Assembly: GCA_964568735.1 (NCBI GenBank)
Contig: CAZMRF010000016.1
Span: forward strand, 2,037-66,036
Direction of reading: 5' to 3'
Length of the DNA: 64,000 bases
Origin: an uncultured Acidobacteriota bacterium
Lineage (GTDB): Bacteria > Acidobacteriota > Polarisedimenticolia > JACPZX01
The notes beneath the pieces are model-generated. The model ran no database searches. It was not told where the DNA came from and saw only the letters and a list, made by a program, of their open reading frames with translations. Position numbers and translations under genes: made by a program. This document shows positions 1-64,000 of the stretch, in pieces. Within the stretch, counting starts at the first letter, position 1. Every line of letters begins with the position of its first letter.

Positions 1-1
1 T

Positions 2-1087
2 GTCAGAGCTCGAGGAGACCGTCCGGTCCGCGAGCGTTTCCGAGAAGAGGGCCTGCCCGGCCACCTGAACGCGGTAGCGCCTGGCCCCCGGGATCTTCTG
101 CCAGGACAGCTCCACGGCGCCCTCGTCGGCATCGCCGAGCTGGATGATCTTGTGGTCGATGGGCTCTTCGAGCAGCGGCGTGGGAGGGAGGGTCGTCTTC
201 TCCGAAACCCGCGCCTCTCGATCCACCTCCACGCCCTCGCCGGCCTCCAGCGCGACGCCGGCTCCCCCCTGGGTCGAGGCGACCTTGGTTCGGCCCGAGT
301 GCACGGCCAGCCGCGTCCTGCCCTGCCTGTCGTCGTAGGCGACCTCGAGGTTGGCGCGCTGCTGGGTCGTTGCCACCGTGTTCGTCGTCGCGATCTCGTG
401 GAAGGAACCCTCGGCCGTGGTGTCCTGCGTCATCGAGGCGATCCGGCCCTCGCGGAGCTGCTCCCTCACCTGCTGGATACGGGTCGAGGGGTTGTCGTAG
501 AGCTCCTTGATCTCGAGGAGGGAGCCCGGGGTGACCGTGGTGATCGTGCCGTTGAAGTAGATGATCTGCGCGGCGGAGCGCGAGCTCGTCTTGATCTGGT
601 CCCCCGCCGAGAGCGGCATGCCCTTCTCGGCCGGGATCCAGACCATCTCGCGCGCCTTCTTGACCCGGACGTCGCCTTCGATCTTGTAGAACTGGGCCGC
701 CCGCGCGACCTCACCCTTCAGGAGCGAGAGGAGCCGGCGGGCGCTCATCTGGGACTGCTCGGCCGACCGGGTGGCATCCTCGAAATTGGAGGCGTCGAAA
801 TGTCGCCTCGCCTCCGCGAGGAGCCGCTGGGCCGTCTCCTTCAGCTCGGTCCCCTCCGCCGGCGTCGCCTGTGAGCTGGCCTGCTCGAGACTCTTCTCGG
901 CCGCCGAGATCGACTCTGCGGCGCGCTTCTTCGGGCTCCCCTCGTAGACGTACTTGTAGTAGACCGCTCCGCCGACCGCCCCGGCCGCCAGGACGAGCGT
1001 GGCGATGCCGAGCACGATCGATCTATAGGAGACGGTGAACCAATCGAGGAGAATGGCGGGCTTCCGGTCCGGCTTGTTCAGCGCCAT
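2..1087 (-). CDS. FecR-domain membrane-anchored protein with probable C-terminal FN3-like domain (runs off the left edge)
   Basis: Not in the ORF track because no stop falls in the window. Manual translation from ATG 1087: MALNKPDRKPAILLDWFTVSYRSIVLGIATLVLAAGAVGGAVYY (TM), then IEGDVRVKK...LSAGDQIKTSSRSAAQIIYFNGTITTV (FecR-like) and VELSWQKIPGARRYRVQVA (FN3-like). Confidence 0.75.
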   Translation of the reverse strand, partial: MALNKPDRKPAILLDWFTVSYRSIVLGIATLVLAAGAVGGAVYYKYVYEGSPKKRAAESISAAEKSLEQASSQATPAEGTELKETAQRLLAEARRHFDASNFEDATRSAEQSQMSARRLLSLLKGEVARAAQFYKIEGDVRVKKAREMVWIPAEKGMPLSAGDQIKTSSRSAAQIIYFNGTITTVTPGSLLEIKELYDNPSTRIQQVREQLREGRIASMTQDTTAEGSFHEIATTNTVATTQQRANLEVAYDDRQGRTRLAVHSGRTKVASTQGGAGVALEAGEGVEVDREARVSEKTTLPPTPLLEEPIDHKIIQLGDADEGAVELSWQKIPGARRYRVQVAGQALFSETLADRTVSSSSD

Positions 1088-1341
1088 GATCTGCCCGGGT
1101 CCGGGAAGAACCTCATCCGGGAATACTCACAGGCGGGGGCCAGGAGGGTGGCAGGGAACGCTCTCGTAATGTGCGACGGCTGGCTCGGGTTAAGTGCTTT
1201 GTTATCAGTTCTTTAGACAGGGCCGGTCGCGACGGGCGCCAATATAACACATCACCTCCGGAGGCGCCACAAGCCTCCTGCGCTCCTGCTTGATGGCCTT
1301 GCGGATGCACCGTAGAATGCTCGCTTCCCCGGGAGACAAAA

Positions 1342-3273
1342 ATGCTTGACATCGTCCGCCGAAGCAAGGGGTTCACGCGAGTCATTCTCAGTTTCGTTGT
1401 CGTCGCGGTGGCCGGCACCTTCGGCGTCGCTCTTTATGGCATCTGGGGAGGCGGGCTCTCCGACGCCAAGAAGGGTGCCTCGGACTGGATCGCCGTCGTG
1501 GACGGCGAGCGCATCCCCGCCTCGGAGTTCCAGCAGAACCGGGCGGCCCTCGAGCGCGACATTCGCGAGCGGCTGGGGGATCAGCCCTTCGACGAGGCTA
1601 CGCTCGGGGCGCTCGTCGACCGGCAGGCGCTCGGGACGATTCTCGGGACTTTCCTGGCCCAGAAGGAGGCCGACCGCGCGGGGCTCCGCGTCACCTCCGG
1701 CGAGGTCTCCGAGGCCATCGTGAAGATCCCGGTCTTCAGCAGGAACGGCCGCTTCATCGGCGTCAAGGAGTACCGCGACCTCCTGCGCGCCCAGGGCCTC
1801 GACATGGCCCACTTCGAGCGGCAGCTCGCGAGGGAGCTGGCCGCAGACAAGGTCCGGCGCGCTCTCACCAGCCTCGTCCACGTGGATGAGCGCGAGGTCG
1901 AGCGGAGGTTCCGCAGCGAGGTCGTGCGCGCCGACGTGAACTACGTCCTCGTCGCCGACGCCGACCATGCCGCCAGGTCGGCTCCCGCTGAAGCCGAGCT
2001 GCGAGCGTGGTTCGCGGCCCGGACCGCGGACTACATGACCGCAGAGAAGCGGGACACTTCGTTCGTCCTCTTCGACCGCGAGGCCCGGGCTGCCGCCATC
2101 GAGGTCAGCGATGAGGACCTGCGGCAGCGGTACGAAGCGGACAAGGCCACGCGATACACCCACGGCGAGCAGCGGAGAGCGTCGCACATCCTCTTCCGGC
2201 TCGATTCGGGCTCCGCTCCCGACCTGGAGGCGGCCAAGGAGCGCTCCGCGAACGAGGCGCTCGCCGCCATCCGCGCGGGCCAGGACTTCGCCGAGGCGGC
2301 CAGGGCTCGCTCCGAGGATCCGACCACGGCCCCGACGGGCGGCGACCTCGGCTGGTTCGAGAAAGGCCGGATGGTCAAGGAGTTCGAGGACGCGGCCTTC
2401 ACGCTGGCGCCCGGCGCCGTGAGCGGGGTGGTCCGGAGCCCCTTCGGCTTCCACATCATCAAGACCACCGACAGCCGCCCCCCGGGCACCCGGCCCTACG
2501 ATGAGGTGCGGGAGGATATCCGGCGGGGCATCGCCGTTCAGCGCGCCCAGGACGAGGTCCGCGCCGCGGCCGATGCGTTCACCACGCGCCTCGCCTCCCA
2601 GGATTCCTCCTTCGAGAGCACGGCCGCAGAGATGGGATTGGCAGTCGAGCACACCGGACCCGTGGCTCGCGGAGAGCCGGCCGGCAGACTGGGGCGGCTT
2701 CCCATGGCCGAGGACGCGATCTTCTCGCTGTCGCAGGGGGGGAACAGCGCCGCCGTGTCAGTCCCCCAGGGGCTCGCGGCCTTCCATCTCGACACGATCG
2801 CCGAGCCGCAGCCGGAGGCCTTCGAGAGCGTGCGCGAGAAAGTCGGGGAGGAATGGAAGACGGCGCGCGCGAGAGAGCAGGCGAGAGCCGAGGCGGCGAA
2901 GATCTCACGCGCCTCGGGGGATCTCCGCTCGCGAACCTCCGGAACGAAGCTCACCGTGGCGAGCCTCGCCGCGGTGACCCGGAGCCAGCCGATGCCGCCC
3001 CTGACCGATGCCGCGAAGGATGCGGCCTTCTCCGCGCCCCCCGGATCTGTGGTCGGCCCCTTCGACACCGCCGACGGCCTCGTTCTCCTCGAGGTCACCC
3101 GGATGGAGCCCTCGACGCCCGCGGCCGCCGAGGCCGAGCGCGCCACGCTGCGGACGCGGCTCCGCGAGGAGGAGCAGGAGGAGATGTACCGGGCCATGAT
3201 GACCCGGCTCGAGCGCAACTCCGAGGTCGAGATCAACTACGCGCTGACCCGGGTGGGCGCCGCCTCGCAATAA
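1342..3273 (+). CDS. ppiD: Peptidyl-prolyl cis-trans isomerase D (SurA N-terminal + parvulin/rotamase domain)
   Basis: N-terminal TM, SurA_N-like IAVVDGERI, rotamase motifs RRASHIL, SEDPTTAPTGGDLGWF, VRSPFGFHIIK; 643 aa. Confidence 0.85.
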   Translation: MLDIVRRSKGFTRVILSFVVVAVAGTFGVALYGIWGGGLSDAKKGASDWIAVVDGERIPASEFQQNRAALERDIRERLGDQPFDEATLGALVDRQALGTILGTFLAQKEADRAGLRVTSGEVSEAIVKIPVFSRNGRFIGVKEYRDLLRAQGLDMAHFERQLARELAADKVRRALTSLVHVDEREVERRFRSEVVRADVNYVLVADADHAARSAPAEAELRAWFAARTADYMTAEKRDTSFVLFDREARAAAIEVSDEDLRQRYEADKATRYTHGEQRRASHILFRLDSGSAPDLEAAKERSANEALAAIRAGQDFAEAARARSEDPTTAPTGGDLGWFEKGRMVKEFEDAAFTLAPGAVSGVVRSPFGFHIIKTTDSRPPGTRPYDEVREDIRRGIAVQRAQDEVRAAADAFTTRLASQDSSFESTAAEMGLAVEHTGPVARGEPAGRLGRLPMAEDAIFSLSQGGNSAAVSVPQGLAAFHLDTIAEPQPEAFESVREKVGEEWKTARAREQARAEAAKISRASGDLRSRTSGTKLTVASLAAVTRSQPMPPLTDAAKDAAFSAPPGSVVGPFDTADGLVLLEVTRMEPSTPAAAEAERATLRTRLREEEQEEMYRAMMTRLERNSEVEINYALTRVGAASQ

Positions 3274-3358
3274 TCCCGGGCCGCACCCGACCTTCGTACC
3301 TGGCGGATCCCCAGGTGGGGGAACATATTCGCGCCACCCCCGTCCGAGGAACCCCCCG

Positions 3359-3886
3359 ATGAAACGATCCGCCTCCGAAAGGAGCTTCGCCAGGGGCCTT
3401 CGAAGCCTTGAGCGAGGCAACCTCGTCGAAGCACTTGCCTACTTCGAAGCCACTCTGAAGCTCCAGGAAAAGACGCCTGCCACCGCACTCAGGGCGAGGT
3501 ACGTCTCCTACTACGGCTACTGCCTCGCCGCAGCCCTGGGCAGGACCAAGGAAGGGCTCGAGTTGTGCGGGCGCGCGGCGAGCTCCGATCTCTTCTCCCC
3601 CGAGATCTACCTGAACCTGGCGCGGGTCCACCTCTTGGTGGATGACAAGAGGAACGCGTGGAGGGCCCTCGTGCGGGGTCTGAGCCTGGATCCGGGCCAC
3701 CGTGATATCCGGGGCGAGATGCGAAGGATGGGTTTGCGGCGGCGCCCGGTGCTGACCTTCCTGGATCGATCACATCCCCTCAACCGTGCCGCCGGGAAGA
3801 TTGCCGGCCGGGTGGTAACGCCGGCCGGATCCAAGAGGGGAACTCCGGACAAAAAAAAGAAGACAACCTTTTCCTGGTGGAGCTGA
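3359..3886 (+). CDS. TPR-like protein
   Basis: Helical TPR pattern (YLNLARVHLLVDDKRNAWRALVRGLSLDP). The stop codon lies 12 nt inside the 3' end of the convergent tRNA-Ala. Confidence 0.7.
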   Translation: MKRSASERSFARGLRSLERGNLVEALAYFEATLKLQEKTPATALRARYVSYYGYCLAAALGRTKEGLELCGRAASSDLFSPEIYLNLARVHLLVDDKRNAWRALVRGLSLDPGHRDIRGEMRRMGLRRRPVLTFLDRSHPLNRAAGKIAGRVVTPAGSKRGTPDKKKKTTFSWWS

Positions 3887-3950
3887 CGGGATTCGAACCC
3901 GTGACCTCCTGACTGCCAGTCAGGCGCGCTCCCATCTGCGCCACAGCCCC
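3875..3950 (-). tRNA. tRNA-Ala(GGC)
   Basis: Reverse complement GGGGCTGTGGCGCAGATGGGAGCGCGCCTGACTGGCAGTCAGGAGGTCACGGGTTCGAATCCCGTCAGCTCCACCA; 76 nt, anticodon GGC, T-loop TTCGAAT, encoded CCA. Confidence 0.97.
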
Positions 3951-4057
3951 GGTACAGGAAACGTTGTCTTCTAGGTCTTCAGGCTGGTGTAACCTTCTCC
4001 GGAGAAGGTCGCCGCGCTCATCGCGCAGCGTCGAGCTTGTCGACGCCTACCGACGAA

Positions 4058-4123
4058 CTACCGGCGGCGCTTGGTAGCGGTCTTCTTGGCCTTCTTAGCG
4101 GCCTTCTTTCTCTTTTTTGCCAC
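4058..4123 (-). CDS. Small Lys/Arg-rich basic protein (21 aa, MAKKRKKAAKKAKKTATKRRR)
   Basis: GTG start preceded by a GGAGGAG Shine-Dalgarno; histone H1-like AKK repeats; below the ORF-track length cutoff. Confidence 0.7.
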   Translation of the reverse strand: MAKKRKKAAKKAKKTATKRRR

Positions 4124-4356
4124 TCTGGGTACTCCTCCATAGGTTGCGGGGGCGGCTCATCTCCTCACGAGCCAGCCTTCCAACCAACGACGGGGTTGCG
4201 GCCGCAATCCCGTCAGCCAATGAAACCGTACGTGCTCACGACCTCGGTGGCTTCGCCTTGAGACCCATGCATCGCATGTCAAACAACCATGACGGACTCG
4301 AGGTCGCGTATCAATGATAGCGACACGAGCGTCAATATACTGCAACGCGTGAAAAC

Positions 4357-5331
4357 ATGTCAACGATTCTTTTGAGATCTTTCCTGCCGAGAGGGGTGTG
4401 CCGCCTCCTGCCGCTCGCCACGATCATCTGCGCGCTCACCGCCCATGCGACGGCGCACGCCGGGCTTCAGGAACTTCGCGACGATGACGCGCAACGAAGC
4501 GATGACGCACCGGGACCTCTCGCCCGATTCCTTGCGGAGCACGGCGCGCACCTCCTGCTCGCCGTGGGGACGGACTACGCCGCCAAGATCTACAGCGACT
4601 CCGTCGGTCCCTCCAGGGATCCGCTCCTCTTCTCGTCGGCCGGCGTCATCGACACATGGGTCCGCGACGAGGTCGCAGGCCCTTCCAGGGAGCGGGGGTT
4701 CATCGAGCAGGACGGGCTGGAAGCGCTCAAGCTCGCGGTTCCGCTCGCCCTCGCCGGAATCAACATCGGGAACGGCGAGGCCATGGCGAGAGACCTCGTC
4801 GGGTATGCGGAGCTGTATTTCATGAAGCGGGCCATCGTCCGTTTCGCCAAGGACGTCATCGGGCGGGAGCGCCCGCCCCTGGAGTTCGCCTCCGAGGATG
4901 GCCTCGGACCCAAGAAGACCGCCTCGCTCGACGCCCGAGACGGCAACCACCAGTCCTTCCCTTCCGGGCATGCGAGCGGCTCATTCGCCTGGGCGGGCTA
5001 CCTGGAGCGCGCGATTGCCCGCAAGGTGGGCATGCGGGCCCCGGCACGCGCCGCTTCCTTCACGACGCTCTACGGGCTGGCGGGATACATCTCGTGGTCG
5101 CGTCTCCGCCGGGACAAGCACTTCTTCTCCGATGTGGTGGCCGGCGCGGCGACGGGGATCGGAGTGAGCCGCTACTACTACCGGCTGAACCATCCGGACG
5201 AGTACCCGCCCGCGAGCGATGTCCGTTCCGGGGCGAGCAGGTTCAAGCTGATGCCTCCGATGCCGGTCCCGGGCGGCATGATCCTGATGCTGGAAGTGCG
5301 GCTCGGCCATGCCCGCCCGTCCCCGCAATGA
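4357..5331 (+). CDS. PAP2 superfamily phosphatase
   Basis: Three PAP2 motifs: KDVIGRERP, SFPSGH, SRLRRDKHFFSDV; N-terminal signal peptide. Confidence 0.85.
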   Translation: MSTILLRSFLPRGVCRLLPLATIICALTAHATAHAGLQELRDDDAQRSDDAPGPLARFLAEHGAHLLLAVGTDYAAKIYSDSVGPSRDPLLFSSAGVIDTWVRDEVAGPSRERGFIEQDGLEALKLAVPLALAGINIGNGEAMARDLVGYAELYFMKRAIVRFAKDVIGRERPPLEFASEDGLGPKKTASLDARDGNHQSFPSGHASGSFAWAGYLERAIARKVGMRAPARAASFTTLYGLAGYISWSRLRRDKHFFSDVVAGAATGIGVSRYYYRLNHPDEYPPASDVRSGASRFKLMPPMPVPGGMILMLEVRLGHARPSPQ

Positions 5332-5446
5332 GCGAGACGGCGATCCCGGCTGCACCCTGCACTCGGTGCCCGCGCGATCGGCGCACCGCAGTCCCCGGCG
5401 TGCCGAAGGGCGCCCACCTGGATGGGATGCCGGTGCGGGCTGTGCT

Positions 5447-5475
5447 TTGACCGGGTGATGGCAGGCTGGTACGAT
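5447..5475 (+). promoter_or_regulatory. Sigma70-type promoter of tRNA-Sec
   Basis: TTGACC (5447-5452), 17 bp, TACGAT (5470-5475), with extended -10 TG. Confidence 0.6.
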
Positions 5476-5492
5476 CGGGCCCTCAACCCAGG

Positions 5493-5590
5493 GGAAGCGA
5501 ATCGGGGCTGGTGTCTCGCACGGACTTCAAATCCGTCGGCGGTCCGCGGAAGCGGGTCGCGGTGGGTTCGATTCCCACGCGCTTCCGCCA
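5493..5590 (+). tRNA. selC: tRNA-Sec(TCA)
   Basis: 98 nt; starts GGAAGCG, ends CGCTTCCGCCA; anticodon arm ACGGA-CT-TCA-AA-TCCGT; long variable arm; T-loop GTTCGATTC. Confidence 0.95.
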
Positions 5591-5598
5591 AACACGCA

Positions 5599-8007
5599 TT
5601 ACGGGCAGATTCGTCCCGTCCGAGGCGTTCCATCCGACTGGGTTCCAAGGGGCCCCATGCCCACGGCGCCGGGACAAGCGTTCTCGGCGCGGACCAGGTA
5701 GTAGATGATCTGCCCCGTAGCGGGCATGGTCGCATCCATGGCGACCAGATCGTCCCCGTCGTCTGACTCCACGCACGTGGCCGCACCGGAGAAGTCCCCT
5801 GCAGCCGGCGTACGCAGCGCGTCGTAGGCCCATGAGCTTGCCCCCGCCATCGCCGGCGGCAGCCAGTCCAGCGTGACCCCGTCGGCTCGCACCGTGAGGT
5901 CGGGCACCTCCCCGGGCGTGGACCAGGCCCCCGCGTCGGCGTCGTCGCAGTCCTGCACCGCCCCGTTCGGGCAGGAGAGGCCACCCTCCGCCCCGTAGCC
6001 GTCGCCGTCCGCGTCGGTGCACTGGCACGCGCCGATGGCGCCGGCTGCGTAGATCACCAGGATCTCGGCGGCGCTGAGGGCCTGGTCGTAGATCTGGACC
6101 TCGTCGATCTCTCCCTGGAAGAGGCAGGCCCCGCCGCAGCTCCCCAGGGTCAAGCGCCGGTTCGAGTCCCCCGTGCTCAGCGTGCCCACCGTCCCCGTCC
6201 CGAGCGTCCCCACGCCGTCCATGTAGAAGGTGACGTGCGTCCCGTCCCCGACCGCGGCCACATGGTGCCAGCCGCTGGTCGTGATCACGTTCGTCCCACT
6301 GCTCGACTCGATCACGGGAACGCCCGGTGTGGCGTTGACCAGGCCGACCCTGAGGTGCTGGAGCCCATCCGAGTTCTCCCAGATGAAGAAGTGCCCCTTG
6401 TCCGAGGTGGTGTCGGTGTTGCCGGTGATCGCCTGCTGCAGCAGCGCCGCCGGATTGTCCAGCCGCATCCACGCGACGATGCTGAACACTCCCGTGTTCT
6501 GGATGAAGGAGTAGGTCGACGGGTCGCCGATCGAGCCGACGAGATCGTCCAACCCGTCGAAGCTGAACGCCTGGCCGACCCGGCCCGCCACGTACGACAG
6601 CCCGTTCTGCGCGGTGCCGTCATGCCCGCCTCGGATGTCGTCGGCATTGCCGTCGCCGGGCCAGAAGCTCACGAGGCCGGTTCCAAGCGTTGCGCAGGGG
6701 CAGCCGCCCGGGATACCTTCATCGATCTGGCCGTCGCAGTCGTCGTCCACACCGTTGCAGAGCTCCGGCGCCCCGGAATGGATCGTCGGGTCACCCTCAT
6801 CGCAGTCGCCGTCGCACCCGGTCAGCCCGTCGCCGTCGTAATCCAGGCAGTTCATGCACGTCAGGCCGCCGATGACATCGTAACCGAGGTCCCCGCAGCG
6901 ACCCAGCCGGCAGTTCGCCGTGGTGGTGCTGACCGCCTCCGGTGCTTTCCCGAAGTGCGTGCGTAGCCGCACGCAAGTGTCGCGCGCCACAATGACCTGC
7001 GCGTTGGCGTCGGGAGGGTAGTGCGTCGCTGCCGCCGACCAGCCGTTCGGATCGAGCGACCCGTAGGGATCGGCCGGGTTGACGATGGCCTGGGCCTCGA
7101 CCACGTAGCGGACCAGAGGCCCCATGTCCGCAGTACCGACGCCCCCTCCGGGGTTGGAGATGGTTGAATTCGTCGAAGGCCGGCTGCTCAGGTCACTGTG
7201 CAGGACCGCCGGACTCCATCCCAGGTCGAGGATCATGGTGGTTACGTCCAGGAAGGCGATGTTCTGGACCAGGATTGTGTTGGGGTCGCCGGGATCGGGC
7301 TGGCCGGGGATCCGCTGCCAGGGGATGATGTCGTTGCGCCCGGTGATCGGATTCGCGCCGCCGTTCGAGACTTGCTTGAAGTTGAAATCGCCGCGGCCGA
7401 AATCGGACGGTCCCGTGCGAGGTGATGTCGCCACCGCCGCAACCGCGAAGAAGTTGTCGGAGGTCTCCCTCAGGAGGGCGCCCATCGGATAGTCGACGAC
7501 CCAATCGTTGCTGGGGACGAGATAGTGAAGGTCCTGCCAATAGTAGACATTGAACTCCGGGTTCAAATACCCGTCGTCGCCCGTCCCGCCCGGCAAATTG
7601 GGGTCGCGGAAGTTGTCGCAGCAGCCGTCAACGCCCGAGTTGCCAAAGTTGTTGTTTCGGAGGCAGAGGGCCCCCTGGGGGACCCTGGCATCACCACCCA
7701 GAGAGGCCCTGGCGTCCACGAGGTCGGGGGTGAAGCCTCCGCTGTCATTCCCGTTGAAGGTCGTGGCGTCACTGTTGCCTGTGCCGTTGCTTCCAAGGCC
7801 GGTGTTCAGAATCTCGTTGCCGAAGCCGATCTGCCACCAAACCCCGCTGACGGCACCCGATCCGGCCGGGGGCGGGGCGAACCACGCCCTTTCCGCGCAC
7901 TGGAAGATCGCGAAGCCGCCGAACTCATTGCAAATGGCGAAAGTCTCTCCAGTCCACCCCGCTGCGACCACGGCGAGAGCCGCAAGGTGGCGCGAGACCG
8001 CGCGCAT
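5599..8007 (-). CDS. Secreted multi-domain protein: Cys-rich N-terminal domain, DxDGDG/MopE-like metal-binding repeats, LamG-like jellyroll, Cys-containing C-terminal domain
   Basis: Signal peptide from ATG 8007 (the ORF extends to 8127); DYDGDG..DCDE..APELCNGVDDDCDG; LamG motifs WHHVAAV and FQGEIDEVQIYDQALS. Confidence 0.8.
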   Translation of the reverse strand: MRAVSRHLAALAVVAAGWTGETFAICNEFGGFAIFQCAERAWFAPPPAGSGAVSGVWWQIGFGNEILNTGLGSNGTGNSDATTFNGNDSGGFTPDLVDARASLGGDARVPQGALCLRNNNFGNSGVDGCCDNFRDPNLPGGTGDDGYLNPEFNVYYWQDLHYLVPSNDWVVDYPMGALLRETSDNFFAVAAVATSPRTGPSDFGRGDFNFKQVSNGGANPITGRNDIIPWQRIPGQPDPGDPNTILVQNIAFLDVTTMILDLGWSPAVLHSDLSSRPSTNSTISNPGGGVGTADMGPLVRYVVEAQAIVNPADPYGSLDPNGWSAAATHYPPDANAQVIVARDTCVRLRTHFGKAPEAVSTTTANCRLGRCGDLGYDVIGGLTCMNCLDYDGDGLTGCDGDCDEGDPTIHSGAPELCNGVDDDCDGQIDEGIPGGCPCATLGTGLVSFWPGDGNADDIRGGHDGTAQNGLSYVAGRVGQAFSFDGLDDLVGSIGDPSTYSFIQNTGVFSIVAWMRLDNPAALLQQAITGNTDTTSDKGHFFIWENSDGLQHLRVGLVNATPGVPVIESSSGTNVITTSGWHHVAAVGDGTHVTFYMDGVGTLGTGTVGTLSTGDSNRRLTLGSCGGACLFQGEIDEVQIYDQALSAAEILVIYAAGAIGACQCTDADGDGYGAEGGLSCPNGAVQDCDDADAGAWSTPGEVPDLTVRADGVTLDWLPPAMAGASSWAYDALRTPAAGDFSGAATCVESDDGDDLVAMDATMPATGQIIYYLVRAENACPGAVGMGPLGTQSDGTPRTGRICP

Positions 8008-8307
8008 CCGGGCGGAGCCGGACACCTTGTGACTCGCCGGACCCCCCTCCCGGGGCATCTCCCGATGTCGACTTGCTTCTGAGGATAGGAACTCCAAGCT
8101 GCACTCTCGGCTCTCCTGCGGGCGCATGGCCGCCTCGGGCAGTGAACAAGGGCGATTGGATGGGAGTTTCAGCTGACGGGGCGGGTCCGCATTACTTCTT
8201 GTGTACGAGCTCCCCTGTCGAATTCCAGGGACGCGGCCGGGATCAGCGTTCAGCGCACAACGGAAGGTACGCCAGCAGCAAGAACACGATGCTCCGCAGC
8301 GTCGGTG

Positions 8308-8336
8308 TTCTTACCGTGAAACTGTGAGTCTGTCAA
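8308..8336 (-). promoter_or_regulatory. Candidate sigma70 promoter for the LamG-protein gene
   Basis: TTGACA, 17 bp, TAAGAA on the minus strand; the -10 overlaps an inverted repeat at 8280-8312. Confidence 0.4.
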
Positions 8337-8548
8337 GAAGAAAACCGATTCGAGGGTCAGATAAGCCGCTCATTCCCCTGTCGATTCCGGGTTCTCCGGG
8401 GTGGCACGCCGCGTGATTATCGCCCCGCCATGCAATGGCCCCGCACCCCGGTCGAGCGCGTGCAACTCTTCCGGCCCCTGTTCTGCCCCTGGCCGGCCTG
8501 CCCCGAGCACCGCCGCCGTACTCGCGGCTTCCGCTTCCGCCGCCACGG

Positions 8549-8647
8549 CTCCTACTCCAGATCTTCGGTGTGGATGGGGACGTGCCCAAGAGCGACCTGA
8601 ACCGCAAGACGTTCAGCCAGGTGGTGCACACCGACGTCACGCCCTGA
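8549..8647 (+). pseudogene. 3' fragment of a paralog of the 8936-10369 gene
   Basis: Encodes LLLQIFGVDGDVPKSDLNRKTFSQVVHTDVTP*, which aligns without gaps to LYIRVFGVIRGVPKLRANRLTFSPVVRVDVTP* (10271-10369). No matching upstream part. Confidence 0.75.
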
Positions 8648-8664
8648 CGCGCAAGCTTCCTCTC
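8632..8664 (+). repeat. 33-bp exact direct repeat, copy 1 (copy 2 at 10354-10386)
   Basis: CGACGTCACGCCCTGACGCGCAAGCTTCCTCTC at both positions; spans the stop codon and 17 nt of 3' non-coding sequence. Confidence 0.9.
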
Positions 8665-8754
8665 CAGCCGCCCTGTGACCCTCCCGAAGCCGGAACCGGG
8701 CGTGGCCTCAATACGAGCAGGCCCCTGTCGCACCGTGCGGCACCCTGCACTCCC

Positions 8755-8780
8755 TTCAATTCCCACGCGCTTCCGCAAAA
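8755..8780 (+). repeat. att-like duplicate of the tRNA-Sec 3' end
   Basis: 18-bp exact ATTCCCACGCGCTTCCGC (8759-8776 = 5571-5588), extending to 24/26 identity with 5567-5592. Confidence 0.85.
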
Positions 8781-8818
8781 TACCCTCTGTAAATACAGGT
8801 CTCGCGGCGGGATGATTT

Positions 8819-8856
8819 TGGAGCCGGCGCTCGGACTTGAACCGACGGCCTGCCGA
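8819..8856 (-). repeat. tRNA 3'-half fragment (Thr-like), probable att remnant
   Basis: Reverse complement TCGGCAGGCCGTCGGTTCAAGTCCGAGCGCCGGCTCCA: T-loop GTTCAAGTC, acceptor 3' strand and CCA; no 5' half. Confidence 0.65.
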
Positions 8857-8935
8857 GCGTGATAGGCTGGCGGCCCGGTCAGTCCCGGCCGATGGCCCAT
8901 GCGCCCCGTGCCCGACGAATCGTCAGGGAGGTTCG

Positions 8936-10369
8936 ATGAGGAAGACAGGTCGTCTGGCTGCGTTTCTGCTCATGGCCCTCGCGCAACCCGTTCCCACGAT
9001 CGCTGAGTTCCAGGTCAACACCTTTACGACCAACCATCAGGTCGGTCCCTCCATCGCGCTCGATGGCTCGGGCAACTTCGTGGTGGTTTGGAACAGCTAC
9101 GGGCAGGTTGGCTGCGACTACTCCGATGTCTTCGGCCAGCGGTTCGACAGCAACGCAACGCCGTTGGGAGGGGAGTTTCAAATCAACAAGTACACGACGA
9201 GCAATCAGGCACTCCCCTCCGTCGCGATGGATGGTTCGGGCAACCTCGTGGTGATTTGGCAGAGCAACGGCCAGGACGGCTCCGGCGAAGGAGTCTTCGG
9301 CCGGCGGTTCGACAGCGCCGAAGCTCCCCTGGGGGCGGAGTTCCAGGTCAACACGTACACGACGGACCATCAGTTCTTTCCCTCCGTCGCGGTGAATGGT
9401 TCGGGCGACTTCGTGGTCGCCTGGGGCAGCTACGGGCTGGACGGCGCCGGTTCGGGTGTCTTCGGCCGGCGGTTCGATAGCGCCGGAGCGCCGCTGGGAG
9501 GGGAGTTCCAGATCAACACGTACACGACGTTCAACCAGTTCGGCCCCTCCGTCGCGCTCGATGGTTCGGGCAACTTTGTGGTCGCCTGGTCCAGCTTGTT
9601 TCAGGACGGCGACTTCCACGGCGTCTTCGGCCAACGGTTCGGCAGCGCCGGGACGCCCAGGGGAGGTGAGTTTCAGGTCAACACGTATGCGACGGAATTA
9701 CAGTGGTACCCCCGCGTCGCGCTCGATAGTTCGGGCAACTTTGTGGTCGCCTGGTCCAGCTTGTTGCAGGACGGCTCCGGCTGGGGCGTCTTCGGCCAAG
9801 GGTTCGACAGCGCAGGAGCGCCCCTGGGAGGGGAGTTCCAGATCAACACGTACACGACCAACAGTCAGGCTCAGCCCTCCATTGCGATGGATGGTTCGGG
9901 AAACTTCGAAGTGGTTTGGAGCAGCTTCCAGGACGGCTCCGGCTACGGTGTCTTCGGCCAGGGGTTTTGCGCCGATATCGATGTCGACGGTGACGGCGTC
10001 TGCAACAGCCGTGATGTCGTCATCACGAGCCCCCTCGACGGGGACACCCTCGACTGCAGCGACCCTGCCGTCATCCGCCCCGTCATCACGTGGAGCGCGG
10101 GCAACTACGAAAAGTTCCGCGTCTCCATCGCGTCGGACCCGAACTTCGTCACCGGAACGGTGGTGACGAGCGGCGACATGCTTTTCTCGAGCACGAGTTA
10201 TACGCCCCCGGGCAAGAAGTGGAAGAGCGCCTGCAAGAAGGCGCTCGCGGCGAACCCATCCGCCCCGGTCCTCTACATCAGGGTCTTCGGTGTGATACGG
10301 GGCGTGCCGAAGCTGCGCGCGAACCGCTTGACGTTCAGCCCGGTCGTGCGCGTCGACGTCACGCCCTGA
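8936..10369 (+). CDS. Secreted repeat protein (six ~55-aa repeats, probable beta-propeller) with DxDGDG motif and C-terminal domain
   Basis: AGGGAGG RBS, ATG 8936 and a signal peptide; repeats EFQVNTYTTxxQxxPSVAxDGSGNFVVxW...GVFGxRFDSAGAPLGG. Confidence 0.85.
   Translation: MRKTGRLAAFLLMALAQPVPTIAEFQVNTFTTNHQVGPSIALDGSGNFVVVWNSYGQVGCDYSDVFGQRFDSNATPLGGEFQINKYTTSNQALPSVAMDGSGNLVVIWQSNGQDGSGEGVFGRRFDSAEAPLGAEFQVNTYTTDHQFFPSVAVNGSGDFVVAWGSYGLDGAGSGVFGRRFDSAGAPLGGEFQINTYTTFNQFGPSVALDGSGNFVVAWSSLFQDGDFHGVFGQRFGSAGTPRGGEFQVNTYATELQWYPRVALDSSGNFVVAWSSLLQDGSGWGVFGQGFDSAGAPLGGEFQINTYTTNSQAQPSIAMDGSGNFEVVWSSFQDGSGYGVFGQGFCADIDVDGDGVCNSRDVVITSPLDGDTLDCSDPAVIRPVITWSAGNYEKFRVSIASDPNFVTGTVVTSGDMLFSSTSYTPPGKKWKSACKKALAANPSAPVLYIRVFGVIRGVPKLRANRLTFSPVVRVDVTP
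9005..9967 (+). repeat. Intragenic tandem repeat, six units of about 165 bp
   Basis: Units start GAGTT(C/T)CA at 9005, 9173, 9338, 9503, 9668 and 9833. Confidence 0.9.
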
Positions 10370-10384
10370 CGCGCAAGCTTCCTC

Positions 10385-11083
10385 TCAGGGTGCTCCGGAG
10401 ATCCAGCTAAGGACCTCTTCCGTCGCGCTGAGGTCCTCCATCACGCGGTCGGCCCCTTCGGCGCCGAGATCCTCCCTGCGCGTCCACCCCGTCGCCACGG
10501 CGAGGCTCCGGTAACCGTTCGCGCGAGCCGCCCGGACGTCCTGCCGGGAGTCCCCGACGAGGAGGACGGATCCGGGGGCAATCGCCTCTCCCATGCGGGC
10601 CTCGAAGCGCTCGCGCGCCAGTCTCGCGAGCACGCTGCGGTCCGGCGAGTCGTCGCCATAGGCTCCTTCGTCGAAGTAGCCCGTGATCCCCGCGGCCGAG
10701 AGCTTCACCCGCGCGCCCCGGCGGATGTTCCCCGTGACGAGGCCGAGCTTGTGACCCCGTCCGGCCAGGGCCGGCAGGAGAGACGCGACGCCGGGCAGCG
10801 CGCGCGCCGGCCTCCCCGCGGAGAGGATCTCTTCGAGGAGGACCAGGTATGACTCTTCCAGCGCGCTCTTCTCCGACGCAAGGCGTGTCGGGTCGATCCC
10901 CGCGGAGCCGGCGATCTCTTCGATGATCCAGCTGTCCGTCCGGCCGTCGAAGGGAACGGCGGCGGAGCTCCGGCCGAGGCCGCACTGACCGAAGACCTTC
11001 TCGAAGGCCCGGCAGAGCGCTTCGCGTCCCGCCCCCCCGGCATCCACCAGGGTTCCGTCCACGTCGAAGAGGACGAGCGTCAA
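10385..11083 (-). CDS. HAD-superfamily hydrolase (phosphoglycolate phosphatase-like)
   Basis: Motif I LFDVDGTL, motif II VTGN, motif IV VGDSRQD. Confidence 0.85.
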   Translation of the reverse strand: MTLVLFDVDGTLVDAGGAGREALCRAFEKVFGQCGLGRSSAAVPFDGRTDSWIIEEIAGSAGIDPTRLASEKSALEESYLVLLEEILSAGRPARALPGVASLLPALAGRGHKLGLVTGNIRRGARVKLSAAGITGYFDEGAYGDDSPDRSVLARLARERFEARMGEAIAPGSVLLVGDSRQDVRAARANGYRSLAVATGWTRREDLGAEGADRVMEDLSATEEVLSWISGAP

Positions 11084-12462
11084 CGGGTCTTCCCGGCGCC
11101 GGCCTCACCTCCGCCCTGCGACCCGGCGGCTGGAGCGGCCGCCTCTTCGGGGAAGCGCTCCGCGGGGGGCGCTCCCGGCGGGCGAGCGAGCTGCAGGTCC
11201 CAGGCCGCGAGCTGCCCCTTGAGCGTGCCCGCGAGCTCGGGCGCCTCGCGCAGGATCTCCCGAGGGGAATCCTCCTGCTCGTAGTCGAAAAGCGAGAGAG
11301 GGCCCTGAGGGCTGAGGAGGTACCGGTAGCGCGAGTTCCGGAGGGACATGGTGAGGGCCAGGAGGCGCGGCCCCACCGGCTGCAGCGCCACCGACACCGC
11401 GGCGACGCGGCGGGGTGAACCGGCGGGGGCGAGGAGCGCGAAGGCCTGCGGGCTCACGCTCGCGGGACGCGGGACCCCGAGGAGCTGGCAGATGGTGGGG
11501 TAGAGGTCCACGTCCTGGGCGAAGGACTCCGTTCGGGCGCCATCACCCGCTCCGGCCTGCGGCCGGATGATCAGCGGCACGCGCAGGTTGCTCTCGTGGA
11601 GGGAGATCGTGTCCGCCAGGCGGCCGGCCTGCCCGAGGAGCTCTCCGCGATCCGACGTGAAGAGGATCGCGGTGTTGTCGAGGCTGCCCTCGTCGGACAT
11701 CCCGGCCAGGAGGGCGGCGATGCGGTCGTCGAGGTAGGCGAGCTCGGCGTCGTAGAGCACGGTGAGCACTTCCACGTCGTTCGTGCCGAGGGCCAGCTCC
11801 CCGCTGTTGACCCGGCGCGCGAGGGGAAGCCAGACGCCGGATCCCCGATCGAGCGTCTCCGCGGTCATCCAGGGCTGCGCGAAACGCGACCTGTAGGGCT
11901 CCGGCGGATCGAAGGGCAGCGTCGGGCTCGAGTAGACGAGGACGAGGAAGAAGGGACGGGCGCGATCGCGGCCCCGGCCGAGCCACTCGAGGGCCCGGGC
12001 GGTGACCGCCGCCGCTCCCCCGTCCAGCTCGGGCACGTCCGACGGATCCACCTTCTCGACGGCGGCGAAGCTCTCGAAGAGCCCGCTGCCGGCTGCGGGG
12101 CCGGGATCGGAGGTGATGAGGTGGGTCTCGTATCCCAGCGCGGCCAGGTGCGCGGGCAGCGGAAGGATGCTCGAGTCGAGGACGTCCGCGAGCTGGAGGT
12201 TGTGCTCGGGGGGATATCGCCCCGTCAGGAGGCTCGCGAAGGATGACGCAGGGTCGGGCGTCGAGCTGTAGGCGCGATCGAAGCGCGCCCCCTCGCCCGC
12301 CAGCGACTCGAGCGCCGGTGAAGTCTGCCGATCGTAGCCGTAGACGCTGAGGTGGTCGGCGCGCACTCCCTGGGCCACGACGATGAGGACGGAAGGCTGC
12401 GCCGCCTCGCCTCCGCACCCCGCCAGAAGCGTTGCGAGCCCCGCAAGGAGGCCCCCGGCCAT
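11080..12462 (-). CDS. Sulfatase-like (alkaline phosphatase superfamily) lipoprotein with a degenerate active site
   Basis: Lipobox LAGC after ATG 12462; RADHLSVYGYDRQTSP, LYDAELAYLD, TSDRGE, LRVPLII. Start is uncertain (the ORF extends to 12579). Confidence 0.75.
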   Translation of the reverse strand: MAGGLLAGLATLLAGCGGEAAQPSVLIVVAQGVRADHLSVYGYDRQTSPALESLAGEGARFDRAYSSTPDPASSFASLLTGRYPPEHNLQLADVLDSSILPLPAHLAALGYETHLITSDPGPAAGSGLFESFAAVEKVDPSDVPELDGGAAAVTARALEWLGRGRDRARPFFLVLVYSSPTLPFDPPEPYRSRFAQPWMTAETLDRGSGVWLPLARRVNSGELALGTNDVEVLTVLYDAELAYLDDRIAALLAGMSDEGSLDNTAILFTSDRGELLGQAGRLADTISLHESNLRVPLIIRPQAGAGDGARTESFAQDVDLYPTICQLLGVPRPASVSPQAFALLAPAGSPRRVAAVSVALQPVGPRLLALTMSLRNSRYRYLLSPQGPLSLFDYEQEDSPREILREAPELAGTLKGQLAAWDLQLARPPGAPPAERFPEEAAAPAAGSQGGGEAGAGKTR

Positions 12463-12499
12463 GCTGTATACTCCCCTTTCGCTCACGGAGGACCTCCCA

Positions 12500-13267
12500 T
12501 TGGCCTCACGATCGGGTGCCCTCGCATCGGCTCCCGGCGATCCGGCGAGTTCCGCAAGACCGCATCTGTCCATCGTCATCCCCGTCTACAACGAGCAGGA
12601 GAACATCCTCCCGCTGTGGGAGGAGCTCGGCTCGGCGCTCCGGGCGATCGGCGCGACGCATGAAGTCATCTTCGTCGACGACGGAAGCACGGACACCTCC
12701 CCCGAGATCCTCGCCGGCCTTCGAAGCCGTCACCCGGAGGTGCGCCTCCTTCGTGCCCGGCGCAACTCCGGCCAGTCGGCCGCGATGATAGCCGGGTTCA
12801 GGGCCGCGCGCGGGGAGATCATCGTCACCCTGGACGGCGATCGCCAGAACGACCCCTCGGACATCCCCGAGCTCTTGAAGCACATCCCCGAGTACGACGC
12901 GGCGGCAGGATACAGGAAGAACAGGGCCGACAGCTTCGTGCGGCGCATCTCGAGCCGCCTGGGCAACGCGGTCCGCAACGCCGTATCCGGCGACGATATC
13001 ATCGACACCGGGTGCACCCTCAAGGCCTTCCGCCGGGAGTGCCTCGTGGATCTCCCCGGTTTCAACGGCATGCACCGGTTCCTTCCGACGCTCGTTCGCA
13101 TGGCCGGCTTCAAGGTCTGCCAGGTCCCCGTCGGCCACCGCCCTCGCGTCGCGGGCAGCTCGAAGTATGGCATCCGCAACAGGCTGCTCCCCACGCTTGG
13201 AGACCTCCTGGCCGTCCGCTGGATGAAGAGCCGGAGGGTGCGTCTCCACGAGATCGAGGAGGAATGA
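12500..13267 (+). CDS. GT2 polyprenol-phosphate glycosyltransferase (ArnC/DPM1-like)
   Basis: LSIVIPVYNE, VDDGSTD, TLDGDRQNDP, DTGCTLKAFR, MHRFLP; TTG start behind GGAGG. Confidence 0.85.
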   Translation: MASRSGALASAPGDPASSARPHLSIVIPVYNEQENILPLWEELGSALRAIGATHEVIFVDDGSTDTSPEILAGLRSRHPEVRLLRARRNSGQSAAMIAGFRAARGEIIVTLDGDRQNDPSDIPELLKHIPEYDAAAGYRKNRADSFVRRISSRLGNAVRNAVSGDDIIDTGCTLKAFRRECLVDLPGFNGMHRFLPTLVRMAGFKVCQVPVGHRPRVAGSSKYGIRNRLLPTLGDLLAVRWMKSRRVRLHEIEEE

Positions 13268-13566
13268 TGTCCGGCTCGATTCCTGCCATCACACCCTGGC
13301 TCGTCGTCGGCTTCGCGGGCCAGACATTCTTCTTCTCGCGCTTCCTCATCCAGTGGATCCACTCCGAGCGCGCCGGCCGCTCGACCATCCCCCATGTCTT
13401 CTGGTACCTCAGCCTCGGGGGCGGCCTCCTCCTGCTCGCCTACGCGGTGCAGCTCGGAGACCCCGTCTTCATCCTCGGGCAGAGCCTGGGAACCCTCGTC
13501 TACGTCCGCAACCTGATGCTCCTCCGCCGCCCGCGCGCCGCCGCCGGCCCCGCGGACGGGCTGTGA
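13264..13566 (+). CDS. Lipid A biosynthesis N-terminal (LAB_N) domain membrane protein
   Basis: GFAGQTFFFSRFLIQWIHSERAGRSTIPHVFWYLSLGG...DPVFILGQ...YVRNL; start overlaps the upstream stop. Confidence 0.85.
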   Translation: MMSGSIPAITPWLVVGFAGQTFFFSRFLIQWIHSERAGRSTIPHVFWYLSLGGGLLLLAYAVQLGDPVFILGQSLGTLVYVRNLMLLRRPRAAAGPADGL

Positions 13567-15245
13567 TCCCCGAGGACGCTCCAGCCTGGAGACGCTGGCG
13601 GGCCGCCGCCATCCTGGCCGCAGCCGCCGCTCTCTTCCTCCCGGCGGTGTGGAGCCGGGATCCCTGGGACCCCGACGAGCCGCGCTACGCCGAAGTCACC
13701 CGGCAGATGGAGCGCCACGGCGACCTTCTCGTCCCGCACTTCAATGGGGAGGTCTACTCCGAGAAGCCCCCGCTCTTCTTCTGGCTCTCCCTCGCCGCGG
13801 AGAGCATCCCCGGCATACCTCCCGGAGCCGGCGGCCGCCTCGTGGGAATCGTCTCCTCCTCGGGGACCCTCATCCTGACGTGGCGCCTCGGCGCGCTGCT
13901 CATGGGGGAAGCGACGGGAGCTCTGGCCGCCGCTCTCCTCGCCGGGTGCCTGCTCTTCTGGCACCTCTCTCCCTCGGGCGTGATCGACCCGCTGCTCTGC
14001 GGCCTCGTCACGCTGGCTCTCTTCGGCTTCGCCCGCCACCTGCGTGGACATCGGGGCGGGCTGCCGGTCTTCTACGCAGCCTGCGCTCTGGCGATGCTGG
14101 CCAAGGGCCCCGTGGGCCTCCTCGTTCCAGCGCTCGCTGCCCTGGGCTACTCCGCGATCACGGACTGGCGGAAGGCGCTGCGGGCGCGGCACCCCTTCTG
14201 GGGGATTCCCGTCGCAGCCGCGCCCGTGCTCGTCTGGCTCTTCCTGGCCGCGCGCCGCGCGGGCGGGGGATTCCTCGAGACGATGCTCTTCCACCAGAAC
14301 GTGGGCCGGGCGGTGAACGCCTACGTCCACCGGCAGCCCCTCTGGTACTACGCCGTCATCGTCCCGGTCGTGCTGATGCCCCTGACCCTCTTCCTGCCGC
14401 AGTCGCTGGTGACGGCATGGAGGGAGAAGATCTGCGGCGTCCGCCCCATGCTCCTGCCGCTCTCGTGGTTCGCGAGCACCTTCGCCCTCTTCTCCCTCAT
14501 CTCCGGGAAGAAGACGCGGTACATGCTGGTGCTCGCACCGGCGGCGGCGCTGCTCGTGGCGGGCTGGTTCATGAGGCGCTTCCTCTCCGGTGATGGGAGG
14601 ATCCGGGAGGGCCGCCTGCCGCTCGCCGTGGCCGCGGGAGCCGGCCTCGGATTCGCCATCCTGCTCGCCCTGGCCGCCATTGGCGGACCCGGCGCCCTCC
14701 CATCATCCGTGCTGGAGCCGCTGCGCGGGCCGGAAAGCCGCGAGGCTCTCGCGACCCTCGAGAGACTCCTCTCCTGGCCCGGCTCGATGCGGCTGCTGCT
14801 GCCCGCCGCCGTCCTGGCGGCGGCCTGCGGCGCGGGGCTGCGGCTCTTGCTCCTGCGCCGTCCGGAGGCGCTCACCGCCCTGCTGGGAGGCTGGCTCGTC
14901 TTCCTCGCGATCGCGGCAGCGGCGTGGACGCCTCTCATCGATACCGTCAAGAGCGCCCGCGGGCTCGCGGCCCTCGTGGCCGAGTCCCGCGAGGGCGGCA
15001 CCGTCTACCTGCTCGACGACAACCACCCACCCGGCCTGAACTTCCACCTCGGAGAAGACCGGCTCCCCGTGCTCAGGAACAAGGACGAGAGGATGCGCGC
15101 CGCGGCGGAGCCGGGCGCGCGCTTCGTGGGCAACGGCGAGGAGATGGACCTGCTCGAGACGAAGACGGGGATCCGCTTCGTGGACCGCCGCTGCCGCCGG
15201 CTGGGGCGGCTCGTCGTGTGCGTGGCGTCGGCTCTCCCACCCTGA
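13563..15245 (+). CDS. ArnT-like GT-C (PMT_2) membrane glycosyltransferase
   Basis: DPDEPRYAEVTRQM, YSEKPPLFFW, LAKGPVG, HRQPLWYY; many TM segments; GTG overlaps the upstream stop. Confidence 0.85.
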   Translation: MIPEDAPAWRRWRAAAILAAAAALFLPAVWSRDPWDPDEPRYAEVTRQMERHGDLLVPHFNGEVYSEKPPLFFWLSLAAESIPGIPPGAGGRLVGIVSSSGTLILTWRLGALLMGEATGALAAALLAGCLLFWHLSPSGVIDPLLCGLVTLALFGFARHLRGHRGGLPVFYAACALAMLAKGPVGLLVPALAALGYSAITDWRKALRARHPFWGIPVAAAPVLVWLFLAARRAGGGFLETMLFHQNVGRAVNAYVHRQPLWYYAVIVPVVLMPLTLFLPQSLVTAWREKICGVRPMLLPLSWFASTFALFSLISGKKTRYMLVLAPAAALLVAGWFMRRFLSGDGRIREGRLPLAVAAGAGLGFAILLALAAIGGPGALPSSVLEPLRGPESREALATLERLLSWPGSMRLLLPAAVLAAACGAGLRLLLLRRPEALTALLGGWLVFLAIAAAAWTPLIDTVKSARGLAALVAESREGGTVYLLDDNHPPGLNFHLGEDRLPVLRNKDERMRAAAEPGARFVGNGEEMDLLETKTGIRFVDRRCRRLGRLVVCVASALPP

Positions 15246-15474
15246 TCTCCCGACATCGCCTGTCACGCCGAACGTCAATCAGGTGACGTGGAGGGCGGGG
15301 GCGGCGCCCGGCCGACGCCTTCGCGCCCCGACGAACCCCGAAAGAGCCTCCTCTGTCTCGCTTGTCGGCGAAGTCGGGGCCGCCCGCCACGCGGTAAACG
15401 TCCGGCGGGTGACGGCACGAGTGTTGCTCCACCGCCGCATCGGGGACGGGTCTGGTCTCTGCCCCGGAGTTCTC

Positions 15475-16740
15475 GTGCTCGAACTGCTTCCGGATCACAT
15501 ACCGCTACTCTCGGGTGTCGCGGGCGGTGTGCTCGCGCTCGTGGCCATCGCCTTCTACGTCGGACGCAGGACCGGGAGGCGCAGGTCGGCGGACGTCGTC
15601 GATCCCGTGATCGACGAGGAGCTGCGTGAGCTGCGCAAGAGCGCCTGGTTCCTCCAGAACGAGAACAAGAACCTGGCGAAGTTCCTGACGCTCCTTCCCG
15701 AGTTCGCGCGGGAGCTGAGCGAGAACAGGGACAAGCGGCCCATCGCGCCCCTGCTGCGCCGGATGATCGATCAGATTTTCGAACCGGAGCAGATCCTCGT
15801 CTTCTACACCAACCACGAGGACAACGGCCTCATCCTGGTGGACGAGAAGGGGATCGACAAGAACCTGAGCCGCTCGTCCACCCTGGCCTTCGGAGAGGGG
15901 CGCATCGGCTGGGTCGCCTCCCAGCAGATCACCATGGACGAGAACGACTTCGAGCAGAAGTCGAAGCTCGTGAAGTCGGACCTGAACCCCGAGGCCCACC
16001 CCCATTTCAAGGTGGAGCTGGCGGCCCCGATGGCGCAGGACGAGAGGACGCTGGGCGTCATCGCCGTCGGCGGGATGCTGCGGCACCCCAAGAACGAGAA
16101 GACGATGCTCCGCATGATCGCGGACCTGGGGAGCATCGCGCTGAACAACGCCGTCCTCTTCCGCCAGCTCCAGAAGACCGCCAACAACGACGGCCTCACC
16201 GGACTCTGCACCAAGCGGCACTTCCTCAACAGCCTCGCCGAGGAGCTGATGCGCGCGGAGAGCCGCCACGAGGAGTTCAGCGTCTTCATCTTCGACATCG
16301 ATCACTTCAAGAGCTACAACGACAACAACGGCCATCTCGCCGGCGACGAGTGCCTGAAGATCACCGGCAAGCTCCTCAAGCAGTCGCTCCGTGAGGAGGA
16401 CCTCCCCGCGCGCTACGGCGGAGAGGAGTTCATCATCCTCCTGCCCAATACGCCCAAGGCGGGCGCGGCGGTCGTGGCCGAGAAGATCCGCGCCGCGATC
16501 CAGAACCACGCCTATCCCAAGGAAAAATCCCAGCCGATGGGCGATCTGACGATCTCGGGCGGAGTGGCCTGCTTCCCCTACGACGGCCGCAGCAGCGCGG
16601 AGCTCATCAGCGCGGCCGACGAGGCCCTCTACAGGGCCAAGAGAAGCGGCCGGAACCGCGTGGCGATCTACGAGCCGACCTATCTGTCCGAATCGGAGCA
16701 GGTGCCCGAGACGGTGTCCGCCGCCAAGGCCGACGCATGA
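15475..16740 (+). CDS. Diguanylate cyclase (TM-GAF-GGDEF)
   Basis: DGLTGL, DIDHFKSYND, I-site REED, RYGGEEF; GTG 15475 with GGAG RBS (the ORF extends to 15283). Confidence 0.9.
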   Translation: MLELLPDHIPLLSGVAGGVLALVAIAFYVGRRTGRRRSADVVDPVIDEELRELRKSAWFLQNENKNLAKFLTLLPEFARELSENRDKRPIAPLLRRMIDQIFEPEQILVFYTNHEDNGLILVDEKGIDKNLSRSSTLAFGEGRIGWVASQQITMDENDFEQKSKLVKSDLNPEAHPHFKVELAAPMAQDERTLGVIAVGGMLRHPKNEKTMLRMIADLGSIALNNAVLFRQLQKTANNDGLTGLCTKRHFLNSLAEELMRAESRHEEFSVFIFDIDHFKSYNDNNGHLAGDECLKITGKLLKQSLREEDLPARYGGEEFIILLPNTPKAGAAVVAEKIRAAIQNHAYPKEKSQPMGDLTISGGVACFPYDGRSSAELISAADEALYRAKRSGRNRVAIYEPTYLSESEQVPETVSAAKADA

Positions 16741-18071
16741 GCGAGCGGCAGCCCGGCATCGATGCTTCCGCACAGGCGGCGCAGGAAGCAGCGGGCATCG
16801 ATCCCGTCACCGCCCTGCCCACGGTGCCGCTCCTGCTCGACCGGATGCGGGACTCGCTCAAGCAGCACGGGGCGCTCGCCATCCTCTCGGTCAACGTCCT
16901 GCAGGCCCTGCCGGCCGAGCGCATCACGGGCTGGCAGTCCTTCGATGCCATCGTCCGGGACGTCGGCCGCTTCCTCGCCTCGGTGCGCAACGTCCACCTG
17001 AGAAGGGAGGACTTCATCTCCGAGGTCATGATCAGCGGCAACGCTTTCGTGATCCTGCTGGCCCCTCCGCGCCAGAAGAGCTCCATCGAGCTCGACGATC
17101 TGAGGCGGATGCGCGATCGCCTGGACTCCCAGCTGACGCGCTTCCTGAGCCGCCGCCTCCCCTACGAGATCAGCGGCAGGTTCCCTTGCTTCATCGGCTC
17201 GGCCCTGGTCCGCGACGAGCCCACGATGCGCACCGAGCGGCTGGTCTACCGGGCGCTGGACGAGGCCTATGCCGATTCCATCCAGGAGCGCCAGCGCCGG
17301 GATTCGCGGTCGGCCCGCGATCTGGAGTACGTCATCTCGGAGCGGCTCGTGCACACGGTCTACCAGCCCGTGATCGACATGGAGAAGGGCCGCATCCTCG
17401 GCTACGAGGCGCTCTCCCGGGTCATCGGAGACAACTTCCCGAGCGTGGACGCGGTCTTTCGCGCCGCCCAGGCCTCGAATTGCCTGTGGAAGCTCGAGAG
17501 GCTCTGCCGCGAGCGGGCGCTCGAGGGAGCGCACAACCTCCCCGCGAACTCGCTCCTCTTCCTGAACGTCGAGCCCGAGTCGATCTTCGATCCTCACTTC
17601 AGGAGCGACAACACCATGCGCCTGCTGGAGCGAGCGGGCCTGACGCCCGAGCGCGTGGTCCTCGAGGTGACGGAGCACTCGGAGGTCAACGACTTCACCG
17701 CCTTCCGCCAGACCCTCTCCTACTTCCGCTCGAGAGGGTTCCGCCTCGCGATCGACGACATGGGCTCCGCCTACGCGGGCCTCCAGTCGGTGGCCGAGAT
17801 CCAGCCGGAGTTCCTCAAGGTGGACATCAGCCTGGTGCGCAACCTCGACACGCAGCCCCTGAAGCGCGAGCTCATCGCGACGATGGCCCGCTTCTCCCGC
17901 TCGGTCGGGATCCAGCTCATCGCGGAAGGGATCGAGCGCCCCGAAGAGCTGGCGGCTCTCCTCGAGATCGGCGTCCCCTTCGGGCAGGGCTACCTCTTCG
18001 CCCGCCCCGGCGCCCCCCTGCCCATTCCCGACCTCTCGCTGATCAGCGGCGCCTCGGCCGTCGCGAGCTGA
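16737..18071 (+). CDS. EAL-domain c-di-GMP phosphodiesterase with degenerate GGDEF-like N-terminus
   Basis: YQPV, YEALSR, LEVTE, AIDDMGSAY, LKVD, IAEGIE, GQGYLF. Confidence 0.9.
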   Translation: MSERQPGIDASAQAAQEAAGIDPVTALPTVPLLLDRMRDSLKQHGALAILSVNVLQALPAERITGWQSFDAIVRDVGRFLASVRNVHLRREDFISEVMISGNAFVILLAPPRQKSSIELDDLRRMRDRLDSQLTRFLSRRLPYEISGRFPCFIGSALVRDEPTMRTERLVYRALDEAYADSIQERQRRDSRSARDLEYVISERLVHTVYQPVIDMEKGRILGYEALSRVIGDNFPSVDAVFRAAQASNCLWKLERLCRERALEGAHNLPANSLLFLNVEPESIFDPHFRSDNTMRLLERAGLTPERVVLEVTEHSEVNDFTAFRQTLSYFRSRGFRLAIDDMGSAYAGLQSVAEIQPEFLKVDISLVRNLDTQPLKRELIATMARFSRSVGIQLIAEGIERPEELAALLEIGVPFGQGYLFARPGAPLPIPDLSLISGASAVAS

Positions 18072-18104
18072 CCCCCCGGGGCGGCCAGCCCGCCCCACCC
18101 CCCC

Positions 18105-18133
18105 TTGACAGCCCGGAGGGGGGGGAGTACATT
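18105..18133 (+). promoter_or_regulatory. Sigma70-type promoter of the fur-feoB operon
   Basis: TTGACA (18105-18110), 17 bp, TACATT (18128-18133). Confidence 0.7.
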
Positions 18134-18144
18134 TCTGGACAGAG

Positions 18145-18163
18145 ATTGAGACTGAGTCTCAAT
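18145..18163. promoter_or_regulatory. Perfect 9-1-9 palindrome, probable Fur-family operator
   Basis: ATTGAGACT-G-AGTCTCAAT between the promoter and the fur start; 19-bp Fur-box geometry. Confidence 0.75.
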
Positions 18164-18189
18164 AGCATGGGAAGCCGGGAGCCACGGAC

Positions 18190-18645
18190 ATGCGGAAGCA
18201 GGCCAGGGAGCGCGAGGTCTTCACGGGGTACCTGGGGACCCGGAACCGGCGGATGACCCGCGAGCGCCAGCTCATCCTCGACGCCGTGGGCTCGATGAAA
18301 GGCCACTTCAACGCGGATGGGCTCTACCTCGCCATCGCCTCGAGCGACGTCCCCGTCTCGCGCGCCACGGTCTACCGAACCCTGGACCACCTCGTCTCCA
18401 GCGGGCTCGTCCAGAAGATCTACCTCAGCGACCACACGCAGCGGAAGGCGCTCTACGAGCGGGTCCACGGGCGCGAGCACCACGAGCACATGCACTGCCT
18501 GAAGTGCGACCGGATCATCGAGTTCACCGACAATCCACTCGAGGAGCGGCAGGCCGAGGTCTGCCGCGAGATGGGATTCAAGCCGACGAGGCACTCGCTC
18601 CGGATCGAAGGGATCTGCTCCGCCTGCCAGAGGAGCGCCTCGTGA
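18190..18645 (+). CDS. fur: Fur-family transcriptional regulator
   Basis: RMTRER, VSRATVYRTL, HHEHMHCLKC, GICSAC. Confidence 0.9.
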   Translation: MRKQAREREVFTGYLGTRNRRMTRERQLILDAVGSMKGHFNADGLYLAIASSDVPVSRATVYRTLDHLVSSGLVQKIYLSDHTQRKALYERVHGREHHEHMHCLKCDRIIEFTDNPLEERQAEVCREMGFKPTRHSLRIEGICSACQRSAS

Positions 18646-20900
18646 GCGCCTCCACTCCGCTGATCCTCGTCGGAAACCCCAACGTGGGCAAGAGCGTCAT
18701 CTTCAGCCTGCTGACGGGCAAGTACGTGACCGTCTCCAACTACCCCGGCACGACGGTGGAGGTCACGCGGGGCCGGGCCCCCGGTGCCGACTCCATGGAG
18801 GTCATCGACACGCCGGGGGTGAACAGCCTCATGCCGCAGTCCGAGGATGAGCAGGTCACCCGGGACATCCTCCTCAAGGAGTCGACCGGGAGCGTGCTGC
18901 AAGTCGGGGATCAGAAGAACCTCGCGCGCACGCTCTTCATCTCGCTGCAGATCGCCGAGGCCGGACGCCGCTTCGTGGTCTGCCTCAACATGGGAGACGA
19001 AGCCGCCGACCGAGGCGTCACCGTGGACGCCCACGCGCTCTCCGCGGAGCTGGGAGTCGAGGTGGCCTGCACGACGGCCACCCGCCGTGAGGGAACCGGG
19101 CGGCTCCTCCCGCTCGCCCGCGAGGCGAGGGCCTCCAGCGTGAGCCTTCGCTACGATCCGCGCATCGAGGAGGCCGTCGCCCGTATCGAGCCCCTCCTCC
19201 CCGCTTGCGGGATCTCCTCGCGCTCCCTCGCCCTGATGGCGCTCGCCGGAGACACCACCCTCGGCGAGTGGCTCAACGCTCAGCTCGGCGATGACACGAT
19301 CGCTTCGATCGAGGAGGCCCGGCACCGGCTCCAGCGCCAGCTCACCCGCTCCCCGGCCTGGGTCATCAACGAGCAGCGGCAGAAGGTCGCCGCCGCGATG
19401 GCTCGCCGCGTAACCACCGAGAAGGAGGCCAGGTCCGGGAAGCTCGCCGCGGCGCTCGGAGCGGCAGCGGTCCACCCCTTCTGGGGAGTGCCCGTCATGC
19501 TGCTGGTCCTCTGGGCGATGTTCGTCTTCGTCGGCCAGTTCGGCGCCGGGACGGCCGTGGACCTGATGGAGACCGAGCTCTTCGGAAAGCAGCTCGCGAC
19601 CCTTCGAGTGCAGATTGACGGCGCGGGCGAGGTCACCCCAGGGCCGGAGCCGCAGTCCTGGAACCAGCGCCTGAGGCCCCTGGCCGGCAGGATCGACCCG
19701 CAGGACGGAACGCTCCTCGTCCTCTTCGAGGAGCGCGCGAAATCGGGGCAGCTCTGGCAGCCCGTCACGGGGAGGAAGCTCCAAGCGCTCGCCGGCAGCC
19801 CACCGCGCCTCCTCTCGCCCCCGCCGGTGGAGACGGCCGAGCCGGGCATCTTCAAGGTTTCGGCCCCGCGCGGAGAGGGGACGGTCGAGCTGCAGGCCTG
19901 GAGCGGGATCCTGAACCCGGCCCTCCAGGGGCTGCTTCGCGCATGGCTCCCCTGGGAAACGGCCGCTGATTTCCTCGTCGGCCGGTACGGGCTCGTGACG
20001 ATGGGCCTCACCTACGCCATCGCCATCGTCTTCCCCATCATCGTGACCTTCTTCCTCGCCTTCGCCCTGCTCGAGGATTCGGGCTACCTCCCGCGCCTCG
20101 CGGCCATGCTTAACCGGATCTTCCGCGTCATGGGGCTGAACGGAAAGGCGGTCCTCCCGATGGTCCTCGGCCTCGGGTGCGACACGATGGCCACGCTGAC
20201 CACCCGGATCCTCGACTCGCGCAAGGAGCGGATGATCGCGATCCTCCTGCTGGCGCTCGGCGTCCCCTGCTCGGCCCAGCTCGGCGTCACCCTCGGCCTC
20301 CTCGCGGGGCTGTCGTGGATGGCGGCCGCCATCTGGGTCGGAGTCGTGATCGGGGTCCTGCTCCTCGTGGGCTTCCTCGCCTCGCGGATCATCAAGGGCA
20401 CTGCTTCTCCCTTCATCCTGGAGCTTCCACCCCTCCGCGTGCCGAGCGCGGGCAACATCGCCTCGAAGACCATGGCCCGCACCGAGTGGTACCTCAAGGA
20501 GGCCGTCCCGCTCTTCCTCATCGGCACGGCGCTCCTCTTCGTGGCGCACCTGACCGGAGGCCTCGCCGTCCTGGAGCGTCTCTTCGAGCCGATCGTGACG
20601 GGGATCCTCGGCCTCCCCGCGAGCGCCTCCGAGGCTCTCATCGTCGGCTTCCTCAGGCGCGACTTCGGCGCGGCCGGCCTCTTCCGCCTCGCCGACGAGG
20701 GGATGCTCAGCCCCGTCCAGATCGTCGTGGCGCTCGTGACGATCACGCTCTTCATCCCGTGCATCGCGAACCTCCTGATGATCATCAAGGAGCAGGGAGC
20801 GCGCGTGGGCGCCCTCGTCGCGGCCTTCGTCTTCCCCTTCGCCATCGCGGTGGGCGGCATCCTGAACTTCATCCTTACGAAGGCGGGGGTGACCCTGTGA
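18642..20900 (+). CDS. feoB: Ferrous iron transporter B
   Basis: G1 GNPNVGKS, NYPGTTVE, DTPG, LEDSGYLPR, GLGC, PCSAQ, FILELPP, FIPCIA; GTG overlaps the fur stop. Confidence 0.95.
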   Translation: MSASTPLILVGNPNVGKSVIFSLLTGKYVTVSNYPGTTVEVTRGRAPGADSMEVIDTPGVNSLMPQSEDEQVTRDILLKESTGSVLQVGDQKNLARTLFISLQIAEAGRRFVVCLNMGDEAADRGVTVDAHALSAELGVEVACTTATRREGTGRLLPLAREARASSVSLRYDPRIEEAVARIEPLLPACGISSRSLALMALAGDTTLGEWLNAQLGDDTIASIEEARHRLQRQLTRSPAWVINEQRQKVAAAMARRVTTEKEARSGKLAAALGAAAVHPFWGVPVMLLVLWAMFVFVGQFGAGTAVDLMETELFGKQLATLRVQIDGAGEVTPGPEPQSWNQRLRPLAGRIDPQDGTLLVLFEERAKSGQLWQPVTGRKLQALAGSPPRLLSPPPVETAEPGIFKVSAPRGEGTVELQAWSGILNPALQGLLRAWLPWETAADFLVGRYGLVTMGLTYAIAIVFPIIVTFFLAFALLEDSGYLPRLAAMLNRIFRVMGLNGKAVLPMVLGLGCDTMATLTTRILDSRKERMIAILLLALGVPCSAQLGVTLGLLAGLSWMAAAIWVGVVIGVLLLVGFLASRIIKGTASPFILELPPLRVPSAGNIASKTMARTEWYLKEAVPLFLIGTALLFVAHLTGGLAVLERLFEPIVTGILGLPASASEALIVGFLRRDFGAAGLFRLADEGMLSPVQIVVALVTITLFIPCIANLLMIIKEQGARVGALVAAFVFPFAIAVGGILNFILTKAGVTL

Positions 20901-21148
20901 GCACCCCGCTCCAGATGCATTCGGCCGGGCCCCTCCACCGGTGTCCCCTCTGCGGGCACGGCTTCGACAGGGGCGTGGAGAAGTGCGGAGGCTGCCCGAT
21001 GCACGGCGGCTGCGGCACGCTGTGCTGCCCGGGCTGCGGCTACAGCTACGCCGAGCGCTCGGCCACGCTCGACGGCATCGGGCGCGTCGCGCGGGCCCTG
21101 CGGCGCCTCTTCGCCCCGGGCCGGGACGGCCGCGGGGAGGCCGCATGA
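20897..21148 (+). CDS. Small Cys-rich protein (putative Fe/Zn/Fe-S binding)
   Basis: CPLC...CGGCP...C...CCPGCGY; translationally coupled to feoB and to the next gene. Confidence 0.75.
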   Translation: MSTPLQMHSAGPLHRCPLCGHGFDRGVEKCGGCPMHGGCGTLCCPGCGYSYAERSATLDGIGRVARALRRLFAPGRDGRGEAA

Positions 21149-21855
21149 TCCCCAGGGAGCGGGAGCAGCTCGAGGAGCTGGCCGAGGAGATCTGGGCGCT
21201 GATGGAGATCGGCGAGAACCACTACGAGCGCGTGACGAAGGGCTCGAAGCTCGAGGAGCCCATCCTCGTGCTCGACTCGATGCGCCGCGACGGGCTGGCC
21301 TCCATCGAAGGAGCCTCCGTCGTGCTCACGGGGCGCGGCGAGGAGATCGGGCGCGCCGTCATCCGGCGCCACCGGCTGGCCGAGATCCTCTTCACCCAGG
21401 TCCTCGCCGTGCAGGAGGAGCAATCGGACTCGGCCGCCTGCGAGCTGGAGCACATCCTCTCCCCGGAGGTCACGGACTCGGTCTGCAGCTTCCTGGGTCA
21501 CCCGCCCTGCTGCCCCCACGGCAAGCCCATCCCGAAGGGGGACTGCTGCCGGATCTTCACCCGCCAGGTCGCCCCGCTGGTCCTTCCGCTGACGGAGCTG
21601 GGCGTGGGGGAGCGCTGCCGGATCGTCTTCATGGCGCCCGGCGGCCACGGCAGCCTCGAGCGGATCGCGGCGATGGGGATCCTCCCGGGAGCCGAGGTGA
21701 GGCTGCGGCAGAAGCGCCCGTCGATGATCCTCGAGGTGGGCCACACGACGCTCGCCATCGACTCCGAGATCGCCACGGCCATCTTCGTCAAGAGCCTCCC
21801 GGCCGGAAAAACGGCGGCGGGTCTCTCCCCCCGCGCGGCGGGCAGCACGGCCTGA
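21145..21855 (+). CDS. DtxR/MntR-family metal-dependent regulator with C-terminal FeoA domain
   Basis: IRRHRLAEILF, ACELEH, CPHGKPIP; FeoA-like LERIAAMGILPGAEV. Confidence 0.9.
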   Translation: MIPREREQLEELAEEIWALMEIGENHYERVTKGSKLEEPILVLDSMRRDGLASIEGASVVLTGRGEEIGRAVIRRHRLAEILFTQVLAVQEEQSDSAACELEHILSPEVTDSVCSFLGHPPCCPHGKPIPKGDCCRIFTRQVAPLVLPLTELGVGERCRIVFMAPGGHGSLERIAAMGILPGAEVRLRQKRPSMILEVGHTTLAIDSEIATAIFVKSLPAGKTAAGLSPRAAGSTA

Positions 21856-21857
21856 CG

Positions 21858-22922
21858 ATGCGGCGCTTTACCCCCTCCACGCTGGCGATTGGGCTCGCGG
21901 CTTCCTCGGCCCTCCTGTTCGCCCATTCCGCGGCGCGCGCGGGCGAGGTGGCCGAGCGGGCCCGGTACCTCATGGGATCGCCCTGCCGGATCGTCGCCTC
22001 GCATCCTGAGCCGGGGAGGGCGGCGGTACTCATCGAGAGCGCCTTCTCCGAGATCGACCGGTGGAACTCCATCCTGAGCGACTGGGACGCCGGCAGCGAG
22101 CTCTCCCGGGTGAACGCCTCTGCGGCGCAGGCGCCCGTGGCCTGCTCGGAGGATCTCTTCGCCTGGCTCGAGCGTACGGTCGCGTTCGTCCGCGAGACGG
22201 AGGGGACCTTCGATCCCACAGCCGGGGCGCTCGTCGATCTCTACGCGATCCGCTCCGGCGGTCGCTGGCCCTCCGACTCGGAGATCGAAGCTGCCCGCGG
22301 GCGCGTCGGCTTCTCCCGCGTGGCCCTCGACCCTCGCGGCCGGACGGTCCGCTTCCTCTCCGCGGGGGTGCGGCTGGATCCGGGCGCCATCGGGAAAGGC
22401 ACCGCGCTCGACGCTGCGGGCCACGTGCTTCGGGAAGGAGGCGCCGACTGGGCCCTGCTCGACTTCGGGGGCCAGATTCTCGCCGTCGGGGCGGGCCCGT
22501 CCGGCGACGGCTTCCCCGTCGAGCTCCCCCTCTCGGGCCCCGGCCGCGGGCCGGAGGTGATCCGCCTCAGGGACGCCTCGGCCTCCACGAGCTCCAACTC
22601 CGAGCGCGGCGTCGAGGTCGAAGGCCGGCTCCTCGGCCACATCTTCGATCCGCGGACGCTCCTCCCCGTCGGATCCCGCGGCACGGTGACGGTCGTGGCC
22701 CCGACGGCCGAGCGCGCCGACGCGCTCGACACGGCTTTCTTCGTCATGGGAGCCGAGGAGGCCCTGAAAGCCGCGCTCCGCCTCGGGGTCGAAGCCCGCT
22801 TCGTCCCCGGGACGGACGACGAGGACGCGGCAGCTCACGCCACGCCGGGCTTCGCGCGTCTCCTCGAGCCAGCCTCCCCCGCCCCGCAGCTCGCAGCTCG
22901 CTCGGAGCCCCCCACAGACTGA
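21858..22922 (+). CDS. apbE: FAD:protein FMN transferase
   Basis: LMGS, SELSRVN, GTFDPT, LDPGAIGKG, DFGGQI, STSS, HIFDPRT, ADALDTA. Confidence 0.92.
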   Translation: MRRFTPSTLAIGLAASSALLFAHSAARAGEVAERARYLMGSPCRIVASHPEPGRAAVLIESAFSEIDRWNSILSDWDAGSELSRVNASAAQAPVACSEDLFAWLERTVAFVRETEGTFDPTAGALVDLYAIRSGGRWPSDSEIEAARGRVGFSRVALDPRGRTVRFLSAGVRLDPGAIGKGTALDAAGHVLREGGADWALLDFGGQILAVGAGPSGDGFPVELPLSGPGRGPEVIRLRDASASTSSNSERGVEVEGRLLGHIFDPRTLLPVGSRGTVTVVAPTAERADALDTAFFVMGAEEALKAALRLGVEARFVPGTDDEDAAAHATPGFARLLEPASPAPQLAARSEPPTD

Positions 22923-23116
22923 TCCATCACTGAATCCGCGAGACCGCGCCCGCGCACGGGAAGCCCCTCTCGATGAGGCACCACCTGGACGACCTGCCCG
23001 CTACTCAGGAGCTCGACCACATGCGACCGCCCATTGACGATAGAAACGACTCGAACAGGTACCTGTTCATCCGACCCCCAGGCGAAGGCTCCCCCGGCAT
23101 CGCCGCGCTCGAGCCG

Positions 23117-24649
23117 ATGAAGCATCCCACCCGCGTCACGATTGACAGCCCGCACGTCGAGTCCCCGCGACGGCGCGATTCACAGGGAGAGTCTCCGAGG
23201 CGGCTCTGGCACGCCGGCCCGATCGTGGTCCTCTCCATCCTGCTTGCATGGGGGATTGCGGCGGCACCCGCTCACGCCCAGGAGGTGTCCGATGCGGCGC
23301 GCGTCCGCGCGCTCGAGGAGCGCGTCGCGGCGCTCGAGGCGCGGATGGGCGAGCTGCTCGACGCCCTCCGGGCGGCGGAGGGCGGGGACGCGGCCGAGCT
23401 GCGCCGCCGGATCGATCTCCTGGCCGCAGAGCTGGAGAAGCTGAGGATGGGCGAGGCCGCCGCCGACCGGCCCCTCACCTCGGTCCACGGCCTCGGGCCC
23501 GCCGCGTCGCGCGTCTACGGCGTGACCCGGGGAGTCTCCATCGGCGGATACGGCGAGGCGCTCTACGAGGACTTCTCCGCCCGCAACGACGACGGCGATC
23601 CATCGGGGAAGACCGACCGGCTCGATTTCCTCCGGGCGGTCCTCTACTTCGGCTACAAGCTCAGCGACAGGATCGTCTTCAACTCGGAGCTGGAGTTCGA
23701 GCACGGCAGCACGGAGGAGGAGGGCTCGGTCTCGGTGGAGTTCGCCTACCTGGACTTCCTCATGTCCCCCGCCTTCAACGTCAGGGCGGGGATGGTCCTC
23801 GTGCCATCGGGCTTCGTCAACGAGCTTCACGAGCCGCCGATCTACCTCGGCGCCCGCCGCCCCGAGGTCGATCGCAGGATCATCCCGACGACCTGGCGCG
23901 AGAACGGGATCGGGCTCTTCGGCGATGCCGGCCCCTTCAGCTACCGCGGCTACATCCTCGCGGGCTTCGACAGCGAAGGCTTCGACGCGTCCACCGCGCT
24001 GCGCGAGGGACGCCAGGCCGGCTCCGAGTCCGACGCCGAGGATCTCGCCATCGCGGCTCGCGTGGACTACACCGGGGTGCCGGGGCTCCTGGTCGGTGGC
24101 TTCTACTACCAGGGTGGCTCCGACCAGGGACGCGAGACTCCCACGGCGCTCGACCCCAACGGGTTCGCGACCGCGACGGCCCCCCTCGACGCGACCGTGA
24201 GCCTCTACGACTTCCACGCCGAGTACCGCGCCCGCGGTGTGGATCTGCGCGCCGTCTACGCAGCCGGCTCCGTCGATGACGCCGCCGCCGTCAACGAGGC
24301 CAACGGGCTCGACGGTGGCGACTCCGTGGGAGAGGATTTCCGGGGCTGGTACGCCCAGGCCGGATACGACCTCCTCTCGCACCGCTCCGAGGCTACGGAG
24401 CAGGCGCTGATCCCCTACGTCCGCTTCGAGAGCATGGATACGCAGTCCAGCGTGCCGGGCGACGCGCCGCTGAACCCCGCTGCCAGCCCCTTCGCCTCGA
24501 ACCCGGCCAATGACCTGACGGTCCTGACCTATGGAGTGGCCTGGAAGCCGATCTTCAACGTCTCCATCAAGCTCGACTACTCGGACTTCAAGAACGACGC
24601 CGACACCGGCGTCGATCAGCTCTCCCTGGCGCTCGGGTACCTGTTCTGA
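23117..24649 (+). CDS. Outer-membrane porin-like beta-barrel with N-terminal coiled coil
   Basis: Signal peptide ending AHA-Q; SIGGYGE, FNSELEFEH, VEFAYLD, NELHEP, IIPTTWRE; C-terminal LGYLF. Start is uncertain (ORF from 22973). Confidence 0.8.
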   Translation: MKHPTRVTIDSPHVESPRRRDSQGESPRRLWHAGPIVVLSILLAWGIAAAPAHAQEVSDAARVRALEERVAALEARMGELLDALRAAEGGDAAELRRRIDLLAAELEKLRMGEAAADRPLTSVHGLGPAASRVYGVTRGVSIGGYGEALYEDFSARNDDGDPSGKTDRLDFLRAVLYFGYKLSDRIVFNSELEFEHGSTEEEGSVSVEFAYLDFLMSPAFNVRAGMVLVPSGFVNELHEPPIYLGARRPEVDRRIIPTTWRENGIGLFGDAGPFSYRGYILAGFDSEGFDASTALREGRQAGSESDAEDLAIAARVDYTGVPGLLVGGFYYQGGSDQGRETPTALDPNGFATATAPLDATVSLYDFHAEYRARGVDLRAVYAAGSVDDAAAVNEANGLDGGDSVGEDFRGWYAQAGYDLLSHRSEATEQALIPYVRFESMDTQSSVPGDAPLNPAASPFASNPANDLTVLTYGVAWKPIFNVSIKLDYSDFKNDADTGVDQLSLALGYLF

Positions 24650-24662
24650 GGGAAATGGCGCC

Positions 24663-25283
24663 ATGCGAAACCGACCGGCACGCTTGACCATCCTTCTGAT
24701 CGTGACGGCCCTGAGCTGCTCCGTGGCGATTGAGGCCAAGGTCTTCCTCACGCAGGAGGAGGCCCTTGCCCTGGCCTTTGGCGAGGCCTCCCGCGCGGAG
24801 AGGAAGACGGCCTTCCTGACGGACGAGCAGGTGCAGCGGATCAAGGCGCTCGCGGGAAGCGAGCCGGCCAGCCGCGTGGTCGTCTACTACTGGGGCGCCT
24901 CGCAGGCCGGTGCCCCGATAACGGCTTTCTTCGACACGCACATGGTCCGGACGCTCCCCGAGACGGTGATGGTCGTGGTGGGTGGTGACTCCCGGATCGT
25001 GCGGGTGGACATCCTCTCCTTCGACGAGCCCGAGGACTACCTCCCGCGCTCGCGCTGGCTCGAGCAGTTCGAGGGGCGGGTGCTCGATGAGGATCTCTCG
25101 ACCCGCCGGGCGATCCGGGCCGTGACAGGCGCCACGATGTCCTCGAGAGCCGTCACGGAGACCGTCAGGCGGGCCCTTGCGCTGCACCAGGTGCTCCGCG
25201 AAGAGACCACCGGAGGCGGCTCCGGTGAGAAGCCACCGAGCGAATCGGGGGCATCACACAGGAGCGGAGGCGATCAGCCGTGA
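24663..25283 (+). CDS. FMN-binding (flavinylated) periplasmic protein
   Basis: Signal peptide; flavinylation motif VTGATMSS; FDEPEDY. Confidence 0.85.
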   Translation: MRNRPARLTILLIVTALSCSVAIEAKVFLTQEEALALAFGEASRAERKTAFLTDEQVQRIKALAGSEPASRVVVYYWGASQAGAPITAFFDTHMVRTLPETVMVVVGGDSRIVRVDILSFDEPEDYLPRSRWLEQFEGRVLDEDLSTRRAIRAVTGATMSSRAVTETVRRALALHQVLREETTGGGSGEKPPSESGASHRSGGDQP

Positions 25284-25837
25284 CGCGCCTCGAGAAGATC
25301 TTCTTGCACGGCGGGACGCTGGCCACCGGAGTCACGGGCCTCGCCTACGCGGCCTTCAAGCACTTGATGACGAGCGACGACCCCTTCACCGCCTACAACC
25401 ACCCGCTCCAGCCCTGGATGCTCACTCTCCACGTCCTGGGTGCGCCGGTTCTCGTCTTCGGCGTGGGGATCATCTTCAAGGACCACGTCCTGGGGAAGAT
25501 GAAGAATGGCGCGCCCCCCGCCGCGCGGCGCGGAGGACTCTGGACGCTGGCTCTCGTCGTCCCGCTAATCCTGACCGGCTACCTCGTCCAGGTGCTCGCT
25601 TCGGGAGACTTCCGGAACCTGTCGTCCTGGATCCACCTCGGCCTCGGCATCGCCTTCCTCGTCTTCTACGGGATCCACCTGGCCGGGGCCATCAAGCTGA
25701 AGGCGGAGAAGGAGCGCCGCGGGAAAGCACTCCCACTGCAACGCCCCGGTGATGCCCCCGTCGCGCTCCGTGGAAGCTCCGCGGCCCTCGTCCGGGGGCG
25801 GGCGGCTCTCCGGGCTGGTAGAATCGCGGCACCATGA
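25280..25837 (+). CDS. Four-TM His-rich membrane protein, cytochrome b-like
   Basis: Four hydrophobic segments with His in LHVLGAP, KDHV, WIHLGLG and GIHL; coupled to the FMN-binding gene. Confidence 0.6.
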   Translation: MTRLEKIFLHGGTLATGVTGLAYAAFKHLMTSDDPFTAYNHPLQPWMLTLHVLGAPVLVFGVGIIFKDHVLGKMKNGAPPAARRGGLWTLALVVPLILTGYLVQVLASGDFRNLSSWIHLGLGIAFLVFYGIHLAGAIKLKAEKERRGKALPLQRPGDAPVALRGSSAALVRGRAALRAGRIAAP

Positions 25838-26289
25838 CCACGATCCGGGCGAGCTGGGACACCTACTTCATGAACATGGCCCGCCAGGCCTCCACGCGCT
25901 CCACCTGCGCCCGCAAGAACGTGGGCGCCGTGATCGTCCGCGAGCGCACGATCCTCTCGACCGGCTACAACGGCTCGATCCGGGGAATGCCCCACTGCGA
26001 CGAGGTGGGGCACGAGATGGAGGCGGGCCACTGCGTCGCCACGATCCACGCCGAGGCGAACGCGATCATCCAGGCCGCCCGCAACGGGGTGAACATCAGC
26101 GGCGCGGAGATGTACACGACGGCCAGCCCCTGCTGGAACTGCTTCAAGCTCATCGCGAACGCCGGGATCCAGCGGATCTGCTACGGGGAGTTCTATCGCG
26201 ACGAGCGATCCCTGAAGATTGCCGGGAGGATCGGGATCCAGCTCGTGGACCTCAGCGCGGCCGAGGAGACGGCGCCCGCGTCGTCCTGA
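25834..26289 (+). CDS. dCMP deaminase (ComEB-like)
   Basis: RSTC, VGAVIV, TGYNG, HAEANA, SPCWNC. Confidence 0.9.
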   Translation: MTTIRASWDTYFMNMARQASTRSTCARKNVGAVIVRERTILSTGYNGSIRGMPHCDEVGHEMEAGHCVATIHAEANAIIQAARNGVNISGAEMYTTASPCWNCFKLIANAGIQRICYGEFYRDERSLKIAGRIGIQLVDLSAAEETAPASS

Positions 26290-26296
26290 TTCAGCC

Positions 26297-27418
26297 TCAC
26301 TCCGGCGAGGGCTCAGGTGGCGCCGCTTCCGAGGGTTGCGCCTCCCCTTCCTGCGCGTTGCCGGGCAGGCTGGCGCTGAAGGGACTCAACCTGCCGAAGG
26401 GGAACATGTCGGCCATCGCCGAGTGGGCGAGATCCACGAGGGCCGCCTGGGGGAAGGTGGTCGATGCTCGCACGACCGTGCCGTCCACCTGCACTTCGAA
26501 CCCGCTGAGCAGGCGTGAAGCCTCGACGCCCGTCTGCTTGAGGGCCAGCTTTCCCATCGCTCCGGCGCCTTCGAGGATGTCCCCGATAAGGAGAGCCTCC
26601 TCTTCGTTCCGGGCGACGGCATCGGCCGCCACGAGGATCGTCTCACCCGTCGTGACGAAGAAGGCGATGTCCTCGATCGACTTGAAGGCGGCGAGCTCTT
26701 TCCGCTCCTCGGCCATCTTCTGGAGGAAACCCGCGAGCGATCCGGCGAGCTGGCGCCCTCGCGCAAGCCCCCAGATCGCCGCGTTCCTGTCCACCCGGGA
26801 GAGGATCCGCGCCGCGGTCGCGTCGCCCGTGAGCCCCGGCGAGCCTCCCTGGCGCGCCTCCCCCATGCTGCGCAGCGTCTCGCCGTCGCCGAAGGCCGCC
26901 GTCTGGTCGTCGAGAACGGCCACGCAGAGCCTGCATCGATCCTGGACGATGACCACCTGGAAGATGTCGAGCCCGAAGTGCGTCTCGTAGGGGAGCCCGC
27001 TGTCCTTCAAGAAGTCGTAGACCTTCTTGCCGTCGAAGGAGCCGCGAACGAGGGCCGAGAGCTGATCGATCGCCATGCCCTCCTCGCCCTTGCCCCTTCC
27101 CACGAAGGTGAGCCACTCGACGTCTCGCGCGGGATCCAGGCCGGTCGCCGTCGCGAACTGGAAGAAGTTGAGCCGGTTGAGACCGACCGCGCCCCCCTGT
27201 TCCTTCAACTCCCGGTAGAGGTCGGTGGAGGCGAGCGTCTTGAGGTTCATGGCGAGCACGAAGGCGGTGTCGGGAGGGATGTACTCGGCTCCGGCGGGAA
27301 GCCCGGCGGCGATGCCGCAGCCCGGGATGGCGAGAGGGAGGAGCGCGATTGCCGCCATCGCCGCACAGAGGGATCGACCAGGAGCCAATTTCACCTCCGC
27401 TGGAACGGGCGGACCCAC
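26297..27418 (-). CDS. Hypothetical exported protein (possible lipoprotein)
   Basis: 373-aa ORF with normal composition and a signal-like ALLPLAIPGC; start uncertain. Confidence 0.65.
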   Translation of the reverse strand: MGPPVPAEVKLAPGRSLCAAMAAIALLPLAIPGCGIAAGLPAGAEYIPPDTAFVLAMNLKTLASTDLYRELKEQGGAVGLNRLNFFQFATATGLDPARDVEWLTFVGRGKGEEGMAIDQLSALVRGSFDGKKVYDFLKDSGLPYETHFGLDIFQVVIVQDRCRLCVAVLDDQTAAFGDGETLRSMGEARQGGSPGLTGDATAARILSRVDRNAAIWGLARGRQLAGSLAGFLQKMAEERKELAAFKSIEDIAFFVTTGETILVAADAVARNEEEALLIGDILEGAGAMGKLALKQTGVEASRLLSGFEVQVDGTVVRASTTFPQAALVDLAHSAMADMFPFGRLSPFSASLPGNAQEGEAQPSEAAPPEPSPE

Positions 27419-27630
27419 GGGAGGGTTCCGGCCGGGCGCGCGATGTTAGCATCGCGCGCCGCGATCACGGACCTGGCAGCGGCGACCGGCTCACGCATTA
27501 CAACGCCGTAACCCCTCATGGGGTCTGTACGTTGCGACCCTCCAGACCCGGTGCTAAAGTCGGCCCCGAAGAACACTCCGACGCCAGAAACCCCTCACCC
27601 GCCGACTCAACCCGGACCCTTACGGACTGA

Positions 27631-28860
27631 ATGACCTCACCGAGCAACCCTACAAGCGCACCCCCCGCCATCACCGACTTCAAGGCTCTCTACCGGAAGC
27701 TGGAGAAGACCCTCGACCGGATCGAGAGAACCGAAGACGTCGCGGGCGTGCTGACCGAGATCCTCAACTCCCTCGTGCGGGATTTCGAGGAAGACCTGGG
27801 CTTCCAGGCGGGACGCCTCTACAGCCGCGGCTCCTCCGCGCTGGTCCTTCGCGCCGTGGCCGGCAAGGCGGCCCAGCCGCCCGATTCCTACAAGGTCCCG
27901 CTGGACTACGCGCCCGTGCAGAGGATCCTCGAGGAGGGGCTCGTCATCATGAAGCGCGGGGATCCGGGCTTCGACGAGAGCATCGAAGGCCCCATCGGCG
28001 TCTCGAAGTTCGCGGCGATCGCCGTCCACGACGCCCGGTACATCCTTTCGTTCACGATCCGCGGGGCCATCAAGGAAGAGCAGATCCTCTACTCGCTCAG
28101 CGCGGTCCGCCACGTCATCAACATCAAGCTCCGGCAGGAGCGGCTGGCGGGCATCATGGAGGAGGCTCGCCTGATCCAGGAGAGCCTCCTTCCCTCGGGG
28201 CCGCCGGGCTTCCCGGGCTACGACGTGCACGGCCTCTCGAGGCCCACGGAGATCGTCGGCGGCGACCTCTTCGACTACCTGCCCCTGTCGCCGAAGCTCC
28301 TGGGGATCGCCGTCGCCGACGCATCCGGCCACGGGCTCCCGGCGGCGCTGCTCGCGCGCGACGTCATCACCGGGCTCCGGATGGGGATCGCCGAAGACCT
28401 CAAGATCATCAAGACAATCGAGAAGCTCAACCGCGTCATCCACCGCTCCGCGCTCTCTTCGAAGTTCGCCTCCCTCTTCTACGGCGAGCTGGAGCCCAGC
28501 GGGAACCTCCTCTACGTCAACGCGGGGCACACGCCCGCTCTCCTGTTCGACGGGACGTCGTTCCAGGAGCTGACGCTCGGCGGCCTCGTCCTGGGGCCGA
28601 ACCCGGGCGCCCAGTACGAGCGCGGCTACGTCCGGCTCGTGACCGGCAACCTGGTCGTGATGTATACCGATGGCGTGCCGGAGTGCGAGTCCGCCGCGGG
28701 CATGCCCTTCGGCATGCACCGGCTCCGCGACGTCATCCGCGAGCACGCCCGCGCCACGGCGAAGGAGATCGTCGAGGAGATCTTCAACGCCGCGGACGTG
28801 CACCGGGGCAAGGCGCCGCAGGTCGACGACATGACCGTCGTCGTCCTCCGCAAGACCTGA
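27631..28860 (+). CDS. PP2C/SpoIIE (RsbU-like) protein phosphatase with N-terminal GAF-like region
   Basis: VGGDLFD, VADASGHG, YVNAGH, YTDGV, DDMTVVV. Confidence 0.9.
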   Translation: MTSPSNPTSAPPAITDFKALYRKLEKTLDRIERTEDVAGVLTEILNSLVRDFEEDLGFQAGRLYSRGSSALVLRAVAGKAAQPPDSYKVPLDYAPVQRILEEGLVIMKRGDPGFDESIEGPIGVSKFAAIAVHDARYILSFTIRGAIKEEQILYSLSAVRHVINIKLRQERLAGIMEEARLIQESLLPSGPPGFPGYDVHGLSRPTEIVGGDLFDYLPLSPKLLGIAVADASGHGLPAALLARDVITGLRMGIAEDLKIIKTIEKLNRVIHRSALSSKFASLFYGELEPSGNLLYVNAGHTPALLFDGTSFQELTLGGLVLGPNPGAQYERGYVRLVTGNLVVMYTDGVPECESAAGMPFGMHRLRDVIREHARATAKEIVEEIFNAADVHRGKAPQVDDMTVVVLRKT

Positions 28861-29010
28861 CAGGCCTGGAATACCGCTTGACGGAGCGGGCGCTCCCGGT
28901 ACATTTAGCCGAACCCGATCGCTCCCCCTGCCGCGAACGGACGACACCGACAATCCCGACGGAGCCGACAGGCTGATCATCAATTCGGGAAGGTACGACC
29001 TGGGGGGGTC

Positions 29011-29583
29011 ATGGAGATTCGGGAGCGAATCGAGTCCTGCCTGAACGATCTCGATGCACGCAGGCGCCGGATGGCCGAGTTCGAGTCGAGGGTGCGGGCG
29101 TTGATGGAGACTCTCAAGACCGACGCCGGCTCGCCATCCACGGTGCGCGAGATCCTCGAGGTCCTCGCGAGCGCGCTCGAGAACTACAACGAGATCGACG
29201 GGAGCTGCCGGGCCATGATCTCCGCCCTCACCGAGATCGGCCTCAACCAGGAGCGGATCGAGGACGGCCGCAGGAAGATCATCGGCGGCGTCGAGAAGAT
29301 CCTCGGCCACCTCTCGCAGATGGAAACTCTCGCGAATCAATCCATGGTCGAGACGAAGGCCGCCGCGGCCCCCGCGGAGGGCTCCCGTCCGAAGAAGATC
29401 CTCCTCATACGCCTGCGCCCGCAGGCCGGCGAGGCTGAAGGCGGCGAGGCGGTCTCGCCGTCCTCGAAGGCCGCATCTCGCGAGGTGGAGATCTCCTCGC
29501 GACCCGACTCGTCACGAGGGGAACGGGACCCCGTCGAGGACCTGCTCAACGCCGACGACGATCAGGACGCCACGATTCACTGA
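29011..29583 (+). CDS. Hypothetical coiled-coil protein
   Basis: 190-aa helical, acidic ORF; upstream TTGACG-16-TACATT (28878-28905). Confidence 0.65.
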   Translation: MEIRERIESCLNDLDARRRRMAEFESRVRALMETLKTDAGSPSTVREILEVLASALENYNEIDGSCRAMISALTEIGLNQERIEDGRRKIIGGVEKILGHLSQMETLANQSMVETKAAAAPAEGSRPKKILLIRLRPQAGEAEGGEAVSPSSKAASREVEISSRPDSSRGERDPVEDLLNADDDQDATIH

Positions 29584-29595
29584 GCCTCAGTCGTT

Positions 29596-29690
29596 GGGAC
29601 ATTCCGGGACATCCTGAGTGTCCGGTGTCAGGGATCCGACGCTTTCGCCGAGGACATCTCGGGACTATCCGGGACATCCCGGTCATCTAT
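29596..29690 (+). repeat. Phased 10-bp direct repeats (GGGACATYCC-like)
   Basis: GGGACATTCC/GGGACATCCT (29596-29615) and AGGACATCTC/GGGACTATCC/GGGACATCCC/GGTCATCTAT (29651-29690). Confidence 0.75.
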
Positions 29691-29942
29691 TCTCTGCGGC
29701 CCAGCCTATCGGCCATTTATCGCCGCGGAAACGCCATCGGCTTGACGATCGATGTGACATTCTGGCCCACACGCCTTCCGGCGACTCCTTCGTCGATTAT
29801 CTCCACAGCGCCAACGTGTGAGTCCGCAGCACATTGCGACGTGCCACCGCGCGGTGGCACGAATCTCGCTCCTATATGAGCAGACTCGCACGAACGCGAG
29901 TTCCCGGGAAGGACATTCGGCCCCGGCACGGAGGCTACGAAA

Positions 29943-30644
29943 ATGGTCCCAACGATTTCGGAGTTCTACCGGGCTGCGCGCAACCTGATCGAGCTGCATC
30001 TCCTGCAAGCCCTCGCGCATTGCCCGAACGACTCGCAGAGCAGGATCGCCAAGCGCGCGGGCATCGGTCTGTCGGTGGCCCACGTCTACCTCCACAGGCT
30101 CAACATCGCCGGCCTCGTCGAGTTTCGCGGCCCCAGCGACAAGAAGCTCCTCTACACGGTGACGGAGACGGGACGCCAGTACATGGAGGATCTCCAGGGT
30201 CGCCACTTCGGCGCTCTCATGAGCTTCGTGGCCGAGGCGGGCCATCAGATCTCGCTCGCCCTCGAGCAGGCGCGTTCCGACGGCTTCCGCCGTGTCGGCG
30301 TCCTGGGAGGCGACGGCGCGCTGCGCGCCGCGGCCGGAGCCGCACAGCCGCTCGGGATGGAGGTCGTGGCGCTGCACCACGAGGATCTGGTGCACGACGA
30401 GAAGAACGGCGACGCTCCGGAGCTACCCGCGGCCGTCCTCGTCGCGGCCAACCCCTACCGCTCCGACATCGCGGCGAGCCTGACGCGCCTGAGCTCGCTC
30501 GGCATCCGGTGCTACAACGCGGCCCTGGCCCGCACCCCCGGGGACGACGATATCTCCGCCGCCGCGGCGGAGAAGCTCTCGCGAAGCCCGCTGCGCTCCA
30601 CCGCCGAGCGTCGCGAGTACGAGACCCGGAGGGCCACCTGGTGA
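29943..30644 (+). CDS. Winged-helix (MarR-like) regulator with C-terminal Rossmann-like domain, of the type seen beside polysaccharide loci
   Basis: SQSRIAKRAGIGLSVAHVYLHRL...YTVTETG; RRVGVLGG; GGAGG RBS. Confidence 0.75.
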   Translation: MVPTISEFYRAARNLIELHLLQALAHCPNDSQSRIAKRAGIGLSVAHVYLHRLNIAGLVEFRGPSDKKLLYTVTETGRQYMEDLQGRHFGALMSFVAEAGHQISLALEQARSDGFRRVGVLGGDGALRAAAGAAQPLGMEVVALHHEDLVHDEKNGDAPELPAAVLVAANPYRSDIAASLTRLSSLGIRCYNAALARTPGDDDISAAAAEKLSRSPLRSTAERREYETRRATW

Positions 30645-31411
30645 TGCGCCGGGCTGCGACCGCCGCGGCCCCCGAGGCCGCGGCGGGGCAGGCCGGCGGG
30701 CACGTGAAGGTCGCCCCGACCGGCCCGCGGGGAATGTACACGCTCCTGCTGGCCGACGACGTCCGCACGACCCTCGCCGTGGAGAAATCCTTCCTCGAGT
30801 CCCGCAACCTCAAGGTCTTCGCGACCACTTCGGCGACGGAGGCCCTGAAGCTGGCCGAGGCGGTCCGTCCGGACCTCATCGTCCTCGACTACGAGATGCC
30901 CGAGATGAACGGGGACGAGGCGTGCAGGAGGCTCAAGGCCAACCCGCACACCAAGGGGATACCGATCCTCGTCCTGAGCGCCCACGGGGACGAGGCGATA
31001 GCCACGAAGTGCGAGGCGGCCGGCGCCGCCGGCTTCCAGCGCAAGACGGAGGGGCGTGAGGCGCTCCTCGACGCCGTGGCGGCCATCCTGGGCCTCCCCC
31101 AGCGCCGGCACACCCGCGTCCCCTGCTCGATGTCGATCGGGATCCTCTCGGAGGATCGGAAGGTCGAGGGCATGGTGCACAACCTGAGCCTCTCGGGCCT
31201 CTACCTGACAGTCGAAACACCCTTGAAGGAGAACAGCCTCGTCCGCCTGGTCTTCACGCTGCCGAACACGAAGCGTGAGATCCGCGCCCTCGGCGAGGTC
31301 GTCAGGGCCGAAACCCTCAGCGGCAACCTCCGCGGCTACGGCATCCAGATGATCGAGGCCGACGAGGAGTCCCAGGCCACCCTCAAGGAATACGTCAAGA
31401 GCACGATCTGA
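30644..31411 (+). CDS. Response regulator with REC and PilZ domains
   Basis: LLADD, PDLIVLDYEMP; PilZ motifs QRRHTR and NLSLSG; TGATG overlap with the upstream gene. Confidence 0.85.
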   Translation: MRRAATAAAPEAAAGQAGGHVKVAPTGPRGMYTLLLADDVRTTLAVEKSFLESRNLKVFATTSATEALKLAEAVRPDLIVLDYEMPEMNGDEACRRLKANPHTKGIPILVLSAHGDEAIATKCEAAGAAGFQRKTEGREALLDAVAAILGLPQRRHTRVPCSMSIGILSEDRKVEGMVHNLSLSGLYLTVETPLKENSLVRLVFTLPNTKREIRALGEVVRAETLSGNLRGYGIQMIEADEESQATLKEYVKSTI

Positions 31412-31559
31412 GGCGGTAGGACGCCGCCTCATCTGGCCTGCGCGCGGAGGCTCGCCCCCCGGCCTTCCTGAATGCCCCCCTTTCGGCCGGAGGGGTCGCT
31501 TCGCTCGTCCCTCGGACTCGCCCAGCCGTCATGCGTTCGAGCGACCCTCAGCATTCCGG

Positions 31560-32993
31560 GTGTCACCGATCAGTCCTGCGGCAACTCCGCTAATATGCGT
31601 GGCCTGCACACACGGGCTCTTCCAGGGCCAGCCTGGGAGGGGGCAGGCAGGGGGGGCTGGTACCTTGCGTTGGAACGCGCGGGACCGCGGTTCACTCGGT
31701 GAGTGGACCAGAACGGGCACCTGGGCCCTCCTCGATCAGGCGGTGAATTCGGGGGCGGGCTTCGCTCTGAACCTGCTCCTCGCGATGTGGCTGGCACCCT
31801 CGGAGTACGGCGCCTTCGCAGTGGGTTTCGCGATCTTCCTCGTTCTCTCCGGCCTCCACAACGCGATCCTGATCGAACCGGTCAGCATCCTGGGCCCCTC
31901 GCGCCACTCCGAGCGGCTGGGCCCCTACTTGCGCCGCCAGGTCGTGCTGCACTTCCTCCTGACGCTCCCCACGAGCATCACGGTTGCCGCAATCGGGGCG
32001 ACCCTGCAGGCAAGCGCAAGCACGGCATCCGTGGGGCGATGCCTCGTGGGCCTCGGAGTCGCGCTCCCCCCGCTCCTGCTCTTCTGGACGCTGCGGCGAT
32101 TCCAATACGTGATCAGCACCCCCGCGGTGGCGGTGGCCGGCGCCGTCACCTACAGCGCCATCCTCCTCGGGCTGATCCTGGCTGCCCGCATGGGAGGGGC
32201 CCTCACTCCCGCTGCTGGCTTTCTCGCCATGGGGATCGCGGGCCTCCTCGCTTCCGCGGTCCTCCGCGTTCCCGCGACGCCATCCGCGGAAGCGCGCGGG
32301 CGGGAAGCTCTCCCCGCGCTGCGCTCCCTCCTTCACGAGCAATGGAGCTACGGCCGCTGGATGATCGCCGCGAGCCTCCTCTCGGCCGCCGGCCTGCAGC
32401 TCTATAGCGTCATCTGCGCGGCGACCGTGGGGCTCGCGGCAGCCGGAACTCTGCGCGCCATGGAGCTACTTATGCTGCCGATGGCTCAGGGAATCACCGC
32501 CATCGCCACGCTCGCCCTCCCACGGCTCGCCGCGGATCACGGCCGGGGAGATCTGGCGGGATTCTCGAGACTGGGGCACGTCATTTCCGCCAGCCTCGTG
32601 GCGGCCGCCCTGCTCTATGAGATGGTGCTCATCCTCTGGCACCGCGATCTGGAGCGGCTCCTCTTCGGCGGCCGCTTCGCGCAGGCGAGCTGGCTGATCC
32701 CCGTCCTGGGCCTCATTCCGATACTGACAGCGGCCTCGGCCGGCTTCACGCTCATGCTCAAGGCGGCCCAGCTTCCCTCCCACTACCTCGTGGGGGGCAT
32801 CGTCGTATCGGCCGTGGGCCTCCCCCTGAACTTCCTTCTCGGTCTGAGGTTCGGCCTGGCCGGTTTCGCGTGGAGCCTCGTCTTCACCTACGTCGCTTCG
32901 CTGGTCGCAGTCCTCGAGATGTACCGCCGTTGGGTCCGGCCCTCGGTACTGAAGGGGGAAGCAGCCCTCGCAGTGTCCCAGGTAGCTCGATGA
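31560..32993 (+). CDS. Wzx-like polysaccharide flippase
   Basis: WALLDQAVNS, SEYGAFA; many TM segments; true start probably downstream of 31560. Confidence 0.75.
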   Translation: MSPISPAATPLICVACTHGLFQGQPGRGQAGGAGTLRWNARDRGSLGEWTRTGTWALLDQAVNSGAGFALNLLLAMWLAPSEYGAFAVGFAIFLVLSGLHNAILIEPVSILGPSRHSERLGPYLRRQVVLHFLLTLPTSITVAAIGATLQASASTASVGRCLVGLGVALPPLLLFWTLRRFQYVISTPAVAVAGAVTYSAILLGLILAARMGGALTPAAGFLAMGIAGLLASAVLRVPATPSAEARGREALPALRSLLHEQWSYGRWMIAASLLSAAGLQLYSVICAATVGLAAAGTLRAMELLMLPMAQGITAIATLALPRLAADHGRGDLAGFSRLGHVISASLVAAALLYEMVLILWHRDLERLLFGGRFAQASWLIPVLGLIPILTAASAGFTLMLKAAQLPSHYLVGGIVVSAVGLPLNFLLGLRFGLAGFAWSLVFTYVASLVAVLEMYRRWVRPSVLKGEAALAVSQVAR

Positions 32994-33856
32994 GTCTACG
33001 CGCGCGCCTCGACTACCTGCTCTCCAGCACGGCCTACCGGCGCCGTCCCTTGCGCACACTCCTCCGCCTGGGAGCCTGGCGTTTCCTGACAGCGGCCGGC
33101 GTCCCCCGAACCGTCACCCTCGAGCCCTGGAATGTTCACTTGTGGCTCCCCGCTCAGTGGAGGGGTGTCTCGAAGATCGTCTACTCCTTCCGCGAGGACT
33201 ACGAGCCGGAGCTTGCGCTCCTACCGCGGCTCTTCCGTTCAGGCGAGACCTTCGTGGACGCAGGTGCCTCGTTCGGCGTCTACTCCCTCGTCGCGAGTCG
33301 GATCGCGGGGGAGAAGGGAAGAGTGCTGGCCTTCGAGCCAGCTGTTGCCACGAGGAGTGTCCTCAAGCGAAACATTCGGCTGAACGGCGTCACGAACATC
33401 CGGGTCTTTCACGCGGCGCTCAACGACAGGGCCGGCCGCGCTTGCCTCTCCAACGACCCCGACCCCAGCCGCAACGCACTCCTGCCGCGCGGCGATTGTG
33501 ACCATGGATCGGAATCAATCGAGACGGTCACTTTCGACGACGCCCTCACATCCGAGGAGCGCTCCCGCGTGAGCGTGTTCAAGCTCGACATCGAAGGAGC
33601 GGAGGAGCTCGCCCTGAGGGGTGCCAGCAAGACTCTCCGCGGAGCGTCACCCCACGTCATCTTCGAGGTGAACCCGGAAGCCGCCGCGCGCCTCTCCCTC
33701 CAGCCCGACGGGGCCTGGCGCTTCCTCGATGCGCACGGCTACAGCTTCTATCGTGTGGATGGGACGGGGGCGCTCCTCCGGCTGGAGCAGCAGCCCGCGG
33801 GAGGTAACGTCATCGCCATCCACCCCGCGAGGCGGCGCGAGGAGTCCGTCCCGTGA
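32990..33856 (+). CDS. FkbM-family methyltransferase
   Basis: FVDAGASFG, VLAFEP, FKLDIEGAE. Confidence 0.9.
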   Translation: MSLRARLDYLLSSTAYRRRPLRTLLRLGAWRFLTAAGVPRTVTLEPWNVHLWLPAQWRGVSKIVYSFREDYEPELALLPRLFRSGETFVDAGASFGVYSLVASRIAGEKGRVLAFEPAVATRSVLKRNIRLNGVTNIRVFHAALNDRAGRACLSNDPDPSRNALLPRGDCDHGSESIETVTFDDALTSEERSRVSVFKLDIEGAEELALRGASKTLRGASPHVIFEVNPEAAARLSLQPDGAWRFLDAHGYSFYRVDGTGALLRLEQQPAGGNVIAIHPARRREESVP

Positions 33857-35064
33857 GGGTGCTCCTGTCGGCCTTCGCGTGCATGCCGGGCTCAGGCTCG
33901 GAGCCCTCCGTCGGGTGGGAGACCGCCTTCCAGGCGGCTGCCCGCCACGAGGTCTGGGTTCTCACGAACGAGGCCAACAGGGAGAAGATCGAAGGCTGGC
34001 CTGAGGGCCCCCTCCCCTCGACGCTCCATTTCGAGTACGTGGCTCTTCCGCGTCCCCTGCGACTGATTCAGGCGGGGCCGGTACGGCATCATCTTTACTA
34101 CTGCCTCTGGCAGCTCCGGGCCTTTTTCCGGGCCCGCGCGCTGCACGCCCGGATCGGCTTCGATCTGGTCCATCACGTCACGTATGTGAACTCATGGATG
34201 CCCAGCCTCATGGGCTGGCTCGGCGTGCCTTTCATCTGGAACGCTGGAGGCCGCGAGAGGACTCCATGGTCCTTCTATAGATCCATGTCCCTGCGGGGGA
34301 AGCTCGCCGAGGTCGCGCGGGACTGCGCCATGGCCGTGATGACGCCCCTCGCGCGACTCCTCGCCGGAAGCCGCGCGCGCGCGATCCTGACGTGCTCCGC
34401 CCCTGCTGAGTGGCCCTCCCGTTTTCCGGTCACGCGCTTCGCCCAGGGCGGCCTCTCGAAGGCGGACCTCGAGAGCATGGCGAAGGCCTCGCCGAGAGTG
34501 GAGCCTCCCTTCCGGGTGATCAGTGCCGGTCGGCTTCTCGGACTGAAGGGATTCTCTCTGGTGATTCAGGCCTTCGCCGGCCTTCGCCGCGATCTGCCGG
34601 GATGCGAGTACTGGATCGTCGGGGAAGGCCCCGAGCAGTCACGCCTCGTGCGCCTGGCCTCCGACCTGGGGTGCGGCGCCTCCGTTCGCTTTCTCGGCTG
34701 GCGGCCACGACCAGAAGTACTCAGGCTGATGGCGGAGGCGGACGTTCTCGTCCATCCCAGCCTCCACGAGCAGTTCTGCTACGTTCTCCTCGAGGCGATG
34801 GCCTCGGGCCGGCCCGTCATCACGCTGGATCGCGGCGGGCCCTCGATCGTGGCTGCGCCCCCGGGCGCCATTCTCCTCGACGCGAGGAGCCCCGAGCAGG
34901 TGATTCAAGATCTCTCCGTAGCGCTCGGCGCTCTCGCACTTGACCGAGCCGACCGGACTTCGAGAGGCCGTGCGGCGCGCGAGCACGCCGTGGGACAGTG
35001 GAGCTGGAGCCAGGTGGGCGAACGGCTCATGAGGGTCTACTCGGAGGCAGCCCGACAGCCGTGA
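33853..35064 (+). CDS. GT4 glycosyltransferase
   Basis: MRVLLSAFACMPGSGSEPSVGW, GRLLGLKG, EQFCYVLLEAMASGRPV. Confidence 0.9.
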   Translation: MRVLLSAFACMPGSGSEPSVGWETAFQAAARHEVWVLTNEANREKIEGWPEGPLPSTLHFEYVALPRPLRLIQAGPVRHHLYYCLWQLRAFFRARALHARIGFDLVHHVTYVNSWMPSLMGWLGVPFIWNAGGRERTPWSFYRSMSLRGKLAEVARDCAMAVMTPLARLLAGSRARAILTCSAPAEWPSRFPVTRFAQGGLSKADLESMAKASPRVEPPFRVISAGRLLGLKGFSLVIQAFAGLRRDLPGCEYWIVGEGPEQSRLVRLASDLGCGASVRFLGWRPRPEVLRLMAEADVLVHPSLHEQFCYVLLEAMASGRPVITLDRGGPSIVAAPPGAILLDARSPEQVIQDLSVALGALALDRADRTSRGRAAREHAVGQWSWSQVGERLMRVYSEAARQP

Positions 35065-36596
35065 GCCTTCAATCCTCCACGCTGGCCCTGGGGAAAGCCG
35101 CCAGCGGCCCGGCACGCCAGGCCCTCATCCCGGCCATCGTCGCCGTCGCCGTGGGCCTTGCCCTATCCAGCGCTCCGCTTCAGGTCGCCGCCCTGGAGGT
35201 CGTCCTCGTCGCCTGCCTGTTCGGCTTCGCGCGGCTCGAGTTCGAGCCCCTCCTCGTGGGATGGCTCTGGCTCGTATGCACCATCCACTTCATGAAACGG
35301 GCGATCTTCCTCCTGGGTCCCCAGACGCAGGCCACCTACTACTCAGTCCTGATCCTGGCGACGGTCGCCTTCATCCCGCTCGTGCTCCTCTCGCTCGTTC
35401 GTCTCCGTCAGCGCGGAGTGCCTCCGAGCGCCCGCATCCTGGGATTCTTCATCGCCTGGAGCCTTTTCCAGACGCTGCTCCCGGGCTCCGGGGCGACGGT
35501 GATTACGCGGCTGGCGGCCGTCCACGAGAGGATCCTGCCCATGGCGGCCTTCGCCATCGGGCTCTGCATGGCACCAGGCTCGCGTCCCTTCGGCCGGGCA
35601 GCGCGCACCATCCTCACGACGGCGCTCCTCTCGGTTGTCTACGGTCTCTTCCTCGCCGCGAATGGGCCGACCATCATCGAGAGGGCCTGGGCCTACGAGA
35701 CCGCGCCCTTCTCCCTGCAGGGGCGCAATGTCCTCTCGTGGATCGAAGGGCAGAGCGGGGATTGGATGTTCCGCAGCTTCTCCTTCTACGCCGACCCGCT
35801 GACCTGGGGGCTCTTCCTTCTCACGGCGGTGGCCTGCCTCCTGCTCACGATGCCCACCGGGCCGCGGAAGGGGATCCGTTTCTGGGCGAGCATGGGGCTT
35901 CTCCTCGCGGGGCTCACGGTCAGCCTGACGAGGACCCCCTGGGCGGGGCTACTCATCATGCTGGCGACCTGGGCGCTTCTGGGCAAGCGCGGCGCAGCCC
36001 GCCCCGTCCCGATGATGCTCCTTCTCGCCGCGGGGTTCCTCGTCGTCGTCACGGTGGGCGGCTTCGTCTACTCGACGCTGATGCCACGCATCATCTTCAC
36101 CGCCCCGTTCAGCAACCCGCTGGCCGACCGGCTTCTCACCGTGGGAACGCTCGAGGCTCGGGTCGGAGCCTGGGAGGGGCTCACGCGCGCCGTCGTCGAC
36201 TATCCGGTTCTCGGAGAGGGCTTCGCGTACGGGGAGTATTTCCTCCGCGCCTTCAGCAACGAGACGGGTGAGGACACGAGCGGCCACAACTTCCTCCTCG
36301 AGACGACTCTCTGCACGGGAGCGGCTGGAATGCTCATCTTCCTGGCCTTCCTCTACCGGCTCTTCGTCGAGGGCACACGCGCTCCCGCAGGCTCGGCGCT
36401 GTCGAGCAGCCGGCGCTGGCTGCTGGCCTTCACAGTCGGCTGTATCATGACCGGGTACTTGAACGGGGGAACCTTCATGAACGTCTACTTCTTCCTCCTG
36501 GCCGGGAGCCTCGTGGCCGCGCCAGATCGAAACCAGGAAGTAGATCCGGCGCTCGGCTCCGAATCCACGGCGGATTCTTCCGCCCAGGGTGAATGA
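35061..36596 (+). CDS. Wzy-like polymerase / O-antigen ligase-family membrane protein
   Basis: Multi-TM; RSFSFYADP, SLTRTPW, EARVGAW, SGHNFLL. Confidence 0.7.
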   Translation: MSLQSSTLALGKAASGPARQALIPAIVAVAVGLALSSAPLQVAALEVVLVACLFGFARLEFEPLLVGWLWLVCTIHFMKRAIFLLGPQTQATYYSVLILATVAFIPLVLLSLVRLRQRGVPPSARILGFFIAWSLFQTLLPGSGATVITRLAAVHERILPMAAFAIGLCMAPGSRPFGRAARTILTTALLSVVYGLFLAANGPTIIERAWAYETAPFSLQGRNVLSWIEGQSGDWMFRSFSFYADPLTWGLFLLTAVACLLLTMPTGPRKGIRFWASMGLLLAGLTVSLTRTPWAGLLIMLATWALLGKRGAARPVPMMLLLAAGFLVVVTVGGFVYSTLMPRIIFTAPFSNPLADRLLTVGTLEARVGAWEGLTRAVVDYPVLGEGFAYGEYFLRAFSNETGEDTSGHNFLLETTLCTGAAGMLIFLAFLYRLFVEGTRAPAGSALSSSRRWLLAFTVGCIMTGYLNGGTFMNVYFFLLAGSLVAAPDRNQEVDPALGSESTADSSAQGE

Positions 36597-36641
36597 CCAT
36601 CACCGGCTCCCGCCCCGCCGCCTCCAGAGAGTGACGCGAAG

Positions 36642-37862
36642 GTGCCTCACGCGCGGCTCCTCGTCGTCGGCCACACCTACCTCGAGCGGACGGCGCAGAA
36701 GAAGCTCGATGCATTGGCCCGCAGAGGCTTCGATGTCGCCCTCCTCCTGCCCTCCCGATGGGCTCTGCCGCGTAACGGCCTCTTCGCCGGCCCCGATCTG
36801 AAAGCTGCTGCCTTCTTCCCGAGCCTCCGCCTCTTCGTCTCACCCGTCCTCCGCTCGGGGCACATCGCCAGCTTCCTGCTGGCTCCTGGAGCGATCCGCC
36901 GTGCGCTCGCCGAGTTCAAGCCCGAGATCGTCCAGGTGGAGCAGGAGACCTACTCCTTCGCCGCCGCACAGGTGGTCCGGGCCGCCGCCCGCGAGGGCTG
37001 CCGCGCTGTCGTCTTCGGATGGGAGAACTTCGACCGGCCACTCCCCCTCGCGCAGCGGTGGGCGGAGCGGATCGTCCTGTCGCGCTCCAGCGCGGTGATC
37101 TCGGGGAACAGGGCCGGAGCAGATCGGGTTCGCCGGAAGGGATTCGGAGGGCACATCTGCGTCCTGCCCCAGGTCGGCGTCGACCCTGCGCTCTTCCGGC
37201 CAGACATGAGGAACCGCGCCGCCCCCGGCTCCGCCTTCAGGGTTGGCTACATCGGGCGCCTCGTGGCGGAAAAAGGAGTGGACACGATCCTGCGCGCCGC
37301 GGCTCTCGCCGTTCACGGAGGAGTCAGGATCCGGCTTCTCGTGACGGGAGGGGGACCGCAACGCGCCGCTCTCGAGAGGCTCTCAGCGGAGCTGGGCGTC
37401 GCTCCCCTCATCGAGTGGTCGGGCACGGTCCCGCACGAGGGCGTCCCTGACCGGATGGCGCACCTCGACGCGCTCGTTCTCCCGTCGAAGGATGCTCCTC
37501 GCTGGCAGGAGCAGTTCGGGTTGGTTCTGGCCCAGGCCATGACGATGAGCATCCCGGTCCTTGGGTCGCGCTCGGGCGCCATCCCCGACGTCATCGGCCG
37601 GGAAGACCTCACCTTCCCTCAGGAGGACCACGAGGCCCTGGCCTCTCTCCTTGTCCGCCTCGCTCGCGACGAGGGGTTTCGGCGGGAGGCGGGAGACTGG
37701 GGGCTGGAGCGCGCCCGGAAGCACTTCACGGTGGATGCCGTCGCCGACGGACTCTGCCGCTTCTACGAGCGCCTGAGGGGCGCTCCAGACCGGACAGAAC
37801 ACACTGACTACGGATATGCCGACGATGCGCGCCATGCGGCAGCCGGCGAGAGGCTGCCTTGA
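36642..37862 (+). CDS. GT4 glycosyltransferase
   Basis: GRLVAEKG, WQEQFGLVLAQAM, SGAIPDVI. Confidence 0.9.
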   Translation: MPHARLLVVGHTYLERTAQKKLDALARRGFDVALLLPSRWALPRNGLFAGPDLKAAAFFPSLRLFVSPVLRSGHIASFLLAPGAIRRALAEFKPEIVQVEQETYSFAAAQVVRAAAREGCRAVVFGWENFDRPLPLAQRWAERIVLSRSSAVISGNRAGADRVRRKGFGGHICVLPQVGVDPALFRPDMRNRAAPGSAFRVGYIGRLVAEKGVDTILRAAALAVHGGVRIRLLVTGGGPQRAALERLSAELGVAPLIEWSGTVPHEGVPDRMAHLDALVLPSKDAPRWQEQFGLVLAQAMTMSIPVLGSRSGAIPDVIGREDLTFPQEDHEALASLLVRLARDEGFRREAGDWGLERARKHFTVDAVADGLCRFYERLRGAPDRTEHTDYGYADDARHAAAGERLP

Positions 37863-39021
37863 CGGGGCCGGATTGAGAGTCCTCCTCTTCTCTGCCGACT
37901 ACACTCCCGATCCTGGCGGCATCGCGATGCACGTTCATGAGCTTTCGAGGGCTCTCGCCGCGTCGGGAGCCGCGGTGACGGTCATCGGCGGATCGAGGCT
38001 GCTGCACCAGGTAGCCGCGGATCGTGAACCTGGTTCGGGGCCCCGTGAGATTCGGATCCCACGCGGCGGCCCGCCTGGGCTTCGCGGACTGCGCTTCATG
38101 GCACGCGCTCGGGGGGCGCTGAGTGATGCTGGCCCCATTCCGTGGGACATCGTGCACTTCCACAACTTCCTGCCCGATGGACTGCTCCTGGGAGCGTGGC
38201 GCGGCGCGCGCGTGCGGATCATGACGAACCACAGCTCCTGGTTTCTCGTGGACGTCGAGCGCAACCGCCGCCGCCGGCGCCTGAGGTGGCTGACGCGCGG
38301 AGTGCACGGCATCATCGGCCCGAGCCGGGAGCTGGCGGAGAAGAGCGCATGGATCGGCCGGCCAGGACAGGCGATCGAGTACATCCCCAATGGCGTGGAT
38401 CCAGACCGGTTCACCCCCGAAGGTGATGGCGAGATCCCCGCACTTCCTCGCGACATTCCTCGGAGTTCACCGATCATCCTCTCGGTCCGGCGCCACGATC
38501 CGAGCAAGAGCGGCCTCCCCTACCTGATCCAGGCGATGCCTGAAGTCCTCCGGGGCAGGCCGGAAGCGATCCTCTGCCTCGTGGGCGACGGGCCGGAAAC
38601 ACCTCTGCTGAAGCGCCTCGCCGCGGATCTCGTTCCCGGCCCGAGCGTCCGCTTCCTCGGGAGAGTGCCGAATGAGAACCTGCCTCCTCTCTACCGCGCT
38701 GCATGCCTGTCGGTTCTCCCTTCGCTCTACGAGGCCGTGAGCCTCAGCGGGCTCGAATCCCTGGCCTGTGGGCGCCCCGTGATCGGGACGCGCCTGGGCG
38801 GCATTCCCGAGATCGTCCTCGACGGGAGAACCGGCATCCTCGTACCCCCGCGCTCTGCTCCGGCGCTTGCCACCGCGATCCTGGACCTCCTCACCAATGA
38901 CGACAGACGGCGGGCCATGGGTGAGCAGGGGCGGCGCCTCGTCACGGCTGACTTCTCGTGGCGTGCCGTGGCGGGGCGGACGATGGCCTTCTACCGGCGC
39001 TGCCTGGAGAGCCTCTCCTGA
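37816..39021 (+). CDS. GT4 glycosyltransferase
   Basis: YTPDPGG, IPNGVD, EAVSLSGLESLACGRPVI, GGIPEIV; start may be slightly downstream. Confidence 0.9.
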   Translation: MPTMRAMRQPARGCLDGAGLRVLLFSADYTPDPGGIAMHVHELSRALAASGAAVTVIGGSRLLHQVAADREPGSGPREIRIPRGGPPGLRGLRFMARARGALSDAGPIPWDIVHFHNFLPDGLLLGAWRGARVRIMTNHSSWFLVDVERNRRRRRLRWLTRGVHGIIGPSRELAEKSAWIGRPGQAIEYIPNGVDPDRFTPEGDGEIPALPRDIPRSSPIILSVRRHDPSKSGLPYLIQAMPEVLRGRPEAILCLVGDGPETPLLKRLAADLVPGPSVRFLGRVPNENLPPLYRAACLSVLPSLYEAVSLSGLESLACGRPVIGTRLGGIPEIVLDGRTGILVPPRSAPALATAILDLLTNDDRRRAMGEQGRRLVTADFSWRAVAGRTMAFYRRCLESLS

Positions 39022-39070
39022 TGCAGATCGGCACTGGTCTGGACACCTCCTTCATGAGAATGGTGGCCCC

Positions 39071-41032
39071 ATGTGCGGGATAGCTGGAATCCTCTCCAGC
39101 GGCTCCGCCGATCACGATGACGCCATCCGGCGGATGGTGGATTCGCAGTTCCATCGCGGACCGGACCATTCGGGCATCACCAAGATTGGCCTGGCAGACG
39201 GGAATCTCTGGCTCGGCAGCACCCGCCTCGCCATCCTTGACCTCACCGAAGCCGGCTCGATGCCCATGTCAGACCCGGCCACGGGCAACACCGTCGTCCA
39301 CAACGGCGAGGTCTATAACCATCCAGCCCTGCGTGAGGCGCTCCAGGGAATGGGGCGACGCTTCGTCTCCCGCAGCGACACCGAGGTAATCCTCCATGCC
39401 TGCGGGCGGAGCGGCGCTGAGGCCTTCCGTGCCTTCCAGGGAATGTTTGCCACGGCTTTCTGGGACGCCGGCCGCCGCGAGCTCCTTCTCGCCCGCGATC
39501 GGGCCGGGAAGAAGCCGCTCTACTACGCCGCGCTCCCCGGCCTCTTCGTTTTCGCTTCCGAGGTCCGTGCCCTCCTGGCGAGCGGGTTGATCCCGCGGCG
39601 GCTGAGCGCGGAGGCCCTCGATGTGTACCTCGCGAACGGCTTCGTCGTAGGGCCGGGAACGCTCGTCGAGGGGGTGCGCGCCCTGATGCCCGGCCATTGG
39701 ATGCGGCTCACCTCGGATGCCCGGCCCCTGGAGATCACCTCCTACTGGAGGCCTGGCGGCCTGCGCAGGGAAGAGGCACGCGGACGTGGGCCCGAGCTCG
39801 ATTCACTTCGTGATTGCTTCAGGGAAGCTGTCACGCAGCGCCTCATCGCGGACGTTCCCGTGGCCGTCTTTCTCTCGGGCGGGATGGACTCCTCCGCGAT
39901 CGCCCTCGCCATTCACGAGGCCGGGTATTCGCCGATGACCTTCACCGTCGGCGTGGATGACGAGAGCCTTGATGAGTCGGCCCCCGCCCGCTCACTCGCT
40001 CAACGGATCTCCGCCCGCCACCACGAGGTGAAGATCACGGCGGAGCAGGTCGCTCAGTGGCTGCCCGACGCCGTAGCTGCGCAGGACCAGCCGAGCTTCG
40101 ATGGCGTGAACACTTTTTGCGTGGCCCGGGCGGCACGGCAGGCTGGATTGAAAGTGGCGATCTCCGGCCTGGGGGCGGATGAGCTTTTCGGCGGATACCC
40201 CTTCCTCAGGTGGACCGCGTGGATGAGCCGCCTCGCCCGCGTCGCCCCCTGGCTGCCGGCGCCATGGGCGGGGGCGATCGTGCGGAGCCTCGAAGGCCGC
40301 AATGGACCTCCACCGCTCGGGGCGCCCTGGAAGGCGCTGGACCTCATGCGGTCTCCTTCGGGCGGAGAGACTGGTTCGTTCGATAGCCTCCTCGCCGGCT
40401 ACCAGGTGACGCAGATCGTCTTCCCCTCCTGGGCCCGGCGGAGGCTGCTCCCTTTGCTTACAGGCGCTGACAACGGGACTGCGGTATGGCAGGCACTGGG
40501 ACTGCCGGCCTCCTTCGTCGCCTTCCTGCGCACGCAGATCCCCGAGTCCGACCCGGACCCGGGGGACTTCTTCACGATCGCCACAATGCGTCTCTTCCTG
40601 GGAGAGCGCTGCCTCAGGGACACGGACAGCATGGCGATGGCCAGCTCGCTCGAGGTCCGAGCCCCATTCACGGACCATCGCTTCGTCGAGGAGGCGCTTC
40701 GATTCCCAGGGCGGCTCCGCTGCGCCTCGCCGCCTGAGAAGCGCTTCGAGAGGCGCCTCATGGGGCCGATCCTGGATGGAGCCTGGTCGCCGAGACCGAA
40801 GCAGGGATTCATCATGCCCTTCACCAGGTGGCTCCGCGCGAAGGAAGGCGAGCGCATGCTTCGCGAGTCGCTCTCGGATCATTCCGTGCTCGTCCGGGCC
40901 GGGCTGCGACCCGAGTCCGTGCACGAGATCCTGCGCGGTCACCTGGAGAACCCGCGACGGGTGCCATGGTCGAGAGTGTGGGCCCTCTTCGTCCTCGTCG
41001 AGTGGATCCGGCGCCATGGGATGTCCCTCTGA
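39071..41032 (+). CDS. asnB: Asparagine synthase (glutamine-hydrolysing) family amidotransferase
   Basis: MCGIAG, HRGPD, RLAILDL, NGEVYN, SDTEV, FLSGGMDS, SGLGADELFGGY, LEVRAPF. Confidence 0.92.
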   Translation: MCGIAGILSSGSADHDDAIRRMVDSQFHRGPDHSGITKIGLADGNLWLGSTRLAILDLTEAGSMPMSDPATGNTVVHNGEVYNHPALREALQGMGRRFVSRSDTEVILHACGRSGAEAFRAFQGMFATAFWDAGRRELLLARDRAGKKPLYYAALPGLFVFASEVRALLASGLIPRRLSAEALDVYLANGFVVGPGTLVEGVRALMPGHWMRLTSDARPLEITSYWRPGGLRREEARGRGPELDSLRDCFREAVTQRLIADVPVAVFLSGGMDSSAIALAIHEAGYSPMTFTVGVDDESLDESAPARSLAQRISARHHEVKITAEQVAQWLPDAVAAQDQPSFDGVNTFCVARAARQAGLKVAISGLGADELFGGYPFLRWTAWMSRLARVAPWLPAPWAGAIVRSLEGRNGPPPLGAPWKALDLMRSPSGGETGSFDSLLAGYQVTQIVFPSWARRRLLPLLTGADNGTAVWQALGLPASFVAFLRTQIPESDPDPGDFFTIATMRLFLGERCLRDTDSMAMASSLEVRAPFTDHRFVEEALRFPGRLRCASPPEKRFERRLMGPILDGAWSPRPKQGFIMPFTRWLRAKEGERMLRESLSDHSVLVRAGLRPESVHEILRGHLENPRRVPWSRVWALFVLVEWIRRHGMSL

Positions 41033-42243
41033 TGGGAGCTCCTGCGTTGCGTGTTCTGCTGGGTCACAACGACTACCGGGAGCCCGGCGGTGAGAACACC
41101 TCATTCGAGGTCGAAAGCGAGCTCCTCAGATCACACGGGATCGAGGTCATCACGTACCGCCGGGACAGCCGCGAGATCGCCGGATACTCGACACGACGGA
41201 TGCTCACGCTCGGCTTTCGCGCAATCCGGGCGGGCGACTCCCGGGAGGATGTCCGGCGGCTCCTGAAGCAGCACCGGCCCGCTCTCGCCCACTTTCACAA
41301 CACCTTCCCGCTGATCTCGCCTTCCGTCTACGAGGCCTGCCGGGACGAAGGGATCCCCGTCATCCAGGCGCTGCGCAACTACCGGCTCATCTGCCCCAAG
41401 GCGACGCTGCTTCGCGACGGGCGTCCTTGCAACGACTGCGTCGGCCGGGCGGTCGCCTGGCCAGGGATCGCGCACGCCTGCTACCAGGGCTCCCGCGCCA
41501 GAACATCCGTCGTTGCAGCCATGCTCGCCTGGCACCGCTCGCGCGGGACGTGGACTCGGGACGTCAGGCTCTTCATCACGCCGTCCGACTTCGCCCGGTC
41601 GAGGCTCATCGCTGGCGGGCTGCCGGCTGACAGGATCGTGGTCAATCCCAACTTCACCCGCGATCCCGGAGCGGTTCCTCCTCCTCCCCCCGATGGGAAG
41701 GCCCTCTTCATCGGGAGGCTGTCCGAGGAGAAGGGAGCGGAGGATCTCCTGAGGGCGTGCGCGACGCCTGCCCTCAGAGCGCGACTGCGTCTCGCGGGGA
41801 GCGGACCCGAGGAGGCTGGCCTGCGGCGCCTCGCGTCGGAGCTGGGATACGCAGAGTCCGTGTTCGCGGGACACCTGACGGGCGACGAGATGACCGCCGA
41901 GGTGGCCGGCGCCGCCTGCATCGTGGTGCCCTCCCGTTGCTACGAGACGTTCGGTCGTGCGGTCATCGAAGCCTATGCCGCAGGCCGAGCCGTCGTCGCC
42001 GCGAGCCACGGCGCGCTCGCCGAGCTGGTGCGGGAGGGAGAGACCGGAAGCCTGTTCCGCCCCGCAGATCCTGGAAGTCTCGCCGGAGCGATCGAGCGGC
42101 TGCTCTCCACGCCCGGCGGCCTCCAACGGATGGGCGCCGCCGCACGACGGGAGTACGAGGCGCGCTACACGCCCAGAGCGGGGTTCGAAAACCTCATGCG
42201 CATCTACAAGGTTGCGATCGACGGGTCGCAGCTTCCTTCCTGA
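41032..42243 (+). CDS. GT4 glycosyltransferase
   Basis: HNDYREPGGE, HFHNTFPLISPS, GRLSEEKG, YETFGRAVIEA. Confidence 0.9.
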   Translation: MGAPALRVLLGHNDYREPGGENTSFEVESELLRSHGIEVITYRRDSREIAGYSTRRMLTLGFRAIRAGDSREDVRRLLKQHRPALAHFHNTFPLISPSVYEACRDEGIPVIQALRNYRLICPKATLLRDGRPCNDCVGRAVAWPGIAHACYQGSRARTSVVAAMLAWHRSRGTWTRDVRLFITPSDFARSRLIAGGLPADRIVVNPNFTRDPGAVPPPPPDGKALFIGRLSEEKGAEDLLRACATPALRARLRLAGSGPEEAGLRRLASELGYAESVFAGHLTGDEMTAEVAGAACIVVPSRCYETFGRAVIEAYAAGRAVVAASHGALAELVREGETGSLFRPADPGSLAGAIERLLSTPGGLQRMGAAARREYEARYTPRAGFENLMRIYKVAIDGSQLPS

Positions 42244-42264
42244 TCCCGTATCGCCGCCTCTTCT

Positions 42265-43116
42265 TCAGAGAGATCCGTCCCGTCGAGCGGCCCGGCGGCA
42301 TGCGAATACGGCGAGCCCGATCGAGTGGAAGGTCCGCCTCCTGAGCACGGCGGTCTTCGTCCAGTGCTTCAGCGCGCCCGCCATTGTTCGGGCCGTGGAG
42401 TGATTCCACGGGAGGTGGTCCGGCTGGCTTCTGAAGGCATCCGTCGACAGCAGATCAGGCGAGTGATTGGTCGAGTCACTATCGAATAGCGGCTCGAGAC
42501 CGCTACGAATCAAGGTGGACCGGAAAGCCTCGAGATTCCCTGGATTCAGGAAACTCTCGCCGCCGGCAGCCTCGAGGGAGACGTCCACGGTGATCAGGCA
42601 GATTCCCTTCGGCGAGAGGACCCTGTGGAATTCCGCGAGAGCCGCCTCGGCCGCCTTCAGCGGGAGATGCTCCAGGACGGAAACGCAGATGACAGTCGAG
42701 TACGATGCCGATCGATAGGGCAGCCTGCCAAGATCTCCGATCTCCAGAGAAACGCGTAGTCGGGCCGGCAACAGTTCATTCCGCGCCACGAAGGCAGCGC
42801 CCAGTCGTTCGTCCCCGTCGAAACACCTGACCCGGAGTCCCCGCGATTTGAGATAGAAGGGGAAGAAGGTGATTCCCGAGCCTGCGTCGAGTATCCGGCC
42901 GCTCGTCTCCCCCAGCTCCGCGAGATGGTGGAGAATCCAGGGATACTCGTACTGCCGGCTCCACTGGTGAAGAGCATCCGGTGGCCAGGGCACGTCGGGC
43001 CACCACCGTTCTCGATCCCTGAGGAACGGAGCCGAGAATCGCTCCATCTCCCTGAAAGCAGACGCCCGGCGCGAATCCTGAAGGTCTGAAAGCCGGACGA
43101 GCCCGCACTTCTCCAT
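42265..43116 (-). CDS. Class I SAM-dependent methyltransferase
   Basis: WSRQYEYPW, ILDAGSG, CVSVLEH, RVLSPKG. Confidence 0.85.
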   Translation of the reverse strand: MEKCGLVRLSDLQDSRRASAFREMERFSAPFLRDRERWWPDVPWPPDALHQWSRQYEYPWILHHLAELGETSGRILDAGSGITFFPFYLKSRGLRVRCFDGDERLGAAFVARNELLPARLRVSLEIGDLGRLPYRSASYSTVICVSVLEHLPLKAAEAALAEFHRVLSPKGICLITVDVSLEAAGGESFLNPGNLEAFRSTLIRSGLEPLFDSDSTNHSPDLLSTDAFRSQPDHLPWNHSTARTMAGALKHWTKTAVLRRRTFHSIGLAVFACRRAARRDGSL

Positions 43117-43131
43117 CCGCGTCCCGCCGAG

Positions 43132-43824
43132 TCAGCTTCGCTCGAAAAGGTAGAAGTCCGGCAGGGTCCGTCGGTCCCTCTCATCCGATATCGAGAAAGG
43201 ATTCGGTACGTGCTCGGTCACACTCCAGCCTGGCAGCCGTTCACTGACGAAGTCTGTGAATCTACGATGGAGCACGTGCGGCGCCCGCCATCGAGGCTGC
43301 GTATTGGAGTCCGTTGAGTAAATCACGACGTAGCGAGTCGACGTCCGGAAGAGGCGTTCCATGTACTCACGGTAGGTACCATCCTCCACAAGGTGGTAAA
43401 TGACGTCGAGTGACACGGAAAGCTCCGCCCGCTCCTCCTGGTACTCACTGACAAGCTTGAACGCTTTGCGAGGGTCCTTGGAGAAGAGCCCTCTGCATTT
43501 CTCGACCGCCGCCGGACTGACATCGAATCCGAGGTAGATTGAGTACTGAATCTGTTCCAAGAGGTGACCGTCGCCACATCCGAACTCGATGGCCGATCCG
43601 ATCCTCCTTTCGCTGATGAACCGGTTCATTTGATCCGTCTTGAACCTGACCAGCTCTGGTGCGTAGGAGCCCGGCCCGGAGTCTCCCCCGCTCCGATAGT
43701 AGCCAATCCAGTATTTCTCGGATCCCGGGAAGGTGACCCGCCGGATCCCTCGAACGAGGCCACCGACGAGTGTCCCCAGAATAGGCAGACGGCGTGCCTT
43801 GTCCGGAATCCCGAGCAGGTTCAT
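43132..43824 (-). CDS. Class I SAM-dependent methyltransferase
   Basis: GGDSGPGSY, IEFGCGDG, SLDVIYHL, HRRFT. Confidence 0.85.
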   Translation of the reverse strand: MNLLGIPDKARRLPILGTLVGGLVRGIRRVTFPGSEKYWIGYYRSGGDSGPGSYAPELVRFKTDQMNRFISERRIGSAIEFGCGDGHLLEQIQYSIYLGFDVSPAAVEKCRGLFSKDPRKAFKLVSEYQEERAELSVSLDVIYHLVEDGTYREYMERLFRTSTRYVVIYSTDSNTQPRWRAPHVLHRRFTDFVSERLPGWSVTEHVPNPFSISDERDRRTLPDFYLFERS

Positions 43825-43861
43825 CGGGCCGCTTCTGATGGGTCCTGCCTCTCAGCGGTTC

Positions 43862-44104
43862 TCATGCCGCGAGCCGCTTCCTGACCGCTTCCACGACCTT
43901 CTTCCCGGTCGGCAGCACGCCCAGAAAGGCCATCGCGCCGGCGTCGATAAGGACTTCCCCGTCCACGAGGATCTTGAACTCGCCGTAGCGGCCGTGGACC
44001 ATCTCGACCTCGGTCTTCAGCTCCCGCCGGATTCGCGCCGCCACCCGGGCGGCATGCACCCCCGACAGTCAGTACACGCAGTATCGAACCTGAATCCTGG
44101 CCAT
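43862..44104 (-). CDS. Rdx-family (SelW/SelT/SelH-like) selenoprotein with CxxU motif
   Basis: GGGAGG RBS and ATG 44104: MARIQVRYCVY-TGA(44071-44069)-LSGVHAARVAARIRRELKTEVEMVHGRYGEFKILVDGEVL; SECIS-like hairpin follows; selC is in the same window. Confidence 0.85.
44037..44053 (-). promoter_or_regulatory. Candidate bacterial SECIS hairpin
   Basis: GCCGCC-CGGGT-GGCGGC starting 15 nt after the in-frame UGA; G-containing apical loop. Confidence 0.6.
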
Positions 44105-44137
44105 GGGTCCCTCCCTACAACGACTCGGGGGCGGCGC

Positions 44138-45163
44138 CTACCTCTCCGCGAGCATCGCCTCGAGCGAGGCGGCGACCACCTTGCGGTCCCGGGACTTCAC
44201 GTACCAGTCGATCGTGCGCTGGAGGCCCTCCTTGAACATGACCTGGGGCTCCCAGCCGAGGAGGCGCTTTGCGAGCGCGTTGTCGGCCACGCGGTTGTAG
44301 GGGCCCGTGGGCATGTCGGGGCGCGTCACGAGCTTCGCCTCCTTGCCCATGGAGCGCAGCACGTCGCGCGCGGCGTCGATGACGCGGATCCTCTCCATCG
44401 TGCCCAGGTTCACGGCGGTGGCGTCGTCGATGCGCTCGGCGGCCGCGATCGTCCCGCTGACGATGTCGGAGATGTAGGTCCAGTTGCGGATCTGCTCCCC
44501 GGTCCCCCAGACCTCGAAGGGGTTCTGCCCGACGAAGGCGCGCGCGATCATCGCGATGACGGCGTGGTTCTCGACGCCCCGGGGCCCGTAGACGGTGAAG
44601 TAGCGGCACGAGGCGGACTTCATTCCGAAGTCGCGGTGGTAGGCCTTGAGGGTCATTTCCCCCATGAGCTTCGCCCAGCCGTAGGTGTTGTCGGCGTCGA
44701 AGGGGGGGCCGACCATCTCCTCGGTCAGGTAGAGGATCTCGCCCGGATCCTCCTGGAGGTGGTTGGGGTAGACGCAGCCGGAAGAGGCGTAGACGACCTT
44801 CTCGACGCCCGCCGCCCGGCAGGCCTCAAGGAGGATCCCGTCCAGCATCAGGTTGCGGGCGCAGGCGGCCTGGTGGAGATCCACGTAGCCCCGTCCCCCG
44901 TGGTCCGCGGCGAGGTGGAAGACGAGCTTCTGCCCGCGGACGGCAGCCTCGGCTGCCTCCTGCCGCTTCAGGTCGGCCTTCATCAGCTCGACCCTGCCCG
45001 AGGCCAGGTGGGCTTGGAGATTTTCCAGCCGGCCGCTGCTGAGGTCGTCGGCAACCGTGACGCGGGCTCCCCGTTCGACGAGCACGTCCACGAGGTGCGA
45101 GCCGATGAACGAGGCGCCTCCGGTGACGAGCACCGGTAATCCTTTCCAATCCATCACGACCAT
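44138..45163 (-). CDS. NAD-dependent sugar epimerase/dehydratase (GDP-mannose 3,5-epimerase-like)
   Basis: VTGGASFIGSH, HLAADHGGRGY, ASSGCVYP, YGWAK. Confidence 0.9.
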   Translation of the reverse strand: MVVMDWKGLPVLVTGGASFIGSHLVDVLVERGARVTVADDLSSGRLENLQAHLASGRVELMKADLKRQEAAEAAVRGQKLVFHLAADHGGRGYVDLHQAACARNLMLDGILLEACRAAGVEKVVYASSGCVYPNHLQEDPGEILYLTEEMVGPPFDADNTYGWAKLMGEMTLKAYHRDFGMKSASCRYFTVYGPRGVENHAVIAMIARAFVGQNPFEVWGTGEQIRNWTYISDIVSGTIAAAERIDDATAVNLGTMERIRVIDAARDVLRSMGKEAKLVTRPDMPTGPYNRVADNALAKRLLGWEPQVMFKEGLQRTIDWYVKSRDRKVVAASLEAMLAER

Positions 45164-45197
45164 CCCCCGTGTTCCATCCCGGCCCGGCCGGGCCCCT

Positions 45198-46091
45198 TCA
45201 GTCGAAGCGCCTCAGGCGCATCCGCTCCAGGGCGACGTTGTAGGCGAAGCGGGGGCCCTGGACGAGATACCGCCTCCACAGGCGCCGCGGCTCCCGCGCC
45301 AGCCTGAAGAGCCATTCGAGCCCGTTCTCCCTCATCCACTCCGGCGCCTGCCTCAGGCGCCCCGAGTTCAGATCGAAGGCCGCACCGACGCCCACGAGAA
45401 GCGGCACGTCGAGCCTCCCGCGGCTCTCCTGCATCCACTTTTCCTGTTTCGGTGTGCTCAGCCCCACCCAGACGACGTCGGGCCGCGTCGCCGAGATGGT
45501 CTTCCAGACCTCTTCACGCTCAGAGGTGCTCAGTGTGCGGTAGGGCGGAGACAGGGTCCCCGCGATCACCGTGCCGGGGAAGCGCTCCGCCAGTCGCGCC
45601 GCAAGCGCATCTGCGATCCCAGGGGCGCCGCCATACAGGAAGTGGCGGCAGCCGCGGCTTGCTGCGGACTCGAAGAACTCGAGCATCAGCTCGGGACCGT
45701 AGACGCGCCGCTTGAGCGGATGGCCGCTCATTCGTGCAAGCCAGACGAGAGGCATGCCGTCCGGGACGACGAGGTCCGCGGCCAGGAGCGCCTCGCGTGT
45801 CTCCGGGTCACCGAGCGCCTCGGTGACGCCGTGCATTCCGGTGACCGCGACGAGGCGGCCTCGCTCCCCCGCCTCGATCCAGCCCAGCATGCGCTCGACG
45901 GCACCGGGGATCTGGACGGCATCCACCGGGATCCCCAACACGCGAAATCGAGCCGGAGCGTGACCGGCACTCCCGAGTGTCGCGCGAGCGGGAGCTGGCG
46001 CGGCCCCGAGAATCCTCTCCGAGGGCACCGGGCCTGTGGGCCACGTCCCCGATGGGGCGGTGGGCTCGACGGCCGAGCCCTGAGCAATCAT
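45198..46091 (-). CDS. WecB/TagA/CpsF-family glycosyltransferase
   Basis: VPDGMPLVW, RVYGPEL, VGLSTPKQEKW, GVGAAFD, GLEWLFRL..EPRRLWRRY. Confidence 0.9.
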   Translation of the reverse strand: MIAQGSAVEPTAPSGTWPTGPVPSERILGAAPAPARATLGSAGHAPARFRVLGIPVDAVQIPGAVERMLGWIEAGERGRLVAVTGMHGVTEALGDPETREALLAADLVVPDGMPLVWLARMSGHPLKRRVYGPELMLEFFESAASRGCRHFLYGGAPGIADALAARLAERFPGTVIAGTLSPPYRTLSTSEREEVWKTISATRPDVVWVGLSTPKQEKWMQESRGRLDVPLLVGVGAAFDLNSGRLRQAPEWMRENGLEWLFRLAREPRRLWRRYLVQGPRFAYNVALERMRLRRFD

Positions 46092-46126
46092 CCGGGGGCG
46101 AGGTGCCCTGGCGGGTCGCGGGCCGC

Positions 46127-47575
46127 TCAGCATGCGCCCCTCCCCCCGAGGGCGGCCGGGAGGGTCTCGAGGAGGATCTGGAGGTCGAGGCGGAAGCTCC
46201 ACCCGCGGACGTAGAGGATGTCGTACCGGATCATCTCCTCGAAACGGACGTCGCTGCGCCCCCGCACCTGCCAGAGGCCCGTGATGCCCGGGCGCACCTT
46301 GGCGCGGTCCTGCGCCCAGGCGCGGTGCTCGCTGCTGAGGCCGTCCGGGTCGAGATCCTCGGCCGGCAGCGGCCTCGGGCCGACGAGGCTCATCTCGCCG
46401 ATGAGTACATTGACGAGCTGCGGCAGCTCGTCGAGGCTGAAGCGCCTCATGAAGCGGCCGATGGGGGTCACTCTCGGGTCGTCGCCGATCTTGAAGAGGT
46501 GCCCCTGCTTCTCGTTGCGCGCGGCAAGGGAGGCTCGCCGATCGCCGGCGTCGGCCACCATCGTGCGGAACTTGTAGAACTTGAAGTAGCGCCCGCCTCG
46601 GCCCACCCTCGGTGCGACGTAGAGCACCGGGCCCGGCGAGGTCAGTTTCACGAGGGCGGCCAGCGCGAGGAGGAAGGGGCTCCCCACGACGAGGAGCAGA
46701 CCCGCCGCCGCCAGATCGAAGATTCGCTTGGAGAGGTCCTGGAGCCTCGTGAACTCCACGCCCCTCAGCTCCACGAGGCGGACCGTGCCGACCTCGGTGA
46801 GAGCGATCCGCATGGAGCCCTCGTGGATGACGCCAGCGGTGTGGTTGACCGGCACTCCCATCCGCGTGCAGGTCGAGATGCATTCCCCCAGGTGCTCCGC
46901 GGAGATCTCGCTCTCGACGGCGATCACGCGGTCGATGGCGTGCCGGTTGATGATGATGCCGAGGTCGGCGAGGGAGCCGAGCACCGGGACGGGGTTGCCG
47001 AGGACGCCGGCTCCTGTCCCCGGCTCGGGCGTCACGACGCCGCAGATGCGCGCGGAGTCGGGGGCGGTCTTCTCGATCCTCCCGATGAGCGCGGCGGCGG
47101 CGGCGCCCGTGCCCACGATGAGGACGCGCTGGGGCCCGAGGGCACGCCAGCCTGCGGCCTTCAGGGCCAGGAAGAGAATCGCCCTGCCGGCGAGCATCAA
47201 CAAGACACCAAGGGTGCCGAGGAGGATGACGAAGGAGCGGGAGAGATCCGTCCCGAAGTCCCTCAAGAAAAAGGTCGCCACGATCGTCAGGACGAGGACG
47301 AGACCCATCGCCTCCACGACCTGCGTGATCGTGGTGAGCAGCCGGGGACCGCGGCGCGTCCGGTAGAGGCCTATCCAGGGGGCCGCGCCCACCCAGAGGA
47401 GAACGACGAGTCCAAGGGGCGGAATGAGGTAGTCGATCTGCGGAACGTCGATCTGGGCCTTGAAGAACTGGTTCAGGGAGACCCGCAGCATCTGCGCGGC
47501 CTGGTAGGCCGCGATGATGGCCGCGAGATCCACGAGCATCGTCAGGAGGCGGATGTCCCGCCGCCAGCCCCTCAT
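46127..47575 (-). CDS. Priming polyprenyl-phosphate sugar transferase (WcaJ/WbaP-like)
   Basis: KRIFD, KFRTM, DDPRVT, SLDELPQ, MSLVGPRP, RPGITGLWQV. Confidence 0.92.
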   Translation of the reverse strand: MRGWRRDIRLLTMLVDLAAIIAAYQAAQMLRVSLNQFFKAQIDVPQIDYLIPPLGLVVLLWVGAAPWIGLYRTRRGPRLLTTITQVVEAMGLVLVLTIVATFFLRDFGTDLSRSFVILLGTLGVLLMLAGRAILFLALKAAGWRALGPQRVLIVGTGAAAAALIGRIEKTAPDSARICGVVTPEPGTGAGVLGNPVPVLGSLADLGIIINRHAIDRVIAVESEISAEHLGECISTCTRMGVPVNHTAGVIHEGSMRIALTEVGTVRLVELRGVEFTRLQDLSKRIFDLAAAGLLLVVGSPFLLALAALVKLTSPGPVLYVAPRVGRGGRYFKFYKFRTMVADAGDRRASLAARNEKQGHLFKIGDDPRVTPIGRFMRRFSLDELPQLVNVLIGEMSLVGPRPLPAEDLDPDGLSSEHRAWAQDRAKVRPGITGLWQVRGRSDVRFEEMIRYDILYVRGWSFRLDLQILLETLPAALGGRGAC

Positions 47576-49719
47576 CCCTTCACCTCGCCCTTCGCCGCGA
47601 CGAGCGCCTGCTGCAGTGCCGCATCGGCGGAGTTCATCTCTGCCGCCCTCTCGATGACCGCGAGCGCCTCCCGCCGCGCATCATCGTCCAGCAGCGGCCA
47701 GGCCCGGATGTAGAAGCGGGCCACCTTGGCGTGGGTCGACGCGCTCATCGGGTTGAGCCTCAGGGCCGTCCTGAGATCCTGCGCGCCCGCCTGGACACAG
47801 GCGCTCTCGTCGCCGCCCCGCAACTCACGAGCCGCGCAGAGAGCGGCCGCGAGATGGCCCCGGTAGAGATGCCCCTGGGGGTAGGTGGGCGCGTGGCGGA
47901 TCCCATTTTCCTGACGCTGCATCGCCTCACCCAGGAGAGTGCCCACCTTCCGCGCTCTCGCCTCGTCGAGGGCACCTCCGGTCGCGAGCTGTTCGCTCAG
48001 GGCCTGGAGGTCCGCGACGGCCACCCTTCCGAGCGCCGCCGCTTCCGTGAAGAGCCGCTCCGAGTTGTCCCCGTCCAGAGTGCGGGCCACCCAGGCCCGG
48101 GTGCGGCATCGCATGGAGCTGTCCGGCTTCCCGTCGAGCATCGCACGCTCCACGACATGGCTTTCCGAGAGCGCGGCCACGGTGGGAACTATCGCGGAGG
48201 CCGCCACAAGGAGCATCCCCGCCGCCGGAGCGAGGCTCCTCGGAATCCACGATGACGGCACCGCCACCCGTGCGCGGGCGGGAACGGCCGCGGCTCCGGC
48301 CTGCCGGCGCCATGCGATGAGGATCCCGCAGGCGGCCGCGAAGGTCACGGCGTTCGCGGGGATGGCAAGGTCGAAATCCACCAGCGAGTGAAGTCCTATC
48401 GCGAGGACGGCCGCGAGGGCGGCCGGGCCGAGCGGGCCGAAGGCGTCCCGCTCGAGGCGCGTTCGGATCAGGGAGCGCGTCACGAGAAGGACTCCGGCCC
48501 CGAGGACCACCAGGCCCGTCCAGCCCGTCTCCGCGAGGGCCTCGAGGTAGTCGTTGTGCGCGTGGGCGAGGAAGACCCCCGCTCCCGCAGCACGGAAGCC
48601 GGGGAAGACGTACTGGAAGCTGCCTAGCCCCGTGCCCGTCAGCGGGAAGGCCGCGGCCATCACGAGCGCCTGCTGCCACATCTCCCAGCGTCCCACCTGG
48701 CCGGTCATCGAGTCGGGCGCCACCCTGAAGTCGTCCAGGATGATGGAGCCGCGGCTCTGGCTGAAGAAGAGCAGCAGCGTCACGGCCACGGCGAGCGCCG
48801 CCGCGACGGCGAAGGCTCTTCTCTTCCGGCTGACGGCGGCCGCCATCCCCGCCGCGAGAAGCCCCGCCATGGCACAGGCCATCCCCGCCCTCGATCGCGA
48901 CGACCCGAGGGCCGTGGCCATCAGGACTGCCACGATCAGGACCATCGCCGCGGAGAAGATCTTCCGCCCCGGCAGCGCGGCGACGCGCTGGAGAAGGGGG
49001 ATCTGCTCCGATGGGTGCAGCCTCGGGAAGAGGCCCGCCGCCATCGCGAGCGCCAAGGGCAGGCACATGGCCAGGTAGCCGGCATAGTGGTTCTTGTTGA
49101 TGAAGGTGCCGGTCGCCATCTCGGCGTAGTACTGCTTGGCGTAGCCGAAGATGTGCTGGCGCCCGCTGAGGTGCTCGGCGAGGCCGTAGACGGCCTGGAA
49201 GCCGCCCCCGGCCACGAGCGCCCAGGCGAGTGCGCGCCGCGGCCCGCCCTGCATGGCGAGATCCAGCGCCATGAGCGCCACGAGGGAGCAGGCCACGAAG
49301 CGGGAGAGGGACTGGCGCGTGGCCCAGGTGTGGAGCGAGAGGGGCCGCCAGCGACCCGCCTCGGCGGGGGCAGGCTCCGGGGCCCCGCCGGGCTCATTCA
49401 TGCGTCCGGCCGCCCCCGGCTCCAGCTCGGCTCTGAGCGATGCGGCCGCCGGGGAGAGGGAAGCACCGAGCGCGGGCGGGAGCGGGACGAGCTGGGCTGC
49501 CACGACGGCCGCGAAGGCGGCCGTCGCGAGGAGCGCCGGCTCACGCCAGGGAAGGGCCGGGAGCCCCCTGCGGCAGCGTCCGACGATCCAGATGACGGCG
49601 AGGATGGCCGAGGCGACGACGAGCGCGGCACTCCATGAGGGCTCGACGGCGCCGAAAGGAAGCGGCGCGAGCAGGAGCAGGGCGATCACGCCGCCGAGCA
49701 GGAGCCTCTCTGTCGTCAT
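47572..49719 (-). CDS. O-antigen ligase-family protein with C-terminal TPR-like region
   Basis: GTFINKNHYAGYL, SRSRAG, GTGLGSF, HAHNDYLE, HSLVDF; TPR-like tail. Confidence 0.85.
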   Translation of the reverse strand: MTTERLLLGGVIALLLLAPLPFGAVEPSWSAALVVASAILAVIWIVGRCRRGLPALPWREPALLATAAFAAVVAAQLVPLPPALGASLSPAAASLRAELEPGAAGRMNEPGGAPEPAPAEAGRWRPLSLHTWATRQSLSRFVACSLVALMALDLAMQGGPRRALAWALVAGGGFQAVYGLAEHLSGRQHIFGYAKQYYAEMATGTFINKNHYAGYLAMCLPLALAMAAGLFPRLHPSEQIPLLQRVAALPGRKIFSAAMVLIVAVLMATALGSSRSRAGMACAMAGLLAAGMAAAVSRKRRAFAVAAALAVAVTLLLFFSQSRGSIILDDFRVAPDSMTGQVGRWEMWQQALVMAAAFPLTGTGLGSFQYVFPGFRAAGAGVFLAHAHNDYLEALAETGWTGLVVLGAGVLLVTRSLIRTRLERDAFGPLGPAALAAVLAIGLHSLVDFDLAIPANAVTFAAACGILIAWRRQAGAAAVPARARVAVPSSWIPRSLAPAAGMLLVAASAIVPTVAALSESHVVERAMLDGKPDSSMRCRTRAWVARTLDGDNSERLFTEAAALGRVAVADLQALSEQLATGGALDEARARKVGTLLGEAMQRQENGIRHAPTYPQGHLYRGHLAAALCAARELRGGDESACVQAGAQDLRTALRLNPMSASTHAKVARFYIRAWPLLDDDARREALAVIERAAEMNSADAALQQALVAAKGEVKG

Positions 49720-49727
49720 CCCCCACC

Positions 49728-51953
49728 TCAGGCACGCGGATCGGTGCCCGTCCCGGCGTCACTGGAGGCGCTCGAGGCGCTGCGCTCCAGCGCCGCGAGC
49801 TCCGCCTGCTCCCTGGCCGTCTCCGTGTAGCTTCCGTAGTAGCGGCTCTCCGGCTCGGCCTTGTTCAGGACGGCGCCCGTGAGCTGGGCCTTCACCTGCC
49901 TCAGCTTCCCGACGGCGTGCTCCAGCGCGTCCCTCCCTGTCACTCCGGCCCACGCCACGACGATGACCGACTCCATCCGCGCGGCGATGATGCAGGCGTC
50001 CGCCACGACGAGGACCGGCGGGGAGTCGAAGATGATGTGGTCGTAGCCGGCCGCCAGGAGCCGGCTCTCGATCTCGGCGAAGCGGTTCGAGTTCAGGAGA
50101 TCAGCCGGGTTGGGCGGCGGCGGCCCGCTGGCGAGGATGTCCAGCCCCTCCACGCGCGTGGGCTGGATGGCCAGGCCGTCGGTCCCGGACCCGCCGAGAG
50201 CCGTGGAGAGGCCCGTTCCGTTCGAGAGCCCGAAGATCGCATGGAGGCGCGGCTTTCTCATGTCGGCGTCCACGAGCAGGACGCGGCGCCCCGCCTGCGC
50301 CAGGGAGACGGCCAGGTTCCCGCTGATGGCCGTCTTGCCCTCGCTGGGCTGCGAGCTGGTCACGAGGATCATCCGCGGCGGCCCGCCGGGCCTCGAGACG
50401 AGGAGAGTGGTCCGCATCTCGCGAACCGCCTCGGAGATCTTCGAGGCGGGATTCTCGTGGGCGATGAGCCCCACGGTGGCCGTCGCGCGCGCCTCCTCGG
50501 TGCCGTTGGATCTCACGAGGCGCAGGCGCGGGCCGTCGGGGCGCCACATGGGGATCACGCCGAGGACCGGAAGGCCGGTCAGGGCATGGACCTCTTCGCC
50601 GCTCTTGACGGACTTGTCCACGTACTCGAAGAAGAGCGCGAGCCCGATCCCCAGCGCGAGGCCGCTCGCGAAGCTCAGGATGAAGTTCATCCCGCTCCGG
50701 GGGCTGCTGGCCCGGACCGGGATCTCGGCCCGATCCACGATGCGCACGTTGCTGCTCGTGACCTCGTTCATCCCCGCCGTCGTGCGGGCCTCACCCTGGC
50801 GCCTGAGGATCGCCTCGAGCATCTGCCGGCGGTTCTCGATCTCGCTCTTGAGCGTGCGGTACTCGATTTCCTTGAGGCTGAGCGCCTGCGACAGCCCCTT
50901 GAGCCCCTCCAGCGCCTTCTCGAGCCCGGCCTCCTCCTTCTTCGATGCCCGGTAGTCGGCCTCGGCGGCGCCGAGGATCTGCCCGTAGACCGCGCGGTTC
51001 TCCCTCTCGATTCTCTGATCGATCTCCCCCAGCTCCCCCTTCACGCGCGAGAGCTCGGGCCACGCGGGCCCGTACTTCTCGGACAGCTCCGCGTGGCGGC
51101 GGGCCAGCTCGATCCGCTTGGCAGCGAGGTCGCCGATGAGGCGGCTCTCCCTCACTTCCTTCACGTCCTGAGGCGCCGATTCCTCGAGGGAGGCGAACCT
51201 GGCTTCCTTCTCGATGCGGACGCCCCGCGCCGCGGTGAGGGACTTGCTGAGGTCCGTGAGGTTCTGCAGCGTGATGTCCTGGGTCTCGTTGATCGGGACG
51301 ATGCCGTGCTCGGTGGCGTAGGCCTGGAGGCGCTTCTCCATCTCCTGGATCTCGCCCTGGAGGGAGGTCACCTGCTCGCCCAGCGACGTGGATGCCTGCT
51401 CCGTCGTGTTGTACTCGGCCTGCGTGTTGAAGGCGATGTAGGTCTCCGCGACCTGGTTCGCGGCCTTCGCGGAGAGCACCCGATCCCGGGAGGAGAACGA
51501 GACGTTGACGAGCCGGCTCTTGCTCACAGGCGAGACATTCAGGCGCTCCAGGAAGCGGTTGATGCGGGCCCCCTCGGCCACTTCCTCGGGGGTCAGCCCC
51601 GTATCGACGCGGCCGGGGGCCTCGACGCGGAACTCCGGGTGATGCGGCAGATCGAGGGCGCGGATCACCTCACGGGCCACGCGGCGGCTGGTGATGAGGC
51701 CGTACTGGGTCTCGTAGAAGCCGAAGAACTGATCGCCGCCGTCCGTCGCCACGCGCTGGAAGGGCAGCACGTTGGGGTTCTGCCGCTCGATCTGGAGCGT
51801 CGTCGTCGCCGTGTAGACCGGCTCCATCAGCAGGGAGCGGAGCATCACGGTCGTCACCGTGACGGCCAGGCAGGTGTAGACGACCCACCGGCGCTTGACG
51901 AGAATGCGCCAGTAGTCCAGCAGGTGAGCTTCCCTGGGCTCCGCTTCCCTCAT
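49728..51953 (-). CDS. wzc: Polysaccharide co-polymerase / BY tyrosine autokinase
   Basis: HLLDYWRILVKRRW, Walker A SSQPSEGKT, LLVDADMRKP, IFDSPP, C-terminal YYGSY. Confidence 0.92.
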   Translation of the reverse strand: MREAEPREAHLLDYWRILVKRRWVVYTCLAVTVTTVMLRSLLMEPVYTATTTLQIERQNPNVLPFQRVATDGGDQFFGFYETQYGLITSRRVAREVIRALDLPHHPEFRVEAPGRVDTGLTPEEVAEGARINRFLERLNVSPVSKSRLVNVSFSSRDRVLSAKAANQVAETYIAFNTQAEYNTTEQASTSLGEQVTSLQGEIQEMEKRLQAYATEHGIVPINETQDITLQNLTDLSKSLTAARGVRIEKEARFASLEESAPQDVKEVRESRLIGDLAAKRIELARRHAELSEKYGPAWPELSRVKGELGEIDQRIERENRAVYGQILGAAEADYRASKKEEAGLEKALEGLKGLSQALSLKEIEYRTLKSEIENRRQMLEAILRRQGEARTTAGMNEVTSSNVRIVDRAEIPVRASSPRSGMNFILSFASGLALGIGLALFFEYVDKSVKSGEEVHALTGLPVLGVIPMWRPDGPRLRLVRSNGTEEARATATVGLIAHENPASKISEAVREMRTTLLVSRPGGPPRMILVTSSQPSEGKTAISGNLAVSLAQAGRRVLLVDADMRKPRLHAIFGLSNGTGLSTALGGSGTDGLAIQPTRVEGLDILASGPPPPNPADLLNSNRFAEIESRLLAAGYDHIIFDSPPVLVVADACIIAARMESVIVVAWAGVTGRDALEHAVGKLRQVKAQLTGAVLNKAEPESRYYGSYTETAREQAELAALERSASSASSDAGTGTDPRA

Positions 51954-51961
51954 CCCATCTC

Positions 51962-53179
51962 CTAGAAGAAGGTCTCGGCGACCACGACCACGTCGCCGTC
52001 GGCAAGGACCGGATCCAGCTCCTCTCCGCTGCGGATCCTGAGCAGGTTCACCGTGAAGCTCGTCTTGGTCCCCGAAGGCCCGCGGCGGAGGATCAGGACC
52101 TTCTTGAGGTTCGCCCGCTCCGTCGCGCCTCCGGTCTTCGCGATGGCCTGCATCACGGTGATCTCCCGGCTGGCCGCCTGCTCGATCCGCCCGGGGTCGC
52201 GGACGGCGCCGTCCACGTAGATCTGGAGGATCCGGTCGGGGGGGACGCTGACGACGTCTCCCGGCTCGATGGGGAGGTTCAGCGAGGGATCCCGGCTCGT
52301 CATTAGAGAATCGATGGGGACGGGGATCCGATCGTGGCCCCCTCCGGGCGATGCGCGGATCACGAAGAGCTCGGCCCCGCTTTCCTGCGTGAGGCCGCCG
52401 GCCTGCGCGATCACCTGGAGCAGGGTGCGGGGGCCCAGCATCTCGTAGACGCCGGGCTTGCCGACCGCCCCGAGGACGGAGACCTTCTTGCTGCCATGCT
52501 CCTGCACGAAGACCGAGACGTGGGGATCCCTGACGTACGTGCCGTCGAGCATCTCGCGGATCTTCAGCTCCAGCTCGCGCGGCGTGAGGCCGGCCGCGTG
52601 GATCTCGCCCACGAGGGGAAGAGAGACCGCGCCGGACTCACCGACCCTCACCGTGCGATTCAGATCGGGGACCTCGAAGACGGTGATCTCGAGGAGATCC
52701 TCCGTGCCCAGGGGGCGGGCCGCTCCGGGCTCCGCATCCCCTCCCTCCTCGCGTGGAACGAACCTGAGCTGGAGCCCTTCCGGCACGGAGCGGATCATGG
52801 CCGCGGAGGGCCGCTCCAGCGTGAAATCGACCCTCGCCCCCTCGGCCGCCGCGCCGAGCGCAATCGCGCGAACGGGGCCGGAGGGCTGGGGGAGATCCTC
52901 GGGGCCTACCTCGACGAGCACTCCCGCCAGCTCGACGCTCACGACGCGTCCACCCGCCCCCTCCAGGATCCGGTGAGAGGGATTCCCGCGGCAGGCGAGA
53001 AGCCAGCTCTCGCCACCGGGCGCCGAGACGACGGCCGTCAGGGCGGGGCTCTCCGCTCCGGGCTCCGCGCACCAGGCGGGCGCCTCCGCGAGCACGAAGA
53101 CGAGCACGAGAATGAGCACACCTCGGAGCGCCGCCTCCGCGCGAAGGAACGCGCCGGCAGCCTGCCCGCGCGCTCTCAC
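51962..53179 (-). CDS. wza: Polysaccharide export (OPX) protein with N-terminal AMIN-like domain and SLBB repeats
   Basis: LGTEDLLEITVF, SLPLVGEIHAAGLT, VLGAVGKPG, AIAKTGG; ends VVVVAETFF. Confidence 0.85.
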   Translation of the reverse strand: MRARGQAAGAFLRAEAALRGVLILVLVFVLAEAPAWCAEPGAESPALTAVVSAPGGESWLLACRGNPSHRILEGAGGRVVSVELAGVLVEVGPEDLPQPSGPVRAIALGAAAEGARVDFTLERPSAAMIRSVPEGLQLRFVPREEGGDAEPGAARPLGTEDLLEITVFEVPDLNRTVRVGESGAVSLPLVGEIHAAGLTPRELELKIREMLDGTYVRDPHVSVFVQEHGSKKVSVLGAVGKPGVYEMLGPRTLLQVIAQAGGLTQESGAELFVIRASPGGGHDRIPVPIDSLMTSRDPSLNLPIEPGDVVSVPPDRILQIYVDGAVRDPGRIEQAASREITVMQAIAKTGGATERANLKKVLILRRGPSGTKTSFTVNLLRIRSGEELDPVLADGDVVVVAETFF

Positions 53180-53207
53180 GGGCCCGGCCTGCTCCGCGGA
53201 CCGGCCG

Positions 53208-54527
53208 CTACAGGAGCAGCGACGTGCCGAAGGTGATGAGATCGCGATCTCTGTCGAGCGAATCATCCGTGGAATCCCGCCTCTGGCGCTGGACGCTCCC
53301 CGTCAACGCGAAGTCGTCGCCCAGCCTGTAGTAGAGCTTCATCTCCCAGGTCTTCAGTCGATCGTCCCTCGTGCGTGCTTCCGTCCTCTTCGAGTCGTCG
53401 GCATCGATCAGCTCCTCCGGATAGTGGTAGAGCGTCCGCCCGTACCGCAGCTCGGCGCTCAGCTTCCGCGAGAAGAACCTCTCGAAGCCCGCGGCCCACG
53501 TGGTCTGGATGGCATAGAGGTTGTTCTCGAGCATGGAGAAGGGCAGGGCCCGCTCCGCCTCGAGCTTCAGCCGCGAGGCATTCCCGAGGCGCGCGGCGAC
53601 GGCGCCCTCTCCCGCGAAGCCCTTGTAGTCCGCCGGGATGGGAGAGTTCGGGTCGCCGGGATCGAGCCTCCCCCCGGGCGCGTTCAGGCTCACGACTCCG
53701 GCCTTCACCTCGCCCGAGATCGGTGCGGAGGCGTCGAGGCGCAGCCCCGGCAGGACGGTGATCGACCGGGTGTCGCGGACCTGCTCCGGGCTGCGGAAGT
53801 TCACGTCGTCGAGGATCGTCTCGAGGGTGGCCGTCGTCCGGGGACGAACCCGCATCTCTCCCGTCAGCTCGACCGTGCGGTTGTCCCGGTCGAGGCGCTC
53901 CTTGATGTCGTCGATCCCCTCCCCATCCACGTAGCGGATCGAGCCCGCGCGGAGCGACGCGTGGCCGCCGAGCCGGTCCCGCAGCGGGATGCGCGCCATG
54001 GCGGTGAGCTCGTTGACGCTGCGCCGGACGCGCGTGTCGATCTCGTTGGAGGGCCTCTCACGATCGGAGCGGAAGCGCTCTTCCAGCGAGAGCACGGAGG
54101 GGCCCATCAACAGAATGCCCCTCGCTCTCGAATCGCTGTTCCAGTGATCGAGCTGGCTGTTGTTCTTGAAGGCGACGTAGCTGAGCTCCTGGCCGAAAGC
54201 CACTCCGCCGCGATGGCCCGTGCGAAGGAGCGCGCGCAGCCCCGGGACGGCGGTAGCCGTGAAATCCCCTTCTCCCTCCCTGGAGTCGAAGAAGACGTTG
54301 TCGTCGTACCCGACGTCCCTGAGGTTGAAATAGGGGCCGAGCCAGAGCGGGCCCACCTTCCGCAGCGCATCGATCGAGAGATCGGGATCCGGCGGGACCT
54401 CGGGATCCGGGGCCGCCAGCGCGAGAGAGCACGCGCACAGGCCGGAGGCGAGGAGGAAGAGGGCCCGGGCCGGGGCTGCCGGGCCTCTTCCGATACTGGC
54501 TTCAGGGACCGCCCGGGCTTCCGTCAT
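53208..54527 (-). CDS. Outer-membrane beta-barrel associated with polysaccharide export
   Basis: Signal peptide; GYDDNVF, alternating beta-strands, C-terminal ITFGTSLLL; directly upstream of wza. Confidence 0.75.
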   Translation of the reverse strand: MTEARAVPEASIGRGPAAPARALFLLASGLCACSLALAAPDPEVPPDPDLSIDALRKVGPLWLGPYFNLRDVGYDDNVFFDSREGEGDFTATAVPGLRALLRTGHRGGVAFGQELSYVAFKNNSQLDHWNSDSRARGILLMGPSVLSLEERFRSDRERPSNEIDTRVRRSVNELTAMARIPLRDRLGGHASLRAGSIRYVDGEGIDDIKERLDRDNRTVELTGEMRVRPRTTATLETILDDVNFRSPEQVRDTRSITVLPGLRLDASAPISGEVKAGVVSLNAPGGRLDPGDPNSPIPADYKGFAGEGAVAARLGNASRLKLEAERALPFSMLENNLYAIQTTWAAGFERFFSRKLSAELRYGRTLYHYPEELIDADDSKRTEARTRDDRLKTWEMKLYYRLGDDFALTGSVQRQRRDSTDDSLDRDRDLITFGTSLLL

Positions 54528-55110
54528 CGTCCTCGTTGTTGTCGCCGTCAGCCGCATCGATGAGGGCGCCTGTCGCGATGACGAAAGCGAGCCCGGCGGC
54601 CAGCACGACGAGCGGGTTGCTCCATCCGAGGCCGGGTTGGCCCTGGCCCTTGGTCTTGGGCCGCTTCGGCGTCTGCTTGGCCTCACCCGTGCCGGCACCT
54701 TCGGGTCCGGCCTCGGCAAGCGACGCAGGATCGAAGCCGGGCCGGTCCTCGATCCTGAAGGAGTAGCTCTGGGGCGTGACCGCGGTGACAAGAAGTGAGC
54801 GCGCTCCAAGGTAGATCCCCTTCTCCGTCTGGACGGCCACCTCGTACTCGCCCGCGGGAAGCCCCACGAGGCGATAGGTGCCGTCCTCCGTCGTGGGCAC
54901 GCTCGCATGCTCGCGAGCGTCGTCCAGGCTGCGAACCATGACCACGGCTCCGGTCACGGGCCCGCCGGCCCCCGCGATCACCTTCCCTTCCAGCGACGCC
55001 GGGCCCTCTGTGTCAGCCGCGAGCGGTGGCAACGTCCCGAGCGGAAGCGCCGCGATCAGCAGCGCCGCCGCAAAAACTCTCATCCTTCCCTGCATGCGCC
55101 TCTCCTCCAC
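54502..55110 (-). CDS. Secreted carboxypeptidase-regulatory-like (beta-sandwich) domain protein with C-terminal TM and acidic tail
   Basis: Signal peptide; LEGKV..GAVVMV..TTEDGTYRLVGLPAGEYEV; TM followed by EDDDGSPGGP*. Confidence 0.8.
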   Translation of the reverse strand: MEERRMQGRMRVFAAALLIAALPLGTLPPLAADTEGPASLEGKVIAGAGGPVTGAVVMVRSLDDAREHASVPTTEDGTYRLVGLPAGEYEVAVQTEKGIYLGARSLLVTAVTPQSYSFRIEDRPGFDPASLAEAGPEGAGTGEAKQTPKRPKTKGQGQPGLGWSNPLVVLAAGLAFVIATGALIDAADGDNNEDDDGSPGGP

Positions 55111-55196
55111 GTGGGCCTGCGTCCCGGCGAGCGCCCGCAGGCGGGACCGAGCTTGCGTATGAGCCCCGCGCCGGCGGGGCGGGATGAGTTCATGCT

Positions 55197-55715
55197 TCAG
55201 GGCAGTTTCGGGCTCGCGTCTTCGTCCTTCTCGAACAACTGGTCCGCCGCGAACGCAGCCACCAGGATGCCGCCGATGGTCGGGATCAGGATGGCGGCCT
55301 TTCCGCCGCTGCGCGCCGTTCCGGAGCCGGAAGAGCCTGCGGCCTCCGAGGCGGCCGGGGTCATGATCAAGGTGATAGAAGAGGGCTGCCCCCCCGCGAT
55401 GGTGACCCTGCTGGGCAGCATGAACTCGCCGCCACCGGTGCTCACGACGATCGTGTACTCACCGTCCGGCACTTCCTGGATCTCGTACCTTCCCGTGGCA
55501 TCGGTCTGCCGGCTCGAGAATTCCTGGCCGGAGGTGCGATCCCTGAGCCGGACCGTGACGTTGCGCGCCGGGCTGATGCCATCCTGGTGCAGGACGGTTC
55601 CGGTGAGATCCGTGCCGGAATCGGCCGCGATCGGAGAGGTGACAGAAGCGGGGAAGACCATCACCGCCGCAAGGGCGAGCACGCACGGTAATCTTCCCCG
55701 TAGACCGACAATCAT
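55197..55715 (-). CDS. Secreted carboxypeptidase-regulatory-like domain protein with C-terminal TM and acidic tail
   Basis: Signal peptide; LTGTV..TDATGRYEIQEVPDGEYTI; TM followed by EKDEDASPKLP*; upstream TTGACC-16-TAGAAT (55796-55769). Confidence 0.8.
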   Translation of the reverse strand: MIVGLRGRLPCVLALAAVMVFPASVTSPIAADSGTDLTGTVLHQDGISPARNVTVRLRDRTSGQEFSSRQTDATGRYEIQEVPDGEYTIVVSTGGGEFMLPSRVTIAGGQPSSITLIMTPAASEAAGSSGSGTARSGGKAAILIPTIGGILVAAFAADQLFEKDEDASPKLP

Positions 55716-55851
55716 GGCAGCTCCATCTGGACTGGCCTGAACTGAAGAGGTGGATCGCAGGCCGGGCTATTCTATCGGGCCGCCAGCCACGGTCAAGCAG
55801 ACTGCACCACTTTCACGGACTGCCTCTGCACCCGCCCCCGCTGGTCTGCGG

Positions 55852-56418
55852 CTAGTGGCCTCGGCCGCCCTTGGCCCCCGGCTCTCCCGGGGGCCCTGAG
55901 CCGTTTCCCTGGCCGTTGCCCTTGTCCTTCCCGGGCGGATCAGATGCGCCTGGACCCGCTCCCGAACCCCCCTTCCCATCCCCTGGATGAGAGCCGCCGC
56001 CCTGTCCGGGCGGATCTCCTGTGCGACCCGGTGGGCCGTCCCCCCCATGGCCGGGCGGATCGAGATCGCCCTGCCCTGGCGGGTCATCGCCACCGTTGCC
56101 GGGAGGAGGGCCACCTCCATGCCCCGGAGGGTTCGGGCCTCCCCGGTGGTCGGGGGGCAGGTCGGGAGGACGGCCGCGCCCGCGCCCAGGACGGCTCGGG
56201 CTCGCATCGTCGTCGGTCTCGGCGATGGCCGTTGCCGCCAGATCGCTGCTGAGAATCACGCTCAGCAGATGGAGGGCACCGGAGCCTGCCGCCTCTGGCG
56301 GAAGCTGAGCTGCCGGCTCGGCACCGATGACGGGTGCCCTGGGAGCGACCAGCAGAACCAACACGGCACACCACAAGGGAGCCGCAGACCCCATGAACGC
56401 GATTCGCTTCAAGATCAC
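55852..56418 (-). CDS. Secreted Gly/Pro-rich (PPG-repeat) low-complexity protein
   Basis: GGGAGGAG RBS, GTG start, signal peptide; ETDDDASPSRP followed by eight PPG/HPG-type units; upstream TTGACG-16-TAGTAT (56491-56464). Confidence 0.7.
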   Translation of the reverse strand: MILKRIAFMGSAAPLWCAVLVLLVAPRAPVIGAEPAAQLPPEAAGSGALHLLSVILSSDLAATAIAETDDDASPSRPGRGRGRPPDLPPDHRGGPNPPGHGGGPPPGNGGDDPPGQGDLDPPGHGGDGPPGRTGDPPGQGGGSHPGDGKGGSGAGPGASDPPGKDKGNGQGNGSGPPGEPGAKGGRGH

Positions 56419-56520
56419 TCCCTCCCGACGATCAGGTTCACTGAAACCGGCGATGACTGCCGAATACTACGGCCCTCGTCATCGCCGTCAAGGAGAATAC
56501 TGAAGGGGAGTGTGCCGGGG

Positions 56521-56904
56521 TCAGGGATCTTCAAGGATGGAATTCTTCGCCGCGGAGCCGACCAGGATGGCACCCGCCACGATCATGAGCACGACGCCAA
56601 CCCTCGAGCGGAAGAAGGACTTCCTCGTCCCGGGGGGAGTTTCGCGGCGGGGCTCGGGCGGGATGGCCCCTTCGTTCACGGCGAGAAGGCGTGCCGCAAG
56701 GGCCTGCCTGAGCCCCCCTGACTCGGGAGGGCACGGGAGTTGTCTCGCCGGGGCCGGGACCTGGATGGACGAGGCGGCTTCCTGGCCGGCCGGAGGGAGC
56801 GCCTCCGCGGCAGGGCTGGCCCCGGGGGCCACTCCCCCCCAGACCGGCGTCACCCCCCCGGCCGCGGCGAGCGCAAGGATCGCGGCGAGTAGCCTCGAGC
56901 CCAC
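56521..56904 (-). CDS. Small secreted protein with C-terminal TM
   Basis: Signal peptide, Ala/Pro-rich linker, KSFFRSRVGVVLMIVAGAILVGSAAKNSILEDP*. Confidence 0.7.
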   Translation of the reverse strand: MGSRLLAAILALAAAGGVTPVWGGVAPGASPAAEALPPAGQEAASSIQVPAPARQLPCPPESGGLRQALAARLLAVNEGAIPPEPRRETPPGTRKSFFRSRVGVVLMIVAGAILVGSAAKNSILEDP

Positions 56905-57023
56905 GAGCTCCGCGTGAACTGGCGGAATCCGGATGACGAACCTCCTGGCCGCCGGCGCCCGCCGGCGGTGGATGCGGTGTCCCGGATCCTGTCGGGTCCC
57001 GACGGGGCGGTCAAGCCCCGAGA

Positions 57024-57272
57024 TCAGTTCATGCGGAGGTGCGGGGCGACGGACCTCACGAAGAGACGCGTGTCGATGGGTGCGGCCTCAAGCCCGGGGC
57101 CGGGCACCGGGATGCCGCCAAGGGATCGGAGGATGACCTCGGCGCTCTCGGTCAGGAGACCTCGCAGGTCGTTCAAGGTCAGGGTCTGTGCGTCGCTCAG
57201 GTCGTATTGCGTGGCGGTCTTGGTGTCTTCCAAGGCTTCAGGCTCCCCTCCCCCGGCTGGTTCAGAGCCCAC
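57024..57272 (-). CDS. Hypothetical protein
   Basis: 82-aa ORF starting 10 nt after the regulator gene; plausible composition, no recognisable motif. Confidence 0.4.
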   Translation of the reverse strand: MGSEPAGGGEPEALEDTKTATQYDLSDAQTLTLNDLRGLLTESAEVILRSLGGIPVPGPGLEAAPIDTRLFVRSVAPHLRMN

Positions 57273-57281
57273 CCCCTGGGC

Positions 57282-57893
57282 TCACTCCTGGGCTGTGCTG
57301 AAATCGAGCAGGCGCGCGATCTTGCTCCTGAACTCCTCGATGTTCAGGGGTTTTTTCATGTAATCGGAGGCACCGCAGCGGACGATCTCCTCCTGGGCGT
57401 TGTTGTCCATGAAGCCGGAAATCGCGAGGATCTTGGTCCCCGAGGTCGCCGGGTTGGCGCGTATTCTGCGGCAAGCCTCGAAGCCGTCCATCCGGGGCAT
57501 CTTCAGGTCGAGCACGAGCAGGTCGGGCTTGGAGTGACCGGCCTTCAGGAGCGCCTCGTAGCCGTCGCCCGCCTCCTCCACCTCGAGACCCATCTCCATG
57601 GTCCTGAGGACCTCGGCGAGCATCTCGCGCACGGAGGAGTCGTCGTCCACGAGGAGGACCCTTCGCGCGGTTCTCTCGAAGAACTCGGGGTAGATCGGCA
57701 TCTGGTGCCGGACCAGGAACTCCTTGAAGTCCTCGCTGTCGACCCGGAAGTGACCGCCGGGCGTTCGGAAAGCCTTCAGGCGACCATTGCGGATCCACTT
57801 CTTGACGGCATTCGTGGAAACGTCGCAGTAGCGTGCGACCTCGCCTGTCGTCAGGAGCTTCGAATGGCTGGTAGGTGCTTTGGCCTTCGCCAC
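57282..57893 (-). CDS. Response regulator with N-terminal excisionase/MerR-like HTH (HTH_17) and C-terminal REC
   Basis: LLTTGEVARYCDVSTNAVKKWIRNGRLKAFRTPGGHFRV; VLLVDDD, PDLLVLDLKMPRMDG, KP. Confidence 0.9.
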   Translation of the reverse strand: MAKAKAPTSHSKLLTTGEVARYCDVSTNAVKKWIRNGRLKAFRTPGGHFRVDSEDFKEFLVRHQMPIYPEFFERTARRVLLVDDDSSVREMLAEVLRTMEMGLEVEEAGDGYEALLKAGHSKPDLLVLDLKMPRMDGFEACRRIRANPATSGTKILAISGFMDNNAQEEIVRCGASDYMKKPLNIEEFRSKIARLLDFSTAQE

Positions 57894-57937
57894 TTTTATA
57901 TCCTTTTTCCGAATGTTCCGCTTTTTACGGCTCGCGC

Positions 57938-57966
57938 AATATATGCCGACCCGAAAGGGGTGTCAA
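57938..57966 (-). promoter_or_regulatory. Sigma70-type promoter of the HTH-REC gene
   Basis: TTGACA, 17 bp, TATATT on the minus strand. Confidence 0.7.
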
Positions 57967-58045
57967 GCGGGAAACCAGGGACAGAGAGACCTGCGATCGG
58001 GCCCTCCTTCTATCCGATAACCCTTTATTCTGGAAAGGCTTAGAG

Positions 58046-60190
58046 CTAGCCAGAAAGGGCAGCGGCGCGGCGCTTCGCGCCGGGGGCGATTGCGGGCCCG
58101 TCGTGCGATTCCCATGTCGCGGTCGCGGAGGAGGCGGCCTCCGAGAAGGCCGAGCGAGCTTCGGCTTTGAGGCCGAGCCGCTCGTAGCAGAGGCCGGTCA
58201 GGTACCGGACCGTTCCTATCGAGATCCCGGCGCCGTCGGGAAGGTGCGAGTTCCTGAATGCGTCCCGGATGGCAGCCTCCCACTGATCGAAGTGCATCAG
58301 CGCGACCCCGAGGTTCAACCATGCATAGCCCGCGGTGACGGCATCCTCACCCGCAAGCGCGGCGGCCTGTCGCAGGTCCGCGATGGCCTTGTTGTAGAGG
58401 ATCGTCGCGTCCCGCATGGGCAGCATGACCGGCGTCTCCCTCAGCACGATCTCGAGGCGGCGTGACCCCCCCGGGCCCTCCGCGCTGACCGAGGCCGTCT
58501 CCCCCGGGTTCATCTTCCGCAGCGCTCCCTCGAAATCCGCGGAGCCGGCGAGTGGCGAGCCCGCGAAGGAGGCCAGCGCATCTCCCGCCGCGACTCCCGC
58601 GACGGCCGCGGGACTGCCCGGAGTGACGGCGAGCACGATGGGGTGCTTCTCTCCCCTCACGTCGATGAGCTTGATGCCGCTCCAGGGCTGGCGGACGGGG
58701 AGCTCCCGCTCCAGGGCCGCCGAGACCGCGCGGAACGGAGCTCCCGCCGAGCCTTCGAGGGTCCAGCGATCGGGAATGTCCTGCGCAGGGCCGTAGAGGA
58801 GGACCTCCACTTTCTCGCCAATCGCGCCCGCCGGCTGGGCGATCAGGATCAGCTCCACCTTGAGCGAGGCGAAGAGGTCCTTGAGCGTCGCTCCGCCCAG
58901 GCCCCGGCCGCGCGAGCTCTCCATCTCCAGGCGGACGCGCTGAGGAGTGTCACCCGGGATTCCGCCGCCCGGTCGCACGACGTTGTAGCGCTCCAGGGAT
59001 CCCATCGCGCTGCCGAGGCTCTCGGCCTCGGAGAGGCCGGGACGAAGGTCGAAAGCTGCGATCGTGAGACGGAGCGCCTTCTTGATCTCCACCTGCTGGT
59101 TCTTCCTGACTTCCACGCCGCCCGCGTATCGCCCGAGCCCGGCTGCCTCCAGGACGAGATCGTGCGGGCCGGAGCAGAGCCCCTCCAGCGTGAGGGGCGC
59201 CTTGCCCCGGGACTTACCGTCGAGGATCACGTCGGCCCCGGGAGGCTCGGAGGCGATTCTCAGGCTCCCCCTGCTCGGCTCGAGGACGAAGGGCTTGTAG
59301 GCCACGGGCGCGTTGTCAGCCGGATCCACCTTGACGTCGACATTGACCGTTACGGGCTCGTAGCAGTCCTTCCGGAGAGCCATGGTGTGCTCACCCGGAG
59401 GGAGATTCGCGACGAGGAGAGGCTCGGAGAGGTCCGCGATGGCGATTCCCATCTCCCGGGCAACATCCTCGTACTCCGCTCCGGCCCTGCCGAAGGTCGA
59501 GCCCTTCTCGACGCCGTCCACGAGGACCTTGACCTCCCGGGGAAGCGTCGCCACACGGATGCCTCGCGCATTGGGCGTCAGCTTGAGGCTGCGTTCGAGC
59601 CTGCCTCCCGCCTCCACCTGGATCGGCTCCTCGATCCCGTCGAAGCCTTCTCGCACGATCTTCAAGCTATGCGGCCCCGCCAGCACGTCCCGATCGCTGA
59701 TGGGTGAAGGGCCGAGGGAGACGCCGTCCAGGAGGACCTCGGCCCCGAGCGGATCCGTGTCGATCCGCAGCACCCCGGCGAGCTTCTTCTTGGCGCCCGT
59801 GAAGAGGGCGACGATCTTGGAGGAGATCCCCTCGAGATCGATCGTGTGGGCGGGCTCGAAGCGAATCAGCTCCTCGAAGTCGGCGGATGCCTCGTCGTTG
59901 CGGCCCAGGTTGGCCAGCGCGACCGCCCGCCCCTCCCAGGCCTCAGCCACGATCTGGCGAGCGTCGGGGGTCACCGTCGGCATCTGCCCGCTCTTGTAGG
60001 CGTCGACGAGCCGCGTGTACGACTCGATGGCCCCGGCGAACTCGAGCGAGTCCAGGAGCCCGGTCGCTTCCTGAAGCATCGCGCGGTAATGCGCGATGGC
60101 CGAGGCGATGTCCTCTTCTTCCACCTGGCCGAGCGGAGCCGAGATCGCCATGAGAAGCGCCGCGGCCAGCACCGCGAGGCGCCGCCTCAC
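58046..60190 (-). CDS. Secreted protein with TPR, several PEGA domains, PDZ and C-terminal TPR
   Basis: Signal peptide from GTG 60190; PEGA IDTDPLGAEVLLDG and IASEPPGADVILDG; PDZ VTPGSPAAVAGVAAGD. Confidence 0.8.
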   Translation of the reverse strand: MRRRLAVLAAALLMAISAPLGQVEEEDIASAIAHYRAMLQEATGLLDSLEFAGAIESYTRLVDAYKSGQMPTVTPDARQIVAEAWEGRAVALANLGRNDEASADFEELIRFEPAHTIDLEGISSKIVALFTGAKKKLAGVLRIDTDPLGAEVLLDGVSLGPSPISDRDVLAGPHSLKIVREGFDGIEEPIQVEAGGRLERSLKLTPNARGIRVATLPREVKVLVDGVEKGSTFGRAGAEYEDVAREMGIAIADLSEPLLVANLPPGEHTMALRKDCYEPVTVNVDVKVDPADNAPVAYKPFVLEPSRGSLRIASEPPGADVILDGKSRGKAPLTLEGLCSGPHDLVLEAAGLGRYAGGVEVRKNQQVEIKKALRLTIAAFDLRPGLSEAESLGSAMGSLERYNVVRPGGGIPGDTPQRVRLEMESSRGRGLGGATLKDLFASLKVELILIAQPAGAIGEKVEVLLYGPAQDIPDRWTLEGSAGAPFRAVSAALERELPVRQPWSGIKLIDVRGEKHPIVLAVTPGSPAAVAGVAAGDALASFAGSPLAGSADFEGALRKMNPGETASVSAEGPGGSRRLEIVLRETPVMLPMRDATILYNKAIADLRQAAALAGEDAVTAGYAWLNLGVALMHFDQWEAAIRDAFRNSHLPDGAGISIGTVRYLTGLCYERLGLKAEARSAFSEAASSATATWESHDGPAIAPGAKRRAAALSG

Positions 60191-60197
60191 GGTGGGC

Positions 60198-61754
60198 TCA
60201 GTCGAAGAGGAGGATCGTTCGCTTGCGCTTGTCATAGACGTAGACCTCGCCACTCGGCCCCACCGCGACGCAGCCCGGCTCCTCCAGCGCGTGGGGCGCG
60301 CCGGCGGAGGGAGAGATGGACGCAAGCCTGGCTCCATCGGGCGAGAGCACATCCACCGCCGCCCGCTTCGCGTCCAGCACGTAGAGGTTGCCGAGCGGAT
60401 CGGAGGCCACATCGACGGGATCCTCGAAAGTGAGCGCCTTGCCGCCGGGAGCCAGCGGCGCCAGGCGATCGCGATCGAGGACCATGAGGCCGCGGCTCTT
60501 GCCGTCGAGGACGATCACCCGGCCTCCGGGCTGAACGGTCATCGCGAGCATCCTCGCTCCCGAGGCCTTGTCCCCCGCGAGCACCCTCGGGCTCGACAGG
60601 TCCTTGCCGAAGAGGAGCAGCTCCCCCTCCCCGCGATCGAGGATGTAGAGCTCGTTGAGCGTGCTTCGCCAGGAGCCGGCGATGCGCTCCACCGGCTCGA
60701 GCTTCGCCCCGTCCTTGCGCTGGGGCGCGAGGCTCTCGCCTCCAGCCGTCACCTTCCCGGCTCCGGAAACGACGAGGCCGCCGAAGGCGTCGAAGGAGGT
60801 GAGAATCGCGCCCGGGAAGGGCTCGTTCTTTGCGAGCCGCCCCTCACGCGTGAAGGTCAGGATCGCGCCTCGCCTGGAATCGGCGGCGACGATGTCGCCC
60901 GAAGGCGCGACGGCCATGTGGATCTCCCCCCGGAGATCCTCTCCGGCCGGGAGCTGCGGCACGAAGGCCGCGGCGGGCTGGTATCGTGGCGGCCGGCCCG
61001 CAGCAGGCAGGAGGCGGACCCGGTACAGGAGGGTCAGCCAGTCCAGGGCGCTCTGCGCCGCCGGCCCCTCCGGAGCCTCCAGGCGGCAGGCCTGGAAGGC
61101 CTCCGCGGAGCTGACCGCGTCCCCGATCCTGGCGTTGCAGATCCCGAGGAAGTACTGCGCCTCGGCCGCGGCTGCGCCGTGAGGGGTTTCTTGAAGCGCG
61201 CGCTCCAGGGAGAGGATGGCCCTGTCGTAGCCCAGCTTCTCCAGCTCGGAGAAGGCGGCTCCGACGTGGGCCCTGCCCACCCAGGGGCTGCCGGGGTAGA
61301 TGTTGACCACGCGCGAGAAGCTCGCGTAGGCCTCGTCGAGGTTGCGCCGCGGAGATTGAGGCTCGAGCGCGAGCAGCCCGAGAAGGTAGAGCGCCTGCGG
61401 CGCCGAATCGGATTGTGGGTAGCGCTCTCGCACTTGCTCGAAGTACGAGCGCGCCGCCTCCTGGCCCTTCACGGCGACGGAGCCGAGCTGCCACAGCGAG
61501 GCGGCCGGATACTGCTGCGCGCCCAGGCGCATCAGGGCGTCGTCAGCCCAGGCGCTCTCCGGGAAGGACTGGACGATCTGCTGGAAATCCCGCACGGCCT
61601 GCTCGAGCTTGCCCTCCCGCATGAGCTGATCGGCGTTGTCGAAGGTCCTGCGAGCCAGGTCGGCGTCGGCGGCGGTCTGCGCAAAGGCGGGCGGGAAGGC
61701 GGCCGCCAGCGAGGCCGCGGCGAGGATCACTCCGATGCGTGCGATTCCGTTCAT
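60198..61754 (-). CDS. Secreted BamD/YfiO-like TPR protein with NHL-repeat beta-propeller
   Basis: FPESAWADDAL, YPQSDSAPQALY, YPGSPWV; NHL FEDPVDVASDPLGNLYVLD and EEPGCVAVGPSGEVYVYD. Confidence 0.8.
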   Translation of the reverse strand: MNGIARIGVILAAASLAAAFPPAFAQTAADADLARRTFDNADQLMREGKLEQAVRDFQQIVQSFPESAWADDALMRLGAQQYPAASLWQLGSVAVKGQEAARSYFEQVRERYPQSDSAPQALYLLGLLALEPQSPRRNLDEAYASFSRVVNIYPGSPWVGRAHVGAAFSELEKLGYDRAILSLERALQETPHGAAAAEAQYFLGICNARIGDAVSSAEAFQACRLEAPEGPAAQSALDWLTLLYRVRLLPAAGRPPRYQPAAAFVPQLPAGEDLRGEIHMAVAPSGDIVAADSRRGAILTFTREGRLAKNEPFPGAILTSFDAFGGLVVSGAGKVTAGGESLAPQRKDGAKLEPVERIAGSWRSTLNELYILDRGEGELLLFGKDLSSPRVLAGDKASGARMLAMTVQPGGRVIVLDGKSRGLMVLDRDRLAPLAPGGKALTFEDPVDVASDPLGNLYVLDAKRAAVDVLSPDGARLASISPSAGAPHALEEPGCVAVGPSGEVYVYDKRKRTILLFD

Positions 61755-61779
61755 GCTCCCGGTCCGGGGAAGGCCGAGC

Positions 61780-63996
61780 CTACTTGAGGATGAACTTGAC
61801 GGGCGCGCGCTGCCCTTCGATCACGAGAACCGTCTGCTCCTGGCTCTGGCCCGTCGGAAGAACATACCTGATCTTGTAGGTGCCTTCCGCAAGAGAGTAA
61901 TCCAGGATGGGCGGCGATCCCAGCTTCTTCCCGTTGACGAAGATTTCTCCGCTGCTCGGGTTGGCGTGGACGGTGATGGCGCCGACACCGGGGAATTCTA
62001 CCGCAGGGGTGACGGTGTCATCTGGACGCACCTCGACCTCCGCGGAGATCCGCACGAAGAGGTCCTCGTTCACGAATGTCAGCGAGTGGCTGCCCGCCTT
62101 GAGCTGGAGCCGCTCCCCCGCCCGCCCGACGGGGGTGTCGCCCTCCAGCACCCGCAGGGCGTAGGGAGCCTTGATCGAGACGAAGCCATCGGGCAGCGTC
62201 GGGAGGTCCAGCGCCACGGTCGAGCTGGAGACCCAATCCGTGTCCGCGGCGTAGTCGCGGGAAACGTTCTGGTGGCCTTCGAGGCGCGCGCCGATCGTGT
62301 GCGGCTGGCAGAGCTCCACGTTGATGTCGGCGGGAGTCCTCGCTCCGGCGCTCCGGCCGTCCAGGAGGATCGCAGCCCCGGGCGGCGTGGAGGTCACGCG
62401 CACGGGCTCGAGCCTCGCCGTCTTCAGCTCGATCCTGACCGGCTCCTCGCGGCTCGCCTTCACCGTGGTCCGATCCACGAAACACTCGTTCTCCCCGACC
62501 AGCGTGTGCGAGGCCTTGTCGCTCTTGGCCAGCGTGATCGCGTCACCCATGACCTCGTTGTTGTCGAGATAGATGCGCCCCCCCGGCGGGTCGGTGATGA
62601 CGGAGATCGTGACCACTTCACCCTCGGGCAGCGGCGAGGGGAGATCCACGGCGGGGCCTGCCGGAGCCGGGGCCGCCGGCGCCGGAGCCTCCGACCCGGA
62701 CTGAGGCGCCGACGGGAGCAGGCCCGCGCTCTTGAGGCTCCGCGCCAGATCGGCCAGTCCGACGCGGTCCAGCAGGTCGGGCCTGAGGTAGGCGACGGCG
62801 GCGGAGGCTGCCAGGGCGAAGAAGATCGAGAGGACCACGACGAATGCCACGAGAAGCCCGTGGCTCCTCGGCGCGGGCCGGGCCGCGGACTGCATCGCCA
62901 TGGCCGCGACGGCCGCTCCGGCGGCTGCCACGGCCGCGGCCTCGCTCTGCCGCAGAGCCGATCGGGAGGCACGGGATTGCTCCACGGATCGGCGGGCGAC
63001 GTCCGCCATGGAGCGGGCCATGTCGGCCGGCTCGTCGTCGTCAGCCTCGGCCTCCAGCTCCAGATCCGGCCCCTCGATCCTCGAACCCGTCGCACCGGGC
63101 GCCAGCAGCTCCGTGGGCGGCGCCGGAGCCGCGCGCCCGCCTCTCTGGCTGCCGGAGCCCGACGTCACCGAATCCAGGTACTCCTGGAGCGCCTTTCCGA
63201 GCTCCTGGCAGGAGGCGTAGCGGCTGGCAGGGTCCTTCTCGATGGACTTGAGGAGGATCTTGCACAGAGGGGAGGGCACCCTCGGGTTCGCGAGATCGGG
63301 CCGCGTGGGGTGCTCGTGGAGGATGCGGTAGATGATCGTGGAGATGGTCTCGCCGCCGAAGGGCCGCTCGCCCGTGAGCATCTCGTAGAGAACGACGCCC
63401 AGGGAGAAGAGGTCGCTGCGGCCGTCGAGGGCCTTGCCCATGATCTGCTCGGGCGACATGTAGGTCGGCGTGCCGATGAGCGTCCCGGCGCTCGTGAGGT
63501 CGGCGGAGGGGTTCTTGGCCAGCCCGAAGTCCGTCACCTTCACCTGGCGGTTCTCGACCAGCATCAGGTTCGCGGGCTTGACGTCCCTGTGGATGATCTT
63601 GTGCTGGTGGGCGAAGTGGAGCGCCTCGCAGGCCTGGATGACGAGCTGCACCACCTTCTCGACCGGCATGAGGTTGTCGGACTTGGTGGCGGCCTCCAGG
63701 GTGGGGCCGTCGATGTACTCCATGGCGATGTAGGAGTCGCCGCGGTCCTCACCCACGTCGAAGATGGTGACGATCCCCGGGTGAAGGAGCCTTCCTGCGG
63801 CCTGGGCCTCGCGCAGGAAGCGCACCCGGGATTCGTTCGCCTCCGCCTGCGACGAGCCGGGGTTGCTATGGATGGTCTTGATGGCGACCTTGCGGTCGAT
63901 CTTGGGATCGTGGGCGAGGTAGACGCGGCCCATGGCGCCACGCCCGAGCTCGATCTGAATCTCGAAGCGCCCGATGGTCGAGGGATGATCCGCCAC
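61780..63996 (-). CDS. Membrane Ser/Thr protein kinase (Hanks type) with extracytoplasmic PEGA domains
   Basis: LGRGAMGRVY, VAIK, IHRDVKPAN, TDFG, GTPTYMSPEQ, DLFSLG; TM; PEGA TDPPGGRIYLD and STPPGAAILLDG. Confidence 0.92.
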   Translation of the reverse strand: MADHPSTIGRFEIQIELGRGAMGRVYLAHDPKIDRKVAIKTIHSNPGSSQAEANESRVRFLREAQAAGRLLHPGIVTIFDVGEDRGDSYIAMEYIDGPTLEAATKSDNLMPVEKVVQLVIQACEALHFAHQHKIIHRDVKPANLMLVENRQVKVTDFGLAKNPSADLTSAGTLIGTPTYMSPEQIMGKALDGRSDLFSLGVVLYEMLTGERPFGGETISTIIYRILHEHPTRPDLANPRVPSPLCKILLKSIEKDPASRYASCQELGKALQEYLDSVTSGSGSQRGGRAAPAPPTELLAPGATGSRIEGPDLELEAEADDDEPADMARSMADVARRSVEQSRASRSALRQSEAAAVAAAGAAVAAMAMQSAARPAPRSHGLLVAFVVVLSIFFALAASAAVAYLRPDLLDRVGLADLARSLKSAGLLPSAPQSGSEAPAPAAPAPAGPAVDLPSPLPEGEVVTISVITDPPGGRIYLDNNEVMGDAITLAKSDKASHTLVGENECFVDRTTVKASREEPVRIELKTARLEPVRVTSTPPGAAILLDGRSAGARTPADINVELCQPHTIGARLEGHQNVSRDYAADTDWVSSSTVALDLPTLPDGFVSIKAPYALRVLEGDTPVGRAGERLQLKAGSHSLTFVNEDLFVRISAEVEVRPDDTVTPAVEFPGVGAITVHANPSSGEIFVNGKKLGSPPILDYSLAEGTYKIRYVLPTGQSQEQTVLVIEGQRAPVKFILK

Positions 63997-64000
63997 GGAA

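Follow-up and report, generated by a model that had tools for sequence, protein, structure and literature searches.

Small membrane proteins with a conserved C-terminal Ser-Pro tail, encoded beside an exopolysaccharide export block in Acidobacteriota

Small exported proteins encoded next to an exopolysaccharide export block in an uncultured acidobacterium represent a previously undescribed family, restricted to a few lineages, of small bitopic membrane proteins that share one architecture and end in a conserved Ser-Pro motif. The window, meaning the whole stretch of DNA analyzed here, comprises 64,000 nt from an uncultured member of the Acidobacteriota (Polarisedimenticolia; JACPZX01; GCA_964568735.1, CAZMRF010000016.1:2,037-66,036, forward strand). 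The tail has no Pfam or NCBIfam model, and text searches of the literature found no paper on it. In our preferred reading, which stands roughly an even chance of being correct, the tail proteins serve the export machine as accessory subunits, with the tail as a docking or phospho-regulatory motif in the cytoplasm.

Two proteins in the window are clear carriers of the motif, while two neighbors belong to the family in part. The first carrier, p202 (202 amino acids; 54502 to 55110, minus strand; PF13620, 41.6 bits; a public gene call starts at 55083 and gives 193 amino acids), consists of a signal peptide, a CarboxypepD_reg beta-sandwich, a Lys/Arg-rich linker, a hydrophobic helix at about residues 161 to 187, an acidic run and a terminal GSPGGP, and its AF2 model has a confident sandwich (residues 29 to 111), a helix (157 to 178) and a disordered tail. 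The second, p172 (172 amino acids; 55197 to 55715, minus strand; PF13620, 44 bits; tail model, E = 1.3e-6), has a signal peptide, a CarboxypepD_reg domain and a helix. ORF translation and a regular-expression scan place the C-terminal motifs, both on the minus strand, at 54505 to 54534 (EDDDGSPGGP, p202) and 55200 to 55232 (EKDEDASPKLP, p172). An ORF of 188 amino acids (55852 to 56418, minus strand) has a signal peptide, a weak hydrophobic segment and ETDDDASPSRP (56188 to 56220) followed by a Pro/Gly-rich extension of about 110 residues; it is a doubtful member because it lacks the beta-sandwich and any family match, retrieved only itself in a search for homologues of near-equal length and scores a weak 8.3 bits against the tail model. 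The 127-amino-acid protein (56521 to 56904, minus strand) has a signal peptide and shares the pre-helix motif (KSFFRSRVG) and the helix with the family, and ends in KNSILEDP without the Ser-Pro tail. The coordinates and sequences that the initial annotation had given for the motif in three signal-peptide proteins were all verified on the ORF translations, and its description of a fourth protein with a hydrophobic helix and an ILEDP end also held. The general layout of the family is a cleavable signal peptide, a transthyretin-like (CarboxypepD_reg) sandwich predicted to be periplasmic, a flexible Lys/Pro-rich linker and a C-terminal module of about 45 residues, in which a basic patch, the aromatic motif [FW][FW][KR][ST][PG]xG, a Gly/Ala-rich helix, an acidic run and a terminal [AV]-[ST]-P-x-x-[PK] follow one another.

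A chance origin of the motif can be excluded, since the only matches in the genome that follow a hydrophobic segment lie in three adjacent genes: the expression [DE]{2,5}[AG]SP..P matched 11 times in 42,002 six-frame ORFs (4.9-Mb genome), and the 3 matches with a preceding hydrophobic segment all came from the window. The motif, whose conservation in orthologues the initial annotation had named as one test, is kept both there and in distant relatives. Orthologues of p202 (51 to 87% identity) all end in [DG][GA]SP[GS]GP, and their linkers vary. A profile of the last 50 residues retrieved 103 cluster representatives (E ≤ 1e-3) among 1.84 billion proteins, matching at the very C terminus in all but about 2 of them; of the 101 representatives that were kept, 93 have [ST]P within 22 residues of the C terminus and 8 have Ser or Thr without Pro, in a set that, like every set gathered with the tail profile, is biased toward Ser-Pro. 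Exactly 4 residues follow the Ser in 44 of these 93, and a fixed distance from the C terminus is typical of a recognized linear motif. The Ser is the sole near-invariant column in an alignment of the last 50 residues of 32 sequences, and across 62 full-length sequences no column is invariant except those of the Ser, the Pro and a single sandwich Gly. Two comparisons are free of the bias, that of the orthologues and a search with the N-domain only, which gave 38 matches, 33 of them in ORFs matched by the tail model; the other 5 have a helix and an acidic, Ser/Thr-bearing or Ser/Thr-rich tail, with Ser-Pro in only 2.

The tail family is confined to the acidobacterial class of the window, the Aminicenantes and a few Nitrospirota. 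The N-domain is CarboxypepD_reg in 75 of 80 representatives, and the exceptions include a few FecR proteins: FecR-domain proteins encoded beside wza-wzc in Nitrospirota carry the same tail, as does one other acidobacterial protein. Relatives have 1 to 5 tail copies per genome, and the genome of the window has 3 to 4 carriers, all of them window genes. So few copies, nearly always on one N-domain, indicate a dedicated protein family and not a genome-wide sorting signal, and the earlier idea of a general sorting motif is thus not borne out.

The link of the motif to a polysaccharide export block, proposed from the window, agrees with the gene neighborhoods in relatives. Downstream of the small genes and co-oriented with them on the minus strand, model matches confirmed the families of an outer membrane beta-barrel protein (53208 to 54908; BBP2_2, with a weak match to TIGR03016/EpsL), a truncated Wza-like OPX protein (51962 to 53266; Poly_export and SLBB) that covers the 380-position Wza model only at 88 to 267, a Wzc-type polysaccharide co-polymerase and BY tyrosine kinase (49728 to 51953), a Wzy_C (O-antigen ligase family) protein with C-terminal TPR (47572 to 49719; PF04932, 75 bits) and a priming polyprenyl glycosylphosphotransferase (46127 to 47575; TIGR03025, 376 bits). 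The signal-like segment of the barrel ORF is at residues 144 to 160, and the likely start is at 54557 or 54527; the reported overlap of the last small gene with the barrel gene holds by residue count, because these ATGs fall inside the last p202 codons. In relatives, tail genes are found at one or both ends of the barrel-wza-wzc-Wzy_C block or directly before wzc, and 30 of 62 tail matches lie within 10 kb of a Wzy_C match (35 within 20 kb, in 21 of 28 genomes).

The gene immediately upstream of the small genes encodes a response regulator with HTH_17 and receiver domains (57282 to 57893, minus strand), which has a 68% identical orthologue beside the tail genes in each of two order-level relatives, G005 and G006. 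It is preceded by signaling and scaffold genes (58046 to 63999, minus strand; same order in L198) for a TPR-PEGA-PDZ protein (58046 to 60412), a TPR/YfiO/NHL protein (60198 to 61820) and a Hanks Ser/Thr kinase (61780 to 63999). The order STK-TPR-PDZ-RR-tail-tail is common to the window and the order-level relative G005, and G006 keeps PDZ-RR-tail-tail. The Hanks kinase adjoins tail genes only in the order of the window, and the Aminicenantes tail-gene neighborhoods have no conserved kinase. Ten of the tail loci examined have no export gene nearby. Of 10 tail genes situated away from export blocks, 5 abut a gene for a receiver-domain protein (hybrid kinases, REC-GGDEF, PAS plus REC); such genes are very common, so the adjacency may be incidental.

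From sequence and gene context we infer the side of the membrane on which the tail lies, any modification of it and its partner. The tail proteins would be dedicated parts of a Wzx/Wzy-type exopolysaccharide export module made up of the beta-barrel porin, the truncated Wza, Wzc and the Wzy_C enzyme with its periplasmic TPR. The helix would anchor the protein in the inner membrane, the CarboxypepD_reg sandwich would reach toward the Wza/barrel translocon, and the tail of 10 to 20 residues would act as a short linear motif at the cytoplasmic face, its invariant Ser/Thr being a docking or phosphorylation site. In this way the tail could couple the export machine to cytoplasmic regulators, for example the kinase domain of Wzc, or the response regulator and Hanks kinase of the locus. 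A precedent, going by the text available, is RmpD: this protein is small and bitopic, has a charged C-terminal tail in the cytoplasm, binds Wzc and determines chain length (PMC10294653).

The initial annotation favored a Ser glycosylation site for the Wzy_C enzyme. In that case the tail would be extracytoplasmic, the export-block Wzy_C would move an undecaprenyl-diphosphate-linked repeat unit or polymer onto the Ser/Thr, and the membrane-tethered glycoprotein would anchor or prime the polymer. We regard this as unlikely, but it is a live rival because the charges flanking the helix also allow a tail on the outside. With an N-terminal signal peptide and a single helix, the p202/p172 family is predicted to have a cytoplasmic tail, where a periplasmic Wzy_C ligase could not reach it, and the Lys/Arg residues directly after the helix and at the C terminus in Aminicenantes members fit that placement. 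However, net charge averages +2.3 over the 15 residues that precede the helix and -2.6 on its far side (both signs in 63 of 87 representatives). This is the reverse of the positive-inside rule, which the neighboring Wzy_C protein obeys loop by loop and which would place the tail outside. Some tails are rich in Ser, Thr and Pro and resemble extracytoplasmic O-glycosylated linkers, the Ser/Thr is the best-conserved position and is retained where the Pro is lost, and the candidate site has Ala/Val at -1 and Pro at +1 in a disordered tail. It lies about 10 to 14 residues past the end of the helix and hence close to the membrane surface, which is where Wzy_C enzymes act, as established from the active site of WaaL. 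The occurrence of the tail on FecR proteins also favors glycosylation. PglL modifies AniA within a flexible C-terminal AASAP repeat, where nearby Pro raises efficiency, and O-OTase genes often adjoin their targets in the same orientation (PMC3643930, available in part).

The enzyme itself gives a divided answer. In the 47572 to 49719 protein, a 13th helix and a C-terminal TPR region of 196 amino acids accompany 12 WaaL-like helices. The protein keeps the conserved Arg/His, matches WaaL 7tpg_B (E = 4.9e-15) as well as TPR entries, and scores 29.8 bits against TIGR03097, below the cutoff; its catalytic loop and TPR are both predicted to be periplasmic. Tail genes directly flank Wzy_C or Wzy_C-plus-TPR genes. 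The separate Wzy candidate named earlier is confirmed as a second Wzy_C protein (34944 to 36596, plus strand; PF04932, 39 bits) that lies among glycosyltransferase genes here and in Aminicenantes; since this pair of Wzy_C genes per locus is kept, the export-block enzyme would be free for a role other than polymerase, although it could itself be the polymerase. Against glycosylation, neither the enzyme nor the rest of the window has a PglL_A motif, but PilO also lacks it (PMC3643930, in the text available). Of the 80 Wzy_C loci in other lineages that are closest to this one, 61 lack a tail protein in the flanks retrieved, which implies that the enzyme family has a tail-independent function; only 3 of 8 loci picked in relatives by Wzy_C similarity have a tail protein within 20 kb; Wzy_C homologues occur in 38 of 41 relatives' genomes and tails in 28; and the 10 tail loci away from export genes likewise count against it. 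What stands of the earlier interpretation is thus the conserved Ser, the linkage to the block and the spare Wzy_C, while the predicted cytoplasmic tail, the missing PglL_A and the tail-free loci speak against it.

It is improbable that the module is only a family-specific membrane anchor, in which Ser-Pro caps the helix or tail without a specific partner or modification and the acidic run serves to tune insertion or to keep anionic polymer or lipid away. The module does travel almost solely with one N-domain, no dedicated enzyme is conserved beside it, the 127-amino-acid paralogue keeps the helix and not the tail, and there are variants without Pro or with Ser followed by other residues. However, Ser/Thr and Pro are invariant or almost so, outranking every helix position, among sequences only about 20 to 25% identical elsewhere, and their fixed distance to the C terminus also argues against a mere anchor. 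Very improbable is a cleavable C-terminal sorting signal of reversed polarity, in which a membrane enzyme would recognize and remove the helix and tail, as with PEP-CTERM or LPXTG signals, and the protein would pass to the cell surface or the polymer: the tripartite layout with its aromatic/basic motif just before the helix, the strictly C-terminal position, the second N-domain type (FecR) and the setting in EPS loci, as for exosortase systems, would fit, but carriers number only 1 to 5 per genome, the neighborhoods show no conserved gene for an exosortase, a sortase, a rhomboid-like or any other protease, which leaves the suggested processing or anchoring tag without a candidate enzyme, and, in line with the reported lack of exosortase and sortase genes in the window, the genome has no sortase or PEP-CTERM match and only one exosortase-family gene, XrtH, on another contig with its own three IPTLxxWG-CTERM proteins.

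Among known systems, TfpO modifies the C-terminal Ser of pilin. The window differs from PglL, TfpO (PilO) and PglS in that its enzyme lacks PglL_A, lies inside a Wza/Wzc export block and carries or neighbors a periplasmic TPR, the encoded neighbors are not pilins, the Ser is predicted to be cytoplasmic, and most close homologues of the enzyme have no tail-protein neighbors. The likeness lies in a Wzy_C-family enzyme encoded beside and co-oriented with small exported proteins and in a candidate acceptor Ser in a flexible C-terminal Ala/Pro context (PMC3643930, in part). With PEP-CTERM/exosortase and LPXTG/sortase systems the family shares a C-terminal module resembling a tripartite signal with a hydrophobic helix, and with the former the EPS loci. 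All known signals of these types place the motif ahead of the helix and a basic tail behind it; in the tail family, the motif follows the helix, the tail is acidic, there is no cognate enzyme, and the few carriers per genome nearly all belong to one family. Several genes of the locus have weak, sub-threshold matches to XrtA/PEP-CTERM-associated models.

RmpD of Klebsiella likewise belongs to a Wzc-dependent pathway and is a small bitopic inner membrane protein whose short, charged C-terminal tail acts via Wzc, but according to the available text it is 49 to 58 amino acids long, has its helix at the N terminus, lacks a periplasmic domain and ends in a basic tail (PMC10294653). The two show no sequence relation, and Wzc binding by the tail proteins is only putative. 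In the window, the barrel, the shortened Wza and the Wzc match the arrangement of the class-3 OPX translocon WzcB-WzaB-WzpB of Myxococcus xanthus (10.1101/2022.02.11.480155; PMC12819527; PMC9601211, each available in part), for which the accessible parts of two sources do not list any small CarboxypepD_reg membrane protein among the components (10.1101/2022.02.11.480155; PMC12819527). The tail proteins, present at 2 of 80 Wzc-anchored loci across phyla, are a lineage-specific addition to this class-3 OPX-like set.

Four small genes head a single co-oriented series on the minus strand of the window, which runs from 56904 to 46127 according to the sequence and family searches. The first encodes a 127-aa protein (56521-56904) that has the pre-helix motif and the helix and ends in ILEDP, and the second is a 188-aa ORF (55852-56418) that carries the Ser-Pro motif and has no sandwich domain, a weak helix and no detectable homologue. 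The other two, p172 (172 aa, 55197-55715) and p202 (202 aa, 54502-55110), have a CarboxypepD_reg domain and end in EKDEDASPKLP and EDDDGSPGGP, and these two of the four are full members of the family described here. They are followed by a BBP2_2 beta-barrel (53208-54908), a Wza-like protein (51962-53266), Wzc (49728-51953), a Wzy_C protein with a C-terminal TPR region (47572-49719), a TIGR03025 priming transferase (46127-47575), a WecG/TagA transferase and an epimerase. Four further genes on this strand, upstream of the series, encode an HTH_17-receiver response regulator, a TPR-PEGA-PDZ protein, a TPR/YfiO/NHL protein and a Hanks Ser/Thr kinase with a PEGA-like match. Re-reading the sequence showed the motif coordinates of the initial annotation to be exact, and the reported overlap of the barrel gene with the last small gene was confirmed, with likely barrel starts at 54557 or 54527 inside the 3' end of the p202 gene. 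The separate Wzy candidate was also found, as a second Wzy_C protein (34944-36596) among the glycosyltransferases. RpoB assigns the genome to Acidobacteriota, its best matches being acidobacterial MAGs with about 65% identity.

Some features of the region are recorded here as observations in their own right. The tail of the 188-aa ORF (55852-56207) is rich in Pro and Gly over a long stretch in which DPPG/PPGxGG units recur, and it gave no homologue in a near-length search; in DNA of such high GC content, the extension may be young or spurious. About 185 residues precede the Poly_export match of the Wza-like ORF, and this part has a hydrophobic segment at residues 39-68 and matches no family. 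Between the plus-strand glycosyltransferase operon and the minus-strand export operon lies a stretch of about 3 kb (41032-44138) in which no ORF passes the codon-position filter and where the G+C content is lower (0.625 in the 42-44 kb bin, compared to about 0.68-0.70 around it). The polysaccharide region falls into two halves, and between them are a SpoIIE-type (PP2C) phosphatase and an IclR/MarR-like regulator (27631-28860 and 29880-30644).

The tail is rare within the genome and conserved between genomes. Scanning the 42,002 six-frame ORFs of the whole 4.9-Mb genome for the strict motif pattern gave 11 occurrences, and a hydrophobic segment precedes the motif only in the three neighbouring genes of the window. 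When the scan was relaxed to any C-terminal helix with a net-acidic tail, it gave no further Ser-Pro tails elsewhere in the genome; it listed p172 and missed p202, probably because the long stop-to-stop frame of the latter failed the GC3 filter. Five p202 orthologues with 51-87% identity all end in [DG][GA]SP[GS]GP, so that the motif is indeed conserved in orthologues, and in these five the linker ahead of the helix has been rewritten while the end of the tail has been kept. With an improved profile, matches at E<=1e-3 were found in 28 of 41 genomes (40 relatives and the genome of the window), with 1-5 matches each; the count includes one unpublished genome, without which it is 27 of 40. In a phylum-wide sample of 201 genomes, 18 had a tail match at E<=1e-4, 12 of them in the class of the window (its own genome included) and 6 elsewhere. 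A search of 1.84 billion cluster representatives with the 50-position profile returned 103 proteins at E<=1e-3, mostly of 170-280 aa, and the match was at the extreme C terminus in all but about two obvious false hits (one of 3,591 aa and one with repeated internal matches). A recognisable domain after the tail, which would have fixed the topology, was found in none of the family members examined, the long ORFs being false hits. The carriers under named records are all uncultured MAGs, and a search with a narrower alignment of the tail subfamily gave 13 loci, all from uncultured Acidobacteriota MAGs.

The tail is one part of a module with a fixed order: a Lys/Arg-rich patch, an aromatic motif (of the types FWRSPxG, WFRTGKG, WDNPLT and PPFFLAPLG), a Gly/Ala-rich helix of about 17-24 residues, an Asp/Glu run and a Ser/Thr-Pro end. 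Among 93 sequences with Ser/Thr-Pro, the residue before Pro is Ser (82) or Thr (11) and is preceded by Ala (45) or Val (21); position -4 is acidic in 67, positions -2 and -3 are often Pro or Glu, +2 is Ser (38) or Phe (28), +4 is Pro (42), and exactly four residues separate the Ser from the protein end in 44. Eight of 101 representatives lack Ser/Thr-Pro, and all eight still have a Ser/Thr at the aligned place. The Ser is the sole near-invariant column in an alignment of 32 modules, and in 62 full-length sequences only one Gly of the sandwich, the Ser and the Pro do not vary. The profile used to collect these sets favours Ser-Pro; the checks free of this bias are the p202 orthologues and a search limited to the N-domain. 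In the latter, 33 of 38 matches lay in ORFs found by the tail model, and the remaining five also have a helix and an acidic Ser/Thr-bearing or Ser/Thr-rich end, with Ser-Pro in only two.

The module is largely tied to one type of N-domain. PF13620 (CarboxypepD_reg) scores 44.0 bits in p172 and 41.6 bits in p202, over a cut-off of 32.3, and the tail matches no model of Pfam or NCBIfam. An AlphaFold2 model of p202 shows the beta-sandwich (29-111) with confidence and the helix (157-178) with low confidence, while the tail is disordered, and fold searches returned only generic transthyretin/CnaB-like sandwiches. The nearest protein-atlas clusters, from Acidobacteriota and Binatota, are named only 'hypothetical' or 'carboxypeptidase regulatory-like domain-containing'. 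FecR-domain exceptions occur in Nitrospirota (L034 3107-3850 and L071 3171-3959), ending in ASPSTP and ASPSIP after the same helix and acidic run, and both genes lie directly upstream of wza-wzc. An acidobacterial protein (L299 4999-6138), which also has this helix and acidic run and ends in EEASPSRP, has an N-region that was judged FecR-like by eye.

We mapped the genomic context by tblastn with the proteins of the window against 38 fetched stretches of related genomes. Three gene orders recur: tail, barrel, wza, wzc and Wzy_C, often with a second tail gene after; one or more tail genes, wzc and Wzy_C; and Hanks kinase, TPR, TPR-PEGA-PDZ, response regulator, tail and tail, which is seen in the window and one relative and, from the PDZ gene onward, in another. 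The Aminicenantes loci start with glycosyltransferases and a small Wzy_C protein, a priming transferase and an FAD-type oxidoreductase, continue with barrel, wza, wzc, a CpsB phosphatase and a Wzy_C protein of about 480 aa without TPR, and end with a separate 577-aa TPR protein and a tail protein before unrelated genes. A genome of another acidobacterial lineage has three tail genes in tandem, flanked by wzc and Wzy_C (L301 6625-8280, on contig C2 of G194).

The initial annotation raised the question whether motif and ligase genes occur together, and for their physical position this held. The tail gene lies <10 kb from a Wzy_C gene in 30 of 62 tail matches and <20 kb in 35 of 62 (21 of the 28 genomes), for which we estimate a chance expectation of about 1-2%, given 2-4 Wzy_C matches per genome of 2-6 Mb. 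Among 80 loci fetched around the closest Wzy_C homologues, 61 had no tail gene in the flanks covered. The other 19, of which 16 had served as seeds for the model and 3 had not been seen before, have tail proteins (helix, acidic run and [AV][ST]Pxx[KP]) and come mostly from Aminicenantes, with two from Nitrospirota. Stretches chosen by Wzy_C similarity alone had a tail gene in 3 of 8 cases within the 20 kb fetched, and loci anchored on Wzc in many phyla had one in 2 of 80. Genome-level co-occurrence was uninformative, with Wzy_C homologues in 38 of 41 relatives. Given how rare tail genes are at Wzc- and Wzy_C-anchored loci, the tail family is an addition made in certain lineages to a wzc-Wzy_C module that is itself widespread. 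Ten tail loci had no export gene in the fetched stretch, and in five of them (L203 8600-9727, L210 10105-11229, L096 4791-9668, L100 2554-4503 and L099 4067-5334) the tail gene neighbours a receiver-domain signalling protein; these are two hybrid histidine kinases, two REC-GGDEF cyclases (convergent) and one PAS and REC pair.

The possible functions of the tail depend on the side of the membrane. The N termini of the tail proteins are ordinary signal peptides, and with one further helix the default topology places the sandwich outside and the tail inside. The Wzy_C enzyme has 12 WaaL-like helices with an Arg/His loop (323-396) predicted outside, and its cytoplasmic loop 470-494 (five Lys/Arg and zero Asp/Glu) is followed by a 13th helix, so that the TPR region (520-715) is predicted to be periplasmic. 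The split TPR protein of Aminicenantes begins with a signal or anchor sequence, in agreement with this. A cytoplasmic tail would thus contact neither the catalytic loop nor the TPR region. The charges flanking the tail helix are reversed, with a mean of +2.3 before and -2.6 after it and both signs in 63 of 87 sequences, while the positive-inside rule is obeyed at every short loop of the Wzy_C protein of the same genome. Aminicenantes members have Lys/Arg directly after the helix and at the very end, which eases the conflict. A crude sum of insertion energies with the Hessa scale did not discriminate (median +1.1 kcal/mol for tail helices, +2.0 and +2.3 for the Wzc helices, and similar values for most Wzy_C helices). 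On balance, we favour a cytoplasmic tail, as roughly twice as likely as an outside one.

The reading that we prefer, and to which we give about even chances, is that the family is a bitopic accessory subunit of a class-3 OPX/Wzc/Wzy_C machine with a docking or phosphorylation motif in its cytoplasmic tail. The periplasmic sandwich would reach on its flexible linker toward the Wza/barrel translocon, and the tail would act as a short linear motif with the invariant Ser/Thr as the docking or phosphorylation site. The tail genes that overlap or abut the barrel gene suggest co-production. Hanks kinases prefer acidic residues upstream of the phosphosite, and a Hanks kinase gene is in the same strand block as the tail genes. 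The conserved kinase and regulator neighbours in the taxonomic order to which the window belongs, and the receiver-domain neighbours outside export blocks, fit a regulatory role without being proof of it. A precedent is RmpD, a small bitopic protein with a charged cytoplasmic tail that acts on Wzc (PMC10294653).

The main rival is the idea of the initial annotation that the Wzy_C enzyme O-glycosylates the Ser or ligates polymer to it, which we regard as unlikely. The enzyme matches PF04932 with 75 bits, and R277, R344 and H386/H388 vary little or not at all among 50 homologues; from position only, these would correspond to R215, R288 and H338 of WaaL. The context of the tail is like that of PglL sites, which in AniA lie in C-terminal flexible AASAP repeats where Pro raises efficiency, and O-OTase genes often adjoin their target genes (PMC3643930). 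Two Wzy_C genes per EPS locus, one with the glycosyltransferase set and one in the export block, are common to the window and Aminicenantes (L038 644-1831), and this conserved pair, together with the flank charges that favour an outside tail, also speaks for glycosylation. Against it are the default cytoplasmic topology, the many Wzy_C loci without tail genes and the missing PglL_A motif: PF15864 has no match in the enzyme, the best score in the genome being 14.6 bits on another contig with a cut-off of 25, although PilO likewise lacks this motif (PMC3643930). Complex prediction between the Wzy_C-TPR alignment and the 50-residue tail module gave no verdict (scores of 0.02 and 0.01) and speaks neither for nor against binding. 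[quoted passage not shown] Compared with a WaaL reaction, the place of lipid A would be taken by the helix, that of the anionic inner core by the acidic run and that of the acceptor sugar by the Ser hydroxyl. If true, such a ligase acceptor signal would be categorically new and would yield a polysaccharide anchored to protein (a bacterial proteoglycan), with a role in priming, anchoring or metering the polymer.

That the module serves only as a membrane anchor is improbable, since this is hard to square with a Ser-Pro conserved above every position of the helix. Two ligand-type roles were also considered and set aside: an S-P-F end would suit a class I PDZ ligand but is present in only a minority of tails, and a TPR carboxylate clamp for the acidic C terminus is weakened by a TPR region that is predicted to be periplasmic and is separate from the enzyme in Aminicenantes.

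A general sorting signal, as had also been suggested, is contradicted by the distribution, as in this genome only the genes of the window carry the tail, relatives have 1-5 copies and CarboxypepD_reg is the N-domain of 75 of 80 full-length representatives. The PEP-CTERM signal has its PEP motif before the helix and a basic cluster after it, unlike the tail of this family with its average net charge of -2.6, and TIGR02595 had no match in the genome at E<=1. Sortase PF04203 had no match in the genome, which is 96% complete, and no protease, sortase-like protein or other candidate processing enzyme recurs near the tail genes in the neighbourhoods examined. The only exosortase-family gene is XrtH (TIGR04177, 104 bits) on contig C24 (L001 1468-2085, minus strand), followed by a gene for a 471-aa protein with TPR-family matches. 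Three proteins, with matches on contigs C3 and C22 and two of them adjacent on C3, have IPTLxxWG-CTERM signals over the cut-off, and XrtH was ruled out for the tails because it is on another contig and has these three proteins of its own. Lacking both enzyme and substrate set, a cleavable sorting signal is very improbable.

Wzx/Wzy-dependent export is well studied in Proteobacteria and Myxococcus, and Acidobacteriota is a dominant phylum of soil and sediment with known polymer producers. Exact-term searches of open-access text found no published description of the tail family, and a mention in a synteny table is possible. The family is compact and easily recognised by its invariant Ser-Pro, the fixed distance to the C terminus and its position at the edges of export blocks. 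As a regulator, it would be a small bitopic protein through which cytoplasmic Ser/Thr or Tyr kinases signal to a class-3 OPX machine, and as an acceptor, a protein substrate for an O-antigen-ligase-type enzyme within an EPS locus; either outcome would be something new. The machinery around it is of known types. The Wza-like protein matches only positions 88-267 of the 380 of its model, the BBP2_2 barrel scores 38 bits, and Wzc scores 250 bits with TIGR01005, below the equivalog cut-off, and 164 bits with TIGR01007, above the cut-off. The locus has the marks of class-3 OPX, a Wza without the outer-membrane helix, an adjoining beta-barrel and Wzc, in an order kept in relatives. Periplasmic TPR scaffolds that join inner-membrane enzymes to barrels are described for synthase-dependent systems (PMC12220298). 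The combination of barrel, truncated Wza and Wzc is the known class-3 OPX translocon, as presented in two reports (bioRxiv 10.1101/2022.02.11.480155; PMC12819527), and the new part is the tail-bearing family itself, which we class as an accessory membrane protein of a Wzc-dependent pathway.
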